DNA from: Negaprion brevirostris
Lineage: Eukaryota
Assembly: GCA_030324005.1 (NCBI GenBank)
Contig: JARDVH010000099.1
Coordinates: forward strand, 49,871,120-49,935,119
Length of the DNA stretch: 64,000 nt
Direction of reading: 5' to 3'
Positions within the stretch are counted from its first letter, which is position 1. Every line of letters begins with the position of its first letter. Made by a program: the position numbers and the translations under genes. The notes under the pieces were generated by a model. It had not been told where the DNA came from and did not search any database. It saw nothing but the letters and a program-made list of their open reading frames with translations. This document shows, piece after piece, positions 1 to 64,000 of this stretch.

Positions 1-615
1 ATAGAAAACCAATAACCTGAGTTTGGCTCCTTTCCCTGAATCTTGTGTCAATGGAATGTTCAGTTCCCCCCAGTGTAAGGAAAATTAGCCCTCGTAAAGA
101 TGAAATTTGGTGTCATTGTACTTATAAAAGTATTATGTAGAATCACTTGTCACTGCATGTGTCCTTGAGTTTGGAAGTCCTCTTGTGTCTGAACCATATC
201 AGAAGTACTTGGCCTTCATCTTAATGCATGCTTGCACATTCTCCAGCTTCAAAGGTGATATTGGAGATGCACTCTGATACTTGGAGATTTTTCTTTTGAT
301 TTGCAGTGATTAGAAGAATCTTCACAATCCATTACCAAACATGTATGGTGGGGGTGGAAGAGAAAAATATATTGAATTATTCTTAGAACTGCCATAGGAA
401 GAAAATCTATTGCTGACTAAGTGCAGTACAAAGTAACAGCAGAACCGAATGAAAATGTTTCATTGATTTCTACAAGCAATGTTTGATACGCAATTATCAC
501 TCCATGAAATAGAAAAGTAAATGCATTTGTGTTTTTTTCCAACAAATGCTTGTCTCTTTTTGAGAGTAATGAACCTAATTGAATTGAAATAAATTACTCA
601 TGTAAATGACACTTG

Positions 616-900
616 GAACATAGAACAGTACAGCACAGCACAGGCCTTTCGGCCCTTGATGTTGTGCCAAGCTATGTCCAAACCCAATATCAAGTTATCC
701 CATTTCCTATCATTCTAGTGTGTTCCATGTACCTATCCAAAAAACGCTTAAGTTCCTAAAGTGTCTGATTCCACTATGCAGGCAGTGCATTCCATATCCC
801 AACCACTCTGAGTAAAGAAACTACCTCTGACATCCCTCTTATATCTCCCACCATTAACCTTTCTAGTTATGCCCCCTAGTAGCAGCCACATTCACTTGGT
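616..900 (-). mobile_element. CR1 LINE 3' end (5'-truncated)
   Basis: Starts with gaacatagaacagtacagcac...caggcctttcggccc, the reverse complement of a CR1 3' tail (tctatgttc repeats). Further in, ggcagtgcattcca reverse-translates to WNALP. Possible TSD cacttgg at 610-616 and 893-899. Confidence 0.8.
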
Positions 901-1704
901 GGGAATATTTTGAATATTCGATTCATTGAACCTTGTATTCAAATATCTTATGTAAATGATGTTAATTCATTACACAAGTCACCCCATAGTGTAGTCGCAT
1001 GCTGTATTGCCAGATTTGAGTTTTTGACAGTGGGATAATATATCAATTTGGAGCACCAATTCCAGAGACACAGGTCGGTGCACAGACACCAACTAGCAAT
1101 CTCCTTATTCCCCATAGGAAGCAAGGGAAATTTGGGCATATTAATCCATGAGCTGCTGTTCCATGCCATTTCAGAACTATATTAGTATCAGCTAATAACA
1201 GCTATCCTACTTGACCTTCTTTGTTGCCTATAGGGGGATGCTTGGGGTGAATGTGGGGTGGGCACATGGAGGAATTTTAAAAATCAAGGGTGACCATCAT
1301 CTAGCAAAGCCTCAGGATTATGAAAACCACTCTGTTCCTGCATGCATGCTTTCTTGGAAAATGAGTGAGCACGCGAATTGCAGATAGCCTCGCATTTCCA
1401 GTATTTAGAGTTGATATCTAACAATTTGACTTATGCCATGCCAATAATTGCCATGAAGTACCAAGTCAGCACCCCTCTTGCACTCTCATGGTGGTTGTGA
1501 AGCTACTTGCAAACATATGTATAACCAGGTTTGAGATTGTTGCATGCTGTGTGTACTGTTGGTGCAAAGTGATTCCAAGGAAGTCAGTCCAGGATACATG
1601 GTCAATACCCGGACTACTATTTAAAAAGTGCGTCATTGTAGTAACAGGCAGCACTTGATTTGTGCTAGTAAGCAAGTGGAAACATTGATGTGCATAGGAT
1701 CCTG

Positions 1705-1815
1705 AAGAATTGTACTGGGATTTTTCTCCTTTTGAGAAGAGAAAGTTGAGAAGATTTGATCGAGGTGTTTGAGAGGGCTGGACAGAATTGTATTAAACTG
1801 GAGTTGGACAAGGCT
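1705..1815 (+). mobile_element. Short, decayed CR1 ORF2 C-terminal fragment
   Basis: ctgggatttttctccttttgagaagagaaagttgagaagatttgatcgaggtgttt resembles the LGLFSLEKRRLRGDLIEVF motif. Confidence 0.55.
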
Positions 1816-2119
1816 ACTCTACAAAACACGCAAATGTGCATTTTGCCTTGTGTTTACAATCGAGTCATCTGAATGCAGCACCACAATTGGAGTATCCTGC
1901 AAATAAAGCACACAAATCCCCAAATAATTCCATACAAATATTAGAATGCAACTTTTCTGTTTGCCTTATACAACCTAGCATGTTTTCCACTTGTCGATGG
2001 TCTTCATTATTGTCTGAAATCTTCAACCTTTACTTTTCAGTCTTAATGGAATTGGACCTGAATTTTCACTTCTCAGTCAGGAACTCACTGCAAAAGCACC
2101 TTGGGAGAAAATGCCTCTA

Positions 2120-3210
2120 ATAGTCTGATTTTTATTGGGGGGGTGCGGGGTGGGAGGTGGGGGACACTTGTTAACGAGAATTGTGCATACTGCCATGGGA
2201 GTAATTCAGAGGCACCCACTGGGACTGCCAGGTTCAGGGGCGGCCTGCGTGAAAGGCCAGGATCCGCACTTCAGCATTTGTCACAGCTGTAAAAAAAAAT
2301 CACAGAATAGTTCCCCTCCCCAACACTCCCCATGCCATCTCACCTGCCCCATAGTCCCTTATACCATTCATATTAATCTATGCCCCTCTACCAAACCATC
2401 ATGACCTCTTGTATCCCAGTGCCCTTCCATGCTCCTCTGTGGCCTCTATGCTAACTTGGTGCAACTCATGCAATCCATGCCACAGCACCCTTTGCCTTTT
2501 ATACCCTCAAGACAACTTGCCCATTATTCACAATTGGCAGACCTCAAAACCCATGCGGAGATGAAACAAATTTAATTTCTATTAAATATTTATTGATGAC
2601 TCCACTATCTTAAAAAAAACTCACTAATTGATAAGCCATTCATAACATTTAAATTAATTGAACTATTAAATCTCTTAAAACAAGCATTTGTATTCATACC
2701 CTGTATAACCACTTTGAACTGACAAACATCTCACTGTGATAGATTGTGGAATCAGTCATGTAGAATAAATCCTATAATGAGACCTCAGGCTTATGCCAAC
2801 AGAGTGAAAGGCTGTATGTGTTTTTAAAATGACAGACATCTTTTACATTTAAAAGGCAGGATATTGAAATACCTTGATAGTTCCCAGGGAATTTAAATGC
2901 CTTGCCAGTTTGATAGGTCCATTGTGTTTACTTTTTATGCATGTTCATTTCTACGTTTAACAATTCCAAAGAATGCCTGATAGCTCTCAAAGATGTCTCT
3001 GCACCCCTCCAAAAGGATATCCTGCTCCCCAAAGAACTCTAATACGTTTAAATCTTCTCTTGAAACATGAAATGCCACAAATCATGATTTGGACAACCAG
3101 TAATGAAAATTGGATCTGTTTGGCACCTGCACTTTTACACATGTCTCCATGAACCACAGATGTGCAAACCACAACCTGCTCCTGTTCCACCACGGTGAAA
3201 ATCGCAGGTG
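2120..3210. mobile_element. Old non-autonomous DNA-transposon-like repeat
   Basis: Degenerate TIR-like ends (gtctgattttta / gtgaaaatcgcagg). The internal C-rich ccatgcc-type tract is the reverse complement of the G-rich ggcatgg tracts at ~16000 and ~17300. Confidence 0.35.
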
Positions 3211-3309
3211 GAGTTCTGGCACCATTTTGGCTAAGCTGGAGATCCTTTCTGTCGTTGCAAAATATTTGACTCTTGGAGTTCAGCAAGTAAATTGCAGAGG
3301 TGCTGGCCA

Positions 3310-4610
3310 TAATCTTCAAATCCTAGTAGATTAGGAAATTGCAAATGCTACACCCTGGTTCACAGAAGGTACAACCATAAAGTAGACAGCTACAGCCAGT
3401 TAGTTTAACCTCCAGTGGGAAAGTTTATACAAAAAGTAATCTCAGCAAAAAGAACAGTCACTTGGACAAGGGTGGATTAAGGAAACACAGAATGGATTTG
3501 TTAAAGGCTACTCATGCTTAACTAACTTGACTGATTTTTTTTTTTACATATACAACAGGGAATTGAAGATTTTGCTTCTGATGCAATGTATATGGACTTG
3601 AAATAGGTGTTTGCCATGAAGTGTCACATCCTTGCCAGCAAAGTCAAAGCCCATAGAATAAAAAAGGACAGTGATGGCATGAATATAAAATCGGTTAAAG
3701 CACAGTGACATACAGTTATTTTTTGGAACTGGAGGAATGTATGCAATGGTGAGGGAAGTACAAAATTGCTGCTTTTCTGATCTATTTTAACGACCTAATT
3801 GTGGGTGTGAGGATGACACTAGACTTGGAAGTATTGTAAACTGAGGGGACAGTGATATACTTCAGGAGAACGTAGGATAGTGGAATGGGTGGACTCTTGG
3901 CAGGTGATATATAATGCAAAGAAGTGTGAAATGATAATTTTGGTAGGGAGAATGAGGAAAGGCAACATAAATGAAAGGATAGAATTCTCAAGGGGATAAA
4001 GGAACAGAGACATCTGGTTGCAAACCCACAAATCATTGAAAGTGACAAAGTGGGTTGAGAAAGTGGTTAACAACAGGATATGGGATCCTTGGCTTTGTAA
4101 ATAGGGTTTGGAGTTCAAAACCAGGGAACTCTGAGGGGTTTTGATAAAACATTGGTTTGGCAACAAGTGGAATATTATGTCCAACTCTGGACAACAGGTT
4201 TTAGAAAGGTTTTTATGAAAATATTTCCAGCAATTAGGAACTGTTACGTGGATAGATTGGAGAGCCTGGGGTTATTCTCCTTTGAGAGGAGGTTTGATAA
4301 GAGGTGTTCGTGATGTCAATGGGAACAATTTCCCTCCTAAAGACGAGTCAAGAATGAGAGGATGGAGATCTGAAGTGATTATTGAAATAACCCATTTTTA
4401 TACAGCAAATGATTGCAATCTGGAATGCACTGCCTGAGATTTTGATGGAGTCTGATTCAGTCATGCTCTTTGGAAGCGATTTGAATAAACACATGATGAG
4501 ACAATTTGTAGGGTTACAAGGAAAGGACAGGGGAGTGGCGTAGCTAAATTGCTCTTGCAGACAGTCAGCAGATACTAGACAGACCAATGGCAGTAAATAT
4601 TCCATGAATC
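3310..4610 (+). mobile_element. CR1 LINE, 5'-truncated, decayed RT plus 3' end
   Basis: Frameshifted CR1 ORF2 motifs: xxFLIYFNDL (~3770-3797), EYYVQLW (~4170), LGLFSFE (~4265), WNALPE (~4420), then a CR1 3' UTR. Confidence 0.85.
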
Positions 4611-6889
4611 AAACTTTGGCGGTAGGTTGTTCGATTTTAAATAATCAATAGGATTCCCTTCATGACCTCACTGTTTGGAGAAGTGGAAGTCTTATGATCC
4701 AGGTCTTCCAGTTACCAGCCTACTACTGACTTATTTTGTTTGTTCAGTTAGCATTTATGCTGGAACCTTTGCAGTTTCTGATGCTGGCATCGGCAAGGTT
4801 ATAGTGAGAAACAAAACTGGGAGACCAGTGAAGGAAACCCCCTTTTTTTTATCATGAATTAAAGATATGCCCCATTAAGAATTGTCTTCAGTTCTTCGAC
4901 TTGCAAAGTTTTAAATGGATTTGTCACTCCTAATACTGCACAGCCTCTCTCACCAATAATGATAACCCATCACAACGCTTTCCCCCCCCCCCCCATCCCT
5001 CACAATGCTTATCCTCATCTCCGATAGTGTTCACCCTCCCTCACCCTTCCACTCCCTGATGATGACTCTTCTGACATCGACTGTTTAGGAGCCAGGGATA
5101 CCGAATATTGGCTTGACATGCTAGCTGGTTTATTTAGTTACACCTGCTCCAAAAAGCTCAAGTAAATCTTTGTAAAAAGCAATGAAAGTCTAGGGCAAAC
5201 AGCCCAAGCCACCATTGTTCTGGCCATCTCATCCACTGTCATAGTCTGTCAATTCAGACAGGATAAAACTGACAACTTGATGTTTATACACCCTGCAGAT
5301 GTGTGCTTCAGGACTCCCTCAGGGTTCGCAGGCACATCAGCAACTTTGGTTGAGTCATTTGCTGCTCCACATCCTGGAAGACTCAGGCCATCATGCTAAA
5401 CCAGCTTCCTTCTGAGTTACTGTAGAATTTGAATTTATACAAGGAAGTTTATAGCTACTGTCCTTTAAGAGGTGTTCCACTATGTAATATAGCTGTAAAA
5501 ATGCTCATTCACCAATTTAGAGAAAACACAAGTTAAAACTATACTGGCAGCCTCGTGGCTACAGTCAGCACCCAAGATGATGCTGAGTACAGAATCTGAG
5601 CTGACCACCCCCACTACAAAGACTGCTTCTTGATTGATTCTCTGCATCATATGACCCCATTCTCTGCAAGCTAGTCATTTCAAGAACAGAACCGGCTGTA
5701 AAATGCCCAATTCTTTCAATTGCTTCAATTCACTATCCACTTTCTCTTGTAAAACATAGTACTGAGGTGTGATCATGTAGATCTTCACTTGTAGGCCTTT
5801 TCACTTTGCCTAATTCATCCTTGAAGACACTCATTTTTTTTCATCAATTCGAGCAGTCCCCCTCATATTTGGAAAATCTCCAGACCAATTTAACGTGATT
5901 TCCTTAAGCCAATCACAGTCGAGAATTCTTGGTTCATCACCTGTCACTATGATCACTGGGAAGTGGGCAGATTGTTGCCATGGCTTACAGGTACCATTGC
6001 AGTGCTTACTATTTTTATCGCTTCTCCAGCATAATTTGTTAACTTGGCTGCGGTACTCTTCAAATCCAATGGCTGGACTTCTCTCAAGTATATGTATGCT
6101 CACCTATCACAGTAACTGATGCCTCTGTTTTAACTTGCATCTTAAGCGATTATCCATTTATTGAGAACATTACAGTAATAGAGGCTATCTTACCCAATTT
6201 TATACTGAACAGTGAGTGAATATTTAAATAGATGGTGTCTATTTAATCAGCCATTCAGTAGACTTGACTTGGCTCTACATCTATGCTGTAAGTGGCCTCT
6301 CCTATGACAAAAAACACTCAGCTTCCTTATACCTGCAGGATTTGGGGCAGTGGTTACCTCTGTATTGGCAACATTCTGCTTCAAACTTTTCTGGTTGCCT
6401 GTTCTAAATCATCTTGTTGTATTTGTGGCTGAATTCATTTCCTGCCTCATGGCTATTACTTTGGTTCTGGCACAACTGCTGATTGAATGTTCCCACCCTA
6501 ATTGGTGAACAGTGCCATTTTGTGCACTCTTCCTCTTGTGCGCCCTTTTCAGCACTTTCCATGGTCTGTACTATCTCCATTGCTCATTTAAAATTTATAT
6601 CAACCACCAAGTAATCTCCATTGAATCGCCTCATTATTCACCCCACAGACAAATCTGTCCCATAACACATTCAACACAGCTTCAAGATCACAATACTCCG
6701 ATATCTATTTCAATTTAATGATATAAGTCGCAATTGTTTCACCTGGGACTCTCCCCTTGAATTAAACTTGAATCGCTGGAGTATAACTGGTTTAGGTTGG
6801 AAATATGATTTTGCCAATTCACAATCTATTCATTCAAACTCCTACAACGTTTACTTTTTTTAAAAGAGTTTTCCAATTGAAATCATTGT

Positions 6890-7160
6890 GGGCAGCACAG
6901 TGGCTAGCATTGCTGTAAAAGGAACCCTGGCTTGGGTCACTGTGGAGTCTGCACATTCTCCCTGTGTCTGTGTTGGTTTCCTCTGGGTGCTTCAGTTTCC
7001 TCCCACAGTCTGAAAGACATGGTTAAGTGCATTGGCCATGCTAAATTCTCTCTCAATGTATCCAAACAGGTGCCAAAGTGTGACGACGAGGGAGATTTTC
7101 ACAGTAACTTCATTGCAGTGTTAATGTGAGCCTACTTGTAATACTAATAAATAAACTTTG
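6890..7160 (+). mobile_element. HE1-like tRNA/V-SINE with tail type B
   Basis: Head ggcagcacagtggctagc. V-domain tgtggagtctgcacattctccctgtgtctg...tttcctcccacagtc. Tail cacagtaacttcattgcagtgttaatgt...aataaataaacttt. Confidence 0.9.
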
Positions 7161-7328
7161 ATTTTCTATTTTACAGCTATTATTGCTGTCAATCTTTCAA
7201 CACAGAAGGGGATAAACAAAAGCTGCCAATCTAACTGATTCAGTGCGCTCTCAATAAAATTTGTCTGTTCTTGTTTATAATGCAGGGTACATTCCAGTGC
7301 ACGTTACACAGGTGGATAGTGGTTTGAA

Positions 7329-7386
7329 TAAGCATTCCCACCCACTAGCACCATTTAAGCATTCCCACCCACTAGCAAACATTTAA
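7329..7386. repeat. Tandem duplication, ~27-bp unit x2
   Basis: taagcattcccacccactagca is repeated at 7329 and 7356. Confidence 0.9.
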
Positions 7387-7549
7387 TATTCTGACACTTG
7401 GATCCATACTGTGAAGCTCGCCAAGAGGTGAGGGTGCTCGGGGTTGAGAAATGACTGCTCATCCATAAATCCAAGCCAACATTATACAATTAAAATAGAG
7501 AAAGGAGAAATACCGGAATCAAGGTTTCAAGGATTGGACATCAACCCGT

Positions 7550-7682
7550 TGGCTGAAATTTTCTTTTCCAACCCCTGGCATTGGCAGGATTTTACCAGTC
7601 CTGCCAATGAAAATTGAGACTTAAATGGCCTCCATGCCATTTCCATCCCTTGGTACTGGAAAATTGCCATGGCAATTTTCGC
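7550..7682. repeat. MITE-like relic with two hairpins
   Basis: Start ggctgaaattttc resembles the local MITE TIR. 11-bp stem cattggcagga/tcctgccaatg. Perfect 22-bp palindrome gaaaattgccatggcaattttc at 7659-7680. Confidence 0.55.
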
Positions 7683-8682
7683 ATTATATGATGAGACCCA
7701 TGCTTGTTTTCAGTAGAGTTTTAGCTATTAGCCAAATGCCAGAGACAATGAGCTGGTAAGTTCTGTGCTCTCACCCACTTCCAGCCGAAAATGGGGATGA
7801 AAATCAGGGTTGGACTCTTATTGTAGAGCAGGAAAGTAGTAGTTAAACTTCAGTTTTATAAAGTTACCTAAATTGTTAGATGAAAATTACAACCTTGAAA
7901 TTGCACTAAAATGTTTAAATGTGTGGATTTTATGTGTACATATGTAAAGTATTTTACATAAAATAACTGGGGTAATTGAATTTAATATTTTATGTTGGTA
8001 CTGGCATTTTTAGGGATATTTAGTCTATTACCTGCTTCCGTTGAAAAATCACGTTTGTGATCTCACTGCAAGCTTACCAAGTGATAATCAATATTTAGCA
8101 GGATGATGTAGCAGTTTGCATATACAGTATGACCACTCTTTCACCACAAACTAGTAACTCCATTCTGAAAGTGCTTCCTTTGCATTTCTATGAATAAGTA
8201 TAATACATAAATCAAATATTTGCAACGGTTTGGATTGTAGCATTTACTAGATTCTACCATCTCTCATTTGATCTGCTCGGATGTCAAGATGAAATGAAAT
8301 TTCATTCATCTCCTGATGGCTGATCCACAAAGTCATGATGATATCCAAGTCCGTAACCTACCTGTTCTAAGAAGGAGAAAGCAAGCGTGCCTTTAAAATT
8401 TTCAAAGGTTTTTCAGTATTACATGTTCAGAAAGCATGGGAATGTATTTCATGGGAACTCCTTTCATAAAAATGTTTTGCTTAAAAGTACCCCTCACCTA
8501 AATTAACTTCTGTTTATTGTAAACTCTTGAGGTTTGAGCCCATGACTGTTTAACCAGTCATAATGTTTTTGTTCTTGTTTATCTTGACGCATTTTACAAG
8601 TGGCAATATTCCTTTGTCTGTAATTCTAATATTTTATTTTTTCCTTTCAACTTATCTTTGCGATGTGCTGCTCACTTAATAT

Positions 8683-8800
8683 CATCCCAGTTCTGAAGAT
8701 CAATTTTTGTTCTTTTCACAGAAATTGCCTGAACATGAACATCTCTAGCATTTTCTGTTTCAGATTTCCAGCTTCTGCAGCATTTTATTGCTTTTTGTTT
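8683..8800 (+). mobile_element. Penelope-type terminal-repeat fragment
   Basis: cagttctgaaga...agcattttctgtttcagatttccagcttctgcagcatttt; same family as 25877-26011. Confidence 0.55.
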
Positions 8801-8925
8801 GCATGATTTCTAGATTTTACTCCTGTTTTACAGTTCTAAAAACCTTCAAAGCTAGAATGTCACAAGAGCAAAGGAATACCTTATTCTTACCAAAATCGAT
8901 CAGTTTTTAAAACATTAAACACAAT

Positions 8926-9053
8926 GGCTGGAATATTACCACGTTCATGTCTGCAGGATTTCCCCATCCCACTGCAGTGAATGGAGATTTGGCTGGTCTG
9001 TAACCTCACTGCAGCGGGAGAGCGTGGTGTGAACGCCCAGTAAGATCGTGCCC
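8926..9053. mobile_element. MITE (PIF/Harbinger-like TIRs)
   Basis: Imperfect TIRs ggctggaatattacc / agtaagatcgtgccc; aat flanks both sides. Confidence 0.6.
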
Positions 9054-11814
9054 AATAGTCAGAATTCTGAATTCTTTTTGGAAAATATAATCCTGAGATG
9101 GTTAGAAAGACTAGAGTTTTCTCCATTTTTGTGCTCAGTTATACCTGTAATCTGGGTGTAAACCTTTCCTGTGTGTGAATTATATCTTAACTATAACACA
9201 GCCAAGTCTCCTATGTCTATCTGTCAGCCTATTATCCCAATAGGTTGCCATCCCCAACCCTTAAATATGAGTATTGCCCAAATGCACATGTTTTGGGTTG
9301 AGTGAAATCTCTCAGTAGACACATGGGAAGCAATTTTTCTGCTTCTAATTTTTGCAAATGCAATAAACATCTTTCCTTTTGAAAATATTGAGCAGAACCC
9401 AAAATGCCCTATTTTCTGCTTGTTTTAAAAACTATATATTTTTATGGTGTAAGAATGTCACATAAAATTAAAGCTTCCCTGATTGCATGTTCTTATGCAT
9501 ACTGTGACCTGAATGAACAATGTTTTACATGAGTTAAAATCTAAATTTTTAAGATGTCTTTAGTCTAGTTTGATATAAATTCTTACAGATTTTATGCCTA
9601 TTTCCATTTGGGGATATTCTAATGAGACTGGGAAGATTCTTGAATGCAACATTGGGTGCATTTTTGGGTTTAACTTCCAGATTGCATCTAAGGAGAAAAT
9701 TAGGTATCACAGTCACTAAACCTTCAGATTCAGCAACATTGAATGCATTGACAGTTGATGCTGGCATGAACAACTGCTGCCAGCAGAAAATAGAATAAAG
9801 TTCCACTTAAAATTAAAACTGTGTATATTTTAAAAAGTGATTACAGGGCTGTAATCTAATCTAGGGATTCAGATGCCTGTTATAAACTACTCAGGTTTTG
9901 TTCTCGCAGTTTATGATGCCATGTCAAGCCTTCGATCAAATTACTGCTTTGTAATCATTGCCAGGTATCCATTATTATCCATAAAAAGAAGTGACTCTTA
10001 TAGAGTTGTCTGGTTTGTGTAATTTATTCATGCAATATTCTTCAATTTTAAAAAGATGTTAGAAAGGATTTTTGTTTTGAAACAAGGGAAGAGCAAGAAA
10101 AGCTAGGTTTTGGATATTGCCATTGTTGGCAGGCACAGAAGGACTCAATGGAAATACAGTTTACACTTAATTTTCCATGGTCAGCATAGTACAGGCATGG
10201 ATGCAGCTTGTATACTAATGATTGAAGTAAGGAATTATGTAAGTAAAATTTAAAGGATTATGTCCATGAAAGGACAGGAAGAAAAGTTCTTAAAAACTTT
10301 TGAGAAGCTTGTAAAAGGCATTAAAATCCTTCAACAGCCTTTATCAAGACAGGAGACTAAGAAGAATAAGCAAATGTGAAAGAAAATACAACCTGAGCAC
10401 CTGACCCTTTAGTGTCCGCTTTTAAAGTGTTTCAGTAAATGATTGCAAGAAGGGCTGCCCACTGTGTTACTCCATGGCATTGTTTCCATTTCAACACGCC
10501 TACTTATATTTAGCCCTGTGCTAATGGAAAGCATAGGTGTCCAAGTAGTGGATGATACAATCCTGCAGCTGCCCTTCTTCCAACCCATAAGTTGCCAGGT
10601 AGGTATATTGAGATCTACAGAAAGGTGGGCATCGTGGTGGATGTGGCAAGTCGGGCTTTATAGGCTCCTGGCATACCTCCTTCTATGCAGTGCTGCTGAA
10701 AGTATGACATGCTATGATTCAGGTGTGTTCAACGTTGCAATTTGTGCACTTATCACATAGCTCAATGTTATCACTATTCCTGCTGCCCGGTTTCTTTTGG
10801 AAAGAGGAACCTCCACCTGGACTTAACATCTACCAAAGTGAGATATTTTCACTATATCTACAGGCACAAGTACCCTGGAGCATGCACAGATCTCCTCTCT
10901 TTGCAGATTTTCCTCTTCCAAATGCATCAGATAGGAATTCCCATTGCCAGTAATGATGCTGATGAGAGGAGTTTAGTTATAATGCCTAAAATGAATGGGA
11001 CCATTAATAGTTCCATGATTTCCAGTATATTTAATGCTGCAAAGCAAACCCAGATTGCATTTTAGATGCATGTTCTTTGCACCTGGCAACCTGCAACATC
11101 AGAATGGAGGTAAATGCTGTGCATCCACAAAATCCAAGGTAGTAATTGGCCGGTTTAATATTTCCACTGGCTGGTGTACTGCCTGTCAGAAATTGTGCGA
11201 CTACAAGATTGACATGTTTGAGAGACTGGGACTGTAACCCACCCAATTTCTACTGCAACAATTGCACTTGCAAGTTCAGTCTGTAAATTCTATTTATTCA
11301 AACTCTTCCCTCCCATGCAATATCAGCCTATTGTAATTTGAACAACTGAAAAATATTTTGTTTCCACTAAGCTACAAGGTAGGTAGTTCCAAAGATTTAC
11401 TTCTATGAACTAGTTCCTCTTGATATATATTTATAAAAATTTAAATTTATTTAAGAGGAAAATGAAGTTCAGTGTTTAACTCCCACTTCCTTATTCTATC
11501 TGAAAGAAGTAAGTAACAAATGTATCTTATCAGCCATATGATCATTTTGGATCTTTAACTCTGTGCATCAGTCATTTTAGAACTTTGTCACGTATGTGTC
11601 TTAGAGCTGTTTCATTCACTGCGATGGTAATAATCATGCATATTGTATTCCACCACACAAAGGTGGGCAGTTACATTTGATTCCAACACCTATTCAATGT
11701 GCTGCTCACCACTCACACCCCTTCCCACCCCTTACCCAACCACACTAAAGGCAATATAGAGAGCCAGTCTGGAGCTCGGCACTTGCGTGTAAAAGGTGAG
11801 GCTAAAACCTTCTT

Positions 11815-12145
11815 ACCTACAGCCAGAAGTACCAAGTGGCTGATGCACCTTGGCTTCTTCATTAGGTCCCCACCATCACAGGAGTAAATCTCCAGCCATG
11901 CAGCAACACCACATGTAAGTTCCCTTCTCAAGACACTCGCCCTCCTGACTTGGAAATGTTGCTGTTCCTTCACTGGGTCAAAATCCTAGAACTTGCTCCC
12001 CAATAGCACTGTGGGTATACCTACACCACAGGGACTGCAGTGGTTCAAGAAGACAGCTTACCACAACCTTCTGAAGGGTGATTAGGGATGGCCAGTAGAT
12101 GATGAACTAGCCAGCAGTGCCTCACCACATATTTTTTAAAAAAAG
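11815..12145 (+). mobile_element. 3' end of the tRNA-headed CR1-group LINE family
   Basis: ctgacttggaa...tgggtcaaaatcctagaac...cagtggttcaagaag...tagggatggcc...ccagcagtgcc followed by an A-run; homologous to 14100-14355. Confidence 0.75.
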
Positions 12146-12240
12146 CACTTTACTCATTGCTCAATGTAGGTTCTTCCAAGACCACGTGACTTCAGGACTT
12201 ATTAGAGCCTTGGTGCAGATACAGAATTAGACAACCGAAA

Positions 12241-12910
12241 TATAGAATGGTTACAGCACAGAAGGAGGCCTTTTGGCTATTGTGTCTGTGCTGGCCTTCT
12301 GAAAGAGTAAAAGATCTAAAGCTGCTTCCCTGCTTTTTCCTTGTAGCCCTAAAGTTTTTTTCCCCCCCTTTTCTGATAAATTCCCTTTTGAAAGAATTAT
12401 CCCAATTTCTCCAATCAATCCACATAAATGAAATTCTTCATCCCTGCAACCATTCTGTAGAATTTTTTTCTACATCCTCTCTGATGCCTTTACATCATTT
12501 CCACAGTGTGATGCTCAACTTGATGCAGCACTCCACTTGGACCCAACCAGTGTTTTTATACAAGTTTATCATGACTTACTTGCCTTTGTACTCTATGCCT
12601 CTTAATAAAGGCCAGGATGATCTATATCTTTAACTGCTCTCTCAACTTATCTTGCCACCTTCAATATATACACGTATTTATAGGTTCCTCTACCCCTGAA
12701 CCTCCTTTAGAATTGTACCCTTTATTTTATATTGTCTCTGTTCCTTTTATCAAGATGAATCACTTCAGACTTTCTGCATTAAGTTTCATCTTCCAAATGT
12801 GCACCCATTTCACCAATCTGATTATGTCCTTTTTAAAGTTCGATACAATCCTCATCATGATTCGCCACACTTCCAAATTTTGTATCATCTGCATGTTTTG
12901 AAATTGTGCT
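12241..12910 (-). mobile_element. CR1 LINE 3' portion
   Basis: Starts with the reverse-complemented tail atagaatggttacagcacagaaggaggcc. tttgtatcatctgca near 12885 reverse-translates to ADDTK, the RT catalytic region. Confidence 0.85.
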
Positions 12911-12949
12911 ATTTATGTCAGGAGCTATGTCACAATATCAGGAAGAACA

Positions 12950-14355
12950 AAACGGCTGAATTTCAGAGGTGATGACAGTGTGACTGCGCTTGACATCGAA
13001 GCAGCAATTGACTAAATGTAGCAAAATCGAAATCTGAGAATCAGCTCTCCATTGGCTGGAGCCATACTTCACATATAGGAGGATGGTTGTGGAAACCAAT
13101 TATCTCAGTCCCAGAATCTCGCTGCAGGAGTTCCTCATGGCAATGTTCTAGTAGCTTTATCAATAACGATCCCTCAAGAACTGAAAATACTTTTTGATAG
13201 TTATGCAGTTTTCAGCTCCGTTCATATTGCCTCAGATAATGAAAGCAGTCTGTGCCTGCATGCCGCAAGTAAAGCTTGGACTAGTGAGTGTCCAGTAGCG
13301 TTCACATCACAAGTGCCAGGCACTGACCATCTCCATCAAGGAAAAATCTTCATACCTCCCTGGATATTCAATGGACAGGCCTCTTATAATCAAAATCCTG
13401 GGAATTGCCAATTTATTCATTCGTAGGTTATGGGCATCGCTGGCTGGCCAGCATTTATTGCCCATCCTTTGAACAGAGTGGCTTGCTAGGTCATTATAGA
13501 GGGCAGTTGAGTCAACCATATTGCTGTGGCTCTGATGTCACATGTAGGCCAGACCAGGTAAGGACAGCAGATTTCCTTCGCTAAAGGATATAAGTGAATC
13601 AGATGGGATTTTCTGATAGTCGACAATGGTTTCACGGTCAATTCCAGATAGTTTTTACTAAATTCACGTTCCACAACCTGCCGTGGTGGGATTCAAACCC
13701 AGGTCTCCAGAACATTAGTTCAGTTTCTGGATTAATAGTCTAGTGATAATGCCACAAGGCCATCGCCTCCCCCTAATCCTTAACCAGATAGCCAGAGTGG
13801 TGACACAAACAGGCCAGAAAGTGGGTATTTTATGGCAAATGACTCATTTNNNNNNNNNNATTAGTCCATAAAGCCTTTCCACCATCTATAAGCCACAAGC
13901 CAAGAAAGCGATGGAATACTCTCCACTTACTAGAAACTCAACACAGCCCAAGATAAAGCAGCCCGCTTGATTGGCACTTCAACCAACATGCAAAATGTCT
14001 ATTCCCTCCTAAACTGCCCATTGTAAATGCAGAGTGTACCATCTACAAAATGACAATACCTCCAAACCTGCAGTTTCCACTACCCAGGAAGCTCAAGGAC
14101 AGCAGGTGTGTGGGAATAATAGAATGTGCAAGTCACTCTCCAGGCCACATACCATGCTGACTTGGAACCATATTGATGGTCTTTCATTTCTTTTGGATCA
14201 AAACAGTGAAACTCCCTCCCCAACAGCACTGAGCATCCCGTCATGTAACAAACTGTAGTGGTTCAAGAAGCGAGCTCTTTGACGCAGTTAGGAATGGACA
14301 TTAAATGCTTGTTTTGCCAGCAATGCATACATCTAAGAATGAATAACAAAAAAAA
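12950..14355 (+). mobile_element. tRNA-headed CR1-group LINE family: decayed RT and 3' end, interrupted by a SINE
   Basis: gtgactgcgcttgacatcgaagcagca (VTALDIEAA) and gcaggagttcctcatggc (AGVPHG). Tail taaatgcttgttttgccagcaatgc...gaatgaataacaaaaaaa. Confidence 0.8.
13411..13773 (-). mobile_element. tRNA(Ser-like)-headed SINE carrying this LINE family's 3' tail
   Basis: Reverse complement gives A box tggccttgtgg, a long-variable-arm hairpin ccagaaac...gttctgg, B box ggtttgaatccc, and tail gggcaataaatgctggccagccagcgatgccc...gaatgaataaa. Homologous to 62500-62830. Confidence 0.9.
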
Positions 14356-15779
14356 ATTCTCCTTAAATGAAGGAATCTTTGTACGCAAAGGAAATTCGAG
14401 TGCATGCAAGGAGTTAAATGTCATAGAAGTCAAGATCCTGGCATCATCCAGGTTTCAGTCAGGTGGATTTGAAGTTGAACAAGGAAGGCAGTTAAATATT
14501 CAAATCTGTAACTGAGTGCTGTTTTAACCAAGCCTCCTGGCTTTAATATTCAGCTCATTTATTTACAAGTTGTCAGCAACTTGCCAGGAACAACCATGCA
14601 GATGTAAAATGGGACGTACTACTTTTGGTGAAACTCAGCTGGGAAGCCTTCGAACAGTGAAAATCTGAAGAGCTGCAGCCATGTCCAGGTGAAAAATGGT
14701 TGCTCATGCTTACCNNNNNNNNNNGAGTACTTTCACAGCTTCATAGGTGATTGCCAATTTCTTGGAAGACCTTTTTGGTTGTCTTGCACTTTACTCAATT
14801 TCAGCTGTACTATCCTGCTGCTAATCTGCATCATCATTTATTTGGCTCTACCTTGCATCTCTTATGTCAGTAGCAGCACCAGCTGTCTTTGCCTCAGCTA
14901 CATGTCTTTCCACAGGGCAGAGGGGATGGAAATAGAGAACAGGCTCCTATGAGGCAAGGCCCCAACATAGGATCTACCAGCAAAGGATCAACTGTATCAA
15001 AGTGTCTGAACCTCAGTGTCTCAGGCAGTTCAGGCTTCCACAGCATATCATTGATATTTACACCTCCTGGAATAAGACCATCTTTCCAGTGGGCCTGGTT
15101 GAGTGCCCATCAAGGTGCCTGTTACTTGCTGCCATCTGTATAAGAGCATTCACTGCATTCCTCCATATCTCTTAGCCGAACTCCAGCTAAGAGACCCAGG
15201 GAGCAGCCTTCCCAAATTTGATCTCCATTCCTGCCTTTGCTGCAGGTGAGCCATTCTAGCTCTGGCTGTGGTCCCTTTAATTATGAATTCTTGCTCTCTC
15301 AGATCTGGCTAATGCCCCAGCTCTGGTAAAGAGCCAAGGCAAAGCCCATTGTTGATTCTGGCGCATTTCTGATCTGCCGGTTTTCCGGTGCTGGCAGCAA
15401 TGGTTGAAAAATCAGGCCACTTTGTGCCTGGTGGAGCAGAGGAGTGCAAATGGCCCAGTATGATGTGAATGTTTTTAGAACCATTCACAACTCCATTTGC
15501 TAATTCAGATATTGGACCATGGAGTTCTTCAAATAGAAAAGACACTCTAGCCTTTTCTCCACCTTGTGTCTTGGGTGCACTTTATTTCAGACCAAATGCA
15601 GCTTTATAATTGAATGAGTGAACTGTCGCTTGCAATGGGTTATGCTGGATTGCTACCGTCCATAAATGAAATATGTGGGAAATCAGAAATATAAATGACT
15701 TATTTATTCTTGCCCATATGTTTGCTTGTCATTAAACAGGAGATGTTTGGTCAGTCTTCTGTTTGAAAAGCCTTTAAAG

Positions 15780-16410
15780 TTTAGGATAATTGACACTTTT
15801 ATTGTGCTGCAGTAAAAAATAGTTTTTTAGAAACTAAGTGGAAAGATATCAATTAAAAACTTTTTTAAAGCTTTTCTTGTCACAATAGGAATCATACATT
15901 CTTTGCAGTGCATAGTGCATGAATAGTCACCAAAGCCATAGCTTGGTATGGTGACATAAGGGTTCCATATATTACCATATGTCTGTGGGGCATACCTTAG
16001 CATGGGGATCAATAGAAGCCATAGTGTATAGGTGTTGGGTATAGCTTGGCAAGAGGAGGCATAGGGAATGTGTGGGGGATATATCTTGGCATAGAGTGTA
16101 TGAGAGGCCATTGGTGGGTGGATAGAGGACATGGTGTGACATAGATGGTGGTATGGGAGTGTGAGAGGACTGGAAAACATTTCTGTTTTTATTATAAATG
16201 GGACAAGTTCCACAGCACCAGAGCAGGCCTTTTGACCAACCTGCCTCAGCATCCGAACTTGTTTGCAGGTCGACTGCCTGTCTGCACACCCACTTGCCCC
16301 TGTCCTAGAGAATGAAATTCCCATCTTTGCAAGAACTTTCTTCTGAGGTAGCTAGGCAAAGCTGGGAATATTCCCTTCCCCTGCTACCCGGCCCTGAAAA
16401 TCCAGTGACT
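15780..16410. mobile_element. Old non-autonomous DNA-transposon-like repeat
   Basis: G-rich ggcata/ggcatg tract, then gggacaagttccacagcacc...ggccttt, ending ctgaaaatccag; homologous to 17256-17700. Confidence 0.45.
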
Positions 16411-16824
16411 TGAGATGCTTAGTGGCCCTGCATTGACAGTAATTTACATTGTGGTGCTTGTGGCCTTAAGGAACAACTACTTCCAAATGTTATGAAACAA
16501 CAGCCTCCCTGACGTCCATTGGCAACGTTTCAACTGTGTGCCACTTTGCCATGTATTACTGTAGCAATGCAGCTCTATCACCAGGTACCAGAGAAAAATA
16601 GTAGTGAATTAATCTCATTTAGCTTTCAAAACCATCTTGTACATCATGATCTTCTCCATATTATTTTGACATCTTTTAATATTAAGTACTTCCCTAATTG
16701 GCGAAGCAGCATTGATGTCTGGTTGCAGAGGGTAAAAAAGACATGTACATGTGACCAACCCTACTACAATCACAGGGGCCAGCAATCTCTGGAGCTGTAT
16801 TCGTTCTTGGAATGGTTTTAAGAA

Positions 16825-16905
16825 AGTTTATGTATTATTCACAAGTAGGCTTACATTAACACTGTAATGAAGTTACTGTGAAAATCCCCTCGATGCCACA
16901 TTTCA
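16825..16905 (-). mobile_element. HE1-like SINE type-B tail, cut by a gap
   Basis: cacaagtaggcttacattaacactgtaatgaagttactgtgaaaatcccc is the reverse complement of tail B. Confidence 0.85.
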
Positions 16906-17255
16906 NNNNNNNNNNNNNNNNNNNNNNNNNNNNNNNNNNNNNNNNNNNNNNNNNNNNNNNNNNNNNNNNNNNNNNNNNNNNNNNNNNNNNNNNNNNNNNN
17001 NNNNNNNNNNNNNNNNNNNNNNNNNNNNNNNNNNNNNNNNNNNNNNNNNNNNNNNNNNNNNNNNNNNNNNNNNNNNNNNNNNNNNNNNNNNNNNNNNNNN
17101 NNNNNNNNNNNNNNNNNNNNNNNNNNNNNNNNNNNNNNNNNNNNNNNNNNNNNNNNNNNNNNNNNNNNNNNNNNNNNNNNNNNNNNNNNNNNNNNNNNNN
17201 NNNNNNNNNNNNNNNNNNNNNNATAAACAATTCCTTCCTGCAATTCATAACCTCT

Positions 17256-17700
17256 AAGGGTGGGGTCATGGATTGGCATGAATTAGCATGGGGTTATAGG
17301 CAGTCATGGGGTAAGTAGAGGGGCATAGGCTGGCATGGAGAGTATGAGTGATCTTGGTGGAGGCATGAGTTGTTACGGTGGGCATGTGTGGACATAGTGA
17401 TGTCATGGAGAGTGGGTGAGGGGGGTGAGAGGTCTGGAGGGCCTTACCACATTTTTAAATAATAGGGACCAAGTTCCACAACACTAAGGTGGGCCTTTTA
17501 AGCAATTCACCACAACACTCAGCTGCCCCTGTTCCTACTTCCAGACTGCTTCTGGAGAGCAATGAGCCCAACTCCAGCACACATTGGACCACTGGAATTA
17601 AAATCCAGCAATTTAGAGTTGTTTTATCTGAAGTGGATGTGCAATTCCAGGAATTTTCCCAACCCTGCACCCACCTTGGGAGTGAATATCTGGGCCTAGG
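17256..17700. mobile_element. Old non-autonomous DNA-transposon-like repeat (same family as 15780-16410)
   Basis: ggcatg-rich tract, gggaccaagttccacaacac...ggccttt, ending gtgaatatctgggcc. Confidence 0.45.
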
Positions 17701-20270
17701 TGTTAGGTGAATGTAGAGATGCAGAATCACCTTAGGTGGAGGATGGAATTTATCCTGCTTTCATATAATATTCAGGAAAGTGATCAAAACAGTATAATGT
17801 CACTGTGTCCTCTTTCTGGCTGGAGATTTGGAAAAGGTGTTTATAGAGCAGCACACAGATCAACATTATTGTCATGTTGGAGCAGGAGAAATAGATGCAC
17901 AAAGGAAGGTTTATGTAAAGATACGTCCACACAGAATGTTACAAACATACAGAAGAAATGTTAATGAGGTTGCACCAAGTAAGACGTCAGAAGTGATGAA
18001 ACATTGAACTTCATATGTCTGGATGGAGGAGAGGTTATGAATTGCAGGAAGGAATTGTTTATGTCAAATCTTGCTACTCTTAGGCTTGTGCACAAAATTC
18101 TCAGACTAGGACAGCAGTGGGTAGCAAACATCGGAGATGGGTTCTCATATCTGGAGAATGGTGGATTCATTTAACATCAAAATGGCAAAGTATCTACAGA
18201 AGGGAACCAGCAGATATACACACAGTGCATATGGATTAGGAAACATAAAAACTGAGGCACTATCTATTAGTAAAGAAAGGTATAGTGGTGGGTAGGGGTA
18301 GCAGCAACAATAAAGCTCAATATGCTATTTTCCACTTGCAATATTTTTGAGGTATTAATGGGTCAGCTATTAAAGAGGCAAAAAAATACAATTGTCCCTT
18401 ACAGACTACACCACAAGTTTCCATATCAATCCACCCAGTATCCAATGTGAAGTGACCTTGGAGGCCGTGCTGAGATAAAATAAAGTTCTAAACATTGATT
18501 ACAGACTTTATAGAAAGAAAATTCCAATTCATTATATTTAAATCCCTCCCAGTACTTAATTCCTTATAAAAGCAATCATTGTATTCATAACCCCACATCA
18601 AAGACAGCTAATCCTTTAGTAACCTCTTGGAGCTGTCAGTCAAACTGTGATCTTGGAAGGCCCCACCGTGATAAGTTGTGGAAGCAATCAAGCAGTAATA
18701 ATACTATAGTTAATGCTTTCAGGCTGTTAACAAACAGCTGTCGAAATTGAAAATGTCATCTTTTATAAAAACTCTTGAGATAAAGCAAGCTGTTTCTCTT
18801 CAAAATTTAAAGAGCAATGAATTTAAATAACTTGACAGTTTGGTAGTTCCACAGACCTTAGCCCACTTTTACGCACATTCACATCTGCTCTTAAAAATCA
18901 TAAATCTCTCTCTGCAGAAAACTGACCTCACTCCAGCAAGAAATTAGCTCTATCTGAACTCAGCGCCAAGTTCAAATGACCCTGTTGAGTTTGGGGTTCC
19001 TATAAGTGTCAATTGCATCTCATCCCCTTTCCCACCTCTTCAGCAAAAATAGATCTGCTAGAAATGAGGTGATACTTCCAGATCTACGGACTCAGTGCCA
19101 TATTGGTTGAGGTTAAGTCTACATGAAAATTTGGCTCTAGACTTTTGCTGAAATAGTTTTTATGCGACTTTTGTTCTTTCTTTTTGTTGACAACTATTAT
19201 CTTGCACTGCATAGCCAGAGGTTTAGATCTGTTAAAATTAAAAGTGATTAGGTATCTCATTAGCTGCTTCAGAAGCATGGAAAACCCATATTACTAGTGC
19301 CGTGAGCTGTGATTGCCTATCCTTTGTTACTAGTTGGACTTGACGCTTAGAGTAATTTTGTTTGCTGATCCTTTCGTCACAGCAAAAGTATTTTATGTCT
19401 GTTTTTAATAAATTGAGGAACATCTCTTTATTAATAGCCATTCTGCATTTTACTGCCAGAAGAAGCATAAGAGAGAAACTTCCAAATTTCAGTTGCTGCT
19501 GCCAGGAATAAACTAGCTATAATGATCTGGTAATAAAAGACTATACACATTCTCCAAAGCTGTTAATGACTAATAAAAGTGGAAAACATCCAAATTGAAA
19601 CTGGCTTTGTATCTATATATGTTAAATTAAAAATGTTACATTCACACACGTTTCCTGTTAACTCAACTTGGCCTGAAAATTGGGCTGCATAAAGCGTCAA
19701 GTTTTCAGGTGCCGTGAAGCCTCCAGTCCACAAAATGCAGGCAGGAAGCAGGCACACATTTTCGGCCATTTTAGATAAACTCAATAAAGAGACATCCTTG
19801 ACCAAAGCTTAACGCTTGCTTGAGGGTCGCACTGCAGGACTGTTTAACATCTGAAGCAGCTCCTCACCTCCCCCCACCATCCTGGCAATATGGCAGACTG
19901 CACTCCAGAAACCAGCCTTGCAAATGCCTGCAACGAATATGTGTGGCTGGGCTGGTGATTGCACATTAAAACAACATTTCTCCTCCTTTCCAACCACAAG
20001 GTCCCCAACATCTAGGCTCCCTGTGCCCAGGATTCTCAGCCCTCAAGCCTAAATGTTGTGGGTTGCTACTGCTTCCTTCTGCACATCCAGGCTGTGAGTT
20101 GTCCCAACTAACGATCAGTCACCCTTCCTCCCCCTCCCAACCCTGAGGTGCATTATCTCTACCCCTTGAGTCTGTGGTCTTTCTCTGAGAACGTAAAATA
20201 ACTGTGGTCCACAACCACACTTGCAATGATCCAGTCTTCCTCAACTTGCCTTCTTGGACTCCTCCCACAG

Positions 20271-20342
20271 AGCTGTTCCTATTCGAATGAGGTCCAAGGT
20301 CCAATACCTGAAGTTGCTCGGACCTCTTCCATGCATGTGCAG
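20271..20342 (+). CDS. Candidate internal exon (72 bp), gene unidentified
   Basis: Pyrimidine-rich acceptor cttgccttcttggactcctcccacag, consensus donor CAG|gtaagt, length 3n, two open frames (SCSYSNEVQGPIPEVARTSSMHVQ or AVPIRMRSKVQYLKLLGPLPCMC). No homology recognised. Confidence 0.3.
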
Positions 20343-21741
20343 GTAAGTACCTGTTTCAATGGAATGCCCAAAATGAATTCTGTGAAATGTCTCCACTCTT
20401 GATGCCTTGTCACTTTTTACTGTTATAAATTGCTGGTTCATGTTTCTAGTGGACTTAGTACAGGTGAAATTTATCCCCATATTTTCAGTATATATATTTG
20501 AAATGGAAGAACATAAAATATTACTGTGAAGGGAGACGAAAACAGGATTAGAGTAGATAGAATAGAACTGGCACATACATGGGTATGATAGCCTAATTAG
20601 TTTCTTTCTATCCTATAATTTCTATGAATCATAACAGTGTTATGGAACACCAACAGATGCCCATGGTTTATGTAACCGCAGTGCATCTCCTCTTCTATCC
20701 TCACAATGAAATGAAAAATGTGCAGGACTCCAAACAGGAACTAGGATTTAGTGATCTTTGTCTCTGGCGAGGCCTGGGCTTTTCACTCCCCAGTTGTTTA
20801 GGGTGCATCTCTGCCAGACAGGACGTCTGTCCACACATTTGATTTTCAGCCTCAATGACAATTTGCATACTGGAGGCAGTTTCTCTAGTTTCTGCCAGAG
20901 GATAGATTTCTTGCACAGGAGGCCTTGAATATTTTTAGGAAAACCTTTTTGATCCCTGTCTTGGGTCCACTGTGCACGCACAACTCAAGTCACAAGCTGT
21001 GGCTGCCAGGAAAATATTTCATCTCCCTTCCATCAATCGTTTAGTGCCAACTGCCTGGATCAAACAGGGTAGACCTTTCCTCCAGCAGCATTGGAAATGG
21101 TGAGAACCATAAATGGTGTTGATATTCCCATCATTTGCATAGAGTTTACATATACTTGCCTACACATGCATCACTATATTCTCTGGCAGTGAGATTAGTC
21201 TTCCAGAAAAGTAGTGGAGCTATGACAGGGTATGCTCCTGATCACCTTTCCCTCCTGTTGCCCCAGGTGTGCCAGTAAAAATAACCAGCAGTGGAAAGCC
21301 AATGCCACTTTGTAAACAAAACCCATGCTATGGGCTGAGTGTAGCTTCACTGTGCAGCTTCTGACTGAAGGAGCTGATCTGTTGGGAAGTAAATTAACAA
21401 GTAAGGCAAATAGTGGCTCCTGTCTCCGTGAGAATGCAATGTGTTGTGCAGTGTCCCACATCTGTAGCACTGCTTTGTCATTTCCATCTTGGGTTGCAGA
21501 TCTGGAGGTGAGGCATGCTAAACTGGAAGAGGAGAAAAACCTCCTCGGAATGCAAAGTGCATGTCAGGTGCAATCCCTTTAAGAACCAGCAGCGTTATTG
21601 TCTGAATTATCTTTACTTCTCACAGGCAAGTCAGTTTGAGATTTTCCCAAGGTGAAAGTTTTACAATTGGTGACCTCATGTTCCTCCTTCTGACTTGCAT
21701 GCAAATTGGTTGCAGAGACCAAGGAAAAGAGGTAAAACAAG

Positions 21742-21756
21742 AAAGAGGAAGTGAAA
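21742..21756 (+). promoter_or_regulatory. PU.1/IRF composite (EICE) motif match
   Basis: aaagaggaagtgaaa is the full PU.1 consensus plus GAAA; motif match only. Confidence 0.25.
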
Positions 21757-21991
21757 AGTGGAGAGAGAGAGAAATGTAAATGAGCACATAGTGTAATAAA
21801 AAGAGGGGGAGGACTTGGAAACTGGGTGTGCAGTGAGTTCAAAATGTGCAGAACATTTGGAGGTTGGATACAGTGTTTCATCATGAAGAAGATGTGGTCC
21901 ATTCGCTAGCTATTATGCAAAGATCTAGTCCATTACACCAAAGGTTCAATCCCTATCTTTAAATTAAGCAAAGTTTAAGGTGGGGGAACTT

Positions 21992-22129
21992 GGGGTGGGA
22001 TTTTTTGGCCACGCTCACCCCAAAAGTGGAAAATACCACCCGAAGTCAGCAAACTTTTGCACCACCAACCGCCCCCTCCCAACCACCTGCGACGGTTTCC
22101 ACGGCTGGCGGGATGGGTAAATTCCACTC
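21992..22129. mobile_element. MITE (PIF/Harbinger-like TIRs)
   Basis: Imperfect TIRs ggggtgggatttt / gtaaattccactc, ~140 bp, GC-rich interior. Confidence 0.55.
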
Positions 22130-24079
22130 TTGGAGCCTTGACAGGATTGATGGGATGCATATATTCAGCACTCTAAATGGATATCAGATTTGGCAAAATT
22201 AGCATGCAGGTGTAACCTCTGTTTGCTGCACTGCACCAAAGTTTTTTTTCTGATGTTGGGATATAGTGAAAGTGGATCAGAATTTGATTGTGGGATTTGT
22301 TTTGTTGCCTGATTTATAGATTTTCTTGTCTTAGCCCTCCCTTCCTAAAGATGGTGCAGGATATTAGAATCAACAACAATGATCCTACAGACACTGCAAA
22401 TATAATGAAATGTGCCCTCTACTTATTATAGTACTTACATTCTTCTTATAGTATTGACCAAAGGTAGAGACCAAGTCTCAGAGGAGTTGTCATGTCTCTT
22501 TTCAAATCTCATTTTGCACCAAATACTTAACATTGGAGCATGAACGTATCATTCTCCTCCTTCTCCACCACCACCCCCCCCCACCCGCCAATCCCACTGC
22601 ACTCACCCTTGGGCCAGTTGAGGTCGCTGGGTGACCAATTTATGGCATTCTGCTACCACCTTTCAGATTTTACTTGTGATGGGCAGATGAGCAGCAGGTG
22701 TCCAGCCCACAATGTTACACCCGGACCAGTAGATGGGCAAAGGTGGGAGTGTCTCCTTCTTAGGAACCATTGTGTCCATCGGAGGCTACCACGCCNNNNN
22801 NNNNNNNNNNNNNNNNNNNNNNNNNNNNNNNNNNNNNNNNNNNNNNNNNNNNNNNNNNNNNNNNNNNNNNNNNNNNNNNNNNNNNNNNNNNNNNNNNNNN
22901 NNNNNNNNNNNNNNNNNNNNNNNNNNNNNNNNNNNNNNNNNNNNNNNNNNNNNNNNNNNNNNNNNNNNNNNNNNNNNNNNNNNNNNNNNNNNNNNNNNNN
23001 NNNNNNNNNNNNNNNNNNNNNNNNNNNNNNNNNNNNNNNNNNNNNNNNNNNNNNNNNNNNNNNNNNNNNNNNNNNNNNNNNNNNNNNNNNNNNNNNNNNN
23101 NNNNNNNNNNNNNNNNNNNNNNNNNNNGATTAAAGCCCAAGAGCCATTAAATCAGTGGTAGGTGAGCCAATCCTGCACAGGTGGGCTTGCCACCAACCTT
23201 GGTGATGGGAAGGGGGGAACCACTCCCAGTGTAAAGTCCAGCCCACAATTTAGTGGTGGTTAGCTTGATATTCAACCTGGCCATTTAGCAGCAACAGAAA
23301 ACTGCGTTGATAGAGCACTCCTCACATCAGTCTTTAAACAGATAAATGCATTCTGAATGAGCTGCAATTCATAGGGAGTGAAAGCAGATAAATTGATCAG
23401 GAAAGCATTTGCGAAGCTGACCTTCAAGCGATTTGCAATCTCCCATTGTGGCAGAAACATGAGGAAGCAGAGTTGTTTTTACCTTGGTCTTGACGACCAA
23501 ACAGAAGAAAATCAACTTGGGGTCAAACCATAGTCACCACTCGATCTCCATTGACCTGTGATGACAGTCAGGAAAGTTAATGGAATTGAACAGAGGCACA
23601 TGGAAACAAAACAATGCCTCCTGTTTTGCTTACATTGTTAGAAAAATTTTTGATTTGTTCAAGACTTGATATTGGTTAGGTAAATTTGGAAATAAAGTCC
23701 TGAAGTCGCACAGGTATCTTCAAATTTCAAGCACCTGAAATGAAAGAGAGGGATAAAGGTAAGCTATCAGTCAGAAGATAGAGCAATGAAAGGTGAATGG
23801 CTGGTGAAAGAAGTAAAAAGGGAGAAAGAGGATACATGTGCAATGTCTCCTCCAGTGTTGCCACTTGCCATGTCCATGTCTCTTCACCCTGCACAACAGC
23901 CAATGAGTGGCGTTGTCCATGGTGGCTGCATGCTGAATCATCCTAATAGGTTCCCAGCAAGAATTTTGCCTTAGGCCACGTGCACAGGTGTGTGCACCAC
24001 TTGCCCAGTCTCTTACCTACTCATTTTTGGAGATGGTTCAATTCTTGAGCCATAATGTCTGACATTTTGCAAAGGAAGC

Positions 24080-24237
24080 TCATTTAAAAAGTACTCGGAT
24101 CTTTATCTGAAATGCTGTAATCCACAAGGCTACAGACCAGGCGCTGGAAAATGGGATTAAAATGAGCGGCTAGTGTTCTTTCCTTTCAGCTGGCACAGAC
24201 AATGGGCTGAATGGCCTCTTTCTACACCATGGTTCTA
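24080..24237 (+). mobile_element. CR1 3' end fragment
   Basis: caaggctacagaccagg...tggcacagacaatgggctgaatggcctctttct is a CR1 3' UTR. Confidence 0.75.
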
Positions 24238-25272
24238 ACCCATGTTGCCATTTGCACTTGTTGCAGAGTAGTTTGTTCAGAGCTGACCACTTGTTTTTAC
24301 TGGGAAGGGGTTAAAGTGCGGATTGACTCCAGCTAGATTCTAATCCTAATTGCAGGTTAGTGGTTTTAAATTGGTGTATCTCATTCACTTTCATGGGCTC
24401 TGCCAGCTTAAGACAGCTGAGCACTGAGCATAATCGAGCTCCCGGACATCCAGTATTATTTAAAGTGGCAACACAAAGCTTTAATCAGGAAACCATACAA
24501 TCAGCAGCAAATTTAATGTCCCTTGTATTTCTGACCAAAGCGTATAAAAGTTGTGCAGTGTTTCAAAATGTAAAGATTACTTCAAGATACTTTTGAAATA
24601 TTTTCCTTACAGTTATCACCACTGCTGTTTTTTGTAGACTTTATGCAATATTTTGAACTTGGTACCCACATACGTCATGGAAATTATATCCTACCACCTT
24701 TCAAAGGAACAAAAACCTACTTAATCGTTCACATCCTAGTAGTTAGTTCAGTTTTGAGACAATTTGCAGTCTACTTGTGTTTTCTATGTACTCTCTCTTC
24801 ACATTTCATTGTGGATGTATACCAGTAAATGAGAAGTGAATGCACTGTGGAGAAACCAGTCGAGGGATATTGTGGCTTTGCTGTGGGCAATATTATAGGC
24901 ACTATATTACTGATGAACTTTCTCTCTGGTGCATACTTAACTCTTTATTTGCATCATCCTGAATTGCTGTGCACAGAATAATGTGAATTGTTGCTATTGT
25001 AATCCAGTAAAGAGAAATGGTTTTGCTTCTTTCAAAGAAGTGTGCAGGATTGCCTCAATTCATGTGCAGCTGTCAATTGGTTAGCATATGTTTAAGCCAG
25101 TCTTTGCTTATTGGTAATAAAAAAGCAAAAATGCTGGGAAAACTTAGCAGGTCAGGCAGCATTTTTGGAGAGAAACATTAATGTTTCAGGTAGAATGACC
25201 TTTTCATCAGAGCTGAAGAATGATAGAAATTTAAGAGTTGCCATTGCATCGTAAAATCTTTTGTTATTTAAT

Positions 25273-25830
25273 CACCGCTGCCCTCAGCGCCAGGGATCGG
25301 GGTTCGATTCCCGGTTTGGATCACTGTCTATGCAGAAGTCTGCACGTTCTTCCTGTGTCTGCATGGGTTTCCTCTGGGTGCTCCAGTTTCATAGAACATA
25401 GAACACTACAGCACAAACAGGCCCTTCGGCCCACGAGTTGTACCGATCACATCAACACCTACCANNNNNNNNNNNNNNNNNNNNNNNNNNNNNNNNNNNN
25501 NNNNNNNNNNNNNNNNNNNNNNNNNNNNNNNNNNNNNNNNNNNNNNNNNNNNNNNNNNNNNNNNGAAGTCTTGCATGGGGGACCTTATCAAACGCCTTGC
25601 TGAAGTCCATGTACACTACGTCCACGGCACTTCCTTCGTCAGTCTTTTGGACTGTGGAAGTTTCCTTCCACAGTCCAAAAGATGTGCTGCTTAGGTGCAT
25701 TGGCCATGCTAAATTCTACCCTCAGTGTACCCAAACAGGTGCCGGAGTGTGGCGACTGGGAGATTTTCACAGTAACTTCATTGGAGAGTGTCAGTGTAAG
25801 CCTACTTGTAATACTAATGAATAAACTTAA
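25273..25830 (+). mobile_element. HE1-like SINE (tail B) split by a CR1 insertion
   Basis: B box ggttcgattccc. V-domain interrupted at ctccagtttc and resumed at agtttccttccacagtcc. Tail B ends aataaactt. Confidence 0.9.
25391..25642 (-). mobile_element. Young 5'-truncated CR1 (mostly in a gap)
   Basis: Tail atagaacatagaacactacagc. RT motif DEGSAVDVVYMDFSKAFDKVPH on the - strand. 6-bp TSD agtttc at 25385-25390 and 25659-25664. Confidence 0.9.
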
Positions 25831-27954
25831 CAGTCACAGAGATTCATGGGTTTAAAAACTCAGTTCTATCGCTCTTTAGTTCTAATGGAAGGTCAGTTGA
25901 CCTGAAATGTTAATTCTGTTTCTCTCTGCTGATGCTGTCTGACCTGCTGAGTTTTTCCAGCATTTTTTTGATTCTATTTCAGTTTTCCTGCTATCTGCAG
26001 TATTTGCTTTTGTGCGTTTTGCTTATTATTATTTCTGGCAGATACTTGAGTCACTTCAGAATCTTGCTGCACAGCAATCAATTGAATGAAATAAAAATAA
26101 TGCTTTCCAGGCAGCTCCGTACTGCCCCTCGAGCTAGTGCCATGCAAATTGGAGTTGCCAAACAATGGCACACTCGTAGCTCCCAGCCACTTGAGTACAG
26201 TCCATGTGGTGCGCTATGTTGGTAAGAGCACTAGCATGGTCTGGGCACTTCCAAACTGGGCAGATTGTGATACCAAACAGCCTCTTGGAATTGATTTGAT
26301 GCACGCATTGCCAATTTGAACCTCGTAGATCCAGTTAGCGCCACGTCCTGAACATTCCCAGCTGAAGATGCTTTCAGCTTTGAGGCCTCCCTCATGAATG
26401 TTGTTTAAAGGGCCCACCATCCAAGCTACAGATGAGGTACTTCTGACTTGGTGCTTCCACTAATTTTGCAAATACAAACATAACGTTCTCTTGGAGTGTT
26501 TTGGTGACTTGTTGGATTATTGTCGCTGCATCGTGAAAAGGAGACCAGTGCAGTTTTGTGCCCTGGACACAAAAAGCCTGCTGGAGTTATGAGNNNNNNN
26601 NNNNNNNNNNNNNNNNNNNNNNNNNNNNNNNNNNNNNNNNNNNNNNNNNNNNNNNNNNNNNNNNNNNNNNNNNNNNNNNNNNNNNNNNNNNNNNNNNNNN
26701 NNNNNNNNNNNNNNNNNNNNATTCCTGCAATAGGGCAAGGATGGCACTGCCAGCGGTCATCAGGGACATCTTTGTGTTGAGCTTCTGTGGAAGTAGATCC
26801 TCCCAGCTATGAACAGGTGACAGCCAACATTTCCCTGTTTGCTGTACACAATTGAATAGGGGGGGGTGACAGGTGCACTGTATACCAAAAGAGGAGACTT
26901 CATGATCTTTTCTCTTACCATATGGACGTAAGAGATGTGGATGCTTGATTTTACCAGGATGGCAAGATGCCCAGTAATGCAGGGAGCCATCTGTTGCACT
27001 GGCTCTATCCAAATGCAGTTGGTGAGAAACCATGTCAAATTTGGAACGAAACTCTTCCCTGATTCTTGACTGAAACAAGAGACTGCCAGCAGGCCTTACA
27101 AAGTACCCAGCATCTGGTCTGCATGCTATTCAGTCCTCTCCTATACACCACCCCATCAAAGTCCTCATCTGAGTCCCCTCTAGCAGAATTCATTTGCAAC
27201 CTGGTCTTCTGGCAACTGCGCCATCATTTCCCCGTGGCTTGGCTGCATCTCATTTGAGCCTGGTGATTGACTACTTACAGAATCTGACTCTGTAAGATGA
27301 GTTGTACGAATATTTGAGCTGGAGACTGCAATCATCATATCAAGTACTTCTTCCTGAGTGGTCTTAAGCAGATTTCACACTTCCTCATGAGGCTGTAGTG
27401 GATGGCCAAGTGCTGCTACTTGGGTATCTGAAAGTATAAATGCAGAAGGGAAGAGAAAGAGGAATGGGTGGAATGTGAGAAACCCATGATCATGCCATCT
27501 CCAATTTTCAATTCATGCCAGGTAGCAGAATGAGGATGAGAGTTGAAAGGAAGGAATAAGGCAGAATGTTCTTGGTGATGCTGTGTTCTCTACAGCCATC
27601 CCGGCGGTGCTGAGCACTGCCTCACTTAGAGGGCTCAGGTAATACAGCCTCCCTCGAGTCCTTTCTATGAGCCACCTTGTTCTGTAAAAGAAAAGGAAGA
27701 ATATCAGAGATTCTGTTTGGGTAGTGTTCCTATCATGGCTGAAGAGTTGGAGCTATTTGGAAGCAGTGAGGTAGGTATGAGACTGGCAAAATTGGAAAAT
27801 GTGTAAGGGCGAAGAGGAGCTTCTGCTTAAGTGATTGGATGTGGTGCATTGAGCAGTGTGAGAGGTTGGTACTGTGGATAGGATCTATCCTTTGAAGGTG
27901 CAATCACTGATTTTGATCACGTGTGAGGTCTTTGAACTCCATGTGGTACTCTTT

Positions 27955-28255
27955 CTTTTTATGTTCATTCAAGGGATGTGGGTATCATTGGCTAGGCCAG
28001 CATTTATTGCCCATCCCTATATGCTCTTGAAGTTGGTGGTGAGCTGTCTTCAAGAACCTCAGCAGTCCCAGAGCTCTAGGTATACCCACAGTGCTGTCAT
28101 AGAATTCCAGGACCTTAACCCAGTAACACTGAAGGAATGGTAATATATTTTCAAGTCAGGATGGTGTGTGGCTTGGAAGAGAATTTGCAGATGGTAGTAT
28201 TCCCAGGTACTGCTTCAGTATTTGAGGAGTTGCAAATGGTGCTGAACAATGCGTA
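27955..28255 (-). mobile_element. 3' end of the tRNA-headed CR1-group LINE family
   Basis: ttcattcaagggatgtgggtatcattggctaggccagcatttattgccc is the reverse complement of this family's tail. Confidence 0.8.
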
Positions 28256-28424
28256 AAGTTACCTGTTACTAGGTTCTCGGGAATTCAGCTACCTCGCCAA
28301 CTGCTCCCTCCTTTCTCAGGGTTTGCCTTCAATGCCTTCTGACACTCTGCAAACATTATCTCTGGCTGATCATCAAATTAAATACTATGATGCCACCTGC
28401 CACCTACCACCTCCTCCCCCCCCC

Positions 28425-28960
28425 CCCCCATCCTTAAAAGTTTTTTCTAATTCCTTCTTGAAATCACATCACGTTTTGGCCTCAACTACTTTCTGTGATA
28501 GTGAATTCTACAGATTCACCACTTGCTGGATGAAGGAATTTCTTCTTACCTCGGTCCTGTAAGATTTACCGCTTATCCTCAAACTATNNNNNNNNNNNNN
28601 NNNNNNNNNNNNNNNNNNNNNNNNNNNNNNNNNNNNNNNNNNNNNNNNNNNNNNNNNNNNNNNNNNNNNNNNNNNNNNNNNNNNNNNCTCGGTCCTGAAA
28701 GATTTACCCCTTATCCTCAAACTATGACCCCTAGTTTTGGATTCCCCCACCACTGAGAGCACTCTCTTTCTGAATCTATCCTGTCTAATCCTGTTAGAAT
28801 TTTATGTTTGTATGAGATCCCGTCACCCTCTTCTAAACTCCAATGAATATAATCCTAACCGACTTGGTCTGTCATGTAACTACCCTGCCATTCCAGGAAT
28901 CAGTCTGGTAAACTTTCGCTGCACTCCCTAAACAACAAGACCATCCATTCTCAGATAAAA
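28425..28960 (-). mobile_element. CR1 LINE fragment (contains a gap)
   Basis: The - strand reads VGESKTRGHSLRIRGKSFRTE and RRNSFIQQVVNL, the CR1 ORF2 C-terminus. Confidence 0.9.
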
Positions 28961-30094
28961 CCTCATATTAATGCCTTCTGTGCTGTATCAGAAAACCTGG
29001 GAGTCCTCAGCCTTGCCTGGTGTTTCATTTGGTCTTGCAGGCCATTCCTGCACAATCAACAGTAACTTCCTTATAATGAATACAGCTCTCCATTAAAGAG
29101 GTGCAGGATAACTGAAACATGTGCTCACCATGTTGTCACCTTGACCAGTCTTGAACGCTCAAGCAGCCAGCAACATGTCTCGCCTCATCTGAATGTTATA
29201 ATCGTTCAAATGGGAAAGCACCATGAAATTTATGCGTCGCTTATCTCAACATGACCAGGCATAGAGTAATAGAAAGTAGTAACTCCAGAGCCCAAAAATA
29301 GAAGCAATTGAGTTCTTCTCTCTCTGGGTTGTATCAGTGGGTGAATGCCACCTAACACTGAATTTACTGTAAGGATTTAATCCTAAACTTTTACACACTT
29401 TTATGTGGTATTGTGATGGTTCCTTTATGGGCAACATAGCAGAAGAGGGTCATCTGACTCGAGGGAGCAATTGGACAAGGATGGGTAAATCACCCAAGGA
29501 GGTAAAGTCTTCACTTGGTAGGGGCATCTAGAAGACACTAAGGGACGTGGGCTGCTCCAGGGTAGCTGTGGTGGGAGGAGTGGGGTGCGGCTGCCAGCCT
29601 CCGCACAGTTTGTCCATATGAATATATCTTTTGTATTTTTGACAAAGTCAGTGAACGTGCATCGTTACACTGGCAATGAGGATAAAATAAATTGTTGATG
29701 ACACTGCCTGTGGCCCAACACCTATGAGTATCCTATTTTAATCAAAGTCTGAAGAAAAGAAATATTCACCCTAATGTCTGTGTTTGGGTGAATAGATCCA
29801 TTTGGGATGTTGAGATATTGCCAGACCCTGAGGGACAAAAGCAGAGCAAACCTGAATTAGCCGGTGCAGTCAGAAGTTTAGAAATGTATAGAAAGAAATA
29901 ACAGAAAACAACCCTCAGAAGCAAGAGCTGTGATTTTGAGTTTAAGAAAAATAGAACTTGTGTTGAGGAAAAAGAGTTGCTACGAAGTTGTTTAAAAAGA
30001 GAACGCATAAAGCAGTGTCGTAAGTAATGAAGAAATACCCCAGGACTGTAACCTAGCAATGATAGCCTTGGGGGGGGGGGTCTCTTCTGTTTAA

Positions 30095-30270
30095 AGTAAC
30101 AGCGCAGAAGGAACCGTTCAGCCTATCTTGTCCATGCCAGCCCAAGGTCACACCTTGCCACACCCAGGCATCCTTTCCAAGTTCCCCTTCCTGCACCCGG
30201 CCCAGAGCTATGCAGCTGAAAGCATGATCAAGGTCCACGTACTTCATACCAGGATTGTGACTCTGTGGAC
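30095..30270 (-). mobile_element. CR1 3' end fragment
   Basis: acagcgcagaaggaaccgttcagcctatcttgtccatgccagc is a reverse-complemented CR1 tail. Confidence 0.6.
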
Positions 30271-30994
30271 TACTAAACAGTCTTAAAACTGTAATGCGCT
30301 TTAAGCAGTAATGTGCTTAAAGCAGCAACCACAAGAAGAGATAAAGGACAATGTACAGGAAAATTGAAGAAGACCCCAGATAGGGGGCAACTCAAAAAAG
30401 AAGTCCATAAACAATTAAGTCCTCAAAGAGGCATTAAAGATCCCCAAACGGAGGGCATTGACAGACCCTAGACGGTGGGCACTGAAAGACAATGATGCAC
30501 CTCATGGACTTTGTCATGATGTTTATTAGTAAGGAAAAATCATAGACGCTATCAGCCCCCAGCCGCAGCCACCCCAAGAGGTCCAATAGCGCATCCTCCA
30601 GAGTGCGTCCAGTCTCCGAACTTCTGGAGACTGGAAGATCTGGACCTATGTGCTGAAGGTGAGATCTATTTAGAATAAACGTGAACACACTGTTGTGGAA
30701 GATGTAAATTTTATATTTGTAACTGATGTCTGCAATTTTTTCATTTGATTTTGAATATTCAGTTACTAAAATCTTTTGGCATGGTTCTAGACCGGATTAT
30801 AAAATAATGATAAACTCTAGAACTATGGTTAAATCAAAGTGCACGCATTAAGAATGCTCTGCAAAGAAAAATAATTTACAATCGTTACTCAGTCACCTTT
30901 GTCATTTAATTGTAAAGCTGAAATGAAGCGACCAGAGGGGGAGGGAGGGTAAGAGTCTGAATCAAAAATTAGGGCATAATGTGATATTCTCCTG

Positions 30995-31076
30995 TCTAAA
31001 ATAGCGAGGGGGATTGAATATAAAAGTAGGGAGGTCTTGCTGCAGCTGTATAGGGCATTGGTGAGGCCGCAGCTGG
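30995..31076 (+). mobile_element. Young CR1 fragment running into a gap
   Basis: Reads ARGIEYKSREVLLQLYRALVRPQL. Confidence 0.9.
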
Positions 31077-31859
31077 NNNNNNNNNNNNNNNNNNNNNNNN
31101 NNNNNNNNNNNNNNNNNNNNNNNNNNNNNNNNNNNNNNNNNNNNNNNNNNNNNNNNNNNNNNNNNNNNNNNNNNNNNNNNNNNNNNNNNNNNNNNNNNNN
31201 NNNNNNNNNNNNNNNNNNNNNNNNNNNNNNNNNNNNNNNNNNNNNNNNNNNNNNNNNNNNNNNNNNNNNNNNNNNNNNNNNNNNNNNNNNNNNNNNNNNN
31301 NNNNNNNNNNNNNNNNNNNNNNNNNNNNNNNNNNNNNNNNNNNNNNNNNNNNNNNNNNNNNNNNNNNNNNNNNCTGTGGTAGCATGGAGCACCTGTTCTG
31401 ACTTATTAATCTCGGAGTTTGCCAGGCTAACCTGGTGTGTTTTGTGTGTTATGGAAGCATTCTACATGGGAAAGGGGAGAACGTGCAAATCGAGAATAGC
31501 TGCGGTTTTCTTAACTGCTGCCACTTTCCAAAAGCAGTTAAGAAACTCAAGACATTATGAGATGCATTGCCCCAGCCCGTAGATTTGACTTTGCTTTCGG
31601 TCCTTAAGAAGTTTCTGCGATTTTATTAGGTTGGCGTATATGTTGATTTTTGCTGTGGGTTCCAGCAACTTAATTCATCATATGTGAGCACAGTCTAAGC
31701 CTTGGCAGGTTGATCAACTGATATATTTTCCTCATCTGGCAGCCACACGCGTGCACTCTGCAGGATGGATTGTTCAATCACAATCAGGGGTAGGACAATG
31801 ACCAAGATTTTGAATGACAAAGAAATTTCTATTTTTTTCAAGGGATGCTAAGGATGTGG

Positions 31860-33000
31860 CAAGCTTCCCAATCCTTAAAGACCTACCTTTGATCCCTCTG
31901 TACTCACCAACTGCTTTCCAACCTCCCCCTTCTTTGATCTCTCAAACCCTTGAATGTACTCCATGTCAATCTCTCCTGCAACTTTGTCTGCATCCCTCCA
32001 GTCAGCTTCCTGCCATTCCCATAGCATTATCAACACTCATAACTGAATTCGTATCTTCAGTGGTGTGGCAACGGTGCATTATCCCTCCTTTCCCTCTGTG
32101 ACAGCTGCAATCTTCAATGCAGTTACATCCTTCTACAATTTCTTTTTCATAGGGTGATCCCAACAGGTTGGCCAACATGCTTACTTTTGTTTGTATTTGT
32201 TTTTGGGAAGTGGACCCTCTGTCTGAGGTCAGCTTTCTGATTACCCTTGCTGATCTTTCAACTCCCTCTACTGCCTCAATGCTACCTGATGCCTGGTGAC
32301 CATTCTTCAATGAGCCTTGATTCCTATGGCTGAGCCACGGAAGATCAAAGCCACCACCATTAGGCACGGTGGCACAGTGGTTAACACTGCTGCCTCACAG
32401 CACCAGGGACCCGGGTTTGATTCCTGGCTTGGGCCACTCTGTGTGGAATCTGCACGTTCTCCCTGTGTCTGTGTGGGTTTCCTCCCACAGCCCCAAAGAC
32501 ATGCTGGTTGGATGCATTGGCCATGCTAAATTCTCCCTCCTGTGTACCCGAACAGGCACTGGAGAGTGGCGAGTAGGGGATTTCATTGTGGTGTTAATGT
32601 AAGCCTACTTTTGACACAAATAAATGTTTCAAATAAACATTTTAAATATTCAGCCCCACCTTGAACTCCATTATTCTCCATTCTATTCCAGGCCCAACTC
32701 CATTCCCTTCCCAAACAGTCTGAAACAGAGAGCTGACATGCTGTTTGACCCTGAATTTAGTTTTCCACACTTACATCCTCTCAATTAGAAAAGCTCCCTG
32801 GTTGCAGCTGTCTGTTGGGTACTGAGGCCCTCCTTCTTGCCTTCGGTCACCTCCAGATTTGCTCACTTCAGTGCTCTCCTGGCCAGCTTGCCATCCTCCA
32901 AAATCTGTAGACTTCAACTCAGCCATAAACTGCTGCTCCATATCGTATCATGACTTCTCCCAACACTTCAAATTCTTAAATTCTTACCCTTGATCACCCC
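31860..33000 (+). mobile_element. Highly decayed L2 LINE ORF2 relic (SINE inserted)
   Basis: FDPSVLTN..SNLP-like segment at ~31890, FDPEFSF at ~32745, FGHLQIC / VTSRFAHFSALLASLP-like segment at ~32845-32895. Confidence 0.6.
32363..32625 (+). mobile_element. HE1-like SINE (tail B)
   Basis: A box tggcacagtgg, B box ggtttgattcc, V-domain, tail gtgttaatgtaagcctacttttgacacaaataaa. Confidence 0.9.
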
Positions 33001-33227
33001 TCTTAATAAAGGGAACGTCTATTTATCCTGGTCTCTCTACAAAGCGCTTGAAGTCCTTATCTCTATTAGAAGTGCTTCATATGTGCAAGATTTTGGAGTT
33101 GATTCTTCAAAGAACCATTTCTTTGTGGTTTAAAAACACCCACCCTGATTCATCGAATAATGAAAACTTGAGTCTTCTAATGTATTATCGCTGTCACACC
33201 GCACATTCTATTTCCTGTACAATAATA

Positions 33228-33455
33228 GGTTAGTTTCCTGGCTTGGGTCACTGTGTGGGTGGAGTTTGCACGTTCTCCCAGTGTCTGCATGGGTTTCCTC
33301 CCACAGTCCAAAAGACGTGCCAATTAGGTACCATGCTAAATTGTCCCTCAGTGTACCCAAACAGCTGCTGGAATGTGGTGACCAGGGGACTTTCACAGGA
33401 ACTTTATTGCAGTGTTAATGTAAGCCTATTTGTGACACTAATAAATAAACTTTAA
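33228..33455 (+). mobile_element. HE1-like SINE (tail B), 5'-truncated
   Basis: V-domain and tail ...taagcctatttgtgacactaataaataaacttta. Confidence 0.9.
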
Positions 33456-33839
33456 GCTTTATAATTGTCAGTTAAAAGCAGTGACTGCACATGACCGGGC
33501 AGAGATTCTCACTAAAAATAAACTACAAGTATGAATCCAATCCATGATGTGTGAAAGCCAGTGGACATATAGGGATGGGGGGTGTGGAGCACACAGGGGG
33601 AGGAAGTGTCTTGGGAGCTGGTGGCATCCAAGGTAGATTAATGATTGTTCTCCAGCTGAAATGAAATGCAAGGTCAGTTGAATTCTTTGAACATTGTTCA
33701 CAGGACATCAACTTGCAGATCAAAAGACTGGCCTAGAAATCACCATTTTAGTTGAGCATTGAGAGTTACTTGGTTTGTGCACCAACTCATTAAAGACTTA
33801 TCACTCTGACATTGATATATTCAGGATTCGGCTTCCAAT

Positions 33840-34190
33840 AGTTTCCTCTTCACAAATATTTGTTTATTTTCATCTCTAACATTGCCCACCTCCACATCCT
33901 CTCAGCCCACCTTTTGCAGAAGCCCTCATCCATTTCTTTCCCACCTCTAGCTTAAACTATCCCTGTGCTGTTCTGGCTGGCAGAGATTCAATTCCCTGCC
34001 TGTGCACCCTCAATAATTTGATCAGCTATGATCAAAATGAATGGCAGAGTAGGCTCAGAGCCAAAAGTCCTACTCCTGCTTCTAGTTTCTATAATCCAAA
34101 ACTTTGCTATGTGGAACAAAGAAACACACTCTCACACACACCTGTCCTAATTAACTAGATTGGCTACAATTTAAAGTTCTTTTCTGCCCA
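33840..34190 (+). mobile_element. L2 relic with a short CR1 3' end inserted (~33985-34092)
   Basis: AEALIHFFPTSSLNYPCAVLAG followed, after the insert, by IIQNFA. The insert is gatcagctatgatc...cctactcctgcttctagtttctat. Confidence 0.6.
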
Positions 34191-34279
34191 CTTGAAGGCA
34201 AAATGAGGACACTGAAAAGTTGAGGTGATTCACCTCTAATACTTCCTTGTCAAATTACTTCTGCCAATGAACATGACAC

Positions 34280-34915
34280 TAGGAAATTCTGAGGAACAAT
34301 GGGACCTTGGTGTGTTTGTCCTTGGATCTCTGAAGGTGGAAGGGCTTGTTAGGAGGTTGGTGAAAAAGACATAAAGGCAAGTGTCCCATATCAATCGCGG
34401 CATAGACTACAAACGCAGAGAGGTCGTATTGGAGTGCTATAGAATTTTGTTTGATGAGGCCAGTGTGCAGTTGTGATTGCCATATGATAGGAAAGTTGCA
34501 ATTGCACTGGAGGAAGTGCAAAGGAGATTCAGAGATGTTATCCAGGATGGAACATTTAAGTTGTGAAGAGAGGTTGGATAGATTTGGGTTGTTTTTGTTG
34601 GAGCAGAGAAGACTGAGGGGCAACCTGATTGAGGTGTTCAAGATTATGAGGGGCATGAACAGAGCAGCATTTCCTCTTATTTGAAGGGTCAATCACAAGA
34701 GGAAATAGGTTCAAGGTCCAAGGCAGGAGGTTTAGAGGGGATGCGAGGAAAACCCTTTTTACCCAGAGGATAGTAACAGTCTGGAAATGCATTGCCTGGA
34801 AGGTTGGTGTAAGACAGCTTCACATCCTTTAAAAAAAGCACTGGATAAGTACTTAGCACACCACAACACTCAAGGCTTTGGGCCAAGTGTTTGTAAATGG
34901 GATTAGGTAGGTCAA
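34280..34915 (+). mobile_element. CR1 LINE 3' portion
   Basis: Reads LSCEERLDRFGLFLLEQRRLRGNLIEVFKIMRGM, then WKCIAW / WNALP-like and a 3' UTR. Confidence 0.9.
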
Positions 34916-34919
34916 GTGT

Positions 34920-35036
34920 ATCAAACAGTATCCAAAACAGTATACTTGTTGGAGAGGGGGATGACCACAGGGGACTCCTGCACTGACTGCCTGCCCCTTC
35001 TGGCGGTCACCCATCTATCTGCCTGCACCTTTGGTA
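34920..35036 (-). mobile_element. CR1 ORF1 fragment
   Basis: The - strand reads VQESPVVIPLSNKYTVLDTV, a linker motif typical of vertebrate CR1 ORF1. Confidence 0.7.
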
Positions 35037-35038
35037 TT

Positions 35039-35115
35039 ATAGAACATAGAACACTACAGCACAAACAGGCCCTTCGGCCCACAAGTTGCGCCGATCACAT
35101 CAACACCTACCAACC
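35039..35115 (-). mobile_element. Young CR1 3' end (gap follows)
   Basis: Nearly identical to 25391-25464 (3 differences seen). Confidence 0.9.
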
Positions 35116-35659
35116 NNNNNNNNNNNNNNNNNNNNNNNNNNNNNNNNNNNNNNNNNNNNNNNNNNNNNNNNNNNNNNNNNNNNNNNNNNNNNNNNNNNNN
35201 NNNNNNNNNNNNNNNATAAACCTACTTTTGGTAAATGGACTTCTGGGGATGGTTGTTGGGGGAATTACATAGTGAATAGACTGAAACTGATTAATTGCAT
35301 CCTCTTGTTTTTAATCATTTATGACGTGCAGGAGATGTACTAATTTTAATTGACTATTTGGAGTGTCTTTTAGTTATTCTGACATTAGAGTTTAAAGGAA
35401 TTGCTGATGCTGTTGAAATGAATGTACGTGTAACAAAATGTGCTTTTGTGAGTGACAAGTAATAGTCGCACAAAGAGCATATGAAATATTAAACGGAGCA
35501 GATTCAGCAAATTGTACATTTGCCAAATTTAGAAACATCAAAGATCTTTTTTTCACCTTGTACTGCATTCTGGAAATGAATAAGATTTCCCTTATGATCT
35601 TTTTGATGTTGATTTGTTCTGTCAGTGCTTTCCTAAAATCTTTCATTTGCTGATGAGCG

Positions 35660-36660
35660 CACTCTCTCACACTCGCTCTTTTCTCTTCTCTCCATTCCCC
35701 CTCCTCCTCTCCCTCTTAATTCTTCTGAAAATCTGGTTCTTCCTCTTTCCTCCACCGCCAAATAGGCTCAACCCTATCCCTCTTCCCTCCAAACCAAATC
35801 TCACTCTCCCCCTTTCACTCTCCACGTTATCACTCCTCCACAAATCTTGCTTTCCATTTCCGCCAATTCCTACCCTCTCACTGCCCACCCACCTCACACC
35901 TCCCCAATTCACACTTGGTCCCCCTCATGTTTTCTTCCTTCCATACCCTTCTCCNNNNNNNNNNNNNNNNNNNNNNNNNNNNNNNNNNNNNNNNNNNNNN
36001 NNNNNNNNNNNNNNNNNNNNNNNNNNNNNNNNNNNNNNNNNNNNNNNNNNNNNNNNNNNNNNNNNNNNNNNNNNNNNNNNNNNNNNNNNNNNNNNNNNNN
36101 NNNNNNNNNNNNNNNNNNNNNNNNNNNNNNNNNNNNNNNNNNNNNNNNNNNNNNNNNNNNNNNNNNNNNNNNNNNNNNNNNNNNNNNNNNNNNNNNNNNN
36201 NNNNNNNNNNNNNNNNNNNNNNNNNNNNNNNNNNNNNNNNNNNNNNNNNNNNNNNNNNNNNNNNNNNNNNNNNNNNNNNNNNNNNNNNNNNNNNNNNNNN
36301 NNNNNNNNNNNNNNNNNNNNNNNNNNNNNNNNNNNNNNNNNNNNNNNNNNNNNNNNNNNNNNNNNNNNNNNNNNNNNNNNNNNNNNNNNNNNNNNNNNNN
36401 NNNNNNNNNNNNNNNNNNNNNNNNNNNNNNNNNNNNNNNNNNNNNNNNNNNNNNNNNNNNNNNNNNNNNNNNNNNNNNNNNNNNNNNNNNNNNNNNNNNN
36501 NNNNNNNNNNNNNNNNNNNNNNNNNNNNNNNNNNNNNNNNNNNNNNNNNNNNNNNNNNNNNNNNNNNNNNNNNNNNNNNNNNNNNNNNNNNNNNNNNNNN
36601 NNNNNNNCCCCCCTGCCCCCCTCAACATTTGCCCCAATCAGTGACTTCTGACCTGGGACC
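35660..36660. repeat. Polypyrimidine low-complexity tract spanning a gap
   Basis: C/T-rich sequence on both sides of the N-run 35955-36607. Confidence 0.7.
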
Positions 36661-38571
36661 TCATCCTAACTCAGATGGTTATGGAAGAGACAGCAGCCTC
36701 CATCTCCTCAGTGATGCTGCCATTCGAAAGAGCTGCTTGGTACAGGTTGACCAGCAGCTCCTGGCTGGCATGACATTGACTCCCTGGGTCTTTGATCCTG
36801 GGGGAAAACCCGCAGCCTGGCTGTCCATTGCCTTAGTGGAATAAGATGCCTTATCCAAAAGATGCAGCACGGGACACTCACCTGCCTCGTAGCTGATGCC
36901 CCATCACCTACACAAGTTTCTGGCTACAGATTTGCTTGATTTCTAAGCCTTACTTATACTAAAGCGGAACATAATTTGTAATAAGTTACTTTCTGTATGC
37001 AATTTACTGCTCCTTTCTTCTGTACTTTTCTGTATGAGACTTGATGACATTGCAGATGCTTACTTGGGCCAAGTGATTGATAGTGGTGAGCATAAGATGT
37101 AGTGTAAGAGGTTGCTTTCTTTTTGGTGTTTGGTCTTTGTCAGTATGAATACGGCTTTAATGCTGGAGTATAGCGCATAATTGTTCTTGCTTTCAATAGC
37201 CATGTCTTCGAATGTATCAGAGTTCAGAGGAACCTCTGGGAAATAAGTTTTTTTTTATTGGCCTGGATGAGTCTCATCTTTCCTTCAGAAAGCTCTTCTG
37301 TCATGCTTTACCACTTGCAGCATTTTTCCCCTACTTCATAAAGTTTGAGGGGCTTGTTTGGAATGCTATGATCTTTGTGCTTTGAAAGATCCTCCCTGTG
37401 CAGTATTAGCATAGAAGCCTCCTTTCAGTTGCAAGTTTGGGATTTGTGTCTTTTAGGGTATCGTATGTCTGACCTTATCTGTTACTCCATTTAACGTTTT
37501 GAGAAAAAGGTCTCAAGTCTTTGTGTTTATCTGTTTTACCTCCCTCAATTGCTGTTGTGAAAAGAGTGTCCCTTTTAGTACGGCACTGAAAGGCCATCTC
37601 CACTCTGACCTACCCTGTGGCTCTTCTGAAAATTGTTCTCAAGTGAGTGGATGATTTCACAGTGAGAATGGAATTACGCAGGGGCAGTCGCATATCAAAA
37701 AAATTCTTTCACTTCCTTTTAAATGATCTATTGGTTATTTTGGTTGCTGCTGCTGTCGCGGTCCCCCCGAAAGGCACAGCCATTTAACAGACATGAATAC
37801 CAGCAGGAGAGCTCAACCAGCAGTAGCTTCTCCCTTGCTTTGACCTACCCCAAAGGCCTTCATAATTAATCGCCCTTCAGAGATAGGGAGAAGTTCAAAG
37901 ACTGAATGTGGTGATATCTATTGTCTGACATTCAGTTCTCCTTACCCACAGCTCTGTCAGCTCAGTTCTTTCTTCATTCCGGAGAGGATTATCAATTGGA
38001 GCAAAGACTTGGTTCTTCAAACAGCTGCTGGGGGTCACAGCCTACAGTGAAGCATGTATTTCTACTCACAATAAAGTTAAAATGCAGGAGCCAATAGTTC
38101 AAACGCAAAGGTGTGAGGGAATTCAGTGAGCAAACTGAGTAAAAAGGAAGACTACATTGACAGAGCACAAATTATTCTCTGAATAACCTTTTGCGTTTTT
38201 TTATGCTTGCTTACCTTGTCACAGGGCTTTCAAATTCTACATGACATTGATTATTTGTGTGACATTTAGGAAGCAATCGTCTATCAAAGGGAACTTCATA
38301 AGATATTTTCAATATTCTTTTAAATGTTTTACGTGAGGTTACCAGAATTATTTTGGGTTGCAGTTATACTGCAGCTATTGACCTGAGACTGCTCTCTGTC
38401 AGCTGCAGTGCGCAGTCAGCAGACATAGTTGCATCGGACTTAATGCAGTGTGACCACGATCAAGGTGCAGCAATAACAGAGCTGTGCAGCGAGCAGACTT
38501 CACTTTTTTTTGTCACTAACCTTTAATGTCGGAAAAGTGAAGCAGGACTGGCCACTGGTCCCTGTTACTAT

Positions 38572-38732
38572 TAATCCTTTCAAAAGGGAATTAGATTAAT
38601 ACTTGAAGGGGGAAAGATGCAAGGCTGTGGGGAAAGTGCAGCAGAGTAGGACTAAATGAGTAGCTCCTTAAAAGGGTCGACGCAGGCACTTTGGGCTAAA
38701 TGATCTCCTTCTGTGCTGTATGATTCTGTGAT
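38572..38732 (+). mobile_element. CR1 3' end fragment
   Basis: ttcaaaagggaattagat...gggctaaatgatctccttctgtgctgtatgattctgtgat. Confidence 0.85.
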
Positions 38733-41700
38733 ACTGCCGCCACCACTGCTGTTTATGCTATAAAAGACACATGCAAGACATTCAATTTGAAAAAATAACT
38801 ACAACTGTATTAGATCTTTTCAAAATCATTCATGCTTTAAGAACCTGGTCCATGCAGTATTCATCTTTCAGTGTCCTCTGGTTACAAATACTTTGACCCT
38901 CTTCATAGCTGCCCTTTCCATTTTCAAAATGAACATTTTTTATGCATAGTATGAACCTAAGATGACTTCTAGAAACACAGATCATACATCTATTTTTGGA
39001 ATGTCTATTTTCTATACAAATTTCTATTTTTACCTTGCATCCCTGTGAATCAGCTTGGAACTTTTTCTATAGTGAAAAGCCATTGTTAGTGCAAGTTGAT
39101 CTTGTAGATTTTGCCCCTTATATTGGAGTCCCCAATTCCTGGTGAGCCTGCCACTTTTGAAAATGTAGCTTTGTATAGGGTGAAAGGTGGATTGCAGCCG
39201 GCACAAACTCTTACAGGCATCAAATGGAGATATGTGCACTATGCCTAGGCATCAGATTTGTACTTCACATCTGAGTTGTATTGCCATCTTTTGCAATGGT
39301 GCACACTAGCACAAAAATGCGAGTTAAGAGTACAACTTTAGAAATGTCCTTTGTTTTATTAATTATTGTACCCAATAACCACTTCTGTTCAATTTTTTTA
39401 AAAAATCACTTAATAATTCCTAATGTTTGTAGTGCGGGGATTTCTAAATTTCTTAAGTTGCATATCAAAATAATGCATCACCCTAGTTACTTCTGGTATG
39501 GCAAATAATTCAGAGATGGGAATTCCGATTTCTTAAAAGTGAGGTCAAGGCTACAATTTACAAATGCCACTAAAGCTAAATTCATGCCACAGCAATGCAT
39601 TGTACAGAAAACATTTATTGAGTCATTTATTTAAAATAAAAATGGCAGAGTATTGATACTGCAAGGTACTGTGCCAGATATGTTCACACCCAAGGTTGCT
39701 CACAACTGTGGCATTGAGCAAAGGGAAAATAAATGAGTTACTCTGGCCTATCAGAACATTGTGAAAGGTCTGGGAACATTTCACCTCACTACTACGCTTT
39801 ATGGTGATTTGTGCGAGGTATCAGAATTTTTTTTTTAAATCGATTTTATAACTGGAGAAAGCATACATTACTTATAGTGTTGCAGTGGGTGCACAGAGTG
39901 CATTTGCACTGTAAAGTTAGCATGATATAGATCTGCAAGGTAATAAAAGTGAAGTGGAATATTTCAACCCAAAGGAATAACACATGACTTGACCAGAACT
40001 GTGTTACAACTTTTCAACACTGTTCAAGATTTTATAACTTGTTCATAATCTGCAAGCTCAAAACAAACTTAGGTGGCTATTTCGTTAACATACTGACCCT
40101 GTTGGAATTTCTATCTTGTCTTTTCAAACAGCAATAATTTTGGCATGTAAATATCAAATTATAATAAACTGTAGACAAATTACTTATCCATTGTGTCCGC
40201 TGAGTAAACTTTGTGAAGTATTTCTACATCGCTGCTGAAGTAAAAATATTTAGCTGCGTTATATTTTCACTGGTCTTTACAAATCTTAGTTTTACTAGTA
40301 TCTCTTGGGTGAAGTATGAAATTTATGTTTGTGTTGTTCACTGATGAAAATTCCCTTGGGGAATATTGTCTGCATTAGGCATAAGATCCTCGTGAATGAT
40401 CTGTAACAATTTCCACCTAATCTATAGCAGTTGGTGCTGTACTGTTCTGGGGTGAACCAGTGTGTGTACTGAAACTTTATTGTGCTCTCTTTAATAATGA
40501 ACCCACAGCTGGTAAATGCAATATTTCATTTTGGCCAATAAAAAAAACACTTGTTGTGCTAGATTTCCTGAGGCAGTCTACATAGAATAAATACAAAGTA
40601 TCAATCAAGTGACATATTTGTCATTTTGGGTTTGATCATATATTCATACATACGTGTGTGTATTTAGTATATATGCACAAAAACTTAAAGCAAAATTAGA
40701 AGTAGATGCTGTTGATATGGTAATGCAAAAGGACTCATAAAAAATTGAAACTGTTCTTATGAATCTTTAATTAGAAGCAATGAAAGGGGCACTACTGGAG
40801 CCAAATGCTTTGTTACAATCTTTTCTCATTGGTTACTTGCCACTATTCTTCCATCTTCACAAGCAGACATTCACTTAAAGCTGACAAAAGTCACTTGAAG
40901 CCCAGACAGCTGTAGTCACACAAACACCTCCACCGCACAGAAAGCCTGTTCACACTTAATTAGCGACACTTTAAAAGAAGCTTCTTTAATTTTTGTTTGT
41001 GTTTGGTCCACAGGCTAACACTTGAACCTGAAGTTTCATCCTAATTTCTCTTGTACATAAGTATCTCTGTTTGGGAGAGAGTAGAGAAGAGGGAGGTTGA
41101 ATCAATCTGCAGTATGTATTCAGAGCCTCTGAAGGATTCGCTTTCATTTTTTTGTCTCCCATGTCACCTTGTGTGCAGTCTGGTCTGTGACACTGATGGT
41201 GATTATGTCATTATTTTGCTCTAGGGGGCTTTGACACATCTGCAAAGCTGATGCACATCTTCTTCCAGTGCTGGCATACGGCCCACATCCCCAATGCTTC
41301 ATTAGTCACCACTGCCTAGCCATCGCCAGACAAAACGCCCAGCTTCGAGCTGCCTCCCCACTGCATTGTCCGTGCTGTGCTCCTTGTCAGTGTTTGTGAT
41401 TGGTTTATTCAAGCACCTCCTTTTCTTGTTCTCACTCCATGCTCCAGATGTCCTGATTTCTGCCTGTATAAGCAGAAAGCTACATAATAAAAACAAGGTG
41501 ACTTGTTAACCCTTTCATTCTGCTGTGGCCAAATAAGACCCCTCATTTTCTGAACAAGGACCTAAAACTCTTCCAAATTCAGCGGCTGTCAGTGTCATAC
41601 ACAAATTTGCATGGCTGTGGAAGTCGGTAAACTTCTTCAATACCCAAGTCAGAGAAATGTTGCAAGTTATATGAAATGCAGATTATTCTTTGTGTCTGTC

Positions 41701-43152
41701 TGCATTTGCCTGTGTGTCTGTCGTGTGTGCGTGAGTTTGTGTGTGGGGATTTGTGTGTGTAATTCTCAGTATACGGTTCAATATTTGCTGCAGCTGTACT
41801 AATGTTGGAGCCAAACATTTGATCTTGAGATGTCTGCTCGAATATGTGATTTGTTGTGGTCCAAGTTGCATGTGCTTTTATGACATTAAAATGTTTCTCC
41901 CACCAGCTCCTCCCACCTATTCCACCTCCCCCCCCCCCCAAATGTAATTTTCCTTCGGACATTGATGAAATATGTATGCATGTTGGTGCACTAGTTAANN
42001 NNNNNNNNNNNNNNNNNNNNNNNNNNNNNNNNNNNNNNNNNNNNNNNNNNNNNNNNNNNNNNNNNNNNNNNNNNNNNNNNNNNNNNNNNNNNNNNNNNGA
42101 GAATACGCAGAAATGAAATAATGTGGGGAAATGTTGTTGTCTAAGTTATGTGCCAGAAATGCAATTTCTACTGTTTCATGTATACATTCCATTTTTTTCT
42201 GGATCAAATGCTTTTTGAAAATTATTCCTTTCTCCCTCCTCACTAGAAGTGTTCCTTTGATGGGCTCTGATCGCCCAAGTGAAGGAAGGCTACTCAGTTA
42301 CCAATTTTTTTGCTGTGAGGTACATGTTCAGTTCGGTACTGGCTTACAAATACCAAGTGCATCAGTTTCTGAGCTGGGTCTAATTGCTATGATGGTCATT
42401 TTGTACAAACAAAACTTTGGTTCGTTACTGGATGTCTCGAATTTTTACTTTTGAGTTTGACTGCCAGATTCTTGTAATATTGAATCCTATATTTTATTTC
42501 ACGAGAAATCCAAGCACAAATAGGATTGTTTCACTCTTGGGAATGCAGAGCAGAAATTCCAACAGATCTTTTTTTGAGAGTGAACTTCAAAGTTATTTGA
42601 GTGATTTTTTTTCTTTTTTGTTTTTAAGCAAAGCCTGACATCCTAAAATTGACGTAAATACTAGCAGTATTTCAGCATGAGAATGGTTCCCTTTTTATTG
42701 TAAAACGGTCTTAATATATTTTAATTTTTATTAATGGAGTTGTTCTGAACCAACTAAATGTGCGGCTCACCTGATGCAAGGCTGGTGCGTTTCTGAGTGT
42801 AGTACGAGGGTGGGCAACAATTAGATGGTTAATCAGGAAACTAAATTATGAAGAAGGATAAAAAGGTTAAGAAAATTTTAATTCTTTGGAGGCAGGAGGA
42901 GGCTTTTTTGGTTAGCAACTTGCAAAATTTTGAAGGTATTGATGTCAATCATGTTTAAAATTGGAATATAAACTTTTCTATTTTTGTTTTGAAAACTGTA
43001 AGAATGGGTATGTATGTAGCTGAGTACTATGGGGAACCTTGTCTTTCCTAGTGAACATAATCAAATCTGATCTATTATAGTTAATCAAGTTGTGAACTTT
43101 TAAGAAATTATACTGAAATAATACTTAATAATAGTAAAAGCGCTTTCTCTAT

Positions 43153-43424
43153 GGGGGACACAGTAGTCAGCACTGCTGCAACAGTGCTAGGGACCCAGGT
43201 TTAGTTCCCAGTTGGGTAACTGTGTGGAATTTGCATGTTCTCCCCATGTTCACGTGGGTTTCCTTCTCACTGTCCAAAGTTGTGCAGATTAGGTGGATTG
43301 CCCCTTAGTGTCAGGAGGATTAGCATGGGATTATGGGGATAGGGCCATGGGAGAGGGGGGATTGTGGTCAGTGCAGACTCGATGGGCCAAATGACCTCCT
43401 TCTGCACTGTAGGGATTCTGTGAT
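43153..43424 (+). mobile_element. HE1 SINE with CR1/HER1-type tail A
   Basis: tRNA head, V-domain, tail gatgggccaaatgacctccttctgcactgtagggattctgtgat. Confidence 0.9.
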
Positions 43425-43425
43425 A

Positions 43426-43637
43426 ACTGTATCTGTATGGAGTTTGTACGTTCTGCCCTTGTCTGCATGGGTTTCCTCCGGGTGCTGCGGTTTGCTCCCA
43501 CAGTCTGAAAAACGTGCTGGTTAGGTACATTGACCGTGCTAAATTCTCCCTCAGTGTACCTGAACAGGTGCCCGAGTGTGACAACTTGTGGATTTTCATA
43601 ATAACTTCATTGCAGTGTCAGTGTAATAAATAAATTT
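43426..43637 (+). mobile_element. HE1-like SINE (tail B), headless, abutting the previous SINE
   Basis: Starts at the V-domain; ends ttcattgcagtgtcagtgtaataaataaa. Confidence 0.9.
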
Positions 43638-43844
43638 CTATGAAAATAGAAATGATACGTGTGTTGTCTTTTTACTCTTGTCTTGGCAAATTGATTGATT
43701 ATATCTGAGATTACTGATGTGGCACCTATTAATCAACTGTCTCCTCCCAGCATCCATATTTTATTTATTTTCCTTGAAAGATTTTCTGCAAAGAAAGATC
43801 TCATATAGTTGTACTTATGTTGTGAAAAATTATTTATTATACAG

Positions 43845-43948
43845 AGCGATTGGTCTGTATTATCTGAAAACAAACCTCCAGATCGAATTCATCCAAAAAT
43901 GGCAGCCTTCCCATGCAACATATGGAAATTTCTGGGTGGGAAAAGATT
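43845..43948 (+). CDS. Candidate internal coding exon (104 bp), gene unidentified
   Basis: Acceptor ttatttattatacag, donor ATT|gtacgt. Two open frames: AIGLYYLKTNLQIEFIQKWQPSHATYGNFWVGKD or SDWSVLSENKPPDRIHPKMAAFPCNIWKFLGGKR. Non-repetitive context. Confidence 0.45.
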
Positions 43949-46150
43949 GTACGTAAAAGATCCGTTCCAGTTCCTTTTGAAAAATCATTGCTGCCAAAAT
44001 AGTATTTGAAGATTTTTCTTCTCGTGAGTTCCCTACTACTGAGTTTCATTAATGGAACAATAGACAAAATGCTGACACAAAGACATCCACCTAATGACAC
44101 TTAAAAATTTTGTAACGATGTTGGTTCTGAGATTCGGGTGAAAACTTTGCTGGATTTGCATTGTACAAGCTTTTTTTTTTGTACAAAATGCAGCCATTCA
44201 TGTCTTAGACTTCCGAAATGGTACAGAATAGTTAAGTGGAACTCCACAGGTTCTTGCAATCGGATTAAATGGCCTGCTTTGCAAAGAAAAACTGTTAAAT
44301 TGCTGCACATTTATGCATATTATAAAATATGATCATTTGATATATTTCTGAGCACAGCAAATATCTAGTAGAAAGGTATTCAATGGAAGCCTCCAATCAT
44401 AATGGTACTATTTGGGAGAATAGATTGTCCAAAAGGAATTATATTTTGGGGATCACTAACAAGGTAGACTAATTGTTGAATTTAAATCCCCTCAATAGAC
44501 AGTCAAAGTGAAGGCAACAGGATGCAAATACAATATGTTTACGTAAGGTGCCTTGTAAATGAGGAAAAGCAGAAATGGAGAGGTATAAATGTGAAAAATG
44601 GCTTAAAAATAATTCCCCCTCCCTTGTAATTTAAGAATTCAATTGAGTTCCAAATGACATTTCAGTCAACTGTTGCATATAGCTTGTTTTCATAATATAA
44701 TTTTAATCAAAATCACATGGGACTTCCATCTCCTGAACATACCTACATAATTGCATATCAGCAGCTCCAGAGACACCAATGCTATTAAACAGATTATGCA
44801 ATTAAGCAGTCCCACATGAAGATTCTTTAGTACAAACATTTCAAACAAGTTGTTTTGAAGCTCAGTTGACTTTAATAATCCTTTGGCATATTGCTTACTG
44901 TCAGTGGTTCTGCCTGTATCAGGAGAGGTTTTAGTTTGTGCTGGTTAGACCAGGAGACAGAATTGTAAGGAAAATACATAATTGGTTGGGCAGGTCTCCA
45001 TACAAGAGCTGAAAAAACCCAAGCAAATAAATGGGTTGTTCTTATGCTAATGTACTGAATTGAGCTGAAAATATTGAAGGGAGGAAAAATATCTTTTGGG
45101 ACTCTGAGTGCTTATCTGATTGAACACTTTATGAAATTAACTGGAAGGTAATAAAGGTGAAGGAAATGCGTGGAAACCCTTTTCAGTGTGCAGAATTTGT
45201 TGCAGAGAGGCACGCTTATTTCTGCAGTTCATACTAATACAATAATGCAATTCCATGTGCTATGGCCAAAAAATCTGTTTGGCAGAATAGTGCGTGGTTT
45301 CATTCTGCCAAGTTAATCTTCATTAGCTACTTTTAAATGTCCTTTCGCATTGCAGTGGTGGAATTGCATCTGCGTAACAGGAAGGAAATAGCTTCCCTTA
45401 GCACAGGAAGTTTAAAGAGTCGATTTCCTTCTTGCTCACAAAGCAGCTGCCTCGAGGCTGCTGGGAACTCCCAACACCACTTTTACTCCAACTTTTTTTT
45501 AATGTGATGCGGAATGGACACCATTAAGGTGAAACAGTGCAACTACCTAAAATATAAATAAATGCACTAGTGCACCATAACACAATACTGTGCTTCACCT
45601 TTTTCATGCAGATTGGCCAAATCACCTCCTGTACTAATTGGGAATCTATGTAGCTCGTGGTTTAGCTGACACATATTTGTATTTGCGTTGCTGTCCCCAA
45701 GATAAATAATGGCACAGTGGAGTGGCCTATATTGCAGATTATTTGTCAACGTTTTTTTCATCCCCATCCTTTTCCTTTCCCCCAACACAAATACAGTTAG
45801 CAAGTTTATAAGACCTATTGTCTTGCTCATAATTTGTTTTTGGGTGGAAGGAACAGAATTAAGTCAACTTAAGGAGTGCTCCTTGAGAACTCTAGGGGTA
45901 ATTTCCACCAAAAACTTGAGGCATAAAAGAGGTAGAGCTGGCAAGGAGGTGTCTTTAGCTGAAATATCCATTTAGCCTGCATTTAGGCCAAAACAACATT
46001 TTTGTAAAGTTGTTGAAGGGAACCCCTAAGGATGGCTGTGCAGAGACTTGGTAAACAGATGTTTGCAATTTGAAATATCTGCTGTTGCTTATCAAAATGG
46101 TTACAAAGCATTTTGGTGGCTCGTGCTTCAGCTATTTGGGACTATAGAGT

Positions 46151-46344
46151 CGCCAGGATTCTCTGGCCCTTCCCATGGTATTTTTCTTGGCGGTGGGAGG
46201 TGACACACTGTTGGCCAGCAGCGGGACCTTCTGGGCCTGCCGCTGTCAATGGGGGTTTCCCATTCATTCCACTCCACACTGCTGGGAAACATATGGCAAG
46301 GTGCAGAAGATCCCACCAGCATGAAGAGCCAGAAGGTTGCACCC
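46151..46344. mobile_element. MITE (degenerate TIRs)
   Basis: Imperfect inverted ends gccaggattctctggc / gccagaaggttgcaccc; GC-rich interior. Confidence 0.5.
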
Positions 46345-46730
46345 AGTAGTAATGCCGATTTCAAGTGCTGCTTTCAAGAATACAGATCATTCCATTTCAT
46401 GATCGTTAAAAGGGACCTCTGAAAGCAGATTTTCTGGATAACTTTGTCAATATTTCACCACTACTTGAGCAATATTTATTCTGGAATTTCATTGAGGATA
46501 TTACCTGAAAATAGCACATGCTGTGCTCTTTCATCTTACTGGATGCTTTGGAGGAAGGGACTGCTTGTTCTTGGATACCTTGCTTACGGGTCTCCTGTGT
46601 TCTGGACAGGGAATGGGAGGAGGGTAAAAGGCCAGGCAGAGTGGCACCAGAATCTGCAATGATAGGAAGGCAAAATCATGTCCTTTCCCCCACTGTGAGT
46701 ACAGCACATCCCTCCTTCTCTGAACCATTA

Positions 46731-48208
46731 CATTGTTACTGCATTCTTGTTTTTTACTGACATTAGACAGGAGCTGCACATTTCCCAACTGGATTCCCAA
46801 TGCAGAAATGTGCAGCATTGCTACTCCAGGAGCCCTTTCCCTATAGTGCAGCCACGTCCACTTTTTATGGCACTATCTGCCATTAACGGCTAAGTTTAAA
46901 GATCACAGCTACTGTGACAGGAGAAAAGCTAAGTGTGTAAGGAAGTGAGTAGTGGGTAGAATGGGTTGGGGCAGGGAGTGAGGGGGTGGGGACAGTAATA
47001 GGGTGGGGAGTAGTTGAGGGNNNNNNNNNNNNNNNNNNNNNNNNNNNNNNNNNNNNNNNNNNNNNNNNNNNNNNNNNNNNNNNNNNNNNNNNNNNNNNNN
47101 NNNNNNNNNNNNNNNNNNNNGTGGGGGGGGGGGGACAGTAATAGGGTGGGGTGTAGTTGAGGGGCAAGGGTAGGGTTCTCGGGGTGGGGGAGGATAGTCA
47201 AGAGCATGGGTCAGGTAATCGAGAGGTGTGTGTTGAGGAGTCCAGTGGAGCCTCAGGGAATCATTACCCTAGTTATCCAGGATTTAGAAGTGGTTTGAAT
47301 GCCTCTAAGGCCTCTGGTGCTACACTGGAGAACTAGTGCAGAACCCTAACCCTAATGCACCCTCTCTGTTGGTCCCGGGATGCTGCATGTGCCAGCCGGA
47401 AAGCTCCGCACATGGTAGCTTAATCAGCAGTTGAGTGAAAAAGCCACGGATGTCTTCAGGAGCCCTAGGAAAGTTTAAATTATGGTGATTGGCAATTAGG
47501 ATAAAAGTTGCACATTAAATCCAGACTTTCAAACAAGTTAAATGCAGCACTGACTTAGTGCCTATTTTCACCCATTAAGCAAAGTAGCTTTCCATGTTTA
47601 CACCCACTCATTTCTAATAGACACCCACTCATTTCTAATAAAGTAATCAGAGATTTTTTACAGAGGGGGTAGTCCTTTTAGCACCTGATGTTCTAGTTCT
47701 TTCGAGCTGAATGTCAGGTTAGATAAATTGATAACTTGTTCCATATGACTAGCAGAATGAATTATCCTTTCTGCGAATGCAGGTGCATTCACCCAGGATC
47801 ATCGCCTTCGGTAGGGTTTATTCCAGCTCATTTTAAACTGAACCCTTTACACACTATTCTTCGACTATCCGACCCATGCTCTTGACTATTCGCCCCCACC
47901 TCAAGAACCCTACCCTTGCCCCTCAACTACTCCCCACCCTATTACTGTCCTCCCCTCTCACTACCTGCCCCAACCCATTCTATCCACTACTCACTTCCTT
48001 ACACACTTAGCTTTTCTCCTGTCACAGTGGCTGTGATCTTTAAACTTAGCCGTTAATGGCAGATAGTGCCATAAGAAGTGGATGTGGCTGCACTATAGGG
48101 AAAGGGCTCCTGAAGTAGCAATGCTGCACATTACTGCATTAGGAGTCCAGTTGAGAAATGTGCAGCTCCTGCCTAATGTCAGTAAAACAAAAGAATGCAG
48201 TAACAACG
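46731..48208. repeat. Long inverted repeat / foldback element
   Basis: 46731-~47235 is the reverse complement of ~47845-48208. About 16 differences counted by eye over the outer ~290 nt. Spacer ~600 bp. tta on both flanks. Confidence 0.9.
47600..47640. repeat. Tandem duplication, 21-bp unit x2
   Basis: acacccactcatttctaata(g) occurs twice. Confidence 0.9.
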
Positions 48209-49259
48209 TTATGATTATTGCCACTCCAGGAAAGATTCAGCCCAAAGTATTAGGAGGTTGACTGTTCTGCTGTACTACTTGGGATTAAGATTTATGAATG
48301 CCGGCTCACTAGTTAGCATTAAGAGATTGACCCTTATTGGGCCAGAATCTATTTCACTAAGAAAAGCATTGTTAGCTTCAAATATGCAATCTTTCAAGAC
48401 ATTTCCATGACCTTTAGTACTATATTTGCCTGCTAAGAACAGGCAGTTCTGCAAAGGTGTCTTTGTGATGCTTGGAGTCTATGATCAAGCCTCCTTGAGT
48501 GGCGCTGCTTGAGGAGCGATCCAAAAGATAAGCAGAGAATTCCAAATGGAGTAAATAATTTACTCTCCATGTACAATAACCCTCTGTCCTCGAAGTAAGA
48601 TTGTTTGCAATTGTCATGTTTCCAGCTGACCACCCTTCAACTGCCAGGACCTTGACAGAGTTTGGGAACAGGTGCATGCCATTCAATCCTTCAAACCTCT
48701 TCCTTATCAGGTCCCCTTTTCATTTCAAACAGTGCAATTAAATCACCTCCCAACCCTCAAAGCAAGGGAATATGAACTAAATTTATACGATAAATTTAAG
48801 AAAGTTAATTTATCCCTTAATTCTCACCCAAATGCCAATTGTGTCATAAAATGATATCCAATTCTATGTGTCATTANNNNNNNNNNNNNNNNNNNNNNNN
48901 NNNNNNNNNNNNNNNNNNNNNNNNNNNNNNNNNNNNNNNNNNNNNNNNNNNNNNNNNNNNNNNNNNNNNNNNNNNNNNNNNNNNNNNNNNNNNNNNNNNN
49001 NNNNNNNNNNNNNNNNNNNNNNNNNNNNNNNNNNNNNNNNNNNNNNNNNNNNNNNNNNNNNNNNNNNNNNNNNNNNNNNNNNNNNNNNNNNNNNNNNGTC
49101 CGGGATGGGTGGGACTGGAAAATTTCAAAGTTTGTACCTCTCAAACTCTCTTATTAAATAATTGGGTGACATTTACGGTTTTTCAATATATAGGCACAGT
49201 TCTTAAATCTGGAGAGCTTTGGAATTTTTCTGACTCATTTAGAATGTTCTCACCTATTT

Positions 49260-49495
49260 GGGCCATGTGGTTGGCACTGCTGCCTTGCAGCACCAGGGAC
49301 CCAGGTCAATTACAACCTTGGGTAATTATGTCTGTGTGGAGTTTCCACATTCTCCTCATGGATTTTCCTCCACACTCCAAAGATGTGCAGATTAGGTGGA
49401 TTGGCCACATTAACTTGCCCCTTAGTGTCCCAAGGGGCACTAAATTAGATGGATTAGCCAAGGTAAATGTGTGGGGTTAGAGGGANNNNNNNNNN

Positions 49496-49561
<66 letters not shown>

Positions 49562-49645
49562 AGACCAAGTAAGGTACTTTGTCAGAGAGTCGCTGCTGAT
49601 TCGATGGGCCAAATGGCCTCCTACTGTGCTGTAGGGATTCTATGC
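49260..49645 (+). mobile_element. HE1 SINE with CR1-type tail A (gap and poly-C inside)
   Basis: Head, V-domain, tail gatgggccaaatggcctcctactgtgctgtagggattctatg. Confidence 0.85.
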
Positions 49646-50904
49646 TTTATTTTAATATCCCAGGAGTCTGTTTTTCAATCTCTAGTACAAGATTAATGGC
49701 ATTGATCAAATGTTATCCGAAATTGGCTTACTGAGAATCATGTTTCACAAAATTGTTTCCCTCGCTGTTGCTAATTGTAATTGACTTTGCAATGCTAACA
49801 TATTTGGAAACCACATGCCTGCACTAAAATGAAGAGAAAGTTCTGCCTTTTACGAAAAATAANNNNNNNNNNAGTGGTTACATGGTGGAAAGGTGTTTTT
49901 GTTTTAATAAGACATGTATAAGATGGAGAAATCACATAGGTTTCAACCACCAATGTCTCTTAAAAAGAGGCAACTCTTTTTGATTTATTAGTTACATATC
50001 GTACTCTATGGATGAGGGCTTAACTTCATTTCAAGGATAAGATGCAACCTCAAAGGGAGTAATCTACCTTTCCTGTGTGAGCCATTGTTGTAAAGAATTG
50101 ATGCTATAATGTGCAGGGAGAGGCGATAACACATAATGCAAGATGCAATTGTGATTTATTATACAGCCAACATTTTATTAGTCCATTTTCTCCTGTTTGT
50201 CAGTGTTGTAAATTAAAATTGTCCATAAGGTTCACCATTCCTTTAACTTGTCTGTTGAGTGATTGACTTAAAAGCATATGAATCAAATTTTGTTTTAAAA
50301 GTGCTAGAAAGAGATCAATGTACCAGCTATCTTATCATTTTTAAGTATGTTTATCCAGCTTTGTGCTCGAAGACTGGTGGCTGCTTCAAGGCCAAATAAC
50401 ATTTGAACCTTGGTTGCAACACGTCAGCCCATTTTGAAACCATCTTTATCTAACTGAGAAACCTGAAATCTGTTTGACAAAGTGACACTAGAGCCAGCTT
50501 ATCTTAGAACAGAGTTGTATCTCACATAGGTCATTGATTCTGTGAAATTAATGTTTACATGTTGGTCTGTTTTTGTAAGCAAATTTTACTTTGAGATTGT
50601 ATGTATCAGGTTTGGAAACATGGCTGAAGACTTAAGGGGATCATTTTGCATTTGTGAATTTTACTTCTTTTTTTTCCCCCAAACTTACTTATATCCTTAA
50701 ATAAAATTGTTTTATTGTGAAAATCGAGCTGACAATTACAACTTCTTGCCAGTCGAGATCGATTGTTTATTTTAATCTTTCTGTACCAGAAAATAGAACT
50801 ACGTAAGTAGGTTGTAAACTAATAACACAATTATATTTGTAATGTCTCTCTTCCTGAATCCATGTAGATTTTTCTTGACATCTCATAGCATTGTAGAACA
50901 AACT

Positions 50905-51090
50905 CACAGAATGTTGTAGTGCTGAAAGAGGCCATTTGGCCCATCAAGCAGGTCCTCTCCTGCCCTCTTTTGGAAAGCCTGTACACTTCTTCCTTTCAGG
51001 CGCTTATCCAGTTCCATTTCGAAAGCTGAAATTCAGTTTGCTCCATCACCCTCTGGCAGCATAAGTTTTATCTCATGTCGCCTTTGCTGC
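50905..51090 (-). mobile_element. CR1 3' end fragment
   Basis: cacagaatgttgtagtgctgaaagaggccatttggcccatc is a reverse-complemented CR1 tail. Confidence 0.7.
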
Positions 51091-51724
51091 TTTTGCCAGT
51101 TGCCAACAGCAGTTGCCCCACTTTGGCATCACAATTAGGGAAAGGATCAACAGTCCAATAAGTTTGCATTGGAAAAAATGGGGTATATTAAAATGGCTGT
51201 ATAGCATCTTTCCAACTTTTCAACTATTCATTACAAAACCATATAAAACAATGCTTACTTGAGAATAGTGAAATGTCTGTTGATGAGTTGGTTAAAAGCT
51301 TGATCAACCCAGCAAAAATTATATGTTAGATTTGTTCCCTGTAATATAATTTAAACTTCCTTCGCATCACTGAGTCTTTCTTTGTCCCTTTTTACTTTGG
51401 GTATTTTTTGACCTTTGTATCTCTAGATTGGTTGTGTAGGTTACTCCCATCTTTGAAACTAATTCTTAGTGTGCCCAGGATCACACATGAAAATGCTTTA
51501 AGTTTGGTTTGTCTGTTGAACCCATCTTAGTTCTCTGCAGGAGTTTCCTCACATCTTTAAGAAATGGCAGAACATTGCTGTACCAAGTTTAGGCATTAGA
51601 TGCCAAATTAATTTATTGGACAATAAATGGCAAAAGCCAATAAATAACTAAACCAAAACACTTATACATGTTATAATAGATTATAATAACTTGGCCAATA
51701 AAGAAAATAAATAAATTGATTATT

Positions 51725-52005
51725 GCTGAAAAAGAAGCATGCTGTCGAAGCTTTTCATCTGCACTCAGCAGACAATGCAAGAATGCCTAATATAAAAGGG
51801 AGCAACAATTTGTACTGCATGCAAAAAGGGTGCTGAGTATTTAGCAAGTTGACTCTGGTCAAGGCACTGCATGGAGATTGCACCAAACAACTGTTGCCCA
51901 CCATGCTTTTGTGTGTTTCAAAAGAGATGCAACGTCTCATCCTGTACCTCCTGTTTGCACAGGGCACGTCCCTGTGTATGAATATATGTGGCTCCTAGCA
52001 AGTGA
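51725..52005 (-). mobile_element. Penelope-like terminal-repeat relic with a decayed hammerhead motif
   Basis: The - strand reads tgt-CTGCTGA-gtgcagat-GAAA-agct-tc-gaca, a minimal-hammerhead layout with one core mismatch. Confidence 0.45.
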
Positions 52006-52077
52006 AAGTGAGTCACATGTGAGCCTGACTGATCGCCTTACATTGGTTATTATTGTAATTCATAGCACATACAAAGA

Positions 52078-52356
52078 CGGTACGGTGGCACAGCTCAGGT
52101 TCGATTCCCGGTTTCGGCCACTGTCTGTGTGGAGTCTGCATGTTCTCCCTATGTCTGTGTAGGTTTCTCACGGTACTCTGGTTTCCTCCCATTGTCTGAA
52201 AGATGTGCTGGTTGGGTGCATTAGCCATGCTAAATTCTCCCCCACTGTACTCAAACCGTCGCCGAAGTGTGACAACTAGTGGATTTTCACAGTAAATTTT
52301 TATTGCAGTGTTAAGCAATGTAAGCCTACTTGTGACATCAATAAATAAACTTTAAA
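52078..52356 (+). mobile_element. HE1-like SINE (tail B)
   Basis: cggtacggtggcacag, B box ggttcgattccc, V-domain, tail ...aataaataaacttta. Confidence 0.9.
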
Positions 52357-52392
52357 ACACACTCAGTAAGTGCTGTCCAATTGGCAAATCAT

Positions 52393-52527
52393 GGCTGAGA
52401 TTCTCCATTCTAGTTCACCCTATTCGTGTTGCCAGCAAAAACAGAATTTGGAGTTCAGCCAAAGCTCCACTCACCGCAGCGGGGTCAGAAAGTCCCAGCC
52501 ATGGACGAGGTTGGAGAATTCCAGCCC
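52393..52527. mobile_element. MITE (PIF/Harbinger-like TIRs)
   Basis: TIRs ggctgagattctcca / tggagaattccagcc (13 of 15 match). Confidence 0.7.
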
Positions 52528-52984
52528 ACATGTAACGTTAGACATTATGGCTGGAATCTTCCGTTCTGGAATGATCTAAGTTTGGTCTAATTGGAAATGA
52601 TTTCTGGTGGCAGTAAGATGGTTGACCAAAAGTGATCTTGTGTCATTCAGCTCATTAAAAATGTACCCACAAGAACCTTGCTGCTTCTCACAGCAGTGAC
52701 AGACCGCATAATGTAAAATTCCGACTGCCATATTTCAAAGGCACCTAGGCAGCCTGCATTTCCCCTCTACCACCTCATCTATAAATGCAGCCCATGCACA
52801 AGGTGTTCCCAAAGAGGACAACATAGCACCAACTCACCGTTAATCATGATAAAAGTATACCTCACCTACCTGTGTTGGTGGAATTATTTTGGAGGGGAAC
52901 TTAGTTCCACTGAATTGGCCTTTTAATGAGCATACATAACATGCGAATGCATGTCAAAGGGATTCCCAACATTGTTTGTCAGGA

Positions 52985-53100
52985 AGAACTTTGGTGAGGT
53001 CACAGTTAGAGTATTGTGTTCAGTTCTGGTTGCCAAACTATCATAGAATCCTTATAGTGCAGAAGGAGGCCATTTGGCCCATTATGTCTGAATCAACTCT
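52985..53100. mobile_element. CR1 fragments (+ strand LVRSQLEYCVQFWLP, then a - strand tail)
   Basis: ttggtgaggtcacagttagagtattgtgttcagttctgg, followed by tcatagaatcc...cagaaggaggccatttggccc. Confidence 0.75.
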
Positions 53101-55081
53101 TTAACATCATTAAGAGGCCTGCTCACCACCACGCTCCAATCACGCATATGAGGTGGGCAAACTTTCTGCAGCTTGCTTATCGTGCCAGATAGTAGGATGA
53201 AGGTGTCCCTTGAGAAGGGGCATGAAGTAGGAAAATACTGCCGTCCTGCCACCCAAAAAAGATGAGGCCATCCAATTTCAATCCAACACTTCCTAAAATT
53301 CAAATAAAAATATTTTGTTCAATGATGCTTCCTGTGCCACAAAAGTTTAAATCCAACTTCCAGTTTCCTGACCTCAGTCCTATTACTGTGTTGAGGTTCT
53401 GAATAGGCTCCCAACACAAAGGAATGAACAATCTTAGGGCAAGTTGTATGTAGGCCACCCCTGAGCAGACCTTGAAAGTAAACATTGGTGCACATTTGGA
53501 AACCGAGTATTCGAACAGTGAGGTGACTCTGTTGATTTCATAACATGTCCGAAAAGGAGTATTAGTGAAGAGAAAACAGGGATCAATACTCCCTCACTAG
53601 GTTTAGCCCATTTGGATAACTACATTTCCAAATATGTTAGTAAAAAAATTGAGGAACCATTGATTCCTTGTACTTTCCATAAACACACGCGCACACACAT
53701 TTTGTTCATTATTGCCTAACTCATGGCATGTGCTTGGCTCAATCGCTTTGTGGGATTTGGCTAGAGTGAATCATTACTTACAGTTCAAACTCCATGTCAT
53801 AGTTTCATCTGGAGATCTGGGTGAAGTTTTTTTTTGTACAACTTGCAGGGGTAGCATGCCCTGCTTTGGCATACATGGTGTCCACCACCTCTCTAATGAA
53901 TTTATTGAGGTAGATGGTTACAATGTGAAGCTGAGCCTCAAATCCTGCATGATGAGCTGACATCTCAGGACAGCTAGGCAGCAGGTTCTGTTGTGTCGAG
54001 CACGAACTTGTGCAGCAAAGAGTTGACCGAAGTTTTATTTAGAGATCTCACAATAGGATTGTCTGTGAAGGCACATAATCATGTACAAAGAAATGAAAAT
54101 CCCTGTTTTTGCAGAATGCCAACATAATCCTGTCATTTGCTGTGGAAATACAACCCTTTGGATAAATAAAACTTGGTAGTGGTGGTTTTAATCCATTTTC
54201 TATTTATTTCTGTTCTGGTTGTTTACAATTGCATAAAATATAGCTGCACTTAATACCCGAGGATTGTGGGCATTTATCATGTTCAATGCTAAAAATTAAA
54301 TTATTGAATTCAAGACAGGACTTTAAATAAATTGAAGTGGGGGAGAAGGCTGATTGAGTAAATCACTGTGGAAAATAGTTGATATCTGATGAGTGTCCCT
54401 TAGCAAACAACATAAAAAGTTGCAAGAGTGTCATTGTTTGAAGCAGCTACTGGATTAAATTCTTTCTAATCAGTCCGGATCTTCGTCTTGTTATACAGTG
54501 ATTTCTGTTTGTGAATATAATTCTTTAGTTTGTTTTATTCAAAAATTCATGTTCAAATGTATTACCTTCAAAGCAGAGTGCAATGCTGTGAAACAACAGC
54601 TCTGTCCTAGGCAGAAGTGTTGCATCCCCCGCTTCCCCAGTGGCAGTTGTTCTCTATTCTACCCCAATGTTTTAAGTGAATGGGATTTTAAAGGCCTAGC
54701 TTAAATTAACTTCTGAATGACTTTAGAGACTTGCTTGTCAAAGTATATGTGAAGACAGGAGTGGGCAAAAGTGTTGTCAGCCCAACCATAACGTTTACTG
54801 AGTTTGATATTGTGATGGTGCAATGATCCATGAAAATACTGGGGCGAAATATTTTGAGTAATGCACTGAACCTTTGTGCCACACTATTCCATGTCAATAT
54901 TTTTTTCTGCTCTCATAGCAGTCTGACCGTAAAAGCAGCTCTAAAATTGAAATAAAATATTGGGGTTCGCGGGTGTACAACTCTTCACAGCCTTAAAAAG
55001 AGCAAGGAAGTGGGAGCATGCAGAATATTAGTGCTGGCATATACTACTCAAGAAGTAGGAGCTCACAGATCAACTTAAGTC

Positions 55082-55177
55082 TGCCGGCGTTGCTGGTGAC
55101 GTGGCAGTGCCGGCGTTGCTGGTGACGTGGCAGTGCCGGCGTTGCTGGTGACGTGGCAGTGCCGGCGTTGCTGGTGA
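55082..55177. repeat. Perfect 26-bp minisatellite x3.7
   Basis: Unit tgccggcgttgctggtgacgtggcag, identical copies with no spacers. Confidence 0.95.
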
Positions 55178-56694
55178 TTTGCACTGAGAATCTGAATGAA
55201 TGGACATTTTGTCCAATGAGAAATTAGTATTCGTAGTAACCTCACATTCTGAACTACATACCTTGCATCATGTCATTTCCTTCAAATCTTATGACAAAAC
55301 ATAACCACTTAGATCACGTATGTGTGTCAGAAAAGAAATTGGGATACAGTATGCTGGTTAGGATCTTTGACAGTTCACTTAAATCGGCATTATAATAGCA
55401 TTGCCACATACAGTATCAAAGTAGAAAATCACATTAAGCACATGTTACTGTAAAGTTTATGGGCTCATACCATGCCATAAATCTGGCTTTTTAAGTACCT
55501 TAGTGGGAAGGCATTAAGTTCTGCAGGATAGAGCCTTTTTCTCTTTGCACCTGTTTATTCCACTAACCACATTTTAACCGCTCTGCAACCCTTTTCCAAG
55601 TTAGGCAAAGTAATCTTGTAATCTTAATCACTAATCACAAATTAAGTCTAATAAAATCTCCCTTTTAGTTTTAAGTACAGTTTCTTTGTTGGTCTCTTAG
55701 CTTGGTCTCTGTGCCTACAACTCGGTTTGAAGCTGCAAGAATTTCTTTTTTTTTGTAAGTTGCTGACCAAACCAGAATGTTTTCACTCCGAGCCACAATT
55801 AGCGATGGGTATGTGTCCATTTCTTACCTAATGGGATCATCCCACTACCAAGAGGTATTAAGAATTGATTATTGTCTGTAAAGTGGCCGGACCAAGCTGT
55901 TAGCCTACTCGAGTGAACAGACATGCATTTTTAATCTACTGACTAATGAGGAAGAATTTTAAACCTGGAATTACTGAGCTCTGCTTCCCTCAAATTTGAA
56001 AATATTGGAAGTAAGAGAACTATAGATCATGTTTCCTCATTTCACTGAAAACCTCTTGAATGGAATGAAATGGAACACTTTGAGAGTCCTCCCAGATGAG
56101 CTGCTGTTTCTCCACTTGATTTTTATTTTCAGAATTTCTCAGTGACACTGTCTTTATATTTTATGACCATTTTCTTAATGTTTAAATTTCATTTTAAGGA
56201 ATGAATCTCTGAGTCTGCAGAAATGTTTAACATAATGTTGTAGTTGCACAAACCATCCACAGTTAAAAGCGTGCGTGATGGGCAAAATGTCCTTCATTCT
56301 TTAGACATGGAATTGACTGTGTCTGCAGAGTAGAACAAGTCCCCAGCTTATGTCACTGCTATCAGGAGATGCAATTCTCCTTGATCAATATTTGCTTAAC
56401 AAACAGCAGGGAACGGTGAGTTTGTTCAGAGAAGTCATGTGCATGCAAGGGTGAATGAATGTTCGGTGAAGTACTTTGACTATTTGCCTCCTGCTGTTTT
56501 TTTTTTGCCCCTCTTGTGTCCTGCTTTGTTCCAAACCAGGGGGACATGCATCTACACAAATTTCCCAAACAAAATAACAATTGGAATGTCTGCGGCGTAA
56601 AGTACTGATGACAAATAAGCGTCACCCAGGTTCCTTTTATTAGACTCAGCAATTCCTAGAACTTAAGAACATAATAACCCACTGCACCTCCTCA

Positions 56695-56710
56695 GCATCA
56701 GGTGGCAGCA
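56695..56710 (+). promoter_or_regulatory. Candidate CTCF site
   Basis: gcatcaggtggcagca matches 14 of 16 positions of CCASYAGRKGGCRSYV; motif match only. Confidence 0.35.
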
Positions 56711-58642
56711 GTCAATCAAATCGCCGTGAGCTTGTCAGGACAAAAGAGCGCGTAGTTTGTACAATGTAAATGGAGTCACTTTGTTCCAAAGAATCACCTC
56801 ATTTCTAAGTTGCTCTGCCTTCGAGGGTCATTTGTTTGATCTTCTGACTGTCCCCAGACTCGGCAGCACATTATAAAAGCCTGACATAGCAGCCTGCCTG
56901 CCTTCTGTGTCCTGCGGATACTCATCATAAGTGTCAGTACGTACCAAGGTTAGCAGTCACTGAAACCGTGCTTGTTTGCCCTGCCTTCACAAAACACTTA
57001 CAAGTGAACCAATGTCACTTGTATTGGGAGGGGGAATTTTACAAAGATGAAAGAGACAAGAGCCTGGCTTTTGCTATTTTCCCCCAAAAAACAAACTGAT
57101 TTGCAAAACCTTTCTAAAAGGGAAATTAATCACACCCAGTAAGTCCCTAAAGATATTTAGTTCCCAAAAAGTTCAATTTCTGTCATTTAATTACTTCAAG
57201 GGTTAACAAATGCTGCTGTGGTACCGTCTCATTTTTTGACTGTAAAAGGGAATCGTGTGCTTACTATTATAAGAAGATAACAGTAGGGAGGAGGGCAAGG
57301 AGAAANNNNNNNNNNTCCTCGCCTTGGAGAGAGGGTTATTCTTGTCACTGCCTTTTGTCTACATCTGCTGACTGCTTGCCTGAAGCCAGCAGCATGCTTT
57401 AACTGTTCAGTCACCTCCTAACATCACATGCATCAGCTGTTGTTCTTTTGTTAGAGGTTTTGTACGTCTAATCCACTGTGACCATACTGCTGCACAGTAA
57501 ATCAAATGTAGATTGTTTCTGGGATGACTTCCTCATAAATATTTTAGACAACCTTTACTGCCTTTATTCTTAAAAATTGAAAAACAGATTAAACTTAAAT
57601 GCTTATCTGCTGAGTATATTGATGATCTCTAGATACTTCCTGCTGCTAATTGTAATTTAGGAAGGGTAAGGACATGACATTAACCCTTTGATGACCAAAA
57701 GACATTTTTTTTTAAAATTCCCCCTTTCAACCTTGACATTTTGGAAACGAAGAACAAAGTAACCTTTGAGAAAACTCTCTCAATGTAAGTGAAATGTATG
57801 TGAATGCACTTTTAGCATAAAGGCTTTTTCAAAATTCCTATTTACTACCCATTTTGTTTCAAATAAATTAGAATGTAATTAAAACAGTAATTTCACATGA
57901 GCACACACTAACCAGTGTCTTAAAAATAGCAGTTGGGGACTTTAAGCCAAATTTGTTGCATTCTTGGAACTAAAACTGAATCTGTGTGTTTGAGCTGATG
58001 ACAAATGGGTATTTATGATCATGTGATTGATTCCTGCAGGATACTTAACCCGATTCCATAGAGGAAACCTGGAAGTTTGATTATGTTTCCACTCCCTTTA
58101 TCGGAATCAAGAATGGGCTAAAACTCTACTCCGTAGATGCTGATGATTAGTAACAGCGCAAATGATATTAAATTTACAGAAAGCTGCTGTAGAGACACTA
58201 GTGAAGAATGGTAAAGTGCACAGCCTCTATTAAAGTTAACTTTGTTCCAACTTTGCATAAATGGCCTGGCATAAGAAGCCTGCTGCAATAAATAAGGATT
58301 CCAAAATGCACATTGCATGACACTAAAAACTATTGGTGTCACAAATAATATCTGTATTAAGATTGATTGGGTTAGAAGGGAAGACGAGGACTAACATTTG
58401 CAGCCTTATGTTTCTGAATTATTATTGTGTATATAGAGAATGTATATATGCAGTTGAGCAATATATGTTCTATCTCCTTGACTTCATAATTAAGCTGGGT
58501 ACCTTGTAAATGGGACTTTGACCTTTTACTTGACTTGTTTGTTGATAAGGATGTCCATTATCGTGCATCCTGTTTATGTCACACATTGAGTTGACAAAAA
58601 TAGTTAGATGTAATATTACATGGGAAATTGATCGATGCACAG

Positions 58643-58972
58643 AGTCATACATACAACTCCTGCAGTGCAGAAGAGGCTGTTCAGCCCGTCGAGTCTGCAC
58701 CGACTCTCTGACTGGTTATCTTGCCCAGCTCTCTTCCCCACCCTAATCCATCTAACCCACACATCTTGGGAAATTAAGGAACAATTTAACATGGCCAGCC
58801 CACCTAATCCCCATGTCTTTGGACTGTGGGAGGAAACTGGAGCACCCAGAAGAAACCCACGCAGACATGGGAAGAACATGCAAGCTCCACACGGACAGTC
58901 ACCCAAGACTGGAATTGAACCCGGGTCTCTGGATCTATGAAGCAGCAGTGCTAACCACTGTGCCGTCGTGCC
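58643..58972 (-). mobile_element. HE1 SINE with CR1-type tail A
   Basis: Reverse complement gives ggcacgacggcacagtggttagcac...ggttcaattcc, V-domain, tail gacgggctgaacagcctcttctgcactgc. Confidence 0.9.
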
Positions 58973-59984
58973 ACTCTGGTTGCTGAATAACTGTGCTGAT
59001 ATCACTGAGAGTCCTTTCCCCTTGTACCACCTGTTATCCTTTGCAATAGACTCCATGAGATCAAAATATTCTATGGTTGCCTCACGTGATGCAAGGTCTC
59101 AAAACTGGCAACCACAGGACTGAGTCCATGCCAGATTTAGGGTTGGGTAGTTGGGGCCATGAGTGGTAGGATCACAGGTCCTTTGGATCATGGAAACAGA
59201 CCAGTACTCAAACAGTGAAGCAGACAAATAATCCAATAACAAACATACCACGCCAATATAGTGCCTAGCTAAATGCTCCAATGCGTTTTTTTTCCAATTA
59301 AAATTGACGCATGGCACACTGCAAAAATATCCGTATTCACACAACTCTGGCTTCTGGACAGCCAGATTTGAGACACTGAATGTATAACTTTTTCTAACTT
59401 AGAAATGCTGAATGTTGACCATCACTGATTTGGCATCAGTAGCATTTTTCTTCCTTAAATTTGGGAGCATATACGTCATTAATTTTTCTTTAAGTTTAAA
59501 CTTTTGGCACTTTTTAAGTTACTTGACATTGCTAATGATATGGATTGCATTGAGTTGACTAGAAAGATAGGGAATGCAACCAACTTGATCAGCCCCCTAT
59601 TCTTTCTTTGTATTTTTTTTAGTCGTGTTGTACCCACTNNNNNNNNNNAAGTGGACTGTGTCAGTTCCTGATGCTACCAATATCTGTGTCTTCCATCAAC
59701 TTTCCCTTTCACTTAATATATTGTCATCAACCTTTCCTAACTGCAACATGCCTAACAATAATTCTTATAAGTCCTAAATAATGTGGACATACTACTCAGT
59801 TTTCTCATCATGATGAATTTTTGTAACTTCTCTTTCATGCTTCTTCTGGGACCCCCTCCTGGACAAAAATCTTGTCAAACTTGTTTTAGGGTTTTGCTTC
59901 AAATTATTTGGCGTTCTAATAAGTATTTCAAAAATGGAAATCAGCATTTTCATAAAGCAAAAGAGATCCATGAACAAGCTCTAT

Positions 59985-60145
59985 AACCCCTGAAATTTAG
60001 AAGAATGAGAGGTGATCTTATTGAAATTTGTAAAATTCTCAAGGGGCTAGATAGGCTGGATGCTGGTAGAATGTTTCTCCTGCCTGGGGAGTCAGGACCT
60101 GGAATCACACACTCAGAATAAAAAGGTGGCTATTTAGGGTTGAGT
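59985..60145 (+). mobile_element. CR1 ORF2 C-terminal fragment
   Basis: Reads LKFRRMRGDLIEICKILKGLDRLDAGRMF. Confidence 0.85.
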
Positions 60146-61173
60146 TAAAGTACTGTAGTGATATTTTACTGGGCCAGTAATCCAGAGACTCAGAGTAATG
60201 CTCTGGGTAGTCCAAAGGTAATGTTCCAATCCAAGTTTGAATTTAATCGATAAAAATCTGGAATTAAAAGTCTAATGATGACCATGTCATTGTCAATTGA
60301 TGTAAAAATCCATTTGATTTGCCAATGCCTTTTAGAGAACAAAATCTACTATCCTTACTTCTTCTGGCCTAATTGTCACTCTAGATCAATTGCAATGTGG
60401 TTGACTCCTAATTACCCTCTGAAATTGCATAACAAGTCAGTTGATTATATCCAACCAATAAGGTATTGTAACATTGACCCAGGCACCAGAAAGGACAGTG
60501 GCAAACTCAGTCCAATCAACCCTGAAAAACCCTGCTTACTAACATCTGGAGGCTAGTGCTAAAGCCTGACATAGTCATTCTCATGGAATACCTTATGGAC
60601 AGTGTCCCATACAACACCATTACCATCTCTGGGTATGTCCTGTCCCACCAGCAGGACAGACCCAGTAGAGTTGGCAGCAGAGTTAGGAGCGAGTTGCCTT
60701 GGGAGTCTTCAACAATACCGACGTCTCGTGGCATCAGGTAAAACATGGGCAAGGAAACTTCCTGCTCATTACCATGTACTGGCCTACCTACCCCTTAGCT
60801 GATGAATCAGTACCCCTCCATGGTTGAACACTAGTTGGAGGAAGCACTGAGGGTGGCAAGGGCCAGAGTGCGGTAGTACCACCAGACACTAAGCTGGTCA
60901 AGTCCTGAAGAACATAACTACTACACTGGGTCTGTCAGGTGGTGCAGGAACCAACAAGAGAAAAAAAAATACTTGACTTCATCCTCACCAACCTGCCTGC
61001 CACTGGCGCATCTGTCCATGACAGTATCAGTAGGAATGACCGCTGCACACTCTCTGTGGAGACAAAGTCCCACCTTCACAGAGCGGATGCCCTCCATTAT
61101 GTTGTGTGGCACCACCACCATGCTAAATGGAATAGACTTTGAACAAGTCCAGCAAATCAAGACTGGGCATCTA

Positions 61174-62059
61174 AGTTTTAAGTTTAAATTTATTTGTTCT
61201 CACTGGAATGATGGATATGGACTATGAGGGACATGGACAGAGTGGATAGTCAGAAGCTTTCTCCCAGACTGGAAGACTCAGTTACTAGGAGGCATAAGTT
61301 TAAGGTATGAGGGTAGATGCAAGGTGCAAGGTTTAAAGGAGATATACAAGGCAAGTTTTTTTACACAGAGGGTGGTAGGCACTGTGGAACTCGCTGCCAT
61401 GGGAGGTAGTGGAAGCAGAGACGATAGTGATTTTAAGGGGCATCTTGGCAAATATGTGACTAGGATGGGAATGGAGGGATATGGTCCCTGGGAGGATAGG
61501 AGGTTTTAATTCAGTCAGTGCAGGCTTGGNNNNNNNNNNNNNNNNNNNNNNNNNNNNNNNNNNNNNNNNNNNNNNNNNNNNNNNNNNNNNNNNNNNNNNN
61601 NNNNNNNNNNNNNNNNNNNNNNNNNNNNNTATGTGACTAGGATGGGAATGGAGGGATATGGTCCCTGGGAGGATAGGAGGTTTTAATTCAGTCAGTGCAG
61701 GCTTGGAGGTCCGAAGGGCCTGTTCCTGTGCTGTTAATTTCTTTGTTCTTTATTTATTCGTGTCACAAGTAGGCTTACATTAACACTGCAATGAGGTTAC
61801 TGTGAAATTCTCCTAGTCACCACAGCCCAGCACCTGTTTGGGTACACAGAGCGAATTTAGCATGGACAGTGCACCTAACCAGCACATCTTTTGGACTGAG
61901 AGAGGAAACCGGCACACCCAGTGGAAACCCAAGCAAACACAGGGATGGTGGACGTGGGGAGAACGTGCTGACTGTGCACAAACAGTGACCCAAGCTAGGA
62001 ATCGAACCTGGATTCCTGGCGCTATGAGGTAGCAATACTAACCACTGTCACCGTGCCGC
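61174..62059 (-). mobile_element. HE1-like SINE (tail B) with a CR1 inserted in its tail
   Basis: Reverse-complemented head gcggcacggtgacagtggttag at 62059. Tail pieces at 61174-61203 and 61750-61810. Confidence 0.85.
61205..61750 (+). mobile_element. CR1 3' end
   Basis: FFTQRVVG motif and tail gaagggcctgttcctgtgctg...tctttgttcttt. Confidence 0.85.
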
Positions 62060-62499
62060 TCTATGTGGAACTATGGACCATCAGCAGAATTGTACTCGAC
62101 CACAATCTGTAACCTCGTGACCTTGGATAGTCCCCAAATTATCATTATCAACAAGCCAGGGGATCAACCTTGGTTCAGTGAAGAATGCAGCAGGGCATCT
62201 AGGGACAACGCCGGACATACCTAAAAATCAGGTGACAATGTGATGAAGCTACAACCCTGCTGCTTGCGTGCCAACAGAAAACACATCAAGCAATAGACGG
62301 AGCTAAGCGATTTCCCCAACCAACAGATCAAATTTAAACTCTGCCATCCTACTGCATCCAGCAGGTAGTGGACAGTTCAACAACTCACTGGAGGAGGAGG
62401 AGGCTCCACAAATATCCCCATCCTCAATGATGCAGGAACCCAGCACATCATTTTCAGAGAAAAGGCTGCTACACATCAATGCAAGACATAAGGCTGTAA

Positions 62500-62830
62500 G
62501 GGGAGGTAGTGGTATAGTGGTATTGTCGCTGAATTAATAACCCAGAGACCCAGGGTAATACTGTAGGAACCCACATTTGAATCCCACCATGGCAGATGGT
62601 GAAATTTTATTTCAATAAATTTCTGGAATTAAATGTCAGATGTTGACTGTGAAACTATTGTCGATTGTTGCAAAAACCCATCAAACTCATTAATGGGAAG
62701 GAAATCTATCATCCTTACCTGGTCCGGCCTACACGTGACTCCAGACCCACATCAAATATGGTTGACTCTTAAATGGACAATAAATGCTGGCCCAGCCAGT
62801 GATGCCCATATCTCATGAATAAATTTTTTA
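62500..62830 (+). mobile_element. tRNA(Ser-like)-headed SINE carrying this LINE family's tail
   Basis: A box tggtatagtgg, B-box relic tttgaatccc, tail caataaatgctggcccagccagtgatgccc...gaataaa. Confidence 0.9.
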
Positions 62831-63544
62831 ATATCTTCAGCCAGAAGTACCAAACAGATGATCCATCTCAATTTTCCCAGTGTTAGAGATTCTAGTCTTC
62901 AGCCAATTCAATTCACTCCATGTCAAGAAATAGCTGAATACTTGGATCCTGCAGAAGCTAATATTTTGGCAATAGCACTGAAGACTTGTGCTCCAGAGTT
63001 TGCTGTGCCCATGGGCAACAACCCAGAAATGTGAAAATTGCCCAGATATGTCCTGTGCACAAAAAGCAGGACAAATCCAACCTGCCAATTACCACCCCAT
63101 CAGTCTACTCTCAAATCATCAGTAAAGTGATGGAGAGGATCATCAACAGTGCTAACAAACAGCACTTGCTTAGCAATAACCTGCACACCAACTTTCATGA
63201 GTTCTGCAAGGGCCACTCAGCTCCTGACTTCATTACAAACATGGTTCAAGCATGGACAAAAGAGCTGAACTCCAGAGCTGAGGTGAGAGTGACTGCCCTT
63301 GACATCAAGGCAGCATTTGCTATAGCACCAAAGAACCCCAGCAAAATTGGAATCAATGGGAATATGGCTGGTTGGAGCCATAGCCAGTACAAATACTGGC
63401 TATGGGACTATGGGAAGCCAATCATCTCAGTTCCAGCACATCATTGCAGGATTTTCAAGATAATGTCATAAGCCAAACCATCTTCAGCTTCATCAAATGG
63501 CCTTCCTTTTGTCATAAAATTGAAATGGGGATATTCACAGATGT

Positions 63545-63630
63545 GTGTCTTGAAGGAGGAAAAAGAGGCAGAAAAGTTTAGTGAGGGAGGGATTGAAAAG
63601 AAGGATGAGAATTTTAAAAATCAAGGTGTT
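63545..63630 (-). mobile_element. L2 3' fragment
   Basis: Reverse complement contains ttgatttttaaaattctcatc (FKILI) and ctccttcaagacac. Confidence 0.5.
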
Positions 63631-64000
63631 AGAAGCATCGAAAATAGAAGCGGTAGGCCATTTGGCCAATCAAGCTTGCTCCACCGTTCATTATGATCAT
63701 GGCTGATCATCTAACTCAGTGACCTATTCCCAGTTTCTCCCCACATCCTTTGATCCCTTTAGTCCCAAGTGCTATACTGTATTTTAGCCTCAACTGCTTT
63801 CTGTGATAAAGAATTCCACAAGCTCACTACTCTCTAGGTGAAGAAATTTCTCCTCATATCAGTTCTATCTTGTTTACCCTGTATCCTCAGACTGTGACCT
63901 CTGGCCCTGGACTCCGCCACCGTCAGGAACATCCTTCCTGCACCTACTCTGTCCAGTCCTGTTAGAACTTTATAGGTTTCTATGCAATTCCCCCCTCATT
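63630..64000 (-). mobile_element. CR1 3' portion (runs off the window)
   Basis: Reverse-complemented tail taggccatttggcc...atgatcatggctgatc; the - strand reads GESRARGHSLRIQG. Confidence 0.9.

Follow-up and report, generated by a model that had tools for sequence, protein, structure and literature searches.

Can a coding LINE carry the tRNA-like head of a SINE as its own 5' end, and can the SINE then arise from the LINE by loss of its middle? This question is raised by positions 60150 to 63545 of a 64,000-nt stretch of Negaprion brevirostris DNA (the window). In the standard view, LINEs use Pol II, whereas SINEs use Pol III, are non-coding and gained their RNA-derived head after coding capacity was lost (PMC10886601, PMC5786205). 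An initial annotation had proposed that a CR1-group LINE with an internal tRNA-derived promoter begins at 60150 and that two SINEs in the window are of the kind derived from it. Judged by its sequence, this locus holds an ancient, defunct copy of an elasmobranch Zenon LINE (CR1 group, about 3.3 kb, with a single APE+RT ORF). The following features were distinguished.

60150..60235, +, decayed tRNA-like head of the Zenon copy; stem pairs 5/5 and 7/7; no Rfam tRNA match
60151-60161, +, A-box remnant of this head
60169-60185, +, anticodon-like arm of this head
60189-60207, +, second hairpin of this head; present in the MFE fold, with a short insertion after it
60223-60232, +, B-box remnant (B-like box) of this head
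60236..60442, +, body / 5' UTR, common to both SINE copies and the 5' ends of the published elasmobranch Zenon consensus sequences
60443..60531, +, LINE-specific leader that separates the endonuclease from the SINE-shared part (60472-60545 compared with HypSab_Zenon-1)
60532..61172, +, the single ORF's APE endonuclease region, carrying frameshifts and stops (tblastn P0053, P0131, P0037, P0151)
61173..62062, no strand, later insertions into the Zenon copy (self-BLAST, sequence)
62063..62499, +, APE-RT linker region of the Zenon ORF (tblastn P0037 315-428, P0131 290-415)
62500..62829, +, head+tail SINE of the short junction type, join at about 62773, inside the Zenon ORF
62510-62520 and 62575-62584, +, A box and B-like box of this SINE
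62830..63545, +, Zenon ORF, RT region; stops close to the RT catalytic motif (phmmer, tblastn, tree)
13411..13773, -, head+tail SINE of the long junction type, join at about 13471, antisense inside another Zenon copy
12947..14360, +, 5'-truncated Zenon copy (RT to 3' end), host of the preceding SINE
11810..12135, +, Zenon 3' end fragment (153/199 to the 28 kb end)
27955..28260, -, fragment of a Zenon 3' end; the SINE tail has its best template here

The head at 60150 has an unrecognisable start of ~10 nt and a rearranged T-arm region. The LINE copy is broken twice, at about 61173-62062 (other repeats and an N gap) and at 62500-62829 (the SINE itself), and it stops at about 63545 without a 3' end of its own. 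The first break holds a CR1-like 3' fragment, the N gap (61530-61629) and a minus-strand SINE (61749-62062) of another, abundant family, putatively V-SINE/HE1. The leader is about 30 nt shorter than in the published consensus rows and leaves no space for an ORF1. The two head+tail SINEs (about 363 and 330 nt) are non-coding, and each interrupts a LINE ORF as a unit; no TSD was seen at either of them.

Local alignment of 60158-60439 with the SINE at 13411-13773 (-) gave 189/264 identical positions (score 153; maximum of 300 shuffles, 41). The 60150 head and the SINE at 62500 agreed at 223/323 positions (score 161; shuffle maximum 46) in an alignment that overruns into the non-homologous tail. 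These scores, far above the shuffle maxima, bear out the proposal that 60150-60440 is alignable with the first part of both SINEs. An HMM of the three heads picked out these and only these three loci in the window (next match, E 0.5). The true end of the shared stretch lies at about 60442, some 30 nt beyond the last block that had been named, and there the 13.4 kb SINE jumps to its tail. The 62.5 kb SINE makes a similar jump but lacks about 35 nt more, so the two do not share a single junction. Private changes numbered 57 in the 60150 head and 27 and 32 in the SINE heads. Without the rearranged stretch, the excess was not significant (41 vs. 25 and 28; p = 0.06 and 0.15), and an age test on private differences was dropped as not robust.

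Only about 90 nt lie between the SINE-shared part and the APE start. Full-length relatives were aligned by tblastn in colinear order to the APE N-terminus (60505-60678), the APE C-part (60918-61172), the linker (62096-62473) and the RT (62870-63411), which confirms that the head runs on into the APE N-terminus and then RT. The RT region had 531 phmmer matches at E ≤ 0.001. Among eight decayed pieces, Pfam gave one RVT_1 match (E 0.03), below the cut-off. The window RT fell into a 21-row clade, where it grouped with P0005 and with proteins of Mobula and Scyliorhinus (100/99); the tree contains no named Zenon, and the window row fills 33% of the columns. This clade stands apart from the best matches to the canonical CR1 pieces of the window. 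The lack of ORF1 had been taken as unusual; it is universal in Zenon and Rex1 (PMC13343379), and we rejected it as a novelty.

No protein spanning the head-ORF junction was found with the APE piece against longer proteins (0/9 candidates), with a 100-aa junction frame or in the ESM Atlas (no usable match), and no convincing head match was present among 158 database proteins. These blank protein searches are uninformative for the head because it is non-coding. A scan of genome contigs returned 43 LINE loci (eukaryotic contamination), all at most 40% identical and none elasmobranch-like. No tRNA was detected in any of the 43, nor a tRNA family by Rfam in the seven checked, and the head/SINE had one blastn match among them (E 0.08). 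A plasmid search gave no match, a PDB search matched only L1, R2 and group II intron RTs, and a motif search of published full texts gave only unrelated titles among the matches listed.

Stuart et al. 2026 have published Zenon consensus rows (Table S2; PMC13343379), and we compared their first 400 nt by eye. All seven elasmobranch rows, from five species (CarCar, HypSab, RhiTyp, ScyCan and SquAca-1/2/3; 2886-3314 characters), start 5-10 nt before an A-box-like motif, open with the head and pass from the body into the leader; the APE start is visibly reached in HypSab and SquAca-3. The head was present in none of the three hagfish and coelacanth rows. Positions 60250-60286 are a 37-nt exact match to CarCar_Zenon-1 (by eye), and 60472-60545 are identical to HypSab_Zenon-1 at 57/74 positions without gaps (hand count). 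This comparison of consensus rows shows that the tRNA-like head and body form the 5' UTR throughout elasmobranch Zenon. The single-ORF LINE does begin with the SINE-type head in its full-length form, as had been proposed, and the head-leader junction is not unique to this locus. Most of the copies behind these rows are broken (intact ORF2, 0-3 per family), which makes frame reading across A-tracts unreliable. Neither a tRNA head nor a derived SINE is described in that paper: the main text contains "tRNA" 0 times, "promoter" 0 times and "SINE" once, and the supplement text contains "trna" 0 times. What seems to be new is a tRNA-like head carried by a LINE that has an ORF; an earlier description of this head or of the SINE may exist in Repbase, Dfam or SINEBase.

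The other end of the SINEs also leads to Zenon. The tails matched the LINE 3' end at about 27960-28010 (-) at 48/56 and 43/51 positions, and the 14.3 kb LINE end was matched at 50/63. The 12.1 kb end gave only 33/44 (score 34, below the shuffle maximum of 39) in pairwise comparison. It aligns to the 28 kb end, as listed above, and an HMM of the three LINE ends matched both SINE tails (E 2.9e-9 and 2.3e-7). The proposed match of the tails to all three LINE ends holds, directly for two and through the 28 kb alignment and the HMM for the third. In the window, the tail HMM had five significant loci and the head HMM three. A-rich runs end the 14.3 kb and 28 kb LINE copies; the 12.1 kb end is less clear. 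The 3' hairpin of the SINE at 13411..13773 had a folding z of -2.96. Similarity of the SINEs to the LINE breaks off at the start of the leader and sets in again some 10 nt ahead of the probable ORF stop, with no foreign middle.

The short element of ~330-360 nt consists of nothing but the LINE 5' module (head plus a body of ~200 nt) fused to the LINE's final ~60 nt. It may have been formed when the headed LINE underwent internal deletion, in the course of reverse transcription or through recombination at short stretches of homology. We consider this origin likely, and probably it happened more than once; the two shared ends and the missing foreign middle favour the internal deletion first proposed and do not prove it. 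Over the first ~95 nt (hand counts), the 13.4 kb SINE was closer to RhiTyp (84/95) than to CarCar (~77/96), and the 62.5 kb SINE was closer to CarCar (~77/95) than to RhiTyp (~70/96). Because the two copies (n = 2) differ in their junctions and in their nearest LINE head types, repeated deletion is favoured. The short junction of the 62.5 kb SINE could also be a later deletion in one copy. By eye, the join had a 3-nt overlap at 62.5 kb and no clear microhomology at 13.4 kb. By origin such an element would be a SIDE, by function a SINE. The protein of the Zenon ORF would mobilise it through the 3' hairpin and the A-rich end common to both. The head may have been gained once on the elasmobranch branch, when a tRNA or a SINE was fused to an ORF1-less Zenon. 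Zenon masks 0.7-6.8% of five elasmobranch genomes and 0.018% of Callorhinchus; therefore, the chimaera shows no sign of an older, abundant SINE that has this body. The account as a whole, with a headed Zenon LINE, a deletion-derived SINE and a head acquired on the elasmobranch branch, seems to us on balance probable.

How far the head resembles a tRNA bears on its transcription. ARAGORN found no tRNA genes in the copies. The Rfam tRNA model matched one of the three heads, at 13678-13761 (13.7 bits, E 2.1; gathering threshold 29 bits); the best preserved head is that of the SINE at 13411..13773. This sole alignment puts the D, anticodon and T arms in order and contains a 21-nt insert, which indicates a long extra arm. 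An unbiased blastn search with the head gave only three matches in phage records, all overlapping tRNA genes at the T arm (E 4). The B box at 13699 was the only strict match in the window. Folding of the whole heads was no better than that of shuffles (z = -0.48, 0.66 and 0.02, the last for the 60150 copy). The anticodon-like loop reads AGT in the window copy and in the majority of the published rows. The extra arm of two dogfish rows resembles, by eye, a second copy of the anticodon arm. The description "tRNA-Ser-like" can be kept for the long extra arm, with Ser as no more than a candidate isotype.

On the sense strand of the Zenon pieces in the window, T4+ runs numbered 12 against 8.3 expected, so a depletion of Pol III terminators is absent from these heavily decayed copies. 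No T4 run was visible by eye in the first 400 nt of the seven rows, where about one per 400 nt would occur by chance and the rows are non-independent. A- and B-box-like motifs are kept in the shark and ray LINE rows at a tRNA-like distance from nucleotide 1. An internal tRNA-derived promoter is favoured by the boxes and tRNA-like arms but not by the Rfam score or the T4 runs. The boxes would set the Pol III start at nucleotide 1, and every full-length copy would bring its own promoter. Transcription by Pol III from these boxes is very likely for the short element; for the full LINE it is almost evenly balanced, with doubt slightly prevailing. Kojima has argued that the length of an element is limited by the processivity of Pol III, and that Pol II is the polymerase of non-LTR elements (PMC10886601).

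In the four of the seven rows whose frame could be followed or inferred from the visible text, hand reading found that the APE frame stays open across an Arg-rich leader, that it contains no in-frame ATG and that the last ATG lies in another frame; HypSab was followed fully, and the readings of CarCar, ScyCan and RhiTyp assume no later indel. The CarCar row has 12 ATGs upstream. There is a weak suggestion here that the ORF may be translated with neither cap-dependent scanning nor an AUG in frame, which could occur by re-initiation, by frameshift from an overlapping upstream ORF or from a near-cognate start. At its fullest, the element would be an autonomous LINE with a 3.3 kb Pol III transcript from a captured tRNA promoter and uncapped translation without an in-frame AUG, that is, a self-mobilising SINE shedding ordinary SINEs by ORF loss. 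We put this forward tentatively and regard it as rather doubtful.

Several other explanations were weighed. Nested insertions abound in the window and it contains a single junction of this kind, as would be expected if a tail-less SINE lay by chance beside a LINE or a one-off chimera had formed; the same junction in 7/7 consensus rows from five species contradicts this reading, which we rejected as extremely improbable. Sequence-specific non-LTR elements exist. If Zenon always entered one SINE site, consensus building would add the SINE head, and SINE and LINE copies are physically nested in the window. The nesting is reversed, with the SINE inside the LINE in 2/2 cases, and the three other Zenon fragments have neither an upstream head nor a second downstream tail; this explanation is very improbable and was also rejected. 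A more substantial rival places the SINE first: a tRNA-SINE with a Zenon tail gave head and body to the LINE, today's SINE is the donor lineage, and heads were swapped by template switching. The head is absent from non-elasmobranch Zenons (consensus rows; PMC6740152) and hence was acquired from somewhere, Zenon-tailed SINEs are known in bivalves and butterflies, and module exchange is common (PMC5786205). However, the two SINE copies have two junctions and are each nearer a different LINE head type, and the Zenon family is nearly absent from Callorhinchus. Among hagfish SINE and UCON3 rows, nothing of the body was found beyond a 9-nt motif whose context is unrelated, and five other motifs were absent from the hagfish supplements; a UCON3 body was rejected. 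We consider a SINE-first origin unlikely.

The headed architecture could be real and the LINE still be made by Pol II, from an internal Pol II promoter in the head or by read-through transcription with the tRNA-like fold cutting out the LINE RNA; the Pol III boxes would then matter only for the short element. HDV-like ribozymes process 5' ends in R2/RTE. Self-processing at the 5' end is known in six LINE clades (PMC5786205), and Pol II transcription agrees with the textbook division of labour (PMC10886601) and with the T4 runs of the window pieces. Both hairpins are still paired in the LINE-borne head, and by eye the pairing of the second survives two-sided changes between dogfish and galeomorph rows, which suggests a role at the RNA level. 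Against this stand the A/B-like boxes kept in the LINE rows, the lack of visible T4 runs in these non-independent rows, and the many upstream ATGs, a poor fit to capped scanning. Pol II transcription of the LINE is quite possible but somewhat doubtful.

Zenon masks up to ~7% of shark genomes (a figure that probably includes SINE copies). As a LINE family that is headed and still codes, it would provide a one-step route from LINE to SINE, blur the line between the two classes, and allow the origin of a whole SINE body, a question of long standing, to be traced. It would also make directly testable whether a Pol III-type promoter can drive a translated retrotransposon RNA. Shark repeat annotations will mask and count the head+tail SINE as Zenon LINE.

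In family terms, the window copy does not differ from the elasmobranch Zenon LINEs (PMC13343379), with which it shares an identical 5' layout, the 37-nt exact block, the 57/74 leader, a single ORF and no ORF1; the 14.3 kb and 28 kb Zenon ends of the window also have the A-rich finish. Other chondrichthyan SINEs have an L2 partner (PMC5499810). ZenoSINE and the Zenon-tailed SINEs of bivalves are likewise mobilised through the Zenon 3' end, but sharing with the LINE is reported for the tail only (PMC6685494, PMC11481361). TRIMp3 elements (Cassandra, Helenus, Ajax) also belong to a normally Pol II retroelement class and have adopted a small-RNA Pol III promoter, but are of LTR type, short and non-coding (PMC10886601).

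Kojima 2018 described bipartite SINEs from RTE/Vingi (Bov-tA, AfroSINE, CoeSINE4/5) in which a tRNA head is joined to part of the LINE 5' UTR and to the LINE 3' end (PMC5786205). There the head sits on the non-autonomous derivative and the LINE is headless, whereas in shark Zenon the ORF-bearing LINE is headed. RTE-1_DAn and elements related to it are autonomous LINEs holding a tRNA-like sequence that matches SINE2 elements; they belong to the RTE clade, and the excerpt of that paper mentions no SINE sharing both ends. Lepidoptera Zenon repeatedly yields internal-deletion derivatives with microhomology at the break (PMC6740152), so a both-ends derivative of Zenon had already been described, which weakens the initial annotation on this point. 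Among them, the Persaeus SIDE has both ends in common with Zenon, arose repeatedly by internal deletion and ends in poly-A. Persaeus lacks both tRNA/5S/7SL homology and a Pol III promoter, and contains the ORF start and a variable unrelated middle, whereas the shark short element has a tRNA-like shared 5' end, A/B boxes and no foreign middle. By this layout, the shark short element is SIDE-like in origin and not of the Persaeus type.

The window is repeat-rich eukaryotic DNA with a GC content of 39.5%. Three of its elements concern us here:

60150..63545 (+), a decayed Zenon LINE of the CR1 group (the 60150 copy)
13411-13773 (-), a short element of head plus tail (the 13.4k SINE)
62500-62829 (+), a second such element (the 62.5k SINE)

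In local alignments, 60158-60439 was identical to the 13.4k SINE at 189/264 positions (score 153; maximum of 300 shuffles, 41) and to the 62.5k SINE at 223/323 positions (score 161; shuffle maximum, 46). Scanned across the whole window, an HMM of the three heads matched no loci other than these three. These scores confirmed the common head proposed in the initial annotation. The likeness to the 13.4k SINE reaches ~60442, the point where that SINE switches to its tail. The 60150 copy has a leader of ~90 nt, then APE from about 60532; APE, linker and RT are colinear with full-length relatives up to 63411, in line with the suggested order of head, APE and RT. The copy lies in an older CR1 fragment (59950-60145), is broken at 61173-62062 and by the 62.5k SINE, and ends at about 63545.

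A phmmer search with the RT piece found 531 proteins at E ≤ 0.001, and the top matches were short fragments with 55-70% identity. In a 37-row tree containing no named Zenon reference, the window RT clustered with the database protein P0005 and the two elasmobranch proteins from Mobula and Scyliorhinus (support 100/99). The LINE is named Zenon because it matches rows of Stuart et al. 2026 (PMC13343379), whose Table S2 has ten Zenon rows: seven elasmobranch rows from five species, two hagfish rows and one coelacanth row. Rows were compared by eye over the first 400 characters of each. Within this part, 7/7 elasmobranch rows open a few bases upstream of a motif resembling an A box and then show an anticodon-like arm, an extra arm (partly lost in the stingray row), a motif resembling a B box, the same body and the leader; the APE start is visible in two of them. 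The hagfish and coelacanth rows have other 5' starts. By the same comparison, 60250-60286 is identical to the white-shark row across 37 nt, and 60472-60545 agrees with the stingray row at 57/74 positions, ungapped. Since all seven elasmobranch rows share the head-to-leader run, the head-to-ORF junction is, judged by sequence, a family property and a real, family-wide architecture, and it is not unique to the 60150 locus. That paper states that ORF1 is universally absent from Zenon, that a poly-A tail is present, that elasmobranch Zenons had been absent from repeat repositories, and that Zenon masks 0.7-6.8% of five genomes and 0.018% of Callorhinchus.

Among proteins with pieces of the window LINE, those with a named source belong to Mobula birostris and Scyliorhinus torazame, and together with the 5' match to elasmobranch consensus elements this makes the host a shark or ray. 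The NCBI gene models P0154 and P0155 of these species include Zenon RT-derived segments, which represent either exonisation or annotation artefact; the S. torazame model carries the name cystathionine beta-synthase-like. Animal-type non-LTR RTs were also seen at 43 loci of GTDB bacterial/archaeal MAGs, in part on contigs longer than 1 Mb, and these are host contamination of MAG bins.

The short element is made up of the 5' module plus the final ~60 nt of the LINE, and its tail portion begins about three codons ahead of the probable ORF stop. The SINE tails are identical to the LINE 3' end near 28 kb at 48/56 and 43/51 positions. The pairwise match to the end near 12.1 kb was no better than shuffles, but an HMM from three LINE ends picks up both SINE tails (E 2.9e-9 and 2.3e-7). 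The proposed identity of SINE tail and LINE 3' end holds for these comparisons. On folding, the 3'-end hairpin had z = -2.96 in the 13.4k copy, against -0.73 and -1.01 for two further ends.

By hand counts over ~95 nt of the visible rows, the 13.4k head agrees with the whale-shark row at 84/95 positions and with the white-shark row at about 77/96. For the 62.5k head the order is the opposite, with about 77/95 for the white-shark and about 70/96 for the whale-shark row. The junctions of the two copies also differ by ~35 nt. Repeated deletion predicts just this, each SINE head following its own LINE head type and having its own junction, and the pattern suggests (n = 2) that the SINE copies may have arisen by repeated deletion of a headed LINE. 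Exchange of heads would give a similar pattern of SINE and LINE heads. The initially proposed internal deletion is favoured by the two shared ends and the lack of a foreign middle; the two copies do not share one junction, and the shorter one could stem from a later deletion in a single copy. In an age test, private changes numbered 57 in the 60150 head versus 27 and 32 in the SINE heads, which at first spoke for an older 60150 head, but the excess was non-significant once a rearranged stretch was removed. Target-specific insertion of a LINE into a SINE is unlikely, because 0/3 other Zenon fragments are flanked by a head or second tail.

Both SINE copies sit within Zenon LINE bodies. Such bodies occupy ~5.7% of the window, and both SINEs would fall inside by chance with a probability of about 0.003 if independent (post hoc, n = 2); insertion bias or local clustering is possible. 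Directly upstream of the 62.5k insertion, about 28 nt of the Zenon ORF are imperfectly duplicated in tandem (62447-62499).

Evidence in the window copies is consistent with a tRNA derivation of the head, at a level below threshold. ARAGORN found no tRNA. The Rfam tRNA model scored 13.7 bits on the 13.4k head (cut-off 29) and had no match in the other two heads. In its one alignment the D, anticodon and T arms follow each other in the right order, and there is an insert of 21 nt. The 64 kb contain a single strict B box, inside the 13.4k head, and looser ones both in the remaining two heads and at four unrelated sites. Only three phage records were matched by the head, each overlapping a tRNA gene at the T arm (E 4). 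The anticodon-like stem and second hairpin are paired 5/5 and 7/7 in the 60150 copy, and 3/5 and 5/7, and 4/5 and 3/7, in the SINE copies (the last from an imperfect alignment); whole-head folding gave no gain over shuffles. For two dogfish rows, the extra and anticodon arms are the same at 16/19 positions (by eye, visible part). We take the anticodon stem and T arm to resemble those of class II (Ser/Leu) tRNAs. Of the earlier description as tRNA-Ser-like, the long variable arm agrees with the insert, but the anticodon-like loop is AGT (Thr) in the 60150 copy and most visible rows.

In the simplest reading, Pol III would start LINE and short element alike at nucleotide 1, as set by the A and B boxes; for the full LINE this start is putative. 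The chief rival reading has the LINE transcribed by Pol II, and the tRNA-like fold would then serve as a processing signal. T4+ runs, suggested as a check, were not depleted in the heavily decayed window Zenon pieces (12 versus 8.3 expected), and their count of 0 within the visible 400 nt of the seven elasmobranch rows was not significant.

The translation puzzle also appears real. Intact ORF2 counts are 0/2313, 1/1419, 3/612, 1/294, 0/396 and 0/59, with one cell garbled and denominators as tabulated and undefined here (PMC13343379), and the rows are built from mostly broken copies. In those visible rows that could be followed by hand, the APE frame was open through the Arg-rich leader with no in-frame ATG, and the last ATG was out of that frame; upstream ATGs number 12 in the white-shark row. 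Rows of only 3/5 species have a two-codon ATG-to-stop unit in the APE frame, which is therefore not conserved. There are precedents in the AUG-independent translation of L1 ORF2 and in the translation of R2 RNA that lacks a cap. Pol III transcription combined with non-canonical translation of the full element is thinkable, though we lean somewhat against it.

Other repeats were observed in the window. An element of about 1.5 kb (46723-48216), with ~300-nt inverted arms of 94% complementarity across an N gap, resembles a MITE or a fold-back DNA transposon. An identical 77 nt (61453-61529 and 61630-61706) flanks a 100-N gap and is probably an assembly overlap artefact. There are also a perfect GC-rich 26-nt tandem repeat of 3.7 copies (55082-55177), a 65-nt poly-C run (49496-49560), and a 40-nt near-palindrome (25643-25682) at the border of a CR1-like RT fragment and a SINE. 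About ten copies belong to another abundant SINE family, presumably V-SINE/HE1:

6926-7159
16823-16905
25268-25828
32363-32625
33227-33455
43159-43626
49267-49457
52096-52353
58777-58977
61749-62062

The LINE family, its missing ORF1 and the tendency of Zenon to make deletion derivatives are already known. The tRNA-like head on a coding element and the SINE sharing both ends appear undescribed in the searchable literature. The main text of PMC13343379 has 0 occurrences of "tRNA" and "promoter" and one of "SINE". Neither a tRNA-headed Zenon nor this SINE was described in the literature searched, which included passages of PMC10886601, PMC6685494, PMC11481361, PMC7245038 (with supplements), PMC3747384 and PMC5499810; a description could still exist in Repbase, Dfam, subscription journals or supplements. 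Wang et al. 2019 (PMC6740152) report repeated deletion for Persaeus, a lepidopteran Zenon deletion derivative, and butterfly Zenon, and this is like the pattern in the shark short element.
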